46,174 nt of DNA from a bacterium (lineage in GTDB: Bacteria > Krumholzibacteriota > Krumholzibacteriia > G020349025), in NCBI GenBank assembly GCA_031362565.1, contig JANLSU010000011.1:1-46174 (forward strand). Direction: 5' to 3'. Below the pieces are notes generated by a model. It made no database searches. It was not told the origin of the DNA and saw only the letters and a program-made list of their open reading frames with translations. How positions within the stretch are numbered: position 1 is the first letter of the stretch; every line of letters begins with the position of its first letter. This document shows positions 1 through 46,174 of the stretch, one piece after another. Both the position numbers and the translations under genes were made by a program.

Positions 1-100
1 TTAGAGGCGCGAGCCCGTTAACTCGCCGTCGGGGGTCCCACACCTCCGAAGACGTGCTCCTACCAGGAAGCGGACACGGACTCGGACACGGGATCGGACG
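1..100 (-). repeat. Dispersed repeat element, left copy: degenerate hexamer tract (71-100) plus 57-bp core with two hairpins
   Basis: Reverse complement of 1-57 (gcacgtcttcggaggtgtgggacccccgacggcgagttaacgggctcgcgcctctaa) matches 46111-46167 at 53/57 positions. CGGA/CGGG recurs with period 6 at 71, 77, 83, 89, 95. Confidence 0.9.
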
Positions 101-106
101 CTGGGG

Positions 107-1561
107 TCACCGCGCGACGACGATCTTGCGGGTTTCGGAGCGTTCGACGCTGTCCATTCGGTAGACGTAGATGCCGTTGGCGACGCGGGTGCCGCGGTCG
201 TCGCGGGCATCCCATGCGTAGCGGTGCAGGCCGGCGCTCAGTGTGCCGGACTGGAGCGTGCGGACGACGCGGCCGCGAATGTCGAAGATGCGCAGGCGCG
301 TCTCACCGGAAGTGGCGAGGCCGAAGGCGATCGACGTGCCGTCGCGCATCGGATTGGGGCGCGCGATCAGCGGGCCGACTTCCGACACGGAAGCGACAGG
401 ATCGGCAGGTGTGGGGGCGCCGATTGTCGGCCGTGCGATGGAGTCGTCCTTGTCACACGGGTCATGGTGGTGCACGAGTTTCAATTTGGTTTTCTTCTGG
501 ATGAGTTCGGCTTGAGTCGTCGCCTGCATCACGTCGACGTTGAAAACGAGGTCGAGCAGGTTGCCGGTACTGATCAGCGTCGATTTTTCGATGCCGCGGC
601 CCTGGATCTCGAATTCCCACGAGCCCTCGGACCGCTGCAGTTCGAAGCGCGTCAAGGCGCCCTTGGCGTTGGAATTCTTGTAGATCCAGCAGGGACCATC
701 GTGGTGATCGTCGCACTGGTTGTCGCGCGCTTCGCGCACCGAACCGGCGGGCAAGGTTTGCGTGTAGTCGCCGATTTGGATCTGGAACTCGAGTTCTTCC
801 GGGTCGATCGCGCCGAACGTCGCGCACGGAATGAACTCGCCCTTGATGTGGAACTTGCCGTCCGTGTCGCGGAATGCGTGCTTGGGGTGTTTCGGGAAGT
901 CGAACGACGCACTCTCGATGCCGAAGCACTGCACCGGGCAGTCGGGGGCCGCGACCTTCTGGGCTTGTAGAAAGCCGTCGACGCTCATGGCGTAGCCGTC
1001 CGGCAAGCTTTGGCCCGGGGCCTCGCGCGACACCACGCCGCCGAAGGTGAAGCCCTCGGCGCGCGATGCATGCAGCGTCTCGAGGCAACTTCCCTCATCG
1101 AAAGTCACGGTGCCTTCGTAGGCACCGGTCGTCGTTTCCGAGTCGAAGAAGAGCGCGAAACTGGTCAGCGGCCCGCCCAGACACAAGGTGCCGTTGGTGA
1201 ACGTCGATGGCACCGTGGCATTCGGCGGCCCGGCGCTGAAGTCGTGGTCGCGCGACGGATCGCGGTAAAAATCGATGCGGCCGCCGCTGAAGGTCACGAG
1301 CAGAACGCCCTCGCCGCCATCCTGCGGCGCGTCGGCAACGAGGCCGGTGATATAGCCGGTCATTTCTTCAGCGGCAAAATCGACTCCGAGTGCGGCCGAG
1401 GCCTGATCGACCACGACCGGAATGCGCAGGGAATCGCCAGCTACGAACGGCAGCGACACACCACTCTTGAACGCGTACCCCTGGTAGTCGAGCGTCGTGG
1501 CATGCACCGGGGCAAGGTGCGCCGAGACGACAATGAGTGCGAGAGTTGTAATGCGACGCAT
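107..1561 (-). CDS. Secreted multidomain protein with C-terminal FlgD-Ig/T9SS-like domain (484 aa)
   Basis: Start re-set to ATG 1561 (AAGGTGG RBS). Signal peptide MRRITTLALIVVSAHLAPVHA. C-terminus PNPM..TSIAFGL..RLRIFDIRGRVVRTL..WDARDDRG..VANGIYVYRM..RKIVVAR is a typical FlgD-Ig tail. Confidence 0.8.
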   Translation of the reverse strand: MRRITTLALIVVSAHLAPVHATTLDYQGYAFKSGVSLPFVAGDSLRIPVVVDQASAALGVDFAAEEMTGYITGLVADAPQDGGEGVLLVTFSGGRIDFYRDPSRDHDFSAGPPNATVPSTFTNGTLCLGGPLTSFALFFDSETTTGAYEGTVTFDEGSCLETLHASRAEGFTFGGVVSREAPGQSLPDGYAMSVDGFLQAQKVAAPDCPVQCFGIESASFDFPKHPKHAFRDTDGKFHIKGEFIPCATFGAIDPEELEFQIQIGDYTQTLPAGSVREARDNQCDDHHDGPCWIYKNSNAKGALTRFELQRSEGSWEFEIQGRGIEKSTLISTGNLLDLVFNVDVMQATTQAELIQKKTKLKLVHHHDPCDKDDSIARPTIGAPTPADPVASVSEVGPLIARPNPMRDGTSIAFGLATSGETRLRIFDIRGRVVRTLQSGTLSAGLHRYAWDARDDRGTRVANGIYVYRMDSVERSETRKIVVAR

Positions 1562-1793
1562 GACGACCACCTTGTGACGGCTCTGCAGGTTGTCCTGACC
1601 CAACGGGGATGGGGGCGGAAGAATAGCACTTTCTTGACGACAACGGGCGCAAACCCGCCTCTGGCATGGCTCTCCGGTCCGCGTCGTGGCCGGGACCGCC
1701 GCCATCGGACGGGTGGTCGCGCATGGTCGCGAGTCGCATCCAATCGCGTTCCGGCGGAAATGGCGCAACTCACAGAATTCGTTTCTCTTACAG

Positions 1794-1822
1794 TTTCGCC
1801 GCCGGGCCAAATTCGTTATAAT
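1794..1822 (+). promoter_or_regulatory. Candidate sigma70-type promoter of the ethylmalonyl-CoA operon
   Basis: Perfect TATAAT at 1817-1822 in an AT-richer divergent intergenic region about 100 bp upstream of the epimerase. The -35 (TTTCGC/TTCGCC) is weak. Confidence 0.4.
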
Positions 1823-1918
1823 GAAAGGGACGGGCATTCGACCGCCCGGGCATCGTTATGGTTCGGATCGCGTGGCGCTGCCCCGCGGCGCGGCACTCCT
1901 ACGGTTTGGTGAGGTGCG

Positions 1919-2383
1919 ATGACTGAACGCCTGCGCAAGGTCGATCATATCGGCGTCGCAGTGAGCGACCTGGAAGCGGCCGTTGCCGCCTTCACGGCGC
2001 TGTTTGGCGTCGCCCCAGAATCGATCGAAGACGTGCCCGATCAGAAAGTACGGACGGCGTTCTTCGCCGCCGGGGACACCCACGTAGAATTACTTTGGCC
2101 GTTGGCCGAAGACAGCCCTATTTCGAGCTTCCTCGCCAAACGGGGCCCGGGCTTGCACCATATTTGCTTCGAAGTCCCCAATATCGAGCGGGCGCTGGAC
2201 GAATACCGCGCCGCGGGAATGCGCCTGATCGATGAGGCGCCGCGGATCGGTGCGCATGGCAAACGGATTGCGTTCCTGCACCCCAAGTCGACCGGTGGGG
2301 TCCTGATCGAAATTTGCGAGGTCGAGCGCCAGGCCGGCTGCGAGCCGCACCCACGCTCACCACACCTCGCCAGCGGCCACTGA
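1919..2383 (+). CDS. mce: Methylmalonyl-CoA/ethylmalonyl-CoA epimerase (VOC family)
   Basis: DHIGVAV, HVELL, GPGLHHICFEV, GAHGKRIAFLHPKSTGGVLIEI motifs; GAGGT RBS. Confidence 0.93.
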   Translation: MTERLRKVDHIGVAVSDLEAAVAAFTALFGVAPESIEDVPDQKVRTAFFAAGDTHVELLWPLAEDSPISSFLAKRGPGLHHICFEVPNIERALDEYRAAGMRLIDEAPRIGAHGKRIAFLHPKSTGGVLIEICEVERQAGCEPHPRSPHLASGH

Positions 2384-2435
2384 GGACGATCGCCGTTTCG
2401 GGTTTGCTTCCTGTCGGCCACACGGAGGTGGCGTC

Positions 2436-4178
2436 ATGGCCTCGAACCACGCGGATCTCGGCGCGCGCGCGACATTGCACGCATGCGATTCCCTCCTGGC
2501 AACCGCCCGTCTGCATCTGGCCGCTCGGGCGACCGATCGCGGTCGTATCTCCAACGATCGCATCGATCGCATGCAGTGGCCGGTCTACGAACTTTCGTGG
2601 TGCACGACATGGCTGCGCGTCGCCGAAGCGATGCTCGATTCCGCGGGCGCCTCCCGCGCGACTGAACTCGAAGCGCATTTGGCCGAACTCTGCGCCGGCA
2701 CCGCGGCACACGAAATCCGCACCCGTCTGCAGCGCTCCCCCGCCGACTTCGGCCTCGACGCCGGGACGTTGAACAGTGCCTTCGCGGCACCCGCCGTCGA
2801 AACATTCATGGCGCACGCGTTGGCGGCAGATCAAGCGTCGACGCTGGCCGGCGAAGTCGCCGCGCAGGGCTTTGGCGCCCGCGGCCTCTCGGAAGACCAC
2901 GAAATGATCCGCGAGACGTTCCGGCGCTTCGCCGATGATGTCGTGGCACCACTCGCCGAACACGCCCATCGCGAAGACCTGTTGGTCCCACAGGAGATCA
3001 TCGCCGGATTGCGCGAGATGGGTTGTTTCGGCCTGTCGATTCCGCAGCGCTACGAAGGCTTCCAGGATGACGAACGGCCCGACAACATGGGCATGATCCT
3101 GGTGACGGAAGAATTGTCGCGCGGCTCGCTCGGCATCGCCGGCAGCCTGGTGACACGGCCGGAGATTCTGGCGAAGGCACTCCTCAAGGGCGGCACCGAA
3201 GAGCAGAAGGAACGCTGGCTGCCGGTCATTGCGCGCGGCGACAAGATGGTGTCGGTGTGCGTCACGGAGCCGGACTTCGGGTCCGATGTCGCCGGCATGA
3301 GTGTCACGGCGCGGCCGACCGACGGCGGCTGGCTGTTGAACGGTGTGAAAACCTGGGCGACATTCGCCGGCCGTGCCGAAGTGCTGCTGGTGCTCGCCCG
3401 CACCGATCCGGACCCGGCGAAGAAACACGCCGGCCTGTCGCTCTTCATCGCCGAAAAACCGGCCTTCGACGGCCATGCGTTCGATTTTACGCAACCCGCC
3501 GGCGGCCGCGTCGAAGGGCGCGCGATTCCGACCATCGGTTATCGCGGCATGCATTCCTATGAAGTCGCCTTCGAAAACTATTTCGTACCCGCCGACCAGC
3601 TCGTGGGTGGCGAAGCCGGCCTCGGGCGCGGCTTTTACCTGCAGATGGAAGGCTTCGCGGGCGGCCGCTTGCAGACGGCGGCGCGCGCCAATGGCGTCAT
3701 GCAGGCCGCGCTCGAAAAAGGCGCGTCCTACGCGCACGAGCGTGCGGTGTTCGGCCGGCCCATCTTCGAATACGGCCTGACGCAATGGAAGCTGGCACAG
3801 ATGGCGATGCTGGTGCAGGCGTCGCGGCAGTTCACCTACGCGGTGGCCCGCATGGTGGACGAGGGGCGCGGCCAGATGGAGTCGTCGATGGCGAAGCTCT
3901 TCGCGTCGCGCATGGCCGAAATGGTGACCCGCGAAGCTCAGCAGATTCACGGCGGCATGGGTTACGCGGAGGAATACGCGGTGTCGCGGTACTTCGTGGA
4001 CGCGCGGGTGTTCTCGATCTTCGAAGGCGCCGAGGAAGTCCTGGCGCTCAGGGTTCTCGGACGCGCCCTCTTGGAAGCCGAGTTGGCGAAGGCCACCGCG
4101 GCGGATCCGGACGGCGACATGACGCAGGGCGGCACCCACCCGCGCGACGGCGGCAGCCCGCGCAGCCGCGCGGCCTGA
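2436..4178 (+). CDS. mcd: Acyl-CoA dehydrogenase, probable (2S)-methylsuccinyl-CoA dehydrogenase
   Basis: EELSRG, TEPDFGSD, GYRGM, QIHGGMGYAEEY and IFEGAEE motifs. 580 aa with the N-terminal extension typical of Mcd; sits in a ccr/mch context. Confidence 0.85.
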   Translation: MASNHADLGARATLHACDSLLATARLHLAARATDRGRISNDRIDRMQWPVYELSWCTTWLRVAEAMLDSAGASRATELEAHLAELCAGTAAHEIRTRLQRSPADFGLDAGTLNSAFAAPAVETFMAHALAADQASTLAGEVAAQGFGARGLSEDHEMIRETFRRFADDVVAPLAEHAHREDLLVPQEIIAGLREMGCFGLSIPQRYEGFQDDERPDNMGMILVTEELSRGSLGIAGSLVTRPEILAKALLKGGTEEQKERWLPVIARGDKMVSVCVTEPDFGSDVAGMSVTARPTDGGWLLNGVKTWATFAGRAEVLLVLARTDPDPAKKHAGLSLFIAEKPAFDGHAFDFTQPAGGRVEGRAIPTIGYRGMHSYEVAFENYFVPADQLVGGEAGLGRGFYLQMEGFAGGRLQTAARANGVMQAALEKGASYAHERAVFGRPIFEYGLTQWKLAQMAMLVQASRQFTYAVARMVDEGRGQMESSMAKLFASRMAEMVTREAQQIHGGMGYAEEYAVSRYFVDARVFSIFEGAEEVLALRVLGRALLEAELAKATAADPDGDMTQGGTHPRDGGSPRSRAA

Positions 4179-4189
4179 AGGAGGGCGCA

Positions 4190-5365
4190 ATGCACCGCGA
4201 ATTCGCACCCGGACGACAGATGGAGAAGGCGCCGGCCGGCCCATTGCACCTCCCCGACGGGGTGCGGGCGCCGAGTTATGGACGCTATCTGGAGGAATTC
4301 AACGCCGGTCAAGTCTTCGTGCATCCGCGCGGCATGACCCTCGACCGCGGCTTGTGCCAAGACTTCGCGACGACGTTCCTCGAACACAACCCGCTCTATC
4401 TGAATGCCGAGTATGCGATGGCGTGCGGCTATGAAACGGCGCCGGCATCGCCGCTCCTGGTGTTGGCAACGGTGCTGTCGCTCGGCGTGCAGAACGACTC
4501 CGAAAAGGCGATCGCCCATCTGGGCTACTACGACGTGCACTTCCCGCGGCCGGTCTACCCGGGTGACACGCTGCGCGCCTTGACGCGCGTCACCCATCGG
4601 CAAGAGCGCGGCCCCACGGATCCGGGCATCGTTTCGGTGCGCACGATCGGCTTGAATCAGCGCGACGAACTCGTGCTGCAGTACGACCGCAAGATCTTGG
4701 TGCCGCGCCGGCCGGCGGGCGTTGCCGGCGCTGCGGCGCCGGCGGCCGAGTTCCCGGCCTTCCCCGACACCGAACAAGCATTGCTGCGGATTCCGGATGT
4801 CGAATGCCGTCCGACGCATTTCACCGGCGCTGCGACGTTCTTCGAAGACTTCCAGCCCGGCCAGGTCATCCTGCACGCCAATGGCCGCACCGTCACCGAC
4901 GAGCACTTCGCATGGACGTATCGGGTCGGCAACACGCATCCGCTGCACTTCGACCGCCTGTACAGCACGGCGCGGAGCGGTGCCATGAGCGGCGAACCAA
5001 TTGTCTACGGCGGCCTCGTATTCGCGTGGTTGGCGGGGCTCGCGAGCCGCGACACGAGCGACAACGCGCTCTACGATTTGGGCTACACCGAGGGCTACCA
5101 CACCCAGCCGACGATGGCCGGCGACACGCTGTACGCCATCTCGCGCGTCGTCGAGTGTGAAGCGGGGCCGCCCGGTATGGATGCCGGCATCGTCACGCTG
5201 CAGTTGATCGGCGTCAAGAACATGAACGGCCGCACCGCGCTCGACACGTACGGTGCCGATTTGTTTCTCAAGGAAAACGACAAGCGCAAGCTCGGCAAGG
5301 AAAAGGCGCCCGGAAAAATATTCGAGATCGAGCGCCGGCTCTTGATTCGCAAACGCCCGGTCTGA
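4190..5365 (+). CDS. mch: Double MaoC-domain hydratase, probable mesaconyl-C1-CoA (2-methylfumaryl-CoA) hydratase (391 aa)
   Basis: Start re-set to ATG 4190 (GGAGG RBS). Two hot-dog repeats (GRYLEEFNAGQ..PVYPGDTL; FFEDFQPGQ..HPLHFD..AGDTLYA) and IVYGG motif; pathway context. Confidence 0.8.
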   Translation: MHREFAPGRQMEKAPAGPLHLPDGVRAPSYGRYLEEFNAGQVFVHPRGMTLDRGLCQDFATTFLEHNPLYLNAEYAMACGYETAPASPLLVLATVLSLGVQNDSEKAIAHLGYYDVHFPRPVYPGDTLRALTRVTHRQERGPTDPGIVSVRTIGLNQRDELVLQYDRKILVPRRPAGVAGAAAPAAEFPAFPDTEQALLRIPDVECRPTHFTGAATFFEDFQPGQVILHANGRTVTDEHFAWTYRVGNTHPLHFDRLYSTARSGAMSGEPIVYGGLVFAWLAGLASRDTSDNALYDLGYTEGYHTQPTMAGDTLYAISRVVECEAGPPGMDAGIVTLQLIGVKNMNGRTALDTYGADLFLKENDKRKLGKEKAPGKIFEIERRLLIRKRPV

Positions 5366-5395
5366 TGGTTTCGACCGTTCGCAAGGATGCGTCGC

Positions 5396-7015
5396 ATGAG
5401 CACCAATAAACGCGATAGCGCGATCCACGAGATCGTCAATGACTCGGGCCTGCCGTTGCTGCCGTCGTACGACGCCAGTGACGTCGCGCCCGGGCTCGAG
5501 GCACGCCTCGGTGCGCCGGGCGTCTATCCGTTCACGCGCGGCCTGCACGCCGAAGGCTATCGCCAGCAACTGTGGACCATGCGGCAGTATGCGGGCTTCG
5601 GCACGCCGGGGGCGACGAACGCGCGCTTCAAGCGCCTCATCGAGCAAGGGCAGACCGGCCTGTCGGTGGCCTTCGACCTACCGACCCAGATGGGCTACGA
5701 CTCGGATCACCCGATGGCGGACGGCGAGGTCGGACGGGTCGGTGTCGCAATCGACTCACTTCAGGACATCGAGACGCTGTTCGACGGCATCCCGCTTGGT
5801 CGCATTTCAACTTCGATGACGATCAACGCCACCGCGCCGATTCTGCTCGCCATGTACGTGGTTGCCGCGGAGAAACAGGGCGTCGGCCGGGACCGGCTGG
5901 CCGGCACGGTGCAGAACGATATCCTCAAGGAATATGTCGCGCGCGGCACCTACATCTATCCACCGCGCCCGTCGCTGCGCATGGCGGTCGATCTCATCGC
6001 TTACGCGGCGCGCGAGTTGCCGCGCTTCAATCCCATCTCCTGCAGCGGCTATCACATTCGCGACGCCGGCTCGACCGCGGTGCAGGAAATGGCCTTCGCG
6101 CTCGCCAACGCCATGGCCTATGTCGACGCGACGCTGGAGCGTGGGGTGCCGGTCGACGATTTCGCGACGCGCATTTCGTGGATCTTCAACACCCACAACG
6201 ATTTTTTCCAAGAGATCGCCAAGTTCCGGGCCCTGCGGCGGATGTGGGCACGGATCATGCGCGAAAACTACCGCGCCACCAACCCGCGCGCTTGGATGCT
6301 GCGGACGCACACCCAAACGGGCGGCGTGACGCTCCGCGCCCAGCAGCCGGAAAACAACATCGTCCGCGCCGCCTATCAAGCCATGGCGGCGGCGTTGGGC
6401 GGCGTGCAATCGATGGCGCTATCGTGCTTCGACGAAGCGCTGGCGTTGCCGACGGAATTCTCGCAGCAGATGGCGCTCCGCACTCAGCAGGTCTTAGCCC
6501 ATGAAACCGGTCTCCGCAAGGTGGCCGATCCGCTGGGCGGTTCGTACTACATCGAGTCCCTCACCGATGAGCTCGAAGCCGAAGCCTGGGCACTGCTCGA
6601 CGAAATCGCCCGGCGCGGCGGTGCGGTGGCAGCGATCGAACAGCGCTTCATGCAAACCGAAATCGAACGCGCCGCATACGCCGAACAATTGGCGATCGAG
6701 TCCGGGGAACAGCCGGTCGTCGGACTCAATTGCCACACCGACACGGTGGCGGGCGGCGGTTTGGGCCTGCAGGGCGAGCTTTTCCGCCTCGACGACGCGG
6801 CGTCGGAAGCGCAGCGCGCAGCGCTCGTGCGGTTGCGCTCCGAGCGGGATGCGGTGGCCGTGGCTGCAGCCTTGAGTGCACTCACAGCTGGCGCCCGCGA
6901 TGAACGGGCCGACACCATGGAACTCGTGCTTGCGGCGGTGCGCGCCTATGCAACCGTCGGCGAGATCAGCGATGCCTTGCGCAGTGTCTTCGGCGTACAC
7001 CACGAGGGAGCGTGA
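5396..7015 (+). CDS. B12-dependent acyl-CoA mutase, substrate-binding large subunit only (methylmalonyl-CoA mutase family; candidate ethylmalonyl-CoA mutase)
   Basis: PFTRG..WTMRQYAGF, GLSVAFDLPTQMGYDSD, SMTINA, GTVQNDILKEY, SGYHIRDAG, HTQTGG, DPLGGSYYIE. Ends at ATVGEISDALRSVFG with no DxHxxG cobalamin domain. ATG 5396 is better spaced from AAGGA than ATG 5387. Confidence 0.9.
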   Translation: MSTNKRDSAIHEIVNDSGLPLLPSYDASDVAPGLEARLGAPGVYPFTRGLHAEGYRQQLWTMRQYAGFGTPGATNARFKRLIEQGQTGLSVAFDLPTQMGYDSDHPMADGEVGRVGVAIDSLQDIETLFDGIPLGRISTSMTINATAPILLAMYVVAAEKQGVGRDRLAGTVQNDILKEYVARGTYIYPPRPSLRMAVDLIAYAARELPRFNPISCSGYHIRDAGSTAVQEMAFALANAMAYVDATLERGVPVDDFATRISWIFNTHNDFFQEIAKFRALRRMWARIMRENYRATNPRAWMLRTHTQTGGVTLRAQQPENNIVRAAYQAMAAALGGVQSMALSCFDEALALPTEFSQQMALRTQQVLAHETGLRKVADPLGGSYYIESLTDELEAEAWALLDEIARRGGAVAAIEQRFMQTEIERAAYAEQLAIESGEQPVVGLNCHTDTVAGGGLGLQGELFRLDDAASEAQRAALVRLRSERDAVAVAAALSALTAGARDERADTMELVLAAVRAYATVGEISDALRSVFGVHHEGA

Positions 7016-7020
7016 CCATC

Positions 7021-8283
7021 ATGGCAGACTTGTACAACATCGGCGAAATCCCGGCGCTGGGCACGATCCCGGCACAAATGCACGCGTTCGTGATCCGGCG
7101 CGAACGGCACGGTGAACCCGAGCAGGCGATGCAACACGAAATCATCGGCGTGCCGCAGTTGGGGCCCGACGAGGTGCTCGTGCAGGTCATGGCGGCGGGC
7201 GTCAATTACAACGGTGTGTGGGCGGCGCTCGGCCAACCCATGTCGGTACTCGACGTGCATAAGCAGGACTTCCACATCGCGGGCTCGGATGCGAGCGGCA
7301 TCGTGTGGGCCGTGGGCAACAACGTCCGGACGTGCAAGCCCGGCGACGAAGTGGTGCTGCATTGCAACCAATCGTGCGGGCAGTGCGAACAGTGCGTCGG
7401 CGGCGATCCCATGTGTTGTCCCGAACAGCGTATCTGGGGTTATGAGACACCCTGGGGCTCGTTCGCACAGTTCTGCAAGGTGCAGGCGCAGCAGGTGCTG
7501 CCGAAGCCGGCGCACCTGACGTGGGAAGAGGCCGCGTCGTACATGCTGACGCTGGCGACTGCGTACCGCATGTTGTTCGGGCACCGGCCGCACGACTTGC
7601 GCCCCGGCCAGTGGGTGCTCGTGTGGGGTGGCTCGGGCGGCATCGGTTCGATGGCGATCCAGCTCGCACGCCATGCCGGCGCGCATTCGGTCGCGATGAT
7701 CTCGTCGGCGGAGAAAGGGCCGTTCGTGCAGCACCTGGGCGCCGACGGCTGGCTGAACCGCAAGGACTTCGCGTGCTGGGGCCGGCTGCCCGACACCCGC
7801 GACCGCGAGGCCTATGGCATGTACTTGAAAGACGTGAAGCGCTTCGGCAAAGCCATCTGGGACATCACCGGTAAACGCGACGTCGACATGGTGTTCGAGC
7901 ATCCGGGCGAAGAAACCTTCCCGGTCTCGTGCTACGTCGTTAAGCGCGGCGGCATGGTGGTGTTCTGCGCCGGCACGACGGGATTCAATCTGACCATGGA
8001 CGCGGCGTACATCTGGATGCGCCAGAAGCGAATTCAGGGATCGCACTTCGCGACCCGCGCCCAAGCCGCCGAGGCCAACCGGCTCATGATGGAGCGGGTC
8101 GTGGAGCCGTGCTTGTCACGAACGTTCGAATTCGAAGCGACCGCCGAACCGCACACCCTCATGCGTGCGAACACGCATCCGGGCGGCAACATGGCGATCC
8201 TGGTCCAAGCTCCGGCGCGCGGCCTGCGAAACACCGCCGAAACGCTCGAATACATCCGCCGCCAAGGTGAGGCCGCCGCGTAA
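7021..8283 (+). CDS. ccr: Crotonyl-CoA carboxylase/reductase
   Basis: GVNYNGVWA, HIAGSDASG, IWGYETPWGSFAQF, YMLTLATAYRML, VFEHPG and WMRQKRIQGSH signatures. Start could alternatively be GTG 7012. Confidence 0.93.
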   Translation: MADLYNIGEIPALGTIPAQMHAFVIRRERHGEPEQAMQHEIIGVPQLGPDEVLVQVMAAGVNYNGVWAALGQPMSVLDVHKQDFHIAGSDASGIVWAVGNNVRTCKPGDEVVLHCNQSCGQCEQCVGGDPMCCPEQRIWGYETPWGSFAQFCKVQAQQVLPKPAHLTWEEAASYMLTLATAYRMLFGHRPHDLRPGQWVLVWGGSGGIGSMAIQLARHAGAHSVAMISSAEKGPFVQHLGADGWLNRKDFACWGRLPDTRDREAYGMYLKDVKRFGKAIWDITGKRDVDMVFEHPGEETFPVSCYVVKRGGMVVFCAGTTGFNLTMDAAYIWMRQKRIQGSHFATRAQAAEANRLMMERVVEPCLSRTFEFEATAEPHTLMRANTHPGGNMAILVQAPARGLRNTAETLEYIRRQGEAAA

Positions 8284-8387
8284 CGCGCCCTCCCGACCGG
8301 TCACCCGCCCCGCCTGCATCCCGTGTAGAATCGGCGCGCTCGAACCCGCGCCGCGCCACACGACATGCCTGCGAGGAGTCGCGTCCC

Positions 8388-10526
8388 GTGCCGGCTTGGA
8401 TGCTGTCCTTCGTCTTCAACTTCGGCACCTGGCTGGTGAGCGGAGCGCCGCTCGCGGCGGTTGCGGCAACACCGGCGCTGCGACCGGTCACGCCCGCGTC
8501 TATTGCATCACACGCGTGGAACGTGCCGGCGCTCGTCTTCGTGTCGCGCCAACCGGCGCCGGCTGGGTCCGGACAGATCCCGGGCCTGGGGCCGCGCGGC
8601 CGCGCCCTCGCGACCGGTGGCCGGCTTCTGATTCGCGACGGCAACGGCCGGGTGCGTCCGGTGCTTCCCGAGGCCCGCTTCTTCGACGTCAGCGATCCGT
8701 GTGTGTCGTGGGACGGCAAACGCATCGCGTTCGCCGCCACCACCGCGCCGGACAGTGCGTGGCGCATTTGGATCGTCAGCGCCGACGGCAGCGGCCTCGC
8801 CGCGGCGACGCGGAGCGATCGCGGCGGGGACCTGCGCCGTGCCCGCCTCGATGCGCGGCGTTTCGCGCGCTATGACGACCTCGATCCCTGCTGGCTCGCC
8901 GACGACCGGATCGCATTTGCCAGCACACGTTTTCCGCAGCGTGCCCAAGCCGGCGACCTGCCGGTCACGAATCTGTTCGTCACCGTGCCCGGTGGTGCAA
9001 GTCCGAATCGCATCACCGCCGAACGTAACGGCGGTGAGGAGTTGACGCTCGATCCGCCGACCGGCCGCATCGTATACGCGCGTTGGTGGTTCAATCGCTT
9101 TCTGCCGAGCGACGAACCGGCGGCGGCTGGCTTGCCGCGCGGCATCACGCTCGAGCGCGCCCATGCGGTGCCGCAGGACACGATCAATCTATGGACGGCG
9201 GGGATCATCCATCCGGATGGCGACGCCTTGAAGCTCGCCGCCGGGGATGCGCATGCGCACGCAACGATGCGGGCCTATCAGCCGACGGTGCTGCCGGATG
9301 GTTCGGTCGTCGGCGTGTGGGCGCGCGAAGCGTCGATGGACCCGGCGCCGGGCTTCGTCGGCCTGCAGCATTTCGCGGCCGGCGTCGGACCGGCGCGCTA
9401 CTTGACCGGCCCGGGAACGGCGTTGCCGGCAGCCGCCTGTGCGCCGGTCGCGCTTGCCGATGGACGCCTGGTGTTTGCAATGGACGTGCAAGGCCACGGC
9501 GACTTCGGACTGTATTTGGCCGATGCCGATGGGCGTCGCGCCGCGCGCATCATCGACCTGCCGGGCAGCCTCGAACTGGATGCGGCGGTGCTGGCACCCA
9601 GGCGGCGGCCGCCGGTGCCGCTCGAGGAATCGATCGGCCTGCGTACCGCGGACTTGCCGAATGTCGACCCACGCCAGCTCGCCGACAGCAGCTACACGTT
9701 CCGTTTCGACTGTCTGAACGTCTTCACGAATGCGGCGGTGGATGCCGCGATTCCTGACGCCTTGCCGATCCAGCAGGGCTTGCGCATTCGATTTTACGCG
9801 CCGCTTGCCAGGCCCGAGGCCGTGGGCGGCGACAGCTTGATCCTGCTGCGCGAGGTCCCGGTGGACGAAAGCGGCGCCGTCCACGTCGACGACATCATCG
9901 CCGAGACACCGATTTTCGAGCAGCTCGTCGGACCCGACGGGCACATCCTGCGGTCGACGCGCGGGGCGGCCCACGTGGCCGGGATGAATTTTTCGCGGAT
10001 GGGTTCGGGGACCAAGTGCGTCGGGTGCCACACCGGGCACTCCGTGATCCCGGCGGCGCCGAACAACTGGCTGGCAAAGTGGTTCAACACCGCACCGTCT
10101 GCGGAGGTCTGGGCGTCGAGCGTCGGCGCCGGCCAGGCCCGGAACCTGGTGGACCGCCGTACCCGAGGTCCGGCCCCGGAGGTCGCCTGGGTCGCCCAGG
10201 GGAAACAAGCGGAGCGCGTCCGGCTCGCCTGGAACCGCATCATTGAAGTTCGGGCCCTGGTGATTTACGCTTTGCGTTCAGATCTCTCTGCGGGCACACA
10301 ACTTCGGGTCGATGGGACCGATTTGGTCTTCCGGCGCGCTGGACAGACGGTCAAGCAACTGTCGGTTCGCCGCCGCCTTCGCCCGAACGGCACCCGGATC
10401 GAATTCGAACCGGTGCGGGTGGACGCAATCGAGATCATGCCGACTCGCGTGACCGGAATCGCCTTGCATCGGCCGGTGGTCGCGCTTGCAGAGATCGAAA
10501 CCGTCGCACGACTGCTCGAAGACTGA
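8388..10526 (+). CDS. Hydrazine synthase alpha-like protein: TolB/PD40 propeller, HzsA-like middle domain, one CxxCH, C-terminal beta-sandwich
   Basis: DVSDPCVSWDGKRIAFA and YDDLDPCWLADDRIAFASTR propeller repeats; EVPVDESG..AETPIFEQLVGPDG followed by CVGCH (10017-10031). GAGGAG RBS before GTG; hydrophobic N-terminus. Confidence 0.65.
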   Translation: MPAWMLSFVFNFGTWLVSGAPLAAVAATPALRPVTPASIASHAWNVPALVFVSRQPAPAGSGQIPGLGPRGRALATGGRLLIRDGNGRVRPVLPEARFFDVSDPCVSWDGKRIAFAATTAPDSAWRIWIVSADGSGLAAATRSDRGGDLRRARLDARRFARYDDLDPCWLADDRIAFASTRFPQRAQAGDLPVTNLFVTVPGGASPNRITAERNGGEELTLDPPTGRIVYARWWFNRFLPSDEPAAAGLPRGITLERAHAVPQDTINLWTAGIIHPDGDALKLAAGDAHAHATMRAYQPTVLPDGSVVGVWAREASMDPAPGFVGLQHFAAGVGPARYLTGPGTALPAAACAPVALADGRLVFAMDVQGHGDFGLYLADADGRRAARIIDLPGSLELDAAVLAPRRRPPVPLEESIGLRTADLPNVDPRQLADSSYTFRFDCLNVFTNAAVDAAIPDALPIQQGLRIRFYAPLARPEAVGGDSLILLREVPVDESGAVHVDDIIAETPIFEQLVGPDGHILRSTRGAAHVAGMNFSRMGSGTKCVGCHTGHSVIPAAPNNWLAKWFNTAPSAEVWASSVGAGQARNLVDRRTRGPAPEVAWVAQGKQAERVRLAWNRIIEVRALVIYALRSDLSAGTQLRVDGTDLVFRRAGQTVKQLSVRRRLRPNGTRIEFEPVRVDAIEIMPTRVTGIALHRPVVALAEIETVARLLED

Positions 10527-10587
10527 ACACCGCCCCCACACGGCCCCTGGTGTTCGAGCCTTCGAGATTCTTTTCGGGAGGACGCAA

Positions 10588-13500
10588 ATGAAGAGACCGT
10601 TCCTTGAATCGGCCGCCTTCGTCTTGGCGGTTGGGTGCTTCACGGGTGCAGCATCGGCCCAGGGTTTTCAAGCGGTCTATTCGAAGGACGGAACGGATGT
10701 GTGGGCGGTCGGCGATGCCGGCCTCGCGCATCGGTCGTTCGACGGCGGCGCCAGTTGGACGGCGCAGAACATCGGTGCCAAGCCGTTGCACGGTGTCGCC
10801 CAACAGGGCCTCACCGTGGTCCTGATCAGTGACGACGGCGAAGTGCGTCGCAGCACGAACAATGGCGGCACGTTCGCACTGCAAACGCTGCCGGGGGCGC
10901 CGCACCTGCGCGCCATCGAGATGGCGGATGCATCGAACGGTTGGATCGTCGGCGACGGCGGCAACATTTTTGTGACGGCGGACGGCGGCGCCACCTGGTC
11001 GCCGCAGACCTCGGGTACAGCACAGCGGCTGAACTCGGTGCGCTTCCGCAGCACGACCGAAGGCTGGGCCGTCGGCGCCGCAGGAACGGTTCTGTATACG
11101 ACCAACGGCGGTCTCAATTGGAGCCCGGTCGTGACGGGCGCCACCGCCAACCTGCGCTCGGTCGACTACGCCGGCACCGCAGTCTGGGTCGTGGGAGACG
11201 ACGGCATCGCGGTCAAGTCGCCCGATGGCGCCGTTTGGACTGCCGTCAACTTGAAGCTCGACGCCAAGTCCGATGTCACCGGCGTGTGGATGGAATCGGC
11301 GAACAACTTGGTTCTGACCGGCGGCGGCGGCTTCCTGCGCAAGACGACCGATGGCGGCACCACGTGGACGTTCCAGAAGAACCCGGTGCTCGCCGAAACG
11401 TCGGATCTCTTCTATCTAAACGGCGGCACCAAGGGCTGGGCGACGCACACCAAGACCAAGGCGGTCGTGCGCACCACCGACAGCGGTGCCACCTGGACCT
11501 ACAGCGGATCGGGTACACGGAGCTGGGTTTCAAAACTCACGGTTCCCGGCGGTTCGGTGCGCGGCAACACGCTGCACATGAGCCACGTCAACAAGAACAC
11601 CTACTATGTGGCGCTCTCGACCCGCGTCTACAGGAGTACGGATCGGGGCGAGACCTGGGCCCAGATCTCGACGATCACCGGCAGCGGCTCGAAGGCGAAC
11701 GCCTTCTATGTGCATCCGCAGGACGACAACAAGATGGTGGTCGCCATCGGCGCGCCGGACCGCATCATGCGCACGACGGACGGCGGCGCCAACTGGACGC
11801 AAACGCTGGCGGTGGATTTCACCGAATACGGTGTGCCGCTCGAGATGAACCAGGATGTGCCGAACGACTTGTACTTCGGCCCCGAAGACGGCAAGCTCTA
11901 CATCTCGCATGACTTCGGCGCCACGTGGTCGACCCTGTCGACACCGGGTTTCCGCAGCCCCTGCGACATCCAGGTCGTGCAGGACAACAACAACATCATT
12001 TGGGTCGGTGACGGCGTCACGGGCGTCGGCTCGAGCGACATGTTCCGCTCGACGGACGGCGGCCTCACGTTCACCAAGCTCTACAGCGGGCCGTCGTCGG
12101 AGATCCCGATGATCTCGTCGCCACACCTCAATCCATCGCTGGGACTGGCGACGCATTGGAGTGGGGGCGGCGTCGATCGGACGACGAACTTGGGTGCCAA
12201 CTGGGCACAGGTCAGCTCGGTAGGTTCCGCCTGGGGCTGCGATTTCGCGAAGGACGACCCGAATGTCGTGACCTTCGGTGTGTACAGCGGCGGGGTCAAC
12301 TATATCTCGCTGGACGCCGGCGCGACGGGCACGTACCAATCGACATCGCTCGGCGGTACGAACTACGCCTACTACGCCGTCGACCGCGCCACGATGCTGG
12401 CGATGCAAGCGTCCGCCATCTACAAGATGACGAACACCTACACGGTGACGCCCAACAACACGCAGGCCCTCACGGTCGCGGCGCCGAATGGCGGCGAAGT
12501 GTGGACGGCCGGCGAATCGCGTAACATCGCCTGGACCGGCACCAACCTCGGGCTCGTGAAGATCGAGTACCGGCCCGATGGAGCGACGGCCTGGCAACAG
12601 GTGACGCTCGTCGAGGGCTACCTGGGCACCTACAACTGGACGGTGCCGTCGAACAACACGGTGACGGCTGAAATCCGCATCAGTGACGCGTGGGACGCTG
12701 CACCGATCGACGGCTCGAACTCGACGTTCACGATTCATGCTCCGGTGGTGGCGGCCGCGGCGCCGTCGCTCGACTTCGGGCAGCATGCGGTCGGCACGTT
12801 GAACACGAGCCAAGTGACCGTGCAGAATACCGGCACGGCCACGTTCAACGGCACGGTCGGGGTCACGGGCGACGGGTTCACGCTGCTCTCGAGCCCCGTC
12901 CTGTCGCTCGCCGCGTCGACGTCGGCAAATCTCGATGTGCAGTTCGCACCGGTTGCGGCACAGGTCTATGCCGGCGGGTTCAGCGTCACCGGCAACGCAC
13001 CGGCCGTGAACGTGACTCTGGGTGGCGAGGGCACACAAGCCGCCGCGCTGCAGATCGACGTTCCGAATGGTGGCGAGGCCTGGCAGTACGCGTCGTCGCA
13101 GAACATTCAGTGGTCGAGCGTGATCGTCGGCCAGGTGCGCATCGAGTACCAGACGACGACGGCCGGGCCGTGGACCTTGATCGCCGACGATGTTCCCGCC
13201 ACGCCGAACACTTACGCGTGGACGATCCCGAATACGCCGTCGAACACCGCCCGGGTGCGCGTCAGCCAAGTGGGCGGCGGGCTCGTGGACGCGAGCGACA
13301 ACGACTTCACGCTCGGCGTGCCGTTCTTCTCGGCGTCGACCTCGGAAATCGACTTCGGCCTCATCAACGCCGGCTCGACGGCAACGCAAACGCTCACGGT
13401 CTCCAACCCGGGCAACGCGCCGCTGACGATTTCGTCGGTCACCGACGACAGTTCGGTCTTCGACGCGACACCGACATCCATCGTCATTGCGCCGCTCGCC

Positions 13501-13941
13501 AACACCAATTTCGACGTGCACTACTCGCCGGCGGCGCCGGGGACGGACAGCGGAACCATGACCTTCGTGGACGATGCGCCGGGATCGCCGCACGTGATCA
13601 TCATGAACGGTCAAGCCGAGGTCCCAAGTGACGCCGGGGACTTCCCGACGACCTATGCGCTCGACCAGAACGGGCCGAACCCGTTCCAGGGCCAGACGCT
13701 CATTCGCTATCGCCTGCCGCAAACGAGCCAGGTGTCACTCGAGGTGTTCGACCTCCAGGGCCGGCGCGTTGCGACGCTGGTGGAGAGCGAACAGGGACGG
13801 GGTTCCTACGCGATTCCGTTCGGCAGTGGGCTGGCCACCGCCGCCGGGAGCCGCATCGGCAACCTCGCGAACGGTGTGTACTTCGTGCGTCTACAGGCCG
13901 GCACGTTCTCGAAGACTGCCAAGCTCGTACTGGCACGCTGA
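10588..13941 (+). CDS. Large secreted Ycf48/BNR beta-propeller protein with Ig-like (PNGGE) and ASH/choice-of-anchor-D domains and a T9SS/FlgD-like C-terminal domain (1117 aa)
   Basis: ATG 10588 after GGAGG; signal peptide; many S/T-x-D-G-G-x-T-W repeats; two PNGGE domains; two DFG..V.N.G.A repeats; terminal QNGPNPF..FDLQGRRVATL..NGVYFVRL..KLVLAR. Confidence 0.88.
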   Translation: MKRPFLESAAFVLAVGCFTGAASAQGFQAVYSKDGTDVWAVGDAGLAHRSFDGGASWTAQNIGAKPLHGVAQQGLTVVLISDDGEVRRSTNNGGTFALQTLPGAPHLRAIEMADASNGWIVGDGGNIFVTADGGATWSPQTSGTAQRLNSVRFRSTTEGWAVGAAGTVLYTTNGGLNWSPVVTGATANLRSVDYAGTAVWVVGDDGIAVKSPDGAVWTAVNLKLDAKSDVTGVWMESANNLVLTGGGGFLRKTTDGGTTWTFQKNPVLAETSDLFYLNGGTKGWATHTKTKAVVRTTDSGATWTYSGSGTRSWVSKLTVPGGSVRGNTLHMSHVNKNTYYVALSTRVYRSTDRGETWAQISTITGSGSKANAFYVHPQDDNKMVVAIGAPDRIMRTTDGGANWTQTLAVDFTEYGVPLEMNQDVPNDLYFGPEDGKLYISHDFGATWSTLSTPGFRSPCDIQVVQDNNNIIWVGDGVTGVGSSDMFRSTDGGLTFTKLYSGPSSEIPMISSPHLNPSLGLATHWSGGGVDRTTNLGANWAQVSSVGSAWGCDFAKDDPNVVTFGVYSGGVNYISLDAGATGTYQSTSLGGTNYAYYAVDRATMLAMQASAIYKMTNTYTVTPNNTQALTVAAPNGGEVWTAGESRNIAWTGTNLGLVKIEYRPDGATAWQQVTLVEGYLGTYNWTVPSNNTVTAEIRISDAWDAAPIDGSNSTFTIHAPVVAAAAPSLDFGQHAVGTLNTSQVTVQNTGTATFNGTVGVTGDGFTLLSSPVLSLAASTSANLDVQFAPVAAQVYAGGFSVTGNAPAVNVTLGGEGTQAAALQIDVPNGGEAWQYASSQNIQWSSVIVGQVRIEYQTTTAGPWTLIADDVPATPNTYAWTIPNTPSNTARVRVSQVGGGLVDASDNDFTLGVPFFSASTSEIDFGLINAGSTATQTLTVSNPGNAPLTISSVTDDSSVFDATPTSIVIAPLANTNFDVHYSPAAPGTDSGTMTFVDDAPGSPHVIIMNGQAEVPSDAGDFPTTYALDQNGPNPFQGQTLIRYRLPQTSQVSLEVFDLQGRRVATLVESEQGRGSYAIPFGSGLATAAGSRIGNLANGVYFVRLQAGTFSKTAKLVLAR

Positions 13942-13970
13942 CAGCTGCGGAGCAGGTTCGATTCTCGAAG

Positions 13971-14004
13971 GCGCGCGGTGTAGAAATACACCGCGCGCTT
14001 TTTT
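13971..14004 (+). terminator. Rho-independent terminator
   Basis: GCGCGCGGTGTA-GAAA-TACACCGCGCGC (perfect 12-bp stem) followed by TTTTTT, about 30 bp after the Ycf48-like gene stop. Confidence 0.92.
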
Positions 14005-14064
14005 GTCGCTGCCGGAATCGAGCGTCGAGATTTGCAGTGCCGCGGGCCGCCCCAAAAGCGCCCA

Positions 14065-15321
14065 TCAGCCGCCGGCCGCCGCCGCTTCGCCAGCTTTGCG
14101 GCCGCTGACCCACGCCCAAAGAAAGTTGTACCCGCCCAGGCGCCCCACGACGTCGAGGATTTCTCCACAGGCGTAGAGCCCCGGCACCGCACGGCACTCG
14201 AGCGTTCGTGGGCTGACTTCGCCAAGCGCCAGCCCACCGCCCGTCACCTCGGCCGTCGCGTAGCCTTCGCTCCCCGTGGCGGGCAGTGGATAGTCGGTAA
14301 GCGCCGCGAGCAGCCGCCGCCGTTCATCGCGCGCCAATTCGTGTTCGCGCCGGTCGCGTGAGACGTTCGCGAGCTCGAGGAGCGTCGCGATGAGCCGTTC
14401 GGGCAAGAATTCGTGCAAGACGGTCGAGACGAGGCGTTTGCGTGCGGCGCGGAGCACCGGCTCCCAATCCGCCACCCCACCCCAACACGCCCGCAACTGC
14501 ACACCCTCCGCGCCCGGAGCCGTAAGATGCCGGCTCATATCGAGCACCACCGGGCCGCTGAATCCCCGGTGCGTGAACAGCATGTCGCGTTCGCGTTCTT
14601 CCAGCACCCGGTCGCCGCGCGTCGCACGCAAGCGGGCGCGCACTGCAAGCCCCGTGAGGGCCGTCCAGCGTGCATCGTCCGTCGTGAGCGGCACGAGCGC
14701 CGGGTAGGTTGGCTCGCTGCCGATCCCCAACGCGCGCGCCATCTCGAGTCCACCACCGTCGCTGCCGCTCTTGGGAAGCGACAACCCGCCCGAAGCGAGT
14801 ACGAGCCGGCGGCCATCGAGCGTCCGCCCATCCGCCGCAGTCACCCGCCACGACGGCACCACAGGGTTCGGCCCGGCGCCGGCACCGCCGCCGGCGACGC
14901 GCTCGAGCCCCACAACCCGAAACCCGCACACCAGTTCGGCACCCGCCTGGGCACAAGCAGCCAACAAGGCTTCGACGACATCGAGTGACCGGCTGCTACA
15001 CGGAAACACTTTGCCGGTCGCTTCGGTCTCGAGGGGTATCCCCAAGTCCGTTTCGAAAAACGCCCGCACCTCGTCCAGCGGCCACGAAAAGAGCACGTTG
15101 CGAAGCGCATTGCGTGAACCGCTCGTATGAAAATCGTCGAGCGCCATCACCGACGGCAGCACGTTGCAACGCCCACCACCACTGACGCGAATCTTGGCAC
15201 CCGGCTTCGGCCGCGTTTCGACCACGACGACACGCGCCCCGCCGCGGGCCGCAAAAAGCGCCGCGCAGAGCCCCGCCGCGCCGGCGCCCACAACGATCAC
15301 ATCGTGCCCTCGCTCGCTCAC
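14065..15321 (-). CDS. BaiN/HI0933-family (aminoacetone oxidase-like) FAD-dependent oxidoreductase
   Basis: VVGAGAAGL, KIRVSGGGRCN, GKVFP, ASGGLSLP..GSDGGG, LFTHRGFSGP, AEVTGGG, GEILDVVGRLGGYNFLWAW. GTG 15321 has a GGAGG RBS. Confidence 0.9.
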   Translation of the reverse strand: MSERGHDVIVVGAGAAGLCAALFAARGGARVVVVETRPKPGAKIRVSGGGRCNVLPSVMALDDFHTSGSRNALRNVLFSWPLDEVRAFFETDLGIPLETEATGKVFPCSSRSLDVVEALLAACAQAGAELVCGFRVVGLERVAGGGAGAGPNPVVPSWRVTAADGRTLDGRRLVLASGGLSLPKSGSDGGGLEMARALGIGSEPTYPALVPLTTDDARWTALTGLAVRARLRATRGDRVLEERERDMLFTHRGFSGPVVLDMSRHLTAPGAEGVQLRACWGGVADWEPVLRAARKRLVSTVLHEFLPERLIATLLELANVSRDRREHELARDERRRLLAALTDYPLPATGSEGYATAEVTGGGLALGEVSPRTLECRAVPGLYACGEILDVVGRLGGYNFLWAWVSGRKAGEAAAAGG

Positions 15322-15538
15322 GCGATCCTCCGCAGCTGCCAGCCGGCCCTTCGAATGCTCGGCCATCGAATGTGAAGGATCGAGATCGCCTTGGCAACCT
15401 CGTACCACCCCGCCAAGCCCGTGCCTGGCGCCTACTTATCTTGCGGATCGCTCGTTCTGGAACGAGTTTTTTCCGCTGTCGCCGATTCAAAAGTCGCGTT
15501 CAAGCCGGAAGCCGCCGGCTCGCGAGCTCGCAGTGCCG

Positions 15539-15662
15539 GACGGATAACGTCGGGACAGTGATTTTGAGCCGTTGGTCGGGTGCGCCGATCCCAAGAATCC
15601 CGCCGATGGAGAACATCTGCGCTGCGACCTCGAATCATTCGACGGATTACATCGGGACAGTG
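15539..15662. repeat. Pair of 22-bp direct repeats in a long intergenic region
   Basis: gacggataacgtcgggacagtg (15539-15560) and gacggattacatcgggacagtg (15641-15662); 20/22 identical, period 102 bp. Confidence 0.75.
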
Positions 15663-16002
15663 GCCACTGGCTGTTTCAAGTGCGTCGCCTTCCCGAACAC
15701 GCGAGGTTTGGCCGCACGCCTCGGGCCCGGAAGCTCGGCTCGCGACGTGATGCAACACACGTCGCGCCGCGAAGGGTCTCCGGCTTGGGGGCCTGCATTG
15801 TCAAAGAACACACTGGCGCTCGGCGGCGCCGGTGGGAAATGATCGGAATGGATCTCGCAATCGGCGGGCCAATGGATCGTTCGCAGGAACGTGGCTCTAC
15901 GGCCGGATTTCCGAAACTTGCCGCGCTCCGTTCGACAACGAGTGGGGCGGAGCACTGTCGTGATCGTTGACACCGGCCCCGAGCGCACCCCTGCCGTCGC
16001 CC

Positions 16003-17379
16003 TCACAACGACGCAGTCCGGCGGCGTTCGCGCTCCGCGTCCCAGTCCGCTGCGATCCGGTCGACCTCGTCGGCCAACGCCGCGCGGCGGGCCAGGAGCG
16101 CGGACGCAATCCCCGGCCGTGCCGCGGCCCGCAGGCGAAACAAGATTTCGACCCGAAACTCATCCGAGTGTTCGCGGCCGTAGAGACACACGATCCCCAC
16201 GACGGGTAGGAGGAGAGCGGCGGCGAACGCCCCGCCCGGCCCGGCGCGATGGGCGGCGAGCGCGATCCAGGCGGCGTACGCGAGCGGAAAGGCCACCAGT
16301 GCCGTCAACAACTTGACGGTGACGATCGCCTCGTACGCCGGACGGAGAATGCGCACCATGACTCGCGGCAGAAAAAACGGTACGTACCACGCGATAACAC
16401 CCGCCGCGACGACCGGCAATGCAATCAACGCCACCAAAGCGTCGGCACCCACGAGCCGCAGTGTTTCGCGCCGCGAAAGTTGCGCCGGCAATTCTGCGTC
16501 CTCGAGGCCCAGACGCAGCAACCGCTTCTGGTGTGCGCGCACGCCGCGGCGCAACTGCTCGAGCCGTGCGGGGTCGTGGGCTCCCAACCACGCCATGCCG
16601 GCGGCGAACAACTGCAAGCGCGGCAACCGATGCGCAAGATCCGCCACCTTGTGCGCCCGGTCCAAGCCGCGCTCCGCCGCGTAGAGCGATTCTGCGGCAT
16701 GCAAGAGCGGTTCGTTGTCGCGGCCGCTGAAATTCAGCACCACGGCTTCGATGCCGGCGGCGATCGCGGCGGTCGCATCACGCGCTGCAGCCACCGGGTC
16801 GATCGCATACGCACTGCGCCACGCCGCAACATCGATTGCGTCGCCAATGTACGCCGCCGCCTCGCCACGAAATGTCGTCTTGCGCCGGTACGTGAGCCCC
16901 ACGGGCACGACTTGCAAACCCAACGTCCAATTGGCACCCGACTCCGCCCGCAGCGCGATGCGCGCCGCGCCGGTCCGCAGCGGCGCAACTTCCGGCTCCG
17001 AATGGCTCGTGCCTTCGGGGAAGATGAGAACCGCTTCGCCGCCGACGAGCGCGGCGATCGCAGCGTCGAAAGTCGCTTCGTTGCGACCCACGAGTTGCGG
17101 GTCGTCCTGCGGACGGTACACCGGCAGGCCGCCGAGTTCGCGCAGCACCTGGCCAATGATGGGCCGTTCGAAAAGCGGCGCGCGCGCCAGCGGATGCACG
17201 CGCCGCCCGGCGATGCAAAAGACGACCAGCGCATCGACGATGCTGTTGGGGTGATTTGCGACCACGAGCACTGGGCCCGCGGGCAATTCGGGCCCGATAC
17301 GGCTCACGTCATAGAAGAGGCGCGTCGCGAGCAGCGCGGCGCGCTCGACGAGCCGGGTTCCGGCGCGAATCAAGACCAT
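16003..17379 (-). CDS. PlsC-type lysophospholipid/glycerolipid acyltransferase with C-terminal membrane domain
   Basis: NHPNSIVD (HX4D), PVYRPQD, IFPEGTSH, LRTGAARIA, VPVGLTY; C-terminal TM helices; GGGGAG RBS before ATG 17379. Confidence 0.88.
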   Translation of the reverse strand: MVLIRAGTRLVERAALLATRLFYDVSRIGPELPAGPVLVVANHPNSIVDALVVFCIAGRRVHPLARAPLFERPIIGQVLRELGGLPVYRPQDDPQLVGRNEATFDAAIAALVGGEAVLIFPEGTSHSEPEVAPLRTGAARIALRAESGANWTLGLQVVPVGLTYRRKTTFRGEAAAYIGDAIDVAAWRSAYAIDPVAAARDATAAIAAGIEAVVLNFSGRDNEPLLHAAESLYAAERGLDRAHKVADLAHRLPRLQLFAAGMAWLGAHDPARLEQLRRGVRAHQKRLLRLGLEDAELPAQLSRRETLRLVGADALVALIALPVVAAGVIAWYVPFFLPRVMVRILRPAYEAIVTVKLLTALVAFPLAYAAWIALAAHRAGPGGAFAAALLLPVVGIVCLYGREHSDEFRVEILFRLRAAARPGIASALLARRAALADEVDRIAADWDAERERRRTASL

Positions 17380-17477
17380 CGAACTCTCCCCGCAGCGAGC
17401 GGCTTGACGATGATGCCGCACGGCGCCACGCTATGCGAGTCCTCGTCGAGTCCGAGTCCAATGCCCGAGGAGGCGCC

Positions 17478-18836
17478 GTGCTGCCTGGAAGACTCCGCCG
17501 GCTCGGATGGATCACCGCGGCGGCGCTGGCCCTGAACCTGGTTGGCGACGCCATCGGGCTCGCCCAAACCAGCGACTCACTCCTCCTGACAGGGGCGCGC
17601 GTTCTCGATGCGCGCGGCGAACACTGGCTCGACGGCAACGCCGTGCTCTTGGCCGGCGGCCACATCGCCCGCATCGCACCCGAGAACGAGATGGAGGCGG
17701 CGGCACGCCGCGCGCCGCGCATCGATCTCGCGGGGCTCGCACTCGTGCCCGGGCTCATCGATCTGCACACGCATTTGCTCTTGCATCCGTACGACGAGAC
17801 CCCGTGGGATGACCAAGTCCTCAAGGAGTCGCTCGAGTTGCGCACCGTGCGCGCCACCGTCGCGGCACGCGTCACACTCGCCGCCGGCTTCACGACAATT
17901 CGCGAACTCGGCACCGAGGGCGCCGGCTTCGCCGATGTGTCGCTCCGCGACGCGATCGCGAACCGCATGATTCCGGGGCCGCGCATCTTCGCCGCGACCC
18001 GCGCGATTGTGGCGAGCGGCTGCTATGGCCCGTCCGGCTTCGATCCGCGCTGGACGGTCCCCAAGGGCGCGCAGGAGGCCGACGGCGTCGACGGCGTGCG
18101 GCGCGCAGTCCGCGAGCAGATCGCTGCCGGCGCCGACTGGGTCAAGGTGTACGCCGACTACCGGCGGGCCAAGGGCATGCCGGCCACACCGACGTTTTCG
18201 CAAGCCGAACTCGATGCCATCGTCGATGAAGCGCGCAGCGCGGGACTTCCCGTGGCGGTGCACGCGGCGACCGACGAGGGCATGCGGCGCGCCGTGCGCG
18301 CCGGCGTCACGACCATCGAACACGGATATGGCGCGTCCGATGAAACCCTGCGGGCGATGCGCGAACATGGAATCGTGCTCTGCCCGACTCTCGCCGCGAA
18401 CGAGGCCGTAGTGCATTATGCAGGCTGGAAACTGGGGCAACCGGAACCGCCGCGCTTGCGCGATGGCCGCGATACGTTCCAGCGCGCGCTCCGCGCCGGC
18501 GTGACGATTGCCTGCGGTAGCGACGCTGGAGTCTTCGCCCATGGCGACAACGCGCGCGAGATCGAACTCATGGTAGCCTACGGCATGAAGCCGGTGGACG
18601 CCCTGCGCGCCGCGACGGCAACTGCGGCGCACGTGCTGGGGCGCGGTACGGATCTAGGACGGGTCGAGGCCGGTTGCGTGGCCGATCTCATCGCGGTCGA
18701 GGGCGACCCACTCGTGGATCCCGCGGCCTTGCGGCGCGTCCGTGTGGTGTTGCAGGCCGGGCGTGTCGCCGCCGACCAACGAACGACTCTGGGGCGGCGC
18801 GGCGCCGGAGATATTCCGACCAGCGTGCAGCGCTGA
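17478..18836 (+). CDS. Exported metal-dependent amidohydrolase (Xaa-Pro dipeptidase/imidazolonepropionase-like)
   Basis: PGLIDLHTH, GFTTIRELG, GADWVKVY, VAVHA, TIEHG, GSDAG, ADLIAVEGDP. Start is either GTG 17478 (GAGGAGG RBS) or ATG 17433; signal peptide present. Confidence 0.88.
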   Translation: MLPGRLRRLGWITAAALALNLVGDAIGLAQTSDSLLLTGARVLDARGEHWLDGNAVLLAGGHIARIAPENEMEAAARRAPRIDLAGLALVPGLIDLHTHLLLHPYDETPWDDQVLKESLELRTVRATVAARVTLAAGFTTIRELGTEGAGFADVSLRDAIANRMIPGPRIFAATRAIVASGCYGPSGFDPRWTVPKGAQEADGVDGVRRAVREQIAAGADWVKVYADYRRAKGMPATPTFSQAELDAIVDEARSAGLPVAVHAATDEGMRRAVRAGVTTIEHGYGASDETLRAMREHGIVLCPTLAANEAVVHYAGWKLGQPEPPRLRDGRDTFQRALRAGVTIACGSDAGVFAHGDNAREIELMVAYGMKPVDALRAATATAAHVLGRGTDLGRVEAGCVADLIAVEGDPLVDPAALRRVRVVLQAGRVAADQRTTLGRRGAGDIPTSVQR

Positions 18837-18875
18837 ACGGCTCGAGGCTGCAAACGAACGAAAGGGCAGGACCCG

Positions 18876-19403
18876 ATGGAAGCATCACCTCAAGCGCGTC
18901 CGGACGCTGCTGAATATCCGGCGTTCTACGCCGGGTACATCGGACGCGTCCATGAGACCGACATTCTGACGGCTCTCGACGCGCAAATCGCCGAGATCCG
19001 AACCCAGTTCGGAGCCATTCCCGAATCACGCGGCGGACACCGTTACGCGCCCGGCAAGTGGAGCATCAAAGAGCTCGTCGGCCACCTCTGCGACGGCGAG
19101 CGGATCTTTGCTTATCGTGCCTTACGCTTCGCGCGCGCCGACTCAACGCCGTTGCCTGGTTACGAGGAGGACGACTACGTCCGGAACGCCAATTTCGACG
19201 CGGTGCCGCTCGCCGACCTGGTGCAAGAACTCGAATTGTTGCGGCATGCGAACGTCTCCATGTTCCGTGGCTTGGAGCCCGTGGCGTGGTCGCGTTCCGG
19301 CTTGGCCAACGGCAATCCCATCAGCGTGCGGGCCATCGCCTATACGATGGTCGGACACCTCCGACATCACCAAGAAACCCTGCGCACGAGGTATTTGCCA
19401 TGA
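18876..19403 (+). CDS. DinB/YfiT-family protein
   Basis: RP...EY..FY..YI, YAPGKWSIKELVGHLCDGERIFAYRALRFAR and GHLRHH motifs. Confidence 0.88.
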   Translation: MEASPQARPDAAEYPAFYAGYIGRVHETDILTALDAQIAEIRTQFGAIPESRGGHRYAPGKWSIKELVGHLCDGERIFAYRALRFARADSTPLPGYEEDDYVRNANFDAVPLADLVQELELLRHANVSMFRGLEPVAWSRSGLANGNPISVRAIAYTMVGHLRHHQETLRTRYLP

Positions 19404-19750
19404 AGAAGACGAGACTGCTCTTGGGTGTCTGCGCTGGCGCCGCGCTCGCGTTGTTGATGCTCTCAGGCTGCGGCGGCACGACACCGATCAAGGCATTACT
19501 CGACGACGCCCCGCGCTACGACAACAAGACAGTGCGCATCGCCGGCACCGTCGGCCGTTCGGTCGGCGCGTTGGGTTTCGCCGCCTACCAAGTCGAGGAC
19601 GGAACCGGCACGCTGACGGTCGTGACCAAGAACGGCGGTTCGCCCCGCGAAGGCGCCAAAGTCGGCGTCCAGGGCGTCTTCCATTCGGCGTTCACCCTCG
19701 GCCCCCAGACCGTCGCCGCCCTGGTGGAGAAACAGCGCCGCACGCAGTAG
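19400..19750 (+). CDS. Small lipoprotein with probable OB fold (116 aa)
   Basis: ATGA overlap with the DinB gene; lipobox LSGC; I..LL..A.RYDNKTVRIAGTV..Y.VEDGTG.L.V..EGAKVGVQG pattern. Confidence 0.7.
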   Translation: MKKTRLLLGVCAGAALALLMLSGCGGTTPIKALLDDAPRYDNKTVRIAGTVGRSVGALGFAAYQVEDGTGTLTVVTKNGGSPREGAKVGVQGVFHSAFTLGPQTVAALVEKQRRTQ

Positions 19751-19860
19751 GGGCACGATGCAGACGCATTGGGGGCGCTGCCTGGGGGTCGTCGATGACT
19801 CGCTCGACCTATGGTGCCGGTGTCGATGGGCCCTTCATCCACCTCCGGGACATGCATCAC

Positions 19861-20343
19861 ATGCCCAGAATCCTCTTCCCTCTCTTGCTCATAGTCGGCG
19901 CTTGTTCGCAGCCTTCGCTCGCAGCGCCACTCACCTCTGCTGAACGGCCACCCACGGTCGCCGCCGGCTTTTCTCTCGGCTTGCCATCCGGCATCAACCT
20001 GAGCGGCAGCTACGCATTCGGCCATTCCCGATTGCGACTCTCCGGCGGCTACTTTGGTCTTGTCGGAGGTGCGCAGCTGGGCTTCACGCCCTTCGTGAGC
20101 ACCGACAGCGTCTTTTCGCGCAGCGTTGCAGTCGTCGTTGGCTACTTTTTTGCGGATCGCTACGTGTTCTATGCGACTTCACCGCAGATCACGGATCACT
20201 ACGAGTACGCCGGTCTCGCGATCGAGTTCAACCTGCGACAGCTTTTCATCACTCCGGGCGTGGCGCTTTTCCAGAGCCGCGGCGACACCGAGGTCGGTCT
20301 CCTGTTTCAAGTCGGATGCGAATTCCCGCTCCGGCGTCGCTGA
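19861..20343 (+). CDS. Hypothetical secreted protein, possible small outer-membrane beta-barrel
   Basis: Signal-peptide-like MPRILFPLLLIVGACSQPSLA; alternating amphipathic beta-strands ending FQVGCEF. Start may be 19852. Confidence 0.5.
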   Translation: MPRILFPLLLIVGACSQPSLAAPLTSAERPPTVAAGFSLGLPSGINLSGSYAFGHSRLRLSGGYFGLVGGAQLGFTPFVSTDSVFSRSVAVVVGYFFADRYVFYATSPQITDHYEYAGLAIEFNLRQLFITPGVALFQSRGDTEVGLLFQVGCEFPLRRR

Positions 20344-20350
20344 ACGTCGC

Positions 20351-21301
20351 TCACGAATCCAGCAACCCCGACAACCAGTGGACGACGTTCAAGAGGAGCT
20401 GCGGGTTTTGCGCGGCGATGGGCGCGTTCATTCCCATGGGGCTGCGTTTAGGTCCGGTGACTTGGGCGGAGAACATTGCCGCCTCGCCGAACAATGCCAC
20501 GTACCCACGGCCGGTGCGCAGCACGGCCGCCTGCGGCCAGCCGGCGACCGAAATTCGCGGCGTGTCAGATTTGAACTCCCACGCGACCTGCGGCAACACG
20601 GACTCGATGTCGGGTCCCAGTACCAGCAACGGTGTCGCCGCTGAATCAACTTGAAACGCCGATCCCGTGAACGTCGCAACCGAATCGATGCGCTCCTCCA
20701 CTGACCGGCCGTTCATGATGGCATGATCCGCCAAACTGTGATCGGCGCGCCGGAACACAAATGGACCGCCCATCTTCGCGTCCTTGGCGAGCGCGAAACC
20801 ATTGCTCCACCGGGCCCCGAAGGCGGCGCCGAGTTTCTCGGCGGCACCGGGGAACGGCATGTGGTCCGAAATGAGGAGCAACGCGCCACCCGCCGCGACC
20901 CAGTCGTGCACCGCGACGATTTCGCTGTCGGTGAAGGCGCTCGGCGTCGGCAGCTCCCATTTCGACTGATTCGACGCCGCGAGTGCATTGGCGATGACGA
21001 GAATACTCCCCGCGCGCAGCGATTCGCGCGTGAAAGTCGACGTGCTCGCCTGTACGACATAGCCATCGCGCCGCAGAAACTCGGCGAACGGCCGGTAGCG
21101 GCCCGTAGCCGTGTGGAAGTTGCCGTGCGCCTCGTCCAACAGCACGACCGGCCCCTTGCCCACGGCGAACGCCGGATGTGGCACCGGCGCCGCGAACGTC
21201 GTGTCTGCACTCTGTTGAGCGCAACTCAGATTAGCAATCGATACGAGCGCCAAGAAATGCGCCAGACGCACGCCGTTCTTCCGGCCGAATCCGCTCACCA
21301 T
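20351..21301 (-). CDS. Secreted class I GATase-like/DUF4350-type protein
   Basis: VLLDEAHGNFHT, LRRDGY.V, ILVIANAL, WVAAGGALLLISDHMPF, GEAAMFSAQ, NPQLLLNVVHWL; start overlaps the M13 gene stop. Confidence 0.7.
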   Translation of the reverse strand: MVSGFGRKNGVRLAHFLALVSIANLSCAQQSADTTFAAPVPHPAFAVGKGPVVLLDEAHGNFHTATGRYRPFAEFLRRDGYVVQASTSTFTRESLRAGSILVIANALAASNQSKWELPTPSAFTDSEIVAVHDWVAAGGALLLISDHMPFPGAAEKLGAAFGARWSNGFALAKDAKMGGPFVFRRADHSLADHAIMNGRSVEERIDSVATFTGSAFQVDSAATPLLVLGPDIESVLPQVAWEFKSDTPRISVAGWPQAAVLRTGRGYVALFGEAAMFSAQVTGPKRSPMGMNAPIAAQNPQLLLNVVHWLSGLLDS

Positions 21302-23394
21302 ATGCGCACTCGCTCCGCCGGCGCGACATACAGCTTGTCGCCGGGCTGTACGCCAAAGGCCTCGTACCAGGCGTCGACATTGCGCACCACGCCATTGACG
21401 CGATACATGCGTGGCGAGTGCGGATCGCTGACGACGATCTTACGGATATAGTCGTCGCGCGCCTTGCCACGCCAGGCTTGGGCCCAGCCCAGGAATACGC
21501 GCTGGTCGCCGGTCCGTCCGTCGAGTACCGGCGCCGGCTGGCCACCGAGCGAAGTGCGATAGGCTTCGAGTGCCAGAGTCACGCCGCCCAAGTCGGCAAT
21601 ATTCTCACCCATCGTGAGTTCGCCGTTGACGTGCAGGCCGGGCAGCGGTTCGAAGGTCGAATACTGGGCGCCGAGTTTCGCCGCCCGGGCTTCGAACACC
21701 TTGGCATCGGCCGGAGTCCACCAATCGCGCAGCTTGCCCTCGGCGTCGAATTTGCGGCCTTCGTCGTCGAAGCCATGGGTCAGCTCGTGACCGATGACGC
21801 CACCGGCCGCGCCGTAGTTGATCGCCGGATCTGCAAGCGCGTCGAAGATCGGCGGTTGCAGGATGCCGGCCGGAAAAACGATGTCGCGCAAGGAACCGTT
21901 GTAGGCGTCGTTCGTCTGCGGCGTCATTGCCCATTCACTGCGATCCACCGGTCCCGGCAACCGCGCCACGTGGAACTGCCAATCGAGTTCCGCCGCGCGG
22001 CGCACGTTGCCCAACAAGTCGTCGTCGCGGACGACGAGCTGCGAATAGTCGCGCGGCGTGTCGGGATAGCCAACCTTGATGTTGTACGTGTCGAGCTTTT
22101 CGAGCGCCAGCTTCTTGGTCTGCGCACCCATCCAGTCGAGGTGCTCGATGCGCGTCCGGTACGCCGCTTTGAGGTTCAAGACGAGCGCCTCGATCTTGGC
22201 CTTAGCTGCGGGCGGGAAATAGCGTGCCGTGTAGAGTTCGCCTACCGCCCAGCCCATGTTTCCGAAGCGGTCGAAGCGGTCGCCGGCGCCAAAGTCCCCG
22301 CCGCTCACCGTATGCACGCCGCGCTTCCAACGCACGCTCAGTTCTTGCTGGCCCGATAGCGTCTTGTTGCGCATCGCGAAGGCGGCATTCACGAAGGGAG
22401 TCGAGAGATAGGGCGCCGAGTTGTCGGCCATCGTGAACGCGAGCCACGCCTGCAGTGTTGCGAGCGGTGTCTTGGCGTACAGAGCCGCAATCTTCGGGAA
22501 CGCACTCTTTTCGGCCACCACGACCCGATCCACCTTGCCGAGACCGGCCGCCGCGAAGAACGGCCGCCAAGCAAAGCCGGGCGCCAGCTTCTCGAGTGCC
22601 GGGATCGACATCGCGTTGTAGGTCGCGACCGGGTCGCGTTGCTGGGACTTCGTCCAGCTCACGGCCGCAATACTAGTTTCGAAGGCGACGATGTCCGCGG
22701 CGCGCTTCTCGGGCTCCGGCCAGTCGAGCAGGCGCAAGAGCTCGGCGGCATACTGCTCGTATTTCGCCTTCTTCTCCGCAAACGACGCTTGCGAATAGTA
22801 GTCGCGATCGGGCAGCCCGAGCCCGGCCTGGCCAACGTACACGGAGTACCGCTTCGGGTCCTTCACATCGACATCGATGCCGAAAGCGAAAATGGCGCCT
22901 TCGAAGTCCGCATTGCTGCGGCCCATCAGGCCGGCAAGCGCGGCGCGAGACTGCGCGGCGCGCACCTCGGCGAGTTCCGCCTGCAACGGCCCAGCGCCAA
23001 GTTGCTCGATGCGGCCTTCATCCATGAATGCCTTGTAGAACGCTCCCACCTTGCCTTCGACCGTCGTGGGTTCGTGCCCGGTGTTGGCGGCGGTTTGCTC
23101 CAAGATGTCATGCAGGCGCTGCTCGGTAAGGTCGGTCATCATGAGCCGTAGGCTATAGATCGGTTTGTCGGCGGGAATCTCCGTCCGGTCGACCCATCCG
23201 CCGCTCACATAGCGGAAGAAATCGTCGCCCGGTTTCGTCGCCGTGTCCCCGCCCGCCGCGTCGAAACCCCAGGTCCCGTACTGCGGCTTCGCCGCCCCGG
23301 CCGCGGGTTCAGCTTGTACGACAGGCACCGTCCACAACGCCGCCGCCGACAGCGCCGCAACCAGCCCGCCCACCCGAGGGATTGGATTCTTCAT
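21295..23394 (-). CDS. M13 family (neprilysin/PepO-like) zinc metallopeptidase, exported
   Basis: PGDDFFRYV, LGLPDRDYY, NDAYN..IVFPAGILQPP, GHELTHGFDD, GENIADLGG, DPHSP..RVNG; signal peptide after ATG 23394. Confidence 0.95.
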   Translation of the reverse strand: MKNPIPRVGGLVAALSAAALWTVPVVQAEPAAGAAKPQYGTWGFDAAGGDTATKPGDDFFRYVSGGWVDRTEIPADKPIYSLRLMMTDLTEQRLHDILEQTAANTGHEPTTVEGKVGAFYKAFMDEGRIEQLGAGPLQAELAEVRAAQSRAALAGLMGRSNADFEGAIFAFGIDVDVKDPKRYSVYVGQAGLGLPDRDYYSQASFAEKKAKYEQYAAELLRLLDWPEPEKRAADIVAFETSIAAVSWTKSQQRDPVATYNAMSIPALEKLAPGFAWRPFFAAAGLGKVDRVVVAEKSAFPKIAALYAKTPLATLQAWLAFTMADNSAPYLSTPFVNAAFAMRNKTLSGQQELSVRWKRGVHTVSGGDFGAGDRFDRFGNMGWAVGELYTARYFPPAAKAKIEALVLNLKAAYRTRIEHLDWMGAQTKKLALEKLDTYNIKVGYPDTPRDYSQLVVRDDDLLGNVRRAAELDWQFHVARLPGPVDRSEWAMTPQTNDAYNGSLRDIVFPAGILQPPIFDALADPAINYGAAGGVIGHELTHGFDDEGRKFDAEGKLRDWWTPADAKVFEARAAKLGAQYSTFEPLPGLHVNGELTMGENIADLGGVTLALEAYRTSLGGQPAPVLDGRTGDQRVFLGWAQAWRGKARDDYIRKIVVSDPHSPRMYRVNGVVRNVDAWYEAFGVQPGDKLYVAPAERVRIW

Positions 23395-23626
23395 CCCACG
23401 GCCCGACCACAGCCGGATTCCACGACGCATGGCGCGACTCGCTTTCTGGGTGGCGCACGGACGCGCCGGTGTTCGGTTGCGGCGAGGAAGGACGGGCGCG
23501 CGCCACGGGGCGCGACCAGGCCGCCATCGTAGCATTAGTTACGGTCGCGGTAGTCACGGCCGCGGCACGCGGCCGTCGGGGCGGTGGGGGGATGGGCCAG
23601 GGTATGGCGGGGGATGGGGTTCGCCC

Positions 23627-25426
23627 CTACGCCGTCGACGGCAGAATCGGCGTGCCCGGCGCCGCCGGCGCCGCAGTCCGTGTTGCCGCCGCCGCCGCCC
23701 GCGTACTCCGCCAGTGCCGCTGCGGAATCATCGCCAGGCCAATGATCGCGAGCTGGCTCGCGACGAAGGTCAGCATCCAGAAAATAGCCGAGTCGATGAA
23801 GCCATACGCGTGCAGCCCGACGCCGAGCATGTTGGTGCCGAACCACGACCAGCTCGTGACGATGTTGCCGCCGACGGCGAGCGCCGCGACACCTCTCTGC
23901 CGCGCCATGCCGCCCATGCGCGCATGCAGCACCAGCGCATTCCACAGCACGATCAACAGGGCGCCGTTCTCCTTCGGATCCCAGCCCCAGAAGCGGCCCC
24001 ACGACTGATCGGCCCAAATGCCGCCCAGGATCGTGCCGACGAAGCTGAAGAGCGTCGCAAAGGCGATGATGCCGTAGATCATGCGCGACAGGCTGCGCCC
24101 GAGCTCCGGCGTCAAGCCGCGGGTCAGCACCCCGCGCAGGATGTAGACGATGCCCAGAAATCCGGCCAGGAACGTCGACGCGTAACCCAACGTGATGACC
24201 ACGACATGCGTCGCGAGCCAGAAATTCGTATCGAGCACCGCCTGCATCATCGTCATCGTGTCGCCATCCAGCGACAGGTTGTGGGCGATGAGCAGCGTCA
24301 AGAAGCCCGTTCCCGCGGCGGTCACGGCGCCGATGCCGTTGCGATAGAACCGCTCGAGGACGATCCCGAGAATGACCGCCCCCCAGCCGACGAAGACCGC
24401 CGAGGAATACAAATTGGTGACCGGCGGCCGCCCCTGGATGTAGATGCGCGTCACCAATCCAAAGGTATGCATGACGATCGTCAGCAGTAGAATCCACATT
24501 GCGGCGCGCAGCAGAGGCCGCGACATGCCGAGCCAGGACACAATCGCGAGCACGAACACCAAGACATACAGGGTCATGCAGTGCATGAACGGTTGCACGT
24601 TGTTGAGCAGCGTCTCGAAACGCACCCTGGCCATGCGGGAGGCATGGCCTTGTTCGAGGGTCCCGAGATAGCCGGTGAGCGCCGCATTGAAATCGGCGGG
24701 CTGGTTCTGGGCCCAGGCCTGGAACATCGCCGGGTAGGCGGCGATCGCCGGCGACGGGCTCGCTTGCGCCTCAGGCGACTTCTGCGCTTGCACGAAGGAC
24801 TGCCAGGTATCGACTTTGCCTTCGTGCGCCGGCGGGATGAGCAGCAGACCCGTCACGTCCTCGAGTTTGAAATAGACCTCGAGGCTCTGTGCCAAGCGCA
24901 AGAGTTGATGCTGGAACGGCGACAGGTCGCTCGACGGGATGGCGCGGGCGCGCTCGATCTGATCGCTCAACACATCGCGATGCTCCATGATTTCGTTCAC
25001 GGAGAAGTACATGCGATCGCGATCTGCATGTATGAGCGCCAGAACCTCCGGGTGGTCGATGCGCAGCACGGTGTAGTTGCGCGCTTCCGGCTTGGTCATG
25101 ACGTCCATGAGCCAGCGCATCGCACTCACCTTCTGCAACCCCTTGGCATGCCGGTGATCCGACGTGCCCTCGCCGTCCTTCAAGTACATCGTCTGCTTGT
25201 TCGAGATCACCATGAGGCTCGTGCGCGCCAGCGTGTCGAGCGGCTTGACGCGCCCGAGATCCACGACCGGCAGGCCGCCGAACTGACCCAGTTGGAATTC
25301 CGACGCCTCTTTGGGCGCCTTGAACGCCGAGATCATATAGAAGGCGCAGAGCGCCAGCAGCACCACGGGGAGCACGGCCGCGAACCGGCCTCCCGAGCGC
25401 AGCGATGCTTTGGGTGTGAGGCTCAT
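23627..25426 (-). CDS. ccsA: Cytochrome c biogenesis protein CcsA/ResC (System II) with long N-terminal periplasmic domain
   Basis: WWD motif GGIWADQSWGRFWGWDPKE; conserved His in WLATHV and GLHAYG; GRVKPLDT motif; ATGA overlap with the upstream gene. Confidence 0.93.
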   Translation of the reverse strand: MSLTPKASLRSGGRFAAVLPVVLLALCAFYMISAFKAPKEASEFQLGQFGGLPVVDLGRVKPLDTLARTSLMVISNKQTMYLKDGEGTSDHRHAKGLQKVSAMRWLMDVMTKPEARNYTVLRIDHPEVLALIHADRDRMYFSVNEIMEHRDVLSDQIERARAIPSSDLSPFQHQLLRLAQSLEVYFKLEDVTGLLLIPPAHEGKVDTWQSFVQAQKSPEAQASPSPAIAAYPAMFQAWAQNQPADFNAALTGYLGTLEQGHASRMARVRFETLLNNVQPFMHCMTLYVLVFVLAIVSWLGMSRPLLRAAMWILLLTIVMHTFGLVTRIYIQGRPPVTNLYSSAVFVGWGAVILGIVLERFYRNGIGAVTAAGTGFLTLLIAHNLSLDGDTMTMMQAVLDTNFWLATHVVVITLGYASTFLAGFLGIVYILRGVLTRGLTPELGRSLSRMIYGIIAFATLFSFVGTILGGIWADQSWGRFWGWDPKENGALLIVLWNALVLHARMGGMARQRGVAALAVGGNIVTSWSWFGTNMLGVGLHAYGFIDSAIFWMLTFVASQLAIIGLAMIPQRHWRSTRAAAAATRTAAPAAPGTPILPSTA

Positions 25427-26622
25427 GCTGCTTTTCTCCCGTTGACGAACCGCAACAGGTGCGCGCCGAAATGGATCAGCAAGCCCAGGGCGCCCATCAC
25501 GCAGGCGATGTAGGGCACCAGCCATCCCGGGTTGCGCACGACCTGCAGAACAGTGCCGACGTCGCCTTCCTTGAAACTCGCCTGGTAGAACGTCTCGCCC
25601 TGGTAGCGCAACGGGTTGTTCATGTAGATGAGCACTTCACGGTTTTCGTTGTGCGACGGGTCGACGAGCTGAATGTGGCTCGAGAAGTTCTTCGGCGTGT
25701 TGGTCCCAAGATAAACGTCATGTTTGAAGTCGAGCAGTTTGACCGAATACGGCTTGTAGACGCGCTTGTGGCGCAACGCGATCCGGTAGGCCTTGTTGTC
25801 GAAGGTGATCTCTTGCGGTGTGCCCTGGGGCACGACCGAAAAATAGAGCGACGCCATCCAGGTACCCAGTTCCTGCCCGTTGGCGACCGGCGTCACCAGA
25901 GCCGCGGGCAAATCGATCTCACCCATCTCCACACCGCTCACGACCGGTTGCTCTTGCGCCACCAGGTTGTTCTCGACCGCGGTGCCCCGATTCGCGGCCA
26001 TGACGGTGCCCGCGGCATTCGCCTGCTCCATCAAACGCGCGTTGGAGAAATACTGGTCGATGCGCAAATCGAAAGGCAGGGTCGGATGGTGGATGACCCG
26101 GCCCTTGCGCAACATCGATTGCGGAATCGCGATGACCCGGTCGGCTTCGGGGTTCGACTTGTCGATGATCGCAAGTTCGACGACGCGAATGTCTTCGGCG
26201 TAGTTGACGGTCTGTCCCTCGTCGATGGTCATGTTGTTCTCTTCGGCGAACAGCGCCGTGACCCCTTCGCCCGCCAGCAGCAAGATGATGCCCAGATGCA
26301 CGAGCCAAATGCCGATCTGGCGGCGCTTGCGCTTGAAACGCACCGCATGCGCCGTGAGCAGATTGATCATCAGCATGGTGCCGAGAAGCGTGCCGCCGGG
26401 ATACGGAAACGCGCCCGGCACGTGCCAGTGGCGCGGCAAAAAAATCTGCAACGGAATCCACACCAGATAGGACCGGAAGTACGTCTTGAGCGTCGTCCAA
26501 ATTCCCATGTCGACCTGCGCCCAAGTGCCGGCGAAGATCAGGAAAATGGAGAGCGCCAGCAGCACCACGGTCAGCCGGATCGATGCCAGAGGCTTGACGG
26601 TTTCGCGCCAGGATTCACTCAA
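25423..26622 (-). CDS. Cytochrome c biogenesis protein ResB/CcsB-like
   Basis: LASIRLTV..L, three N-terminal TMs with WLVHLG, LLDFKHD.Y.GT..PKNFSS, IYMNNPLRYQGETFYQASF, RNPGWLVPY. TTG 26622 overlaps the upstream TGA, with a GGAG RBS. Confidence 0.85.
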   Translation of the reverse strand: MSESWRETVKPLASIRLTVVLLALSIFLIFAGTWAQVDMGIWTTLKTYFRSYLVWIPLQIFLPRHWHVPGAFPYPGGTLLGTMLMINLLTAHAVRFKRKRRQIGIWLVHLGIILLLAGEGVTALFAEENNMTIDEGQTVNYAEDIRVVELAIIDKSNPEADRVIAIPQSMLRKGRVIHHPTLPFDLRIDQYFSNARLMEQANAAGTVMAANRGTAVENNLVAQEQPVVSGVEMGEIDLPAALVTPVANGQELGTWMASLYFSVVPQGTPQEITFDNKAYRIALRHKRVYKPYSVKLLDFKHDVYLGTNTPKNFSSHIQLVDPSHNENREVLIYMNNPLRYQGETFYQASFKEGDVGTVLQVVRNPGWLVPYIACVMGALGLLIHFGAHLLRFVNGRKAA

Positions 26623-27755
26623 GATTGAGCTCCCGTGAACTGGACGGAGGTGATGAACGCGTCGAAGGCCTTGGTGTTCGTGTCGACCGAGGCGCTCGAT
26701 CCCGTCATCTTGATGAAATACGTTGTCTCGTTGTGAGCCACGGTCACGACGATCATGCGCTTGCGCTCCGCCGGGCCGCCCGTCGGAGCCGACAAGTCGA
26801 GCCGGTCCGCCGGCAGGCCCGCGACCGTCCCGTGCTGCATCGCCTGTTCGTTCAACGAGCCGACCGGCGGCAAACCGATTTGCCCGCGCCAACGATTGAT
26901 GTTGGCGAGCACGCCGCCGGCGCCGCCGGCGAATTTCGTAATGGCGATTTCAGTGTCGCCAGCGCCACCCGCAACCTTGAACGTGGCGATACGGAAGGCG
27001 CTCGTCGACGCTTCCTCGTGCCAGCCCGCCGGCAACGTCCAGGTCATTTCGGCCGGCTGCGTCGAAGGCTGCGATCCCGGCGCCGCGTCGATCGGCGGAT
27101 GATCCGCCGGCATGCTTGCCACGACCGGCGCCGTGGTCAAGTGAACGCTGTGAATAAAACGTTCGAATTCGGCCGCGTGTTTGTCGACGCGCTCCACCGG
27201 ACCCGAAAGGAAGAAGAACCAAACGCTCTCATCGCCGGGCAGGATCGCGGCGAGAATACGCGTCGCCGGTTCGGTGGCGGTCTTGGGTCCCGTCAGGTCC
27301 ACCAGATCGACCGCGCGGCCGTCGACCTGCACGGTCCGGAGCCCCGTCGTCGGTTTGTCGACGCCGACCGGTTCGAGGCCGATCTGGCCGCGCCAACGGT
27401 TGACGTTACTAAGCAGGTCACGCGCATTCAGGCCGAGGGGCGTGACGCGGATTTGCAGCGGCGGATCCTGCGCTTCGACGACCAGTGTCGCGTACCGCAT
27501 GCCCTCGCCGGGGAGTTCCTTCCACGAGGCTGGAACCGTCCACTCCGGATGCTGGCTCGCGGCCGGTGCCTCGGACTGCACCATGGGTGCCGATTGCGAT
27601 GGCGCGTGCGCCATCGGGAGCCGGCGGTCCTGTTCCTTGGGAACGGTGTATTCGCGGATTTGGTCCTTGTGGCAGCCCAGGGAGGCAATAGCCAGGACGC
27701 CGGCGGAGAACAGAGTTTGAAACCTGGATCGCAAGGCAGCACCTCTTCCGACCAC
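26619..27755 (-). CDS. Uncharacterised lipoprotein with two homologous domains, first gene of the ccs operon
   Basis: Lipobox SLGC; repeats WTVPASW..NVNRWRGQIGL and WTLPAGW..NINRWRGQIGL joined by an MPADHPPI linker; translationally coupled to the resB-like gene. Confidence 0.75.
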   Translation of the reverse strand: MVGRGAALRSRFQTLFSAGVLAIASLGCHKDQIREYTVPKEQDRRLPMAHAPSQSAPMVQSEAPAASQHPEWTVPASWKELPGEGMRYATLVVEAQDPPLQIRVTPLGLNARDLLSNVNRWRGQIGLEPVGVDKPTTGLRTVQVDGRAVDLVDLTGPKTATEPATRILAAILPGDESVWFFFLSGPVERVDKHAAEFERFIHSVHLTTAPVVASMPADHPPIDAAPGSQPSTQPAEMTWTLPAGWHEEASTSAFRIATFKVAGGAGDTEIAITKFAGGAGGVLANINRWRGQIGLPPVGSLNEQAMQHGTVAGLPADRLDLSAPTGGPAERKRMIVVTVAHNETTYFIKMTGSSASVDTNTKAFDAFITSVQFTGAQS

Positions 27756-27930
27756 AACCTAGAACCTTCTCGCACCGATCCGCTAGGCAGACATCGTCGC
27801 GGGGATTCTACTCCACCGTCCACGACCCCGGCACGCCCACACAAAGCCCGTGCAGAGGGCCTCTGCGCCCGGCGCGCGGGGCGGGCGGCCGCGGCCACCC
27901 GCGCTCTGCAGCGCATGTTCGATTAGAGTG

Positions 27931-27949
27931 TGGAGCAACGGTTGTTCCA
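27931..27949. promoter_or_regulatory. Candidate transcription-factor operator (imperfect palindrome)
   Basis: TGGAGCAAC-G-GTTGTTCCA, 8 of 9 arm positions complementary, in the divergent intergenic region upstream of the ccs operon. Confidence 0.35.
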
Positions 27950-28425
27950 AACTCGAAGTCCCTGGCGGGCCCACCGAGCGGCCGCTGGATGGGCGCGGCC
28001 TCGCGCCCCTGTCTCCAAAGGACGCATCGGCTCGGCTTGCGGCAGACAGATCCAGCGAGTCGCCATCCCAAAACATCGCGGTGCATCGACGACAATTTGC
28101 GCCAAGCGATCGCCTTCATCCGCGTCGATCGACACAACGACCCGGCATCGTGTTTCGCGCTCGCTCGGAATCGGGGTCGAATCGGCCGAGCCCAATCAAA
28201 CCGTCGCAGGCCGCTACTTGGCGCCGGACACCGAAGGCGGGCTGAAAAACTCGCCTGGGCGCCAAAGCCGGGCGGAAACGCGCCGCCGCAGGGCGGTGCG
28301 CGGTGCGTCGTTCCCCATCCGGCCGCGTGTTCTCCGGACGCGCGGAACGGTCCATGCACCGGTCGCAGGAGGGCTGCTGATCATGTCTGGACCTGCGCAC
28401 CGGGCTCGATTCTTACCGGAAGGCA

Positions 28426-29328
28426 ATGATGCATCACGCTGAACGGCGCGTTTTCGGGATGATTGGAGCGTTGTCTTCGCTGCTCTGCCTCGCGGCGGGC
28501 AGCGCGGCGGCCGAGGTACCGCACCTCGATCACGTCATCGTCGTCATCATGGAGAATCACAGTTACGACCAGACGCGCGCCCTGCCGTCCACTGCGAGCC
28601 TCATCGTCGCCGGCGCCTCGTTCGCCGATTCACGCGCCATCACCCATCCGTCGCAGCCGAACTACATTGCGCTGTGGTCGGGCAGCACCCAAGGCGTCAC
28701 GAGTGATGCCTGCCCGCCGCCGGGCTCGCCTTATTCCACCGAAAATCTCGGGCATGCGTGCGAGGCCGCCGGGCTGACGTGGAAGGCCTATTCGGAAGAC
28801 TTGCCGGCCCCCGGGTCCATGGTGTGCACCGCCAACAGCTCGAAGTACGCCCGCAAGCACGCACCCTGGACGCAGTTCGCGAACCTGGCGCACGACAACG
28901 AGCGCCCCTATACCGATTTCACGACCGACGTCGCGCAGAGTGCATTGCCGAATTTGGCGTTCGCAATTCCGAACCAGTGCAATGACCAGCATAGCTGCGC
29001 GCTCGCAACCGGCGATGCATGGTTGGCGCAGAATATCCCGGCGATGCTGCAAGCGGTCGGTCCGCGCGGTCTGGTCGTCTTGACGTACGACGAAGATGAC
29101 CACAGCGCCGGCAATCAGATTCTGACCGTATTCTTGGGTGCCCTGGTTCGCCCCAACTACATCTCGGCGCAGCCGGTGACGCACTATACGATTCTGCGCA
29201 CGCTGTGTGACGGCCTGGGGATCACGCCGTTCGCAGCCGCCGCAACCGAAACGCCCATCACCGACGTCTGGGCCGCGACGCCCGTCGCACTACAGGCCTG
29301 GACGACGATGAAGCTGCTCTACCGATAG
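28426..29328 (+). CDS. Secreted phosphoesterase-family (acid phosphatase SapM/AcpA-like) protein with W-x3-K-x-LYR tail
   Basis: DHVIVVIMENHSY, THPSQPNYIAL, YARKHAPW, PNQCNDQH..GDAWL, LTYDE, THYTILRTL; signal peptide; ends PVALQAWTTMKLLYR. Confidence 0.88.
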   Translation: MMHHAERRVFGMIGALSSLLCLAAGSAAAEVPHLDHVIVVIMENHSYDQTRALPSTASLIVAGASFADSRAITHPSQPNYIALWSGSTQGVTSDACPPPGSPYSTENLGHACEAAGLTWKAYSEDLPAPGSMVCTANSSKYARKHAPWTQFANLAHDNERPYTDFTTDVAQSALPNLAFAIPNQCNDQHSCALATGDAWLAQNIPAMLQAVGPRGLVVLTYDEDDHSAGNQILTVFLGALVRPNYISAQPVTHYTILRTLCDGLGITPFAAAATETPITDVWAATPVALQAWTTMKLLYR

Positions 29329-30035
29329 AGTGCCTTGGTCTCGCCCCAGGTGCGGGTGGCGGCAGCAACCACGCCGCCGCAGCCCGGCTTGTCGGCGTTG
29401 TGCCCGAACGACGTCCACTCGGACGTCGCGGATGGATTGCTCGAGCCATCACCGAACCAGAGCACCGGGCTCGGGCTTTCCGTTGAGGTGAGGAGAGAGC
29501 CGGTCAGAATCTGGATGCCGTCCTGCCGCACTTCGATGGCACCGGTTGAAACGATCACTTCGATCCGATACAGGTGGAACGCATCATCCGTATCGACATT
29601 GGCAGTCAGGCCGCGCGTCGCAGAAGTGCCTTGCAAGAGATAGGCTTCGTCGGCGCCGAGTTGCAGGATGTTCCAGCGGTTCGGCTGGGTGCAGAAGGCA
29701 ACGCCGACGCCGCTGCGCACAACGCTGGTCGTCGAATTGATGACGAACCGAACCCGCGCCTCGATCACCAGGCTGTCGGGGATCGCAAGGTCGGCCGCCG
29801 TCTGCTCGTAGTACATGCCGTTGGCGGGCACCGTCGTCGTCAGTGTCAGCACCCCGCCTGCGAGCACCGGGTCTTCCGCCGCGTTGTCCTGCAGCGTCAG
29901 TTCACAGAGCGAGTTCGGAAACGTCGCCGAGGCAGCGAGCCACTGCAGGTTGATCGGTGGAGCGGCGTCCGCTGGTTGAGCGCCGTGGAGCACCAGAACC
30001 GATGCGACGAGGATGGCCACAGAACGCGTCTTCAT
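29319..30035 (-). CDS. Hypothetical secreted beta-sandwich (ConA/LamG-like) protein with W-x3-K-x-LYR tail
   Basis: GGGGGA RBS; signal peptide MKTRSVAILVASVLVLHGAQPADA; DAFHLYRIEV..VRQDG and LWFGDGS patterns; ends ATRTWGETKALYR. Confidence 0.75.
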   Translation of the reverse strand: MKTRSVAILVASVLVLHGAQPADAAPPINLQWLAASATFPNSLCELTLQDNAAEDPVLAGGVLTLTTTVPANGMYYEQTAADLAIPDSLVIEARVRFVINSTTSVVRSGVGVAFCTQPNRWNILQLGADEAYLLQGTSATRGLTANVDTDDAFHLYRIEVIVSTGAIEVRQDGIQILTGSLLTSTESPSPVLWFGDGSSNPSATSEWTSFGHNADKPGCGGVVAAATRTWGETKALYR

Positions 30036-30328
30036 GAATGTCCCCCTGAGTTGTCGGAATAGCGCCTGGCAGCGCCTCGATCACCGAGGCTCGATCCGCC
30101 GCACGCCGACACATCGTGATCCTTGATGCATCCAAGAGTAGCGCACTCCCCACGCATGGTGCTACCGCCTCCCGTCCTTCCACTGCCTCTCGCAAACGTC
30201 GGGGCACTCGCTCCGCGCTCGACTTCTGATGCGGTCTCAGGAATACTCCGGGCGGACTCGTGTCGAAGCATCGCGCGCCGGCGCGGGCTTGGTGCGCCGA
30301 CCGGCATTTTCAAGCGAACGGGATCCGG

Positions 30329-31273
30329 ATGTCCGACCTGCCTTTCGTCTGCCGACGCTGTCACGGCGAACTGCGGCCGGCGAGCCCACCGGCGCTCGTC
30401 TGCGCGGCGTGCGAAATTCGGTTTCCGGTTGTCGAAACGATTCCGCGCTTCGTGCCGGCCGACACCTACGCGGCGTCCTTCGGTTTCCAATGGAACCGCC
30501 ACGCACGCACCCAGATCGATCGCTTCAACGGCTATCGGTTCAGTCACGAACGTTTCTTTGCGGTGACGGGCTGGCCCACCCGCCTGCACGGTGAACGCAT
30601 CCTGGAAGCCGGTTGCGGCGCCGGCCGTTTTACCGAAGTGGCGCTCGAAACCGGCGCCACCGTTCATGCGTTCGACTACAGCAACGCGGTCGATGCCAAT
30701 CTGGCCAACAACGGCGGCGGCGCACGTTTGCAGCTCTTTCAAGCCAGCATCTTCGACATCCCACTGCCGGCAGCGAGCTTCGAGCGTATTTTCTGTTTTG
30801 GCGTGCTGCAACACACGCCCGATCCAGAGCGGGCCTTCCGCGCGCTCGTGCCGTTCCTGAAACCCGGCGGGTCGATTGCGATCGACGTGTACAAGAAGCA
30901 CTGGCAGACGGTTCTCAATACGAAGTACTTGTTGCGGCCGTTCACGCGCCGCATGGACATGCGCACGCTGCACGACCGCGTCGAGCGCTGGACGCCGCCC
31001 TTGGTGCGCGCCCAGGACCGCATTCGCGGCCTCATCGGCGCCAAACTCGCGTTTGGACTCGTGCCGGTGAGTTCGGCTCCGTGGCCGGGCCTGCGCTCCG
31101 AGGACCGCCTGCAATGGTGTGTCCTCGATACCTTCGACATGTACGCACCGGCGCACGATCATCCTCAAACGATCGGGGCGGTGCGCCGTTGGATGCGGGA
31201 GGCCCAGCTCGTCGACGTCGAGGTGGAGTACGGGCCGAACGGGATCAACGCCCGGGGGCGCAAGCCCCAGTGA
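30329..31273 (+). CDS. Class I SAM-dependent methyltransferase with N-terminal Trm112-like Zn ribbon
   Basis: CRRC..CAAC..FPVVETIPRF; SFGFQW; ILEAGCGAGRF; GVLQHTPDP..LKPGG; LDTFD.YAP. Confidence 0.85.
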   Translation: MSDLPFVCRRCHGELRPASPPALVCAACEIRFPVVETIPRFVPADTYAASFGFQWNRHARTQIDRFNGYRFSHERFFAVTGWPTRLHGERILEAGCGAGRFTEVALETGATVHAFDYSNAVDANLANNGGGARLQLFQASIFDIPLPAASFERIFCFGVLQHTPDPERAFRALVPFLKPGGSIAIDVYKKHWQTVLNTKYLLRPFTRRMDMRTLHDRVERWTPPLVRAQDRIRGLIGAKLAFGLVPVSSAPWPGLRSEDRLQWCVLDTFDMYAPAHDHPQTIGAVRRWMREAQLVDVEVEYGPNGINARGRKPQ

Positions 31274-31325
31274 CCGGCGGCACGGCGCCGGGCGCTGCAC
31301 GGGCGATCGGACGCTTGGAGTCTTG

Positions 31326-33089
31326 ATGGCGGCAGCCGGGAACGAACCCGATCGCGCGCATCGATCCCTGAGGTCGCGGGCGCTCTATTTGTTGCCGGGC
31401 GTCGCAACCGGCCGGCGTTACCGCAGGGCGTGGTTGCGCCACGACCTGGCGGCCGGGCTCGTGTTGACGGCGTTCTTGGTGCCGCAGGGCATGGCCTATG
31501 CCGAGCTGGCCGGCCTGCCGGCGGTCAACGGGTTGTACGCGACACTCGTGCCCTTGGTCATTTATGCGCTGTTCGGCCCGTCGCGCATTCTCGTTCTCGG
31601 GCCCGACTCGGCGATCGCGCCGCTCATTGCCGCCGCCGTCATCCCGGTCGCGGGGATCGACTTTGGGAGCCGCGTGGCACTCGCCAGCCTGCTCGCGCTG
31701 ATGGTTGGAACACTCCTCGTCATCGCGTCGTTTGCGCGCCTCGGTTTTCTCACCGATCTGCTCTCGAAGCCGGTTCGGACCGGATACTTGGCGGGCATCG
31801 CGTTCGTCGTCATCGTTCAGCAAGTGCCACGGCTGCTTGGCTATTCGGTGGACGCGGCGGATTTCCTCGGCAAGTTCGTGGGCCTTGTCCGCGGCCTTCC
31901 CAATCTCGACGGTCCGACGACCGCCATCGGGCTGCCGTGTTTGGCCGCCATCCTGGTCCTGCGGCGGCGGGCACCGCGTATTCCCGGCGTGCTTGTCGCG
32001 GTGGGCGGTGCGACTCTGGCGTTCGTCCTGTTGCATCCCGGCGTCAAAACGCTCGGCCAAGTGCCGGAAGGTCTGCCGGATTTCATCCTCCCCCACCCGC
32101 ATGCCGCGGACTGGTTGCCGCTCGTTGCAAGCGCGCTGGCCATTGCCTTGCTGGTGTTTGCCGACACCACCGTACTGTCGCGCAGCTATGCGTCCAAACT
32201 CGGCGAACGCGTCGACCAGAGCCAAGAGCTGGGCGCCCTGGGAGCTGCGAATCTGGCTACGAGCCTGTTCGGCGGCTTCCCCATTTCGGTCAGTTCATCC
32301 CGCACTCCGGTCGCTGAAGCGGCGGGGGCGCGAACCCAACTGACCGGCCTTGTCGCTGCCGCAGCGCTCGGACTCGTTCTCGCCTTCGGCACGGGATTTC
32401 TGCACATCGTGCCGCAGGCGGCATTGGCGGCGGTCGTGATTGCGGCCGGCATCGGGCTGGTCGAAGTCGCGGTTTTCAGGCGCCTGCGCCAGGTGAGCCG
32501 CCCGGACTTCGGGCTCGCGATCGCGGCGTTCACGGGCGTGGCCCTGCTGGGTGTCTTGCGCGGCGTCGGCATCGCGATCGCGTTGTCGGTGTTCGCCGTT
32601 CTCGAACGAGCCTGGCACCCCTACCATGCCGTCCTCGCGCGCGTCGCCGGTTTGAAGGGTTATCACGATCTGGCGCGCCATCCGCAGGGCCGGCAAGTCC
32701 CCGGCTTGTTGTTGTTCCGGTTCGACGCGCCGCTTTTCTTCGCCAATGCCAACGTGTTCCGCGACCGCATTCTGCGCGCCGTCGCCGACGCCGGGTCGCC
32801 GCTCCACCGGGTGGTCATCGCCGCCGAACCGATGACCGACGTCGACACGACGGCGGCGGATATTCTGGATGACGTGCGCATCGATTTCGCACGCCGCGGC
32901 ATCGAGCTGGTGTTCGCGGAATTGAAGGATCCCGTCAAGGACACCCTGGCCCGTTACGGACTCGTGGATCGCATCGGACCGGGACGTTTTTACCCCACCG
33001 TTGGCTCGGCAGTGCACGCGTACGTGAACGAGTACCGCATCGAGTGGCGAGATTGGGAAGACGAATCGGGCGCCACCGAATCGACGTGA
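31326..33089 (+). CDS. SulP/SLC26 inorganic anion transporter with STAS domain
   Basis: DLAAGL..VPQGMAYAELAGLP, NGLYA, FGPSR, QELGALG.AN, SSSRT, GARTQL; STAS RFDAPLFFAN..DVDTTA; GGAG RBS. Confidence 0.93.
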   Translation: MAAAGNEPDRAHRSLRSRALYLLPGVATGRRYRRAWLRHDLAAGLVLTAFLVPQGMAYAELAGLPAVNGLYATLVPLVIYALFGPSRILVLGPDSAIAPLIAAAVIPVAGIDFGSRVALASLLALMVGTLLVIASFARLGFLTDLLSKPVRTGYLAGIAFVVIVQQVPRLLGYSVDAADFLGKFVGLVRGLPNLDGPTTAIGLPCLAAILVLRRRAPRIPGVLVAVGGATLAFVLLHPGVKTLGQVPEGLPDFILPHPHAADWLPLVASALAIALLVFADTTVLSRSYASKLGERVDQSQELGALGAANLATSLFGGFPISVSSSRTPVAEAAGARTQLTGLVAAAALGLVLAFGTGFLHIVPQAALAAVVIAAGIGLVEVAVFRRLRQVSRPDFGLAIAAFTGVALLGVLRGVGIAIALSVFAVLERAWHPYHAVLARVAGLKGYHDLARHPQGRQVPGLLLFRFDAPLFFANANVFRDRILRAVADAGSPLHRVVIAAEPMTDVDTTAADILDDVRIDFARRGIELVFAELKDPVKDTLARYGLVDRIGPGRFYPTVGSAVHAYVNEYRIEWRDWEDESGATEST

Positions 33090-33215
33090 CCCCGTGGCCG
33101 GCCCCCAGGGTGCCGGCATTCCCCGCTCGTGCTATCCTGGCACCGATCTTGTTGCATTCGACGCCGCACAGAATGCAACCGCCTGGCCGCCTTCCAACCA
33201 AAGAGGACGAGCCCG

Positions 33216-34172
33216 ATGCGCTCGACGTTTTTGACATCCGGAATCGCGGTCGGAGCCGTGCTCGCCTTGTTGGCGGGCTGCGGCGACGACTCAAGCAGCC
33301 CACAGCCCCACGTCGCCAGTACCGCGAACGGCCAGTACCTCGTGGAACACGTTGCGGGGTGCGGTGACTGCCATACGCCAATCGACGCGGCCGGGCATCC
33401 CTGGCAGTGGATGGTCTTGGCGGGCGGCGTGCGGTTCGACTTGCCGTTCGGCGCCGTTTACACCCGCAACATCACGCCCGACAGCGCAACGGGAATCGGC
33501 AGCTGGACCGACGCCGAGATCGTCACGGCAATCCGTACCGGCATCTCACCGGCGCACGCGTATCCGAATGCCGACGACGCAAAGCTCTTTCCCATCATGC
33601 CGTACTGGCTCTATGGGCACCTGAGCGACAACGACGCGCAGGATATTGTCGCGTTCCTGCGGACGGTCACGCCGGTGCACAACGCGGTACCCGCGGATTC
33701 GATTCCGCCGGCCGTGCGCGCCACCTGGCCGCTCCAGCCAGGCATCCCGAGCGCCACGCCCGCTTCGAGCGCCAAGGAACGCGGCAAGTACTTGGTGACG
33801 ATCGCCGGATGCATCGACTGTCACACGGTGTCGAAGTCGGACGTGACCGGCATTCCAACCGACCCGGGCGTCGCCACCGAGTTGTTCCTCGCCGGCGGCC
33901 GCGAGTTCGAGATCGGTCCGCTCGGCACGGTGCATTCCAAGAACCTCACACCCGATCCGACCACCGGCATCGGCACCTGGACGGCGGCCCAAATCGATTC
34001 GGCAATCGCCTACGGCATCGATGACGAGGGCCGGCTCTTGTGTCCGCCGATGCCATGGCCGGTGTACCAAGCCATGACGGCAAGCGACCGCTCCGATATC
34101 GTCGCGTACCTGAAGGGCATTCCGCCCATCGTCAACGCGGTGCCGGAAGACTCAACGATCTGCCCGCGCTGA
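33216..34172 (+). CDS. Diheme c-type cytochrome lipoprotein (duplicated gluconate/alcohol-dehydrogenase cytochrome-like domain)
   Basis: Lipobox LAGC; CGDCH and CIDCH, each followed by LAGG..N(I/L)TPD..TGIG.WT and a distal MP; AGAGGA RBS before ATG 33216. Confidence 0.88.
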   Translation: MRSTFLTSGIAVGAVLALLAGCGDDSSSPQPHVASTANGQYLVEHVAGCGDCHTPIDAAGHPWQWMVLAGGVRFDLPFGAVYTRNITPDSATGIGSWTDAEIVTAIRTGISPAHAYPNADDAKLFPIMPYWLYGHLSDNDAQDIVAFLRTVTPVHNAVPADSIPPAVRATWPLQPGIPSATPASSAKERGKYLVTIAGCIDCHTVSKSDVTGIPTDPGVATELFLAGGREFEIGPLGTVHSKNLTPDPTTGIGTWTAAQIDSAIAYGIDDEGRLLCPPMPWPVYQAMTASDRSDIVAYLKGIPPIVNAVPEDSTICPR

Positions 34173-34179
34173 GGGAGCC

Positions 34180-35565
34180 ATGGCCGCAGCGCACTATGAA
34201 CTCGCAGTCATCGGCAGCGGTCCCGCCGGACAAAAAGCCGCGATTGCCGCCGCCAAGCTGCGCAAGAAGGTCACCGTCATCGACCGCAAGGAGATGATGG
34301 GTGGCGGTTCGGTGCACACGGGCACCATCCCGAGCAAGACGGTCCGCGAGGCGATTCTCTATCTGACGGGCTTCCGCCAGCGTTCTTTCTATGGCAAGAG
34401 CTACACCGTCAAAGAGAACATCTCGGTCGCGGATCTGTCGCTGCGCGTCACGGCTGTCATCGAGCGCGAGATGGCGGTCGTCAACGACCAACTGCGGCGC
34501 AACGGCGTCATCTTGACGCCCGGAGCGGCGCGTTTTATCGATCCGCATACGCTGGAAGTGACGGGTACCGAGGGCACCACCCGCGTGACCGCCGACTTCA
34601 TCGTCATCGCGTGTGGGACGCGGGCGGCGCGCGATGCCAGCATCCCCTTCGACGGCCAGAACATCCTGGTCGCCGACGAGCTGGGCTTGCTGGAAAAGTT
34701 ACCGCGCGAGATCATTGTCGTCGGAGCCGGAGTCATCGGGCTCGAATACGCGTCGATGTTCACGGCTCTGAATATTCCGGTGACACTGATCGAACAGCGG
34801 CCGACAATGCTCGACTTCGTCGACCACGAAATCGTCGAGGCGCTCAGCTACCACATGCGGCAGCGCAATGCGACTTTCCGTCTGGGCGAAAAGGTGACCG
34901 AGGTGACGATCGATGCGGCGGGCGACGTGCACGCGCATCTGGCGAGCGGCAAGCGGATCTGTGCCGATACATTGCTCTACACCGTCGGGCGGCAGACGAA
35001 TGCCGACTTGCTCGACCTGCCTGTTGCCGGGCTCGCGGCCGACGACCGCGGCCGGATAACCGTCAACAAGGACTTCCAAACCAGCGTGCCGCACGTCTAT
35101 GCCGTCGGCGACGTGATCGGGTTTCCGGCCCTCGCCTCGACCTCGATGGAACAAGGGCGGCTGGCGAGCAACCACATCTTCGGGGTGGCGGCGAAGGAAC
35201 GCGAGTTGATGCCATACGGCATCTACACCATTCCGGAAATCTCGATGGTGGGTAAGACCGAGCAGGAGCTGACACAGGCGAGCATTGCGTACGAGACCGG
35301 TGTGGCGAAATACGATGAAGTGGCGCGCGGTATGATCGTCGGCGACAATACCGGCATGCTGAAACTGTTGTTCTGCCCCGACTCACGCCAGCTCCTGGGC
35401 GTGCATGTGATCGGCGAGAGCGCGGCGGAGATCATCCACATCGGGCAAGCGGTGATGGCGCTCGGCGGCACCATCGAATACTTCCGCGACACCGTCTTCA
35501 ACTACCCGACGTTCGCCGAGGCGTATAAAATCGCGGCGCTGAACGGTCTCAACAAACTGCGCTGA
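34180..35565 (+). CDS. sthA: Soluble Si-specific NAD(P)+ transhydrogenase
   Basis: IGSGPAGQKAA, HTGTIPSKTVRE, GAGVIGLEYAS, GDVIGFPALASTSMEQGR, YTIPEISMVG, FNYPTFAEAYKIAALNGLN. Confidence 0.93.
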   Translation: MAAAHYELAVIGSGPAGQKAAIAAAKLRKKVTVIDRKEMMGGGSVHTGTIPSKTVREAILYLTGFRQRSFYGKSYTVKENISVADLSLRVTAVIEREMAVVNDQLRRNGVILTPGAARFIDPHTLEVTGTEGTTRVTADFIVIACGTRAARDASIPFDGQNILVADELGLLEKLPREIIVVGAGVIGLEYASMFTALNIPVTLIEQRPTMLDFVDHEIVEALSYHMRQRNATFRLGEKVTEVTIDAAGDVHAHLASGKRICADTLLYTVGRQTNADLLDLPVAGLAADDRGRITVNKDFQTSVPHVYAVGDVIGFPALASTSMEQGRLASNHIFGVAAKERELMPYGIYTIPEISMVGKTEQELTQASIAYETGVAKYDEVARGMIVGDNTGMLKLLFCPDSRQLLGVHVIGESAAEIIHIGQAVMALGGTIEYFRDTVFNYPTFAEAYKIAALNGLNKLR

Positions 35566-35585
35566 TAACCACACTGGAGACGACG

Positions 35586-37781
35586 ATGCAATTGCTACGC
35601 TCTTGGCGCCGCCGATTTGCCGCATTGGCGATCTTGGCGGCAGTTTTTTGGGGATCCGGCGCTGCGGCGGCGAGCGATTCCGGAGCCACGCCTTTGGCGG
35701 CCTCGGCCGGCGCCCCACGGACCGGGATTCTCTACGACCGGGTTCTGCCGCTTTCACATCTCGAGAGCTACGACGGCAGTGCCGCAGCGCCTGCAGCCAG
35801 CCGGGCGTGCTGGAGCCAGATCGTCTTCGAGCTGACGCAGGCGTCGATCGCCAAACCGGCCTGGCCCAGCCACCAAGCGGTGCTCGAGACGGCCCGGGGG
35901 GCAATTGCGCGCGGCGTGGTACCGGTCGCGATTCTGGACTTCGAATATGAACGATCGACGAACCCGGACGGTTCGCCGTCGGCGACACCGACACCTGCCG
36001 TGCATGAGGCATTTGCGGCGGCGGCGCTCGCCGAATCGACCCACCGCGGTGCCGGCGTCACCTTCGCCTTCGAATCCGAGTGGTATGTGACCAATCGCAG
36101 CGCCAAACCACGCACGCTGGCGGTCGACTTCGGTGACGGGCTCGGGTGGCGCACCGTGCGGTGGGGCGACCGCCCACAGGTGCATTACGACCGGACCGGA
36201 CACAAGGTCATTCGCCTGCGGATTACGGACACCGCGGGCCGCACGCTGCAGAGCACTCTTCCATTCGAAGTCCTGCATCTCGAGACGCCGGCCCCGAACG
36301 ACACGCTGCACATCGTCGCCGGCATCCCGTACCTCGGGACCGCGGGGCAGGGTGACGCGTACGTGTATCTGGCACCCGGGCACGCGGCCCTCACCAACCC
36401 GATCGTCGTTCTTGAAGGCTTCGATCTCGACAACAGCATGTTCTGGGACGAGCTGTACCAGATGCTGAACGAGCAAGGCCTCATCGAGTCACTGCGTTCC
36501 CAAGGGTTCGATGCGGTGGTGCTCAATTTCGCCGATGCCACCGACTACATCCAGCGCAACGCCTTTGTCGCCAGCGAATTGATCACCCAGGTCGAGGCGG
36601 CGATCGCTCCGAATGCCGACATGGCACTGGTCGGCGCCAGCATGGGCGGGCTCGTGGGACGCTACGCGCTCGCGTACCTCGAAGCGCACGGCCCCGCACC
36701 GCGCGTTCGTACATTTGTATCCTTCGATTCGCCGCAGCGCGGCGCCAACATCCCGCTCGGAGTTCAATATTGGGTGCAGTTCTTCGCCGACCAGTCGACG
36801 GACGCGGCGTTCCTTCGTGATCGCCTCAACACGCCGGCGGCGCGGCAGATGCTGGTTTATCACTTCACCACCCCGCCGAGCGGTACGGCGGCGAGCGATC
36901 CGCTCCGCACGCAACTTCTCGCCGACTTCGCCGTTGTCGGGGGATACCCTGGGCACCCACGTTTGGTGGCCATCGCCAACGGCAGCGGCTCGCGTGCAGG
37001 CCAGGGCTTCGCTCCTGCAGAGCAAGTCGTGCGCTACGAGTACTCGAGCTTTCTCGTCCACATCACGGGCAACGTGTGGGCGGTGCCCAACGGCGGCAGC
37101 GCGACGGTGTTTCGCGGCATCATCGACTATTTGTTCCCGCCGCCGGAGAGTTCGACCACCGTCACGGTGACCGGCACCGCTCCGTACGACAACGCGCCTG
37201 GAGGTTGGCGGAGCTCGATGGCCGACATGGATGCCACGCCGGCGCCGTTCGGCGACATCGTGGCGCTCTACCCCAACCACTGCTTCATTCCGACGACGAG
37301 CGCGCTCGATCTGAACACCACGGACCTCTTCTATGACATCGCCGGCGATGCGCAATTGTTGACGCGGACCCCGTTCCAGGCGGTCTACTTCCCCGCCGTG
37401 AACCAAGGGCACGTCAGCATCACGCCGGAGAACGCCACTTGGCTCCTGCAGGAACTGGTGCCGGCCCCAACCGCGGTTGCCGACGGCACCGGACGCGCAC
37501 CGGCGGCGCTCGTGCTCCACCCGAACGTCCCCAATCCGTTCAATCCATCGACACAGATCGAATTCGAGCTGCCGCACGCCGGCAACGTCGAGATCGCGGT
37601 GCGCGATGTGCGCGGCCGGCACGTCGCGACACTCTTGCACGGTTGGCTCGCGGCGGGCCGTCATGATGTCCGGTGGAATGGCACGACGGAATCCGGCACG
37701 CACGCCGCCTCCGGCGTCTACGTCTGCACGCTTGCAAGCCCCGATGGCCGGGTCTCGCGCCGGATGGTCTTGATCGAGTAG
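35586..37781 (+). CDS. Secreted alpha/beta-hydrolase (PGAP1-like) with FlgD-Ig/T9SS-like C-terminal domain
   Basis: Signal peptide; GILYDRV, DFGDG, PIVVLEGFD, nucleophile elbow GASMGG, DSPQRGANIP, HCFIPT.SAL, NQGH; tail PNVPNPFNPST..DVRGRHVATL..WNG..SGVY. Confidence 0.85.
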   Translation: MQLLRSWRRRFAALAILAAVFWGSGAAAASDSGATPLAASAGAPRTGILYDRVLPLSHLESYDGSAAAPAASRACWSQIVFELTQASIAKPAWPSHQAVLETARGAIARGVVPVAILDFEYERSTNPDGSPSATPTPAVHEAFAAAALAESTHRGAGVTFAFESEWYVTNRSAKPRTLAVDFGDGLGWRTVRWGDRPQVHYDRTGHKVIRLRITDTAGRTLQSTLPFEVLHLETPAPNDTLHIVAGIPYLGTAGQGDAYVYLAPGHAALTNPIVVLEGFDLDNSMFWDELYQMLNEQGLIESLRSQGFDAVVLNFADATDYIQRNAFVASELITQVEAAIAPNADMALVGASMGGLVGRYALAYLEAHGPAPRVRTFVSFDSPQRGANIPLGVQYWVQFFADQSTDAAFLRDRLNTPAARQMLVYHFTTPPSGTAASDPLRTQLLADFAVVGGYPGHPRLVAIANGSGSRAGQGFAPAEQVVRYEYSSFLVHITGNVWAVPNGGSATVFRGIIDYLFPPPESSTTVTVTGTAPYDNAPGGWRSSMADMDATPAPFGDIVALYPNHCFIPTTSALDLNTTDLFYDIAGDAQLLTRTPFQAVYFPAVNQGHVSITPENATWLLQELVPAPTAVADGTGRAPAALVLHPNVPNPFNPSTQIEFELPHAGNVEIAVRDVRGRHVATLLHGWLAAGRHDVRWNGTTESGTHAASGVYVCTLASPDGRVSRRMVLIE

Positions 37782-37825
37782 GTCTCGGGTGACAACCCGC
37801 GGCCGCTTTGATAGCCTCGGCCACG

Positions 37826-40642
37826 ATGGACGGAACCACGCTGTCGCATTACAGCATCCTCGCGACACTCGGCGAGGGTGGCATGGGAGTCGTGCACCTG
37901 GCGGAAGACCAGGTGCTGCACCGCCGTGTCGCGCTCAAGGTGCTGCGTCCGGAGAGCGTCGGCGACGAAGGACGGCGGGCCCGCTTTCTGCAGGAGGCGC
38001 GCTCGGCCGCGGCGCTCAATCACCCACATATCGCCACGATCTATGAGGCGAACGAAATCAATGGCACCCTCTTCATCGCGATGGAGCTGATCGAGGGGCA
38101 GAACCTGCGCAGCGTGCTTCGCGAGCCCATGCCGCTGGCGCGCGCTCTCGACATCGCAACGCAAATGGCGGACGGACTCGCGCACGCCCACGCACACCGC
38201 GTCGTCCACCGTGACCTGAAACCCGAAAACGTCATGGTCACGCCGAGTGGCCGCGTCAAGATCCTCGACTTCGGATTGGCCAAGGTGACGACGTCGGCCC
38301 ACGACGCCACGGCGACGATGCTTGCCGCACAATCGACCGCCGCCGGACAGTTGACGGTCCAGGGCCAGTTGATGGGCACACCCGCCTACATGTCGCCCGA
38401 GCAAGCGCGCGGCCAGGAAGTGGATTTCCGCTCCGACGTCTTCTCCTTCGGCAGCACGCTGTACGAAATGTGTACCGGAAAACCCAGCTTCTTCGGGCCG
38501 TCCCAGCTCGACACGCTGAGCGCCATCCTGCACGTCAATCCACCACCGCTATCGCACGTCGTCACCGGGGCGCCACCGGCGCTCGAAGACATCATCACCC
38601 GCTGCCTCGCGAAGGACCCGGCTGAGCGCTATGCGAGCACCGATGATCTAGTCGCCGAACTGCGCCAAGTGGATTTGACCGCCAAACCGCGCCGCCGGCG
38701 CGGCGCGATCCCACGGCGCAAATTGGCGATCGGGGCCGGCGCCACGGCAGCGAGCGCCGCCGCACTGGCCGCCGGCCTGTGGCTTCGCCCGGAGTTCGGT
38801 GGAGGAACACAGCATCCAGGCGGCGCCACTGATTGGATTCTGGTCTCCGACTTCGAGGGCACTTCGCAAACCCCGGGTTTGGCGGAAGCCTCGCGCGAAT
38901 TGGTGGCCGCAGCACTTGGACAGTCGTCGATCGTGACACCTCTGTCGCGCGCCCAAGTGCAACGCGGCGTTCGCATGGCGAGCCTTCCTGACACGACCCG
39001 GGTCACCGGGGAAGTGGCGCGTGAGCTCGCGTACCGAGCTTCAGCACACACCTATGTCGATGGGCGGGTCGACCAAATTGGGTCGAGGTACTCCATCGTG
39101 CTGAATGTCATCGATGCCAAGACCCGCAGCACGCTGCACACGTTGAATGGCGTTGCCAACACCGAAGCCGAGTTCATCGACACGATGGAGAATCTGTCGC
39201 ACCAGCTGCGCGAGAAGCTGGGCGAAAAGCGGTCCGCGGTACGTTCGACGGCCCGTTTGCGGGAAATCATCACCCCGTCATTCGATGCCTTCCAGATCTA
39301 CGTGCGGGCCATCGAGATGCATCGGCAGCGCAAGTACAAGAACAGTAACCAGCTCTTGCGCCAAGCGCTGGCCCTCGATCCAGAGTTCGCGTCAGCCGAG
39401 AAGTTGCGAGCCCTCAACTACTCCAACCTGGGATTCGCGGATTCCGCACGCATGTCCTATGAAGCTGCTCTCCGGAGCCCGGCACGGCTGACCGCCGAGG
39501 AACGCCTCGACTTGCAATTTTTCGACGCCCGCGAAGTGCGTTACGACCTCCGAGGCGCGTTGGAGATCTCGGCTGCGCTCCTGAAGTTGCCACATGTTAC
39601 GACTGGGTTCCTGAGCAATCGCGGCACCGTACAATTCAACTTGGGACGTTACGAGGATGCGCTCGCAACCCAAGATTCAGGGATCGCGAGATCGCTCTTT
39701 GGCGCTTCGGAGCTTCTGCGGTTGAACAACTTCAAGACGCTGATGCAGCTGGGGCGGTACGACCGCGCCCGGGCGGTGCGCGACAGCTTGACTGGGTCGA
39801 ACGCGGCGATCGCCGCGCTCGAGTACGCAGTGTGCCGCACTGACTGGCAGGGCGCCGACAGTTTAGCAGCGCGATTGCAACACGATCCGAGCGCCGACAA
39901 CCGCTTCCAGGCCGCGTTGGCCGTCGCGGCAATGTCGGCGCGCCGCGGGGCGATCACTGTGGCAGCGCACAATCTCGAAGCGATGATCTCACAGGCACCG
40001 AACCGTTTCTGGGCAGACGTGGCGCGGATCGCGCGAGTTCAGCTTGGCATCTGCGCCGGAACACCCGTGCCACCGAATGCGCCGTTCCTGGCCGACACCA
40101 CCATGGCCTGCACGATCGTGCGCGGGATCGCGGCGGCCGCCGCCGGCGACATGCCGGCACAGTCCCCCATCCGCCAAAGTGCTCGGAACCGCGGCGGCCC
40201 AGAAAAGCGGCGGTACGAAGCTGATCTTCAGGTCATGGACGCGTGGGGGGCCGCAAGCGCCGGAAACCTCGAAACCGAACTGCCCGGGCTGGAACCGGCG
40301 ATGAGAAGCGGAACGGGCCCCTGGTTCTGCGGCCGGGTGCCATTGCGCTGGCTCATCGCGACAGCCCACGATCGCGCCGGGCGCACGGATGCGGCGATTC
40401 GCGGTTACGAGCTGGTCCTGAGTTCGGAACGGCTCCATCAGGATGCTTGGATGTGGTGGCCACTGACGCAGCCGTTCGCACACTTGCGGCTGGCCGCTCT
40501 GCTGGCGAAGGCAGGCAGGCGCGCTGATGCCGAATCGCACGCCCGCGCGGTTCTCGAGAGTTTGACCGAGCCCGACTCCCAGGGCGCGCGGCTTGTGGCT
40601 GAAGCACAAGCCGTACTTGCGGGGGCACCGCCGCAGCCGTAA
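37826..40642 (+). CDS. Hanks-type Ser/Thr protein kinase with TM segment and C-terminal TolB-N-like/TPR region
   Basis: LGEGGMGVV, VALKVL, HRDLKPENVM, KILDFGLAK, GTPAYMSPEQ, DVFSFG; TPR-like ALALDPEFA repeats. Confidence 0.93.
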   Translation: MDGTTLSHYSILATLGEGGMGVVHLAEDQVLHRRVALKVLRPESVGDEGRRARFLQEARSAAALNHPHIATIYEANEINGTLFIAMELIEGQNLRSVLREPMPLARALDIATQMADGLAHAHAHRVVHRDLKPENVMVTPSGRVKILDFGLAKVTTSAHDATATMLAAQSTAAGQLTVQGQLMGTPAYMSPEQARGQEVDFRSDVFSFGSTLYEMCTGKPSFFGPSQLDTLSAILHVNPPPLSHVVTGAPPALEDIITRCLAKDPAERYASTDDLVAELRQVDLTAKPRRRRGAIPRRKLAIGAGATAASAAALAAGLWLRPEFGGGTQHPGGATDWILVSDFEGTSQTPGLAEASRELVAAALGQSSIVTPLSRAQVQRGVRMASLPDTTRVTGEVARELAYRASAHTYVDGRVDQIGSRYSIVLNVIDAKTRSTLHTLNGVANTEAEFIDTMENLSHQLREKLGEKRSAVRSTARLREIITPSFDAFQIYVRAIEMHRQRKYKNSNQLLRQALALDPEFASAEKLRALNYSNLGFADSARMSYEAALRSPARLTAEERLDLQFFDAREVRYDLRGALEISAALLKLPHVTTGFLSNRGTVQFNLGRYEDALATQDSGIARSLFGASELLRLNNFKTLMQLGRYDRARAVRDSLTGSNAAIAALEYAVCRTDWQGADSLAARLQHDPSADNRFQAALAVAAMSARRGAITVAAHNLEAMISQAPNRFWADVARIARVQLGICAGTPVPPNAPFLADTTMACTIVRGIAAAAAGDMPAQSPIRQSARNRGGPEKRRYEADLQVMDAWGAASAGNLETELPGLEPAMRSGTGPWFCGRVPLRWLIATAHDRAGRTDAAIRGYELVLSSERLHQDAWMWWPLTQPFAHLRLAALLAKAGRRADAESHARAVLESLTEPDSQGARLVAEAQAVLAGAPPQP

Positions 40643-40764
40643 CCGCGGACGGGCTCCCGAACGGCGACCTTGCCCGTTAGGCGAAGTATGCACTACCCTT
40701 GGTTCTGACCCGCCCCCGAGAGTGTCGTGTCACCTTGTGTTTCCTCAGCCGTTAGGGGCCCCTC

Positions 40765-41595
40765 ATGCATCGCTCGCTCGTTGTATTCGCTCTCGCTCTT
40801 GGAATGGCCCAGGCCGCCGGGGCCGCAACCATCACGGCCTCCGCCAGTGTCGGGCCCGCGGCAAGCCCCGTGACCGACGTGGATGGCCCGGCGATCAGCG
40901 GCCAAGTTTTGGCCGGAGTGGTCGTGCCGTTGGCGTTTCGGAACCTGGAGGCGCACTCGGCACTGGACGTCGACGGGAACTCTGCCGTGTCCCTCACCGG
41001 TGTCTATCTTTCGGCCGGCAAGCCGCACGTCGCCGGAATCGATTACCCGCAGTTGACTGACGCCGTGACAACCTGGACCACCACCGTCACCAACAACACC
41101 GGCTCGTCGCACCCTTATTTCTACTCGTTCTTGCTGCATCCGTTTACGCTCGAGAACTATGACAACGGCATTGGCAACACCGACCCGCTGGCAACGGAGA
41201 CCTCGTTCGCCGTCGAAGTACGCGCCAATGGCAATACGGTGTTCCAAGCGGGCGCGCTCCTCCGGGGCGCGCTTACCAGCTACGAGCTCACGAAGACAGG
41301 AACGGATCTGGGTGGCGTGTTCGCGAACAACGAATTCGCGATTCGCTACGACTTCGCCCAGCACCAAGCCAGGATCGCGCTCGGCAACGCGGCGCCGGGC
41401 GAAAGCATCACCATCGAGACGAAGCTCATCGCGCACACCAAAGCCACTCAAGACGGCTCCGGCGGCAACGTCACGATGGGCGATCCCCTCGACCTCAAGG
41501 GCGATCCGGGCATCTCGTCGGTGATTTTCGGAATCGACGACTCGGTGGGCGCTGCTCCGTTGTCGTGGAGTGCGACGAAGAGCCTCTACCGCTGA
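40765..41595 (+). CDS. Hypothetical secreted protein with W-x3-K-x-LYR tail
   Basis: AGGGG RBS; signal peptide MHRSLVVFALALGMAQAAGA; beta-rich body; ends SVGAAPLSWSATKSLYR; followed by a terminator. Confidence 0.78.
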   Translation: MHRSLVVFALALGMAQAAGAATITASASVGPAASPVTDVDGPAISGQVLAGVVVPLAFRNLEAHSALDVDGNSAVSLTGVYLSAGKPHVAGIDYPQLTDAVTTWTTTVTNNTGSSHPYFYSFLLHPFTLENYDNGIGNTDPLATETSFAVEVRANGNTVFQAGALLRGALTSYELTKTGTDLGGVFANNEFAIRYDFAQHQARIALGNAAPGESITIETKLIAHTKATQDGSGGNVTMGDPLDLKGDPGISSVIFGIDDSVGAAPLSWSATKSLYR

Positions 41596-41611
41596 ACAAA
41601 AGGAACGAGTA

Positions 41612-43168
41612 TCAAGGCCTCCTGCCACCGACGGGTGGCAGGAGGCTTTTTGTTTGGTTGGCGGTCAGAGTGCGCGTGAGATGTGGATCGATCGCGGCCG
41701 CTTCGCGGAGGAACGGCTCGGCGGCGGCAGCCTGGTGGTACTGAATGCGCTGTAAGCCGGCGCCGACCAGGCCCGCGACCAGATTGTGACGCGCTTTAGC
41801 CTCGAGGTCAGGGTCGGCGGGCCGCCGCGCCAGAACGCGCCGGCTGACGCGAATCGCGCCGTCCGGATCGTTGCTGTTCAAGAGAAACACCGCCAAGTTG
41901 TTCTGCGCCGGCAGGTACTCCGGAAATGCCTCGCCCAACGATTGCATGGCCTGGTCCTGCGTCAAACTGGGATGGGCGTGGGTCATGCCGAGACCGGCTG
42001 CCACCGCGATGAGCGCCGCCCAGCTCAGACCCTGCGGCACCCAGCGCCGGATGGTGCCGTGACGGACCGGTGAGATCTCTCTGCCGCCATCGAGGCCGAG
42101 AAGAACGCGCGTCGGCTTCTCCTTCACCTTCCAGATGAAACTGTCGTAATAGAAGTGCAGCAGCGTCGAGGCCGCGAGTGTCGCGGTGAACAACGCGCTC
42201 AGTGTTGCGGACGGCAACTTGGGCAGCAAGCTGAGAGCACCGTAGGCGAACACCATGCCGACATAGAGCACTACGAGGGCTCGCCGGTCACGGAAGACGT
42301 AGCGCGTGAAGGCGCCGACCTTGGCATCGGTCTCGACACGGCGGCGGTTGTACGTCCACACGATGGCGAGATATTGCACGTCGTGGAACACTTCGAAGAG
42401 TGCGATCCCGACCAGCATGTTGCTGACGACCGCATTGGTGTACCACCAGAAGCCGATACTCGTCGCCAAGAGCAGCAATTTGACCGCGCTCGGGTGTTGG
42501 CCGGCGCGGCGCATGCGGATCATGTTGGCAAGAAAGGCCAAGGTCACCAGACCCGTCGCCGCGCCCCACACGACTTGCAGGTCGTGAACGAGGCCGGGCG
42601 GCACGCTCGGCCCGCCGCTGGCGTAGAACTTCTGCAAAATGTGATGCAAGCGCGACGTCGAGAAAAAGACCCCGGCGCCGTACCAGGTGATGCACATCCA
42701 CTGGTCGAGCCGCACGGTCAACGCTCCGAACGAGCGCACTTTGGCGTCATAGATCCGCAGGAAGCCGTGCGTCTGCATGAGGCCATGCCACACGCCCCAG
42801 AAGTACGTGATCAAGACGATCGGGCTCATGACGGCGTCGTCGAGCGCAAAGACGGCGCACAGCGTCACCAAGAACACCGGCGCAACGATGAAGCGGGTGC
42901 GGAAGCGCGCCCACAGGGCGCGATCCCCATACGCCCGCATCATGCCGGGAAGATGGTGGCCGAGGGCGCCGAATGCCATGACCAGCCCGTAGAGCGTCTT
43001 GCCGCTCCACACGCGCTCGGCGACGAGCGCCACGGGCAGGATGAGCGCCGGAGTGCCGATGAAAAGCAGCAGGTCCTGCCAAGGACGCAGGATCCACCGC
43101 GACACCGGCAACGGAATGGCAGCACCCGCGGACGCGGCGCCATCGGCGCGTGCTTCCACGAGGCGCAT
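41612..43168 (-). CDS. Polytopic membrane protein with spaced His motifs and a short C-terminal TPR region
   Basis: Many TM segments; GHHLPG, WHGLMQTHGF, FHDVQYL, LHFYYDSFIWK; AQNNLA..AIR and ARHNL TPR-like helices. Confidence 0.72.
   Translation of the reverse strand: MRLVEARADGAASAGAAIPLPVSRWILRPWQDLLLFIGTPALILPVALVAERVWSGKTLYGLVMAFGALGHHLPGMMRAYGDRALWARFRTRFIVAPVFLVTLCAVFALDDAVMSPIVLITYFWGVWHGLMQTHGFLRIYDAKVRSFGALTVRLDQWMCITWYGAGVFFSTSRLHHILQKFYASGGPSVPPGLVHDLQVVWGAATGLVTLAFLANMIRMRRAGQHPSAVKLLLLATSIGFWWYTNAVVSNMLVGIALFEVFHDVQYLAIVWTYNRRRVETDAKVGAFTRYVFRDRRALVVLYVGMVFAYGALSLLPKLPSATLSALFTATLAASTLLHFYYDSFIWKVKEKPTRVLLGLDGGREISPVRHGTIRRWVPQGLSWAALIAVAAGLGMTHAHPSLTQDQAMQSLGEAFPEYLPAQNNLAVFLLNSNDPDGAIRVSRRVLARRPADPDLEAKARHNLVAGLVGAGLQRIQYHQAAAAEPFLREAAAIDPHLTRTLTANQTKSLLPPVGGRRP
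41617..41655 (+). terminator. Rho-independent terminator
   Basis: GCCTCCTGCCACC-GACG-GGTGGCAGGAGGC (perfect 13-bp stem) followed by TTTTTGTTT, about 20 bp after the stop at 41595. Confidence 0.9.
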
Positions 43169-43349
43169 GGCGGTACGCGCACGCGCTTGCCTGCCGCTCT
43201 GAAAGCGGTCGGCCCCAGTGCGGGTCCCCAGGACGATCTCCGAGCGGCGAGGTCACGATCCGGAAAAGTTCAGAGGCGAGTCTGGCGAGGAGTGGATCAT
43301 ACGCGGCGGCCGAATCGATCGTCAAGCGTCCAACGAGATGCCTAGCCGC

Positions 43350-44822
43350 TCAGGCGCTGCGGCGCGCCGGCAATGGTGCGTCGCGCAACGGGCTCCAACG
43401 CTCGGGGTCCGCAGAATAGATGTCGTTCCAGCGCTGCACCTGACCGGTGCGAATTTGCATCGCCAAGCGGCTCCAGTGCAAATCCCGGCGCCAGAGGTCG
43501 AAGGTACGCCACGGATGCCGCATCGCATGCAGCACGCGAGCGATCCGGCCCGTCGGGAGCGGCTTGCGGCCGAGAAGTGACAAGAGCGCGCCGCGGAGCA
43601 AGAGGTCGCGCGAGCTGCCGTGCAAGCTGCCGCCGTAGCCGATGCTGAGCGACTCGTAGCCGAAGTCCTGCAGCGCCCACGCCTCGAGCACGTCGAGCCG
43701 GGTCGCGAGCACGAGCGGTGCAAGGCGCAGCCGGTCGCACCGGTCGACGTGGATGGCACGGGTCGTCGAATCCACCAAGATCGAATACTCCGGCAGGTCG
43801 GTCAGGTCGATCCGGCAGAGGAGGTGCTGTCCGGCGCTCAACACGCGCCCGGCACGTTCAGTGGCATTCTGGCGCAACGCGTCGAGGATTTTCTGCAAGC
43901 GCGGCGCGTCCATCGCTTGGCGGGTGCGGAGCACCGCGATTTCGGCGGCATACACCCGGTCGATTTCGGCCTCCGCAGCCTCACAATCGGGGCGTTCGTT
44001 GCCGCCGGTGGCGATGCGATCGTCGATGACCCGGTCGCCGGGCATCAAGAAGTGGGTGAGAATGTGCCCCGCCCCTTGGCGTTGCAATTCGGCACACGGC
44101 GACGGCGCGTCATAACGCGTTTCGTTGATCCAACGCAGCCGGTCCTCGAGCAAGATGAACGATGCCGCAAAGGGCAGCGCCATGCGCGCATCGAGGCGGC
44201 GTGCCACGTAGGCGAAATTTTCGGCAAAGACCCGTTCGCGCGCCACGGCGTCGTACCCCGGCATGTCGGTAATGTGCATGCAATTGGGAAACCACGAGGC
44301 GCCACCATAGCCGAGCAAGAGCGTGTCGACGCGTTGGTGGCGGGCGAGAATCTGTTCGCAGAAGTGATCGATGACGTGCCGCGCGCTCGCATGGAGCGCA
44401 TCGTTGGCGTTGACGATCGTGCGGCCTTCCGCCTGCATGACGAGAATCGTGTCGTCTTTGTTGGCGTATAGCGTCGCTTCGAAACCCGGCGCCAAACGCC
44501 GCGTCTGTCCATGCCCCATTTCGATGATGCGTTCGAAACCGAGTGAACGGAGAAAATCGCGCAGTCCGGTGTCCGGCACGCGCGGCACGATCAGCGTCGC
44601 CGTGCGCGCGATCTTCGACAGGGTCGGAATGTGCAGGTGATCCTCGTGGCCGTGCGAAATATAAACATAGTCGGGCGCCGCGTCGGACGCATCGGGCGCC
44701 GGCAGCGGATACGGATACCACTGGCCGGTGTACGCCGGCCCGCTCCACCAGGGGTCGCACAGGACGCGGATGCCTGCGGCTTCGACGCAAATACTCGCAT
44801 GGCCGATGTAGCGAATCAGCAT
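43350..44822 (-). CDS. Metallo-beta-lactamase-fold protein, UlaG/CMP-Neu5Ac-hydroxylase-like
   Basis: IRYIGHAS, LCDPWWSGPAY.GQW, YISHGHEDHLH, NANDA, YGGASWFP, LPFAASF; GGAG RBS before ATG 44822. Confidence 0.82.
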   Translation of the reverse strand: MLIRYIGHASICVEAAGIRVLCDPWWSGPAYTGQWYPYPLPAPDASDAAPDYVYISHGHEDHLHIPTLSKIARTATLIVPRVPDTGLRDFLRSLGFERIIEMGHGQTRRLAPGFEATLYANKDDTILVMQAEGRTIVNANDALHASARHVIDHFCEQILARHQRVDTLLLGYGGASWFPNCMHITDMPGYDAVARERVFAENFAYVARRLDARMALPFAASFILLEDRLRWINETRYDAPSPCAELQRQGAGHILTHFLMPGDRVIDDRIATGGNERPDCEAAEAEIDRVYAAEIAVLRTRQAMDAPRLQKILDALRQNATERAGRVLSAGQHLLCRIDLTDLPEYSILVDSTTRAIHVDRCDRLRLAPLVLATRLDVLEAWALQDFGYESLSIGYGGSLHGSSRDLLLRGALLSLLGRKPLPTGRIARVLHAMRHPWRTFDLWRRDLHWSRLAMQIRTGQVQRWNDIYSADPERWSPLRDAPLPARRSA

Positions 44823-45162
44823 GACGAACTCCAAGGTGGACAGGGCGAGGGCCATCTTGTGGCGCAGAAGAGAGCACGCGGATGAAGGCGATCTCGTAGC
44901 GCAGCTTGGCGCCTCGATGTGAGGACGCCCTGGGGCATGACGGCGGTTGCAACCATCGGGCCCGCCTGGAACACGCCCCAACGCCACTCGAACGAGAACG
45001 CCAGGGCACGATCGGTCACGCCCCCCGGCAGGCGCGACCTGGGCGGGTGGGGCGGGCGCCCCAGTTGACCCCGGCGTCCGGGTGAACCGGCGCCGTGCCA
45101 CGCTCTCCGCCCGTCGACCCTCCAGTCAGCCCCCGACGCGGTCAACCCGGCCCGGTCTCCGA

Positions 45163-45206
45163 CAATGTCTGGTATACTAGACATTGAGTCTGGTATACCG
45201 TACTCT
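45163..45206 (+). promoter_or_regulatory. Tandem palindromic operators overlapping a sigma70-type promoter
   Basis: CAATGTCTGGTATACTAGACATTG (45163-45186, near-perfect palindrome) and GAGTCTGGTATACCGTACTC (45186-45205) share GTCTGGTATAC at 21-bp spacing. TAGACA (45178-45183)-N17-TACTCT (45201-45206). Confidence 0.75.
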
Positions 45207-45258
45207 TGGTGTGAGCGAACAGGCTCGCCTCGCGGCCTTCAATCGGAGGATTTCGGCC

Positions 45259-45708
45259 ATGTGTTTCCGCGAAAAGAGCGCCTGGGTCGCGCTGATTTCG
45301 ACCCTGGCTGTCTTCGTCCCCTATTTTCTCTTCGTATTCCAAAAGGCCATCCAGAACGAACTCACCCGCGGTGCGGTGATCGGAGCCTTCATCGGCGCCG
45401 TCATCGCGCAAACTGTGATCCAAGTCCTGGTTCACATTGCGATCGCCATTGCGTCGAAACGCGAGCAGCAAGACGAACGGGACGCCGGCATCGATGCCGC
45501 GGCACAGCGCAACGCCTACATGGTCCTCTGTTGTCTGACGATTCTGGCCGCATTTGGATTGACCATGATGAGCGCGAGCTCCGGGTCGTCGCGTGCACCG
45601 GAGTCCCCGAACCTGGTGTTCATCGCCCAGATTTTCTATCTTTGCTTCGTGGTCGCAGAGCTGAGCAGGTTCGCAACCCAGGTGATCCGCTACCGCCTGG
45701 AGAGCTGA
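45259..45708 (+). CDS. Four-TM membrane protein (DUF2178-like)
   Basis: GGAGG RBS; M.FREK..W start; DERD..I...A.RNAY motif; adjacent to the XRE regulator. Confidence 0.75.
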   Translation: MCFREKSAWVALISTLAVFVPYFLFVFQKAIQNELTRGAVIGAFIGAVIAQTVIQVLVHIAIAIASKREQQDERDAGIDAAAQRNAYMVLCCLTILAAFGLTMMSASSGSSRAPESPNLVFIAQIFYLCFVVAELSRFATQVIRYRLES

Positions 45709-45710
45709 CC

Positions 45711-45932
45711 ATGGGCGACGCCACCGAAGTGCGCAACAGCATCCGGGAACTACGTTTTCAGACGGCCGAAATGACCCAGCAGGACTTGGCCGATCGAGTC
45801 GGTGTCACGCGGCAAACGATCGTGGCGATCGAGGGCCGAAAATACGCCCCGTCCCTCGAACTCGCGTTCCGCATCGCCGCCGTCTTCGGCAAGCCATTGG
45901 AAACCGTGTTTCAGTGGGGTCAACCGCGTTGA
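45711..45932 (+). CDS. XRE/Cro-C1 family HTH transcriptional regulator (73 aa)
   Basis: NSIRELRF..MTQQDLADRVGVTRQTIVAIEGRKYAPSLELAFRIA.VF..PLE.VF. Confidence 0.92.
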   Translation: MGDATEVRNSIRELRFQTAEMTQQDLADRVGVTRQTIVAIEGRKYAPSLELAFRIAAVFGKPLETVFQWGQPR

Positions 45933-45952
45933 GAGCTCGAAAAGGAGAGAGC

Positions 45953-46150
45953 ATGGCGGACGAAATCCAAGTGTTTCAGAAACCCACCTGCACCAAGTGC
46001 CGCGCCGCCGTCGACCTCTTACACGAGCGCGGCATCGAGTTCTGCAGCATCGACTACTACCAAGCCCCATTCACACCAGATTCCGATTCCGACTCCGACT
46101 CCGACTGGTCGCACGTCTTCGGAGGTGTGCGACCCCCGCCCGCGAGTTAA
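45953..46150 (+). pseudogene. ArsC/Spx-family thioredoxin-fold gene, truncated after about 42 codons by the repeat element
   Basis: AGGAG RBS; IQVFQKPTCTKCRAAVDLLHERGIEF..IDYY matches the family N-terminus, then runs into DSDSDSDSD encoded by the hexamer tract. Confidence 0.7.
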
Positions 46151-46167
46151 CGGGCTCGCGCATCTAA
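46076..46167 (+). repeat. Dispersed repeat element, right copy: TCCGAY hexamer tract plus 57-bp double-hairpin core
   Basis: TCCGA(T/C) at 46082, 46088, 46094, 46100. Core 46111-46167 is the inverted match of 1-57. Hairpins GGTCGCACGTC-TTCG-GAGGTGTGCGACC and CGCGAG-TTAACGGG-CTCGCG. Confidence 0.9.
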
Positions 46168-46174
46168 TATTGCG

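Follow-up and report, generated by a model that had tools for sequence, protein, structure and literature searches.

The window analyzed here, a stretch of 46,174 nucleotides from a genome of the phylum Krumholzibacteriota, contains three genes for exported proteins which end in the same short C-terminal tail, together with genes for proteins ending in the T9SS type A C-terminal domain (CTD). The features are as follows:

28426..29328, plus strand: exported PF04185 phosphoesterase of the acid-phosphatase type, carrying a signal peptide and the C-terminal tail; starting at either 28426 or 28459
29269..29328, plus strand: tail copy 1, 19 residues and stop, WAATPVALQA-WTTMKLLYR-stop
29319..30035, minus strand: 238-aa exported protein with the tail, no recognised family
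29319..29378, minus strand: tail copy 2, GGVVAAATRT-WGETKALYR-stop; its final 10 bases are shared with tail copy 1 of the opposite strand
40765..41595, plus strand: 276-aa exported protein with the tail, no recognised family
41536..41595, plus strand: tail copy 3, DDSVGAAPLS-WSATKSLYR-stop
107..1603, minus strand: context, protein with a T9SS type A CTD, whose N-terminal domain matches two tail-bearing proteins of contig C11 at 44–46% identity
10588..13941, plus strand: context, large BNR/Ig protein with a T9SS type A CTD
35694..37781, plus strand: context, hydrolase-like protein with a T9SS type A (FlgD_ig-like) CTD

The preliminary description of this DNA had placed a tail of the register W-x3-K-x-L-Y-R on three secreted proteins with unrelated bodies. 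All three tails were found, at the ends of the reading frames 28426–29328 (plus), 30035–29319 (minus) and 40765–41595 (plus), and these are the only tail ORFs on the contig of the window. Each protein has a hydrophobic, signal-peptide-like start, as read from the sequence, and the three bodies gave no match to each other, their matches being only to other contigs; the body of the 276-aa protein also matches part of another tail protein, on contig C89. The Pfam and NCBIfam searches with the 238-aa protein and with the 276-aa protein were without match. The label "ConA-like", which had been given to the 238-aa protein, found no support in these searches or in a single-sequence model, which reached a pLDDT of 30 and had an uninformative fold.

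To count the tail in the source genome, a 19-column weight matrix, which was trained on its own hits, was run over 50,273 stop-to-stop ORFs of at least 60 aa. In total, 126 C-terminal hits scored at least 20 bits, with nothing in the range of 10 to 20 bits, and in a control scan of ORFs shortened by 40 residues the score of 10 bits was never reached. With six further ORFs that have longer overhangs, the tail ends 132 ORFs, spread over 77 unrelated body families, which corresponds to roughly 3% of the genes (132 of about 4,100 called). The 19-residue motif has the consensus V-[GA]-V-[EQ]-x-x-[TS]-W-[SG]-x-V-K-x-L-[YF]-R. The register described before is correct, but the conserved unit does not start at W, as its V-[GA]-V-[EQ] part begins seven residues earlier. 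The terminal position of LYR is likewise true of the window copies, but 44 of the 132 tails have an overhang of 1–12 residues after R. The W is conserved in 97% of tails and the K also in 97%, with R in the remaining 3% at that position, while the genome composition is 2.4% K and 8.0% R. A home-made signal-peptide rule, which gives many false positives, was passed by 87 of 113 called tail genes (77%), 154 of 203 CTD genes and 1163 of 3725 others (31%), with an odds ratio of 7.4, so that the enrichment on signal-peptide proteins, proposed earlier as a check, was observed. A TM segment after the signal peptide was predicted in one of the 113 tail proteins. The earlier proposal that exported proteins with unrelated bodies carry the tail as a modular C-terminal tag is supported.

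The 3′ ends of the first two tail genes in the window share 10 bases, CTACCGATAG, in which Y-R-stop is read from either strand. This near-palindromic overlap, as well as four short orphan copies in the source genome that belong to no proper gene, could suggest a DNA element (a repeat, a recombination site or a terminator-linked motif) that reads as peptide by chance. This explanation is contradicted by the codon use, as synonymous codons at the conserved positions are used about as genome-wide, by the presence of all three stop codons, and by the uninformative 3′ flank (at most 0.07 bits in the 45 bases past the stop). The frame and strand are also kept with signal-peptide genes, and we consider a DNA element extremely improbable. 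The tail is conserved as protein, not as DNA.

The tail is present in 150 of 151 genomes of the source phylum, and therefore is not confined to a few proteins. It was also detected in 76 of 81 genomes of the Eisenbacteria phylum and in all 31 of the Effluviviacota phylum, in agreement with the earlier mention of similar tails in FCB candidate phyla, and a cousin tail occurs in Poribacteria, where the upstream [GASP]-V-[ED] is kept although it was absent from the search pattern. In a control phylum, which includes Polyangiaceae, the tail was found in 1 of 61 genomes. In the Zixibacteria phylum it was found in none of 61 genomes searched, although SprA was present in 5 of 5 tested, and the five Eisenbacteria-phylum genomes without the tail do have SprA. 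Clustering at 50% identity gave at least 1,578 tail clusters. Since most of them are unannotated, a model of the tail would at once capture much of the surface proteome in several uncultured, widely distributed phyla.

No curated model from Pfam or NCBIfam release 20.0 matched the tail in 146 + 35 proteins, which is consistent with the novelty suggested for it relative to characterised sorting signals. The search of PDB sequences with the tail profile returned one chance-level match (E 1.8). The searches of open full-text literature found no publication that describes the tail, and the motif spelling occurred there in one unrelated virology paper. A term search of a preprint on sorting signals (Haft, 10.1101/2023.06.07.544157) was without match, and T9SS or C-terminal signals are not mentioned in the available part of a paper on Effluviviacota (PMC11323493). 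The tail probably serves to direct proteins to the cell surface, as an address label not described before.

Short modular C-terminal tags on diverse exported proteins are also known as PEP-CTERM/exosortase, LPXTG, GlyGly-CTERM and MYXO-CTERM signals. The tail shares with such tripartite signals several cargo domains: choice-of-anchor N and W, NHL/ScyF-like, XDD4-like and DUF4114. In some bodies a choice-of-anchor domain, of type N (118 bits) or W (179 bits), ends just upstream of the tail. The choice-of-anchor names denote domains that occur with several kinds of sorting signal. A definition of the term was not found in the available part of PMC11878542. Unlike the tripartite signals, the tail has no TM helix or basic cluster behind it, and only nine residues from W to the end, with the K and R inside. 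The exosortases of the source genome are accompanied by one PEP-CTERM regex hit, and the tail as an exosortase substrate was ruled out, because it has no TM helix.

The hydrophobic moment of the tail peaks at 100–110 degrees, and 111 of 132 tails have a net positive charge. In the AlphaFold2 model of the window phosphoesterase (65-row alignment) a folded core is followed by a low-confidence linker and a separate C-terminal helix, formed by residues 262–270 with pLDDT of about 59. These data agree with the TM prediction in supporting the earlier view of a short amphipathic helix that lacks a TM helix or Ig fold. The tail is predicted from this modeling to consist of a short extended V-x-V segment and then an amphipathic helix on a flexible linker, with W0, V3, L6 and Y7 predicted to lie together on one face and K4 and R8 beside them.

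Such properties could also be those of an in-plane amphipathic membrane anchor, which would bind phospholipid or LPS and need no protein receptor. The C-terminal amphipathic membrane anchors of this kind include the MinD targeting sequence and the tail of E. coli PBP5, which, like the tail studied here, are short basic helices behind a flexible linker. The moment and charge, the shared face of the aromatic W and Y/F, the separate helix in the model, and the avidity that tandem copies would gain are in accord with this explanation. On the other hand, the MinD and PBP5 anchors are not known to show such positional invariance in hundreds of unrelated proteins or to take turns with a secretion domain. 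The conservation of W and K at 97% each over three phyla, with almost no R in place of K, is probably more than lipid binding usually needs, the upstream [GASP]-V-[ED] is retained even in the Poribacteria form, and only nine residues are helical. For these reasons a membrane anchor appears unlikely.

Like the type A CTD (TIGR04183/PF18962; FlgD_ig-like PF13860), the tail is located at the C terminus of unrelated Sec-exported proteins and has no TM helix, and in homologous proteins the two were found to replace each other. Of the 120 top-ranking relatives that the phosphoesterase of the window has, 54 carry the tail, 36 the type A CTD, and 30 neither. Both the tail and the CTD begin directly behind the conserved enzyme end, and a small residue with V was found within 2–8 residues of this end in 36 of 52 tail forms and 26 of 36 CTD forms. 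In a tree of the phosphoesterase core, which consists of 72 rows after dropping 25 without the anchor and 23 with neither ending, and which has no support values, the label switches between tail and CTD at least seven times. For 38 of the 132 tail bodies, the CTD proteins of the source genome include a homologue. The clean swaps are one between subtilases (53% over 514 aa), one between DNRLRE proteins (48% over 200 aa) and one between redoxins interrupted by UGA. There was no overlap between the 132 tail ORFs and the 230 CTD-bearing ORFs of this genome. The exchange shows that the two endings have a common destination, not that they have a common route. Besides this junction, the tail and the CTD share the small-residue-plus-V linker, a conserved lysine, a basic last residue, and the genomes in which they occur. 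In type A CTDs a conserved C-terminal lysine motif is required and a C-terminal extension is tolerated (PMC11285876, in part), and the tail resembles them in both respects, with its K at 97% and its overhang in 44 of 132 copies.

These similarities do not reflect detectable homology, as the hhalign probability of tail versus type A CTD was 0.35%, and TIGR04183, PF18962 and PF13860 had no match on the three window proteins and 146 other tail proteins. The derivation of the tail from CTD motif B or E was ruled out by hhalign and matrix scans. While the type A CTD is a 70–90-residue beta-sandwich, seven-stranded and Ig-like, with motifs B, D and E, the tail has 19 residues and is predicted to be helical. 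Unlike the CTD, it is found on small cargo (median 237 aa versus 753 aa for CTD proteins) and also on lipoproteins (about seven by eye in the source genome, compared to none among CTD proteins), it is occasionally repeated or internal, and it is missing from the T9SS-bearing Zixibacteria-phylum genomes searched.

To see whether the T9SS machinery accompanies the tail, its genes were searched for. At curated cut-offs the source genome has SprA, three PorU and seven PorV-family genes, and SprA was found in 150 of 151 Krumholzibacteriota-phylum genomes. Among 50 genomes chosen by the tail pattern, 44 have at least five copies, of which 43 have SprA and the remaining one has six PorV-family genes, while four genomes without SprA and without an FCB-type assignment hold 1–2 copies; this co-occurrence comes from three related phyla, nearly all of whose genomes have SprA, with some overlap between the genome sets. 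The number of CTD candidates per Mb was 43 in tail-rich versus 27 in tail-poor genomes (15 + 15, own phylum) and 35 versus 26 in another comparison (10 + 10), as first-look counts on hand-picked extremes among related, non-independent genomes. The GldK profile gave a best score of 64 bits in the source genome against a cut-off of 350, and the GldM profile had no match there, the control being likewise silent. Over 20 porU-porV loci, no gene in the operon was tied to the tail, tail-rich and tail-less genomes being alike, and the PorV loops showed by eye no evident feature linked to the tail. Of 66 genomes from the three tail phyla, 64 have a stand-alone PorV2-like barrel (contig C70), and so do, at E 1e-20, 5 of 10 from the Zixibacteria phylum; because tail-less genomes also have it, this barrel is a candidate but not diagnostic. 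In Poribacteria single-cell genomes CTD-like domains have been described, but T9SS structural genes have not (PMC3909097, in part). Of the dedicated export, cleavage or attachment system proposed in the preliminary description, the modular tag stands. The evidence points to a T9SS context rather than a separate machine, but no tail-specific gene was found.

The reading that we favor, with a probability of roughly one half, is that the tail is a miniature sorting signal without an Ig fold, linked to the T9SS and used for small cargo as a second signal beside the CTD. In its favor we count the CTD exchange, the mutual exclusion, the signal peptides, the co-occurrence with SprA, PorU and PorV, and the shared linker element; against it, the lack of CTD homology, the internal and tandem copies, the lipoproteins, the proline at P1′, the tail-less Zixibacteria with T9SS, the lack of a tail-specific gene, and the Poribacteria. 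The tail protein would first be exported by Sec, and its helix could then be bound by an outer-membrane T9SS component, with a PorV-family barrel as the first candidate. The cargo would pass SprA to the cell surface, and in some members of the family PorU may cleave the linker ahead of [GAS]-V. A more far-reaching proposal, which we regard as tentative, is that the 19-residue helix is a complete outer-membrane secretion tag and a fourth T9SS signal class, with a fold unrelated to Ig-like CTDs, that its reader is a T9SS without a recognisable PorKLMN motor, common to Krumholzibacteriota, Eisenbacteria and Effluviviacota, with a variant in Poribacteria, and that cargo is divided by size between the signals. 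If T9SS reads the tail, a beta-sandwich CTD would not be required for cargo recognition, a point that matters for what features the translocon and PorV recognise, and a peptide-sized tag would become available for binding or structural work and possibly for surface display.

The T9SS signals described in PMC10202324 and PMC11969387 (both in part) are beta-structured and have at least 43 residues. Among them, the short CTDs of Prevotella intermedia, in which a 43–55-aa signal is cleaved and was modeled to bind PorV, are a precedent for a reduced signal, and PT/GI, the consensus at which they are cleaved, is similar to the V/T-[GA]-V element of the tail; unlike the tail, which is less than half as long and has none of these motifs, they retain three beta-strands with motifs B, D and E (PMC11969387, in part). 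The type B (TIGR04131) and type C CTDs (PMC10202324, in part) are a precedent for several signal classes per T9SS with different PorV-like barrels, and the source genome has 7–8 PorV-family genes, but these CTDs have about 100 residues or more, and such models had no match on 146 tail proteins.

The linker offers mixed evidence on cleavage. PorU cleaves before G, A or S, with T, E, D or N as the preceding residue (PMC10202324, in part), and the putative P1′ position is G, A or S in 86% of the source-genome tails, with P1 mostly V. As proline occupies P1′ in 51% of 134 tails outside the source genome, and P1 is mostly V, these outside tails fit PorU cleavage badly. The linker half of the tail matrix lands 16–20 residues upstream of the CTD PNP motif in 40 of 163 CTD proteins, at their pTD consensus, and T-[DG]-[VA] occurs in 75 of 196 CTD linkers versus 16.6 in shuffles, while the linker-half score in CTD proteins hardly exceeds that of shuffles (4.0 versus 3.8). 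PorU is a transpeptidase which resolves on amines (PMC10202324, in part), and the invariant lysine could be an acyl acceptor that PorU or another transpeptidase joins covalently to CTD-cleaved cargo or to the cell wall, cross-linking the tail proteins into a surface layer. The near absence of R in place of K, the three PorU genes, and the lack of a recognised PorZ gene beside porU-porV (neighbourhood only) would fit this explanation, which is nevertheless very unlikely, given that ordinary CTDs, too, are recognised by a conserved lysine and that the lysine of the tail is placed mid-helix.

The arrangement of tails was compared in the best 150 hits among 1.84 billion representatives, of which 139 have a single terminal copy, eight have two copies by the matrix, two have a single non-terminal copy, and one is false. 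By eye, the multi-copy and non-terminal hits include domain-tail-domain-tail lipoproteins, 2–4 tandem tails, and one copy right after the signal peptide. Such internal, tandem and near-N-terminal copies, together with the tails on lipoproteins and the proline at the putative cut site, could be explained by a docking helix, which would be held non-covalently in a groove of an envelope protein (a scaffold, an S-layer subunit, a lipoprotein or a CTD-bearing carrier) and would retain small exported proteins at the envelope or let them ride out on a partner, in the manner of dockerin and cohesin. The strict W and K in a K-poor, R-rich genome indicate a protein pocket, and tail genes adjoin one another (21 of 113 versus 7.5 in shuffles), which is also consistent with docking. 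This alternative is less probable than the T9SS-linked reading, because most hits have a single terminal copy, because nothing would keep a retention module from occurring together with a CTD and yet here it never does, the exchange being at one junction and the exclusion strict, and because no candidate scaffold was identified. If it were correct, an unknown envelope scaffold would be indicated. On either reading, T9SS-linked or docking, the swapped pairs, in which one enzyme has the tail or the CTD, are ready-made test substrates.

In the ESM Atlas, the 276-aa window protein was closest to unnamed Eisenbacteria and Krumholzibacteriota clusters (0.81–0.90) and to a cluster with 29% PEP-CTERM (0.80), both being leads only, and the tail alone matched one unnamed cluster at 0.77.

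The three proteins of the window whose C-terminal endings had been proposed to share a tail ending in W-x3-K-x-L-Y-R do end as described. The relevant features are:

23627-27584 (-): cytochrome c maturation system II genes (CcsA-type, ResB-like) with an unannotated 321-aa neighbor
28426..29328 (+): phosphoesterase with the tail
29319..30035 (-): second tail gene
29319-29328: 10 bases common to these two convergent tail genes, Y-R-stop on either strand; a similar overlap lies at G001:C22:22299-22308 in another genome
40765..41595 (+): third tail gene
41614-41649: 16-pair stem-loop and T run directly 3' of the third tail gene, where this gene and the next converge, resembling a terminator

In the whole source genome (G000; 5.41 Mb, 65% GC, with the window as contig C121), a 19-column matrix applied to 50,273 ORFs gave 126 C-terminal matches of at least 20 bits and none scoring 10-20, and all scores in a truncated-ORF control were below 10. 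Six ORFs with longer overhangs brought the total to 132, the bodies of which belong to 77 families. Counted from W = 0, the columns read V57 (-7), G37/A37 (-6), V70 (-5), E40/Q17 (-4), T43/S32 (-1), W97, then S45/G36, V60/I17 (+3), K97 (+4), L75 (+6), Y81/F18 (+7) and R72 (+8), and the stop codon follows +8 immediately in 88 of the 132. Because synonymous codons in the tail match genome usage and the bases 3' of the stop are not conserved, the tail is conserved as protein. The conserved lysine could in principle be an acceptor for transpeptidation, which we consider highly improbable. Runs of 3-5 paralogous tail genes were seen on contigs C11, C29, C63 and C89, and the body family with most members (25) has a domain that also occurs within large proteins that bear the type A C-terminal domain (CTD; TIGR04183/PF18962/PF13860) of type IX secretion (T9SS). 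Four orphan copies, each in a short frame that is not a proper gene (G000:C85:33978, C131:88565, C50:26103 and C55:102254), two of them directly downstream of CTD genes, are likely remnants of broken or replaced genes.

The expected enrichment on signal-peptide proteins was found with a home-made rule, which was satisfied by 87 of the 113 tail genes called (19 tail ORFs were missed by the gene finder), compared with 154 of 203 genes for CTD proteins and 1163 of the remaining 3725; many of the failing tail genes show a signal peptide from an alternative start. Tail proteins are shorter than CTD proteins (median 237 versus 753 aa, with passengers of at most 500 aa in all 113 called genes) and richer in cysteine (2.2% versus 0.9%). 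The short amphipathic helix of the preliminary description is supported by a hydrophobic moment peak at 100-110 degrees (W-1 to W+8) and by a predicted C-terminal helix; the net charge is positive in 111/132 tails. For the window phosphoesterase, AlphaFold2 (65-row alignment) gave a model with pLDDT above 90 for 238 of 271 residues, below 50 in the linker 257-261 and about 59 in the helix 262-270, which suggests that the helix is free and its linker flexible, as in a signal rather than a part of the enzyme. Direct anchoring of such a charged helix in the membrane or LPS seems improbable.

None of the Pfam or NCBIfam (release 20.0) models, curated sorting-domain models included, covered the tail in the 3 window proteins, in 146 further tail proteins (54 of the genome's 132 and 92 from other genomes) or in 35 proteins with a related tail described below. 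No published description was found in the full-text literature searched, and the tail is, as far as searched, not catalogued. The defining features of the type A CTD and those of the tripartite TM families were each looked for in the tail and found lacking, which places it outside both.

The tail occurs beyond the few proteins in which it was noticed, namely in 132 ORFs of the genome and, by profile, in 150 of 151 genomes of the source phylum; the strict DNA pattern with terminal stop was present in 145/151, with 0-1 matches per genome for the reversed control. Searched against 1.84 billion representatives with an E threshold of 0.001, the profile matched 1,578 clusters. A species-genome scan gave at least 126 tail loci, all in frame with a stop among the matches listed, and the listed loci were mostly titled Eisenbacteria, Krumholzibacteriota, Latescibacteria, Fibrobacteraceae or unnamed bacterium, these labels being depositors' record titles. 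In phyla defined by such records, the tail was found in 76/81 genomes (Eisenbacteria), 31/31 (Effluviviaceae; 22-82 strict copies), 1/61 (Polyangiaceae) and 0/61 (Zixibacteria), counts that are not independent, as the genomes are related and the sets partly overlap.

The strongest evidence tying the tail to T9SS is that tail and CTD stand in for each other. The window phosphoesterase's 120 best relatives divide into 54 with the tail, 36 with the CTD and 30 with neither, and either element was joined at one position (e.g., ...PITDVW-LSPSAVQPATWGRVKHLY... versus ...PIDDVW-LLPTAVSEPTPRLVLSDLHPNP...). On a 72-row tree of the core the label switches at least 7 times, against a shuffled mean of 22; the labels are therefore clustered yet not fixed. 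CTD-bearing homologues exist for 38 of the genome's 132 tail bodies; the swap is clean in three pairs, one of subtilases, one of DNRLRE proteins and one of UGA-interrupted redoxins. The redoxin paralogues (C75:33824-34400 (-) and C11:61100-62052 (+)) carry at their active site a TGA codon in frame, which likely encodes selenocysteine, and one terminates in the tail, the other in the CTD. Choice-of-anchor N and W domains end immediately upstream of the tail. No ORF of the genome carries both elements, and no profile similarity between tail and CTD was detected.

The genome holds, above cut-offs, SprA (translocon), three PorU (sortase) and seven PorV-family (outer-membrane barrel) genes, and 226 (own profile) or 149 (TIGR04183) ORFs with a C-terminal CTD. 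SprA is present in 150/151 genomes of the phylum and in 43 of 44 pattern-picked genomes with at least five tails, the remaining one having six PorV-family genes; CTD candidates per Mb are higher in tail-rich genomes. SprA occurs without a tail match in Zixibacteria-phylum genomes and in five Eisenbacteria-phylum genomes. Four genomes of other lineages (loci L087, L070, L131 and L139) have 1-2 tail copies without SprA, which we read as stray contigs or passengers; the Kerfeldbacteria-titled copy (L087) lies on a 66-kb contig, so transfer is possible there. Neither the porU-porV operon nor a stand-alone PorV2-like barrel tracks the tail. With weak controls, searches of the source genome found nothing for GldM and, for GldK, low generic matches alone, and its T9SS may perhaps run without the usual motor.

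The tail behaves like a C-terminal sorting signal. In the most likely reading, to which we give roughly even odds (about 0.5), it is a miniature address linked to T9SS, additional to the CTD. What is directly observed is confined to the motif, where it stands, the CTD exchange and the genomic company. On this reading the protein would be exported by Sec, the W/K/Y helix would be recognized by some outer-membrane T9SS component, the cargo would pass through SprA and, optionally, PorU would cut ahead of [GAS]-V. In published work, PorU cleavage precedes G/A/S (PMC10202324), Prevotella CTDs have 43-55 residues with the consensus PT/GI (PMC11969387), and CTDs require a C-terminal lysine motif yet accept extension (PMC11285876). 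Proline follows the putative cut in 51% of 134 tails from outside the source genome, a set biased by the search pattern towards W-G...Y-R forms. This sits poorly with a T9SS-linked address, as do the missing profile similarity between tail and CTD, the genomes with SprA and no tail match, the operon and PorV2-like barrel that do not track the tail, the GldM and GldK results, and the atypical copies, lipoproteins and Poribacteria data given below.

Eleven of the best 150 library matches have something other than one tail at the end. Most of these are lipoproteins in which the tail is internal or repeated in tandem, and in one it directly follows the signal peptide. By eye, about 7 tail proteins and no CTD proteins of the genome are lipoproteins. 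A less likely alternative is that the tail docks, as a helix, onto a scaffold or carrier of the envelope; these proteins speak for it and the CTD exchange against it. One lipoprotein family without a Pfam name (weak DUF4440 match) has single, internal or up to 4 tandem tails (proteins P0306, P0308, P0329, P0334, P0358, P0361, P0403, P0419 and P0434; also G000:C63:16198-22176).

A cousin pattern, K-L-x-T-T-W-G-x-[ILM]-K, lay at most 10 residues from the stop in 103 of 124 metagenome matches. The proteins were mostly 230-320 aa long with a signal peptide, and the pattern was preceded by [ASP]-V-[ED], which the scanned pattern did not contain. The form [AS]-V-[ED]-P-x-G-K-L-x-T-T-W-G-x-[IL]-K was seen on LamG-type and other exported proteins (loci L199-L320). 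Four of nine clusters carried an organism name, in each case Ca. Poribacteria, single-cell genomes of which were reported without T9SS structural genes (PMC3909097).

The operon at G000:C85:43380-59873 (L159) comprises porU, porV, an M6-like inactive protease (NF052323), two uncharacterized exported proteins (290 and 250 aa), an NHL protein, a 1152-aa barrel (weak SprA match) and an Omp85 protein. In 20 such loci of four phyla (L179-L198), some cut by the region edge, PorU, PorV and the 250-aa and 1152-aa proteins were present in 20/20, NHL in 19, the 290-aa protein in 18, M6-like in 17 and Omp85 in 15; the operon may form the core of a non-Bacteroidota T9SS. In Zixibacteria-phylum genomes (L195-L198; 10 genomes) its PorV is the C-terminal part of a ~870-1070-aa frame instead of ~330 aa, and thus has a long N-terminal extension. 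At G000:C85:55836-64608, porU and a 54-aa gene, which we take to be Trm112-like, are tandemly duplicated with near-identical ends, and the third PorU (C131:37982-42988) has an N-terminal DUF4403 domain. The closest named relative of the genome's PorV is 64% identical (labeled Ca. Krumholzibacteriia), a Ca. Eisenbacteria-labeled one 41%; this single-gene comparison, which is no phylogeny, makes Krumholzibacteriota the likely source phylum. Most PorV-family paralogues lie directly downstream of one large CTD-type gene (contigs C83, C86, C97, C63 and C123), several in units of TonB receptor, cargo and PorV, and two have C-terminal TPR domains.
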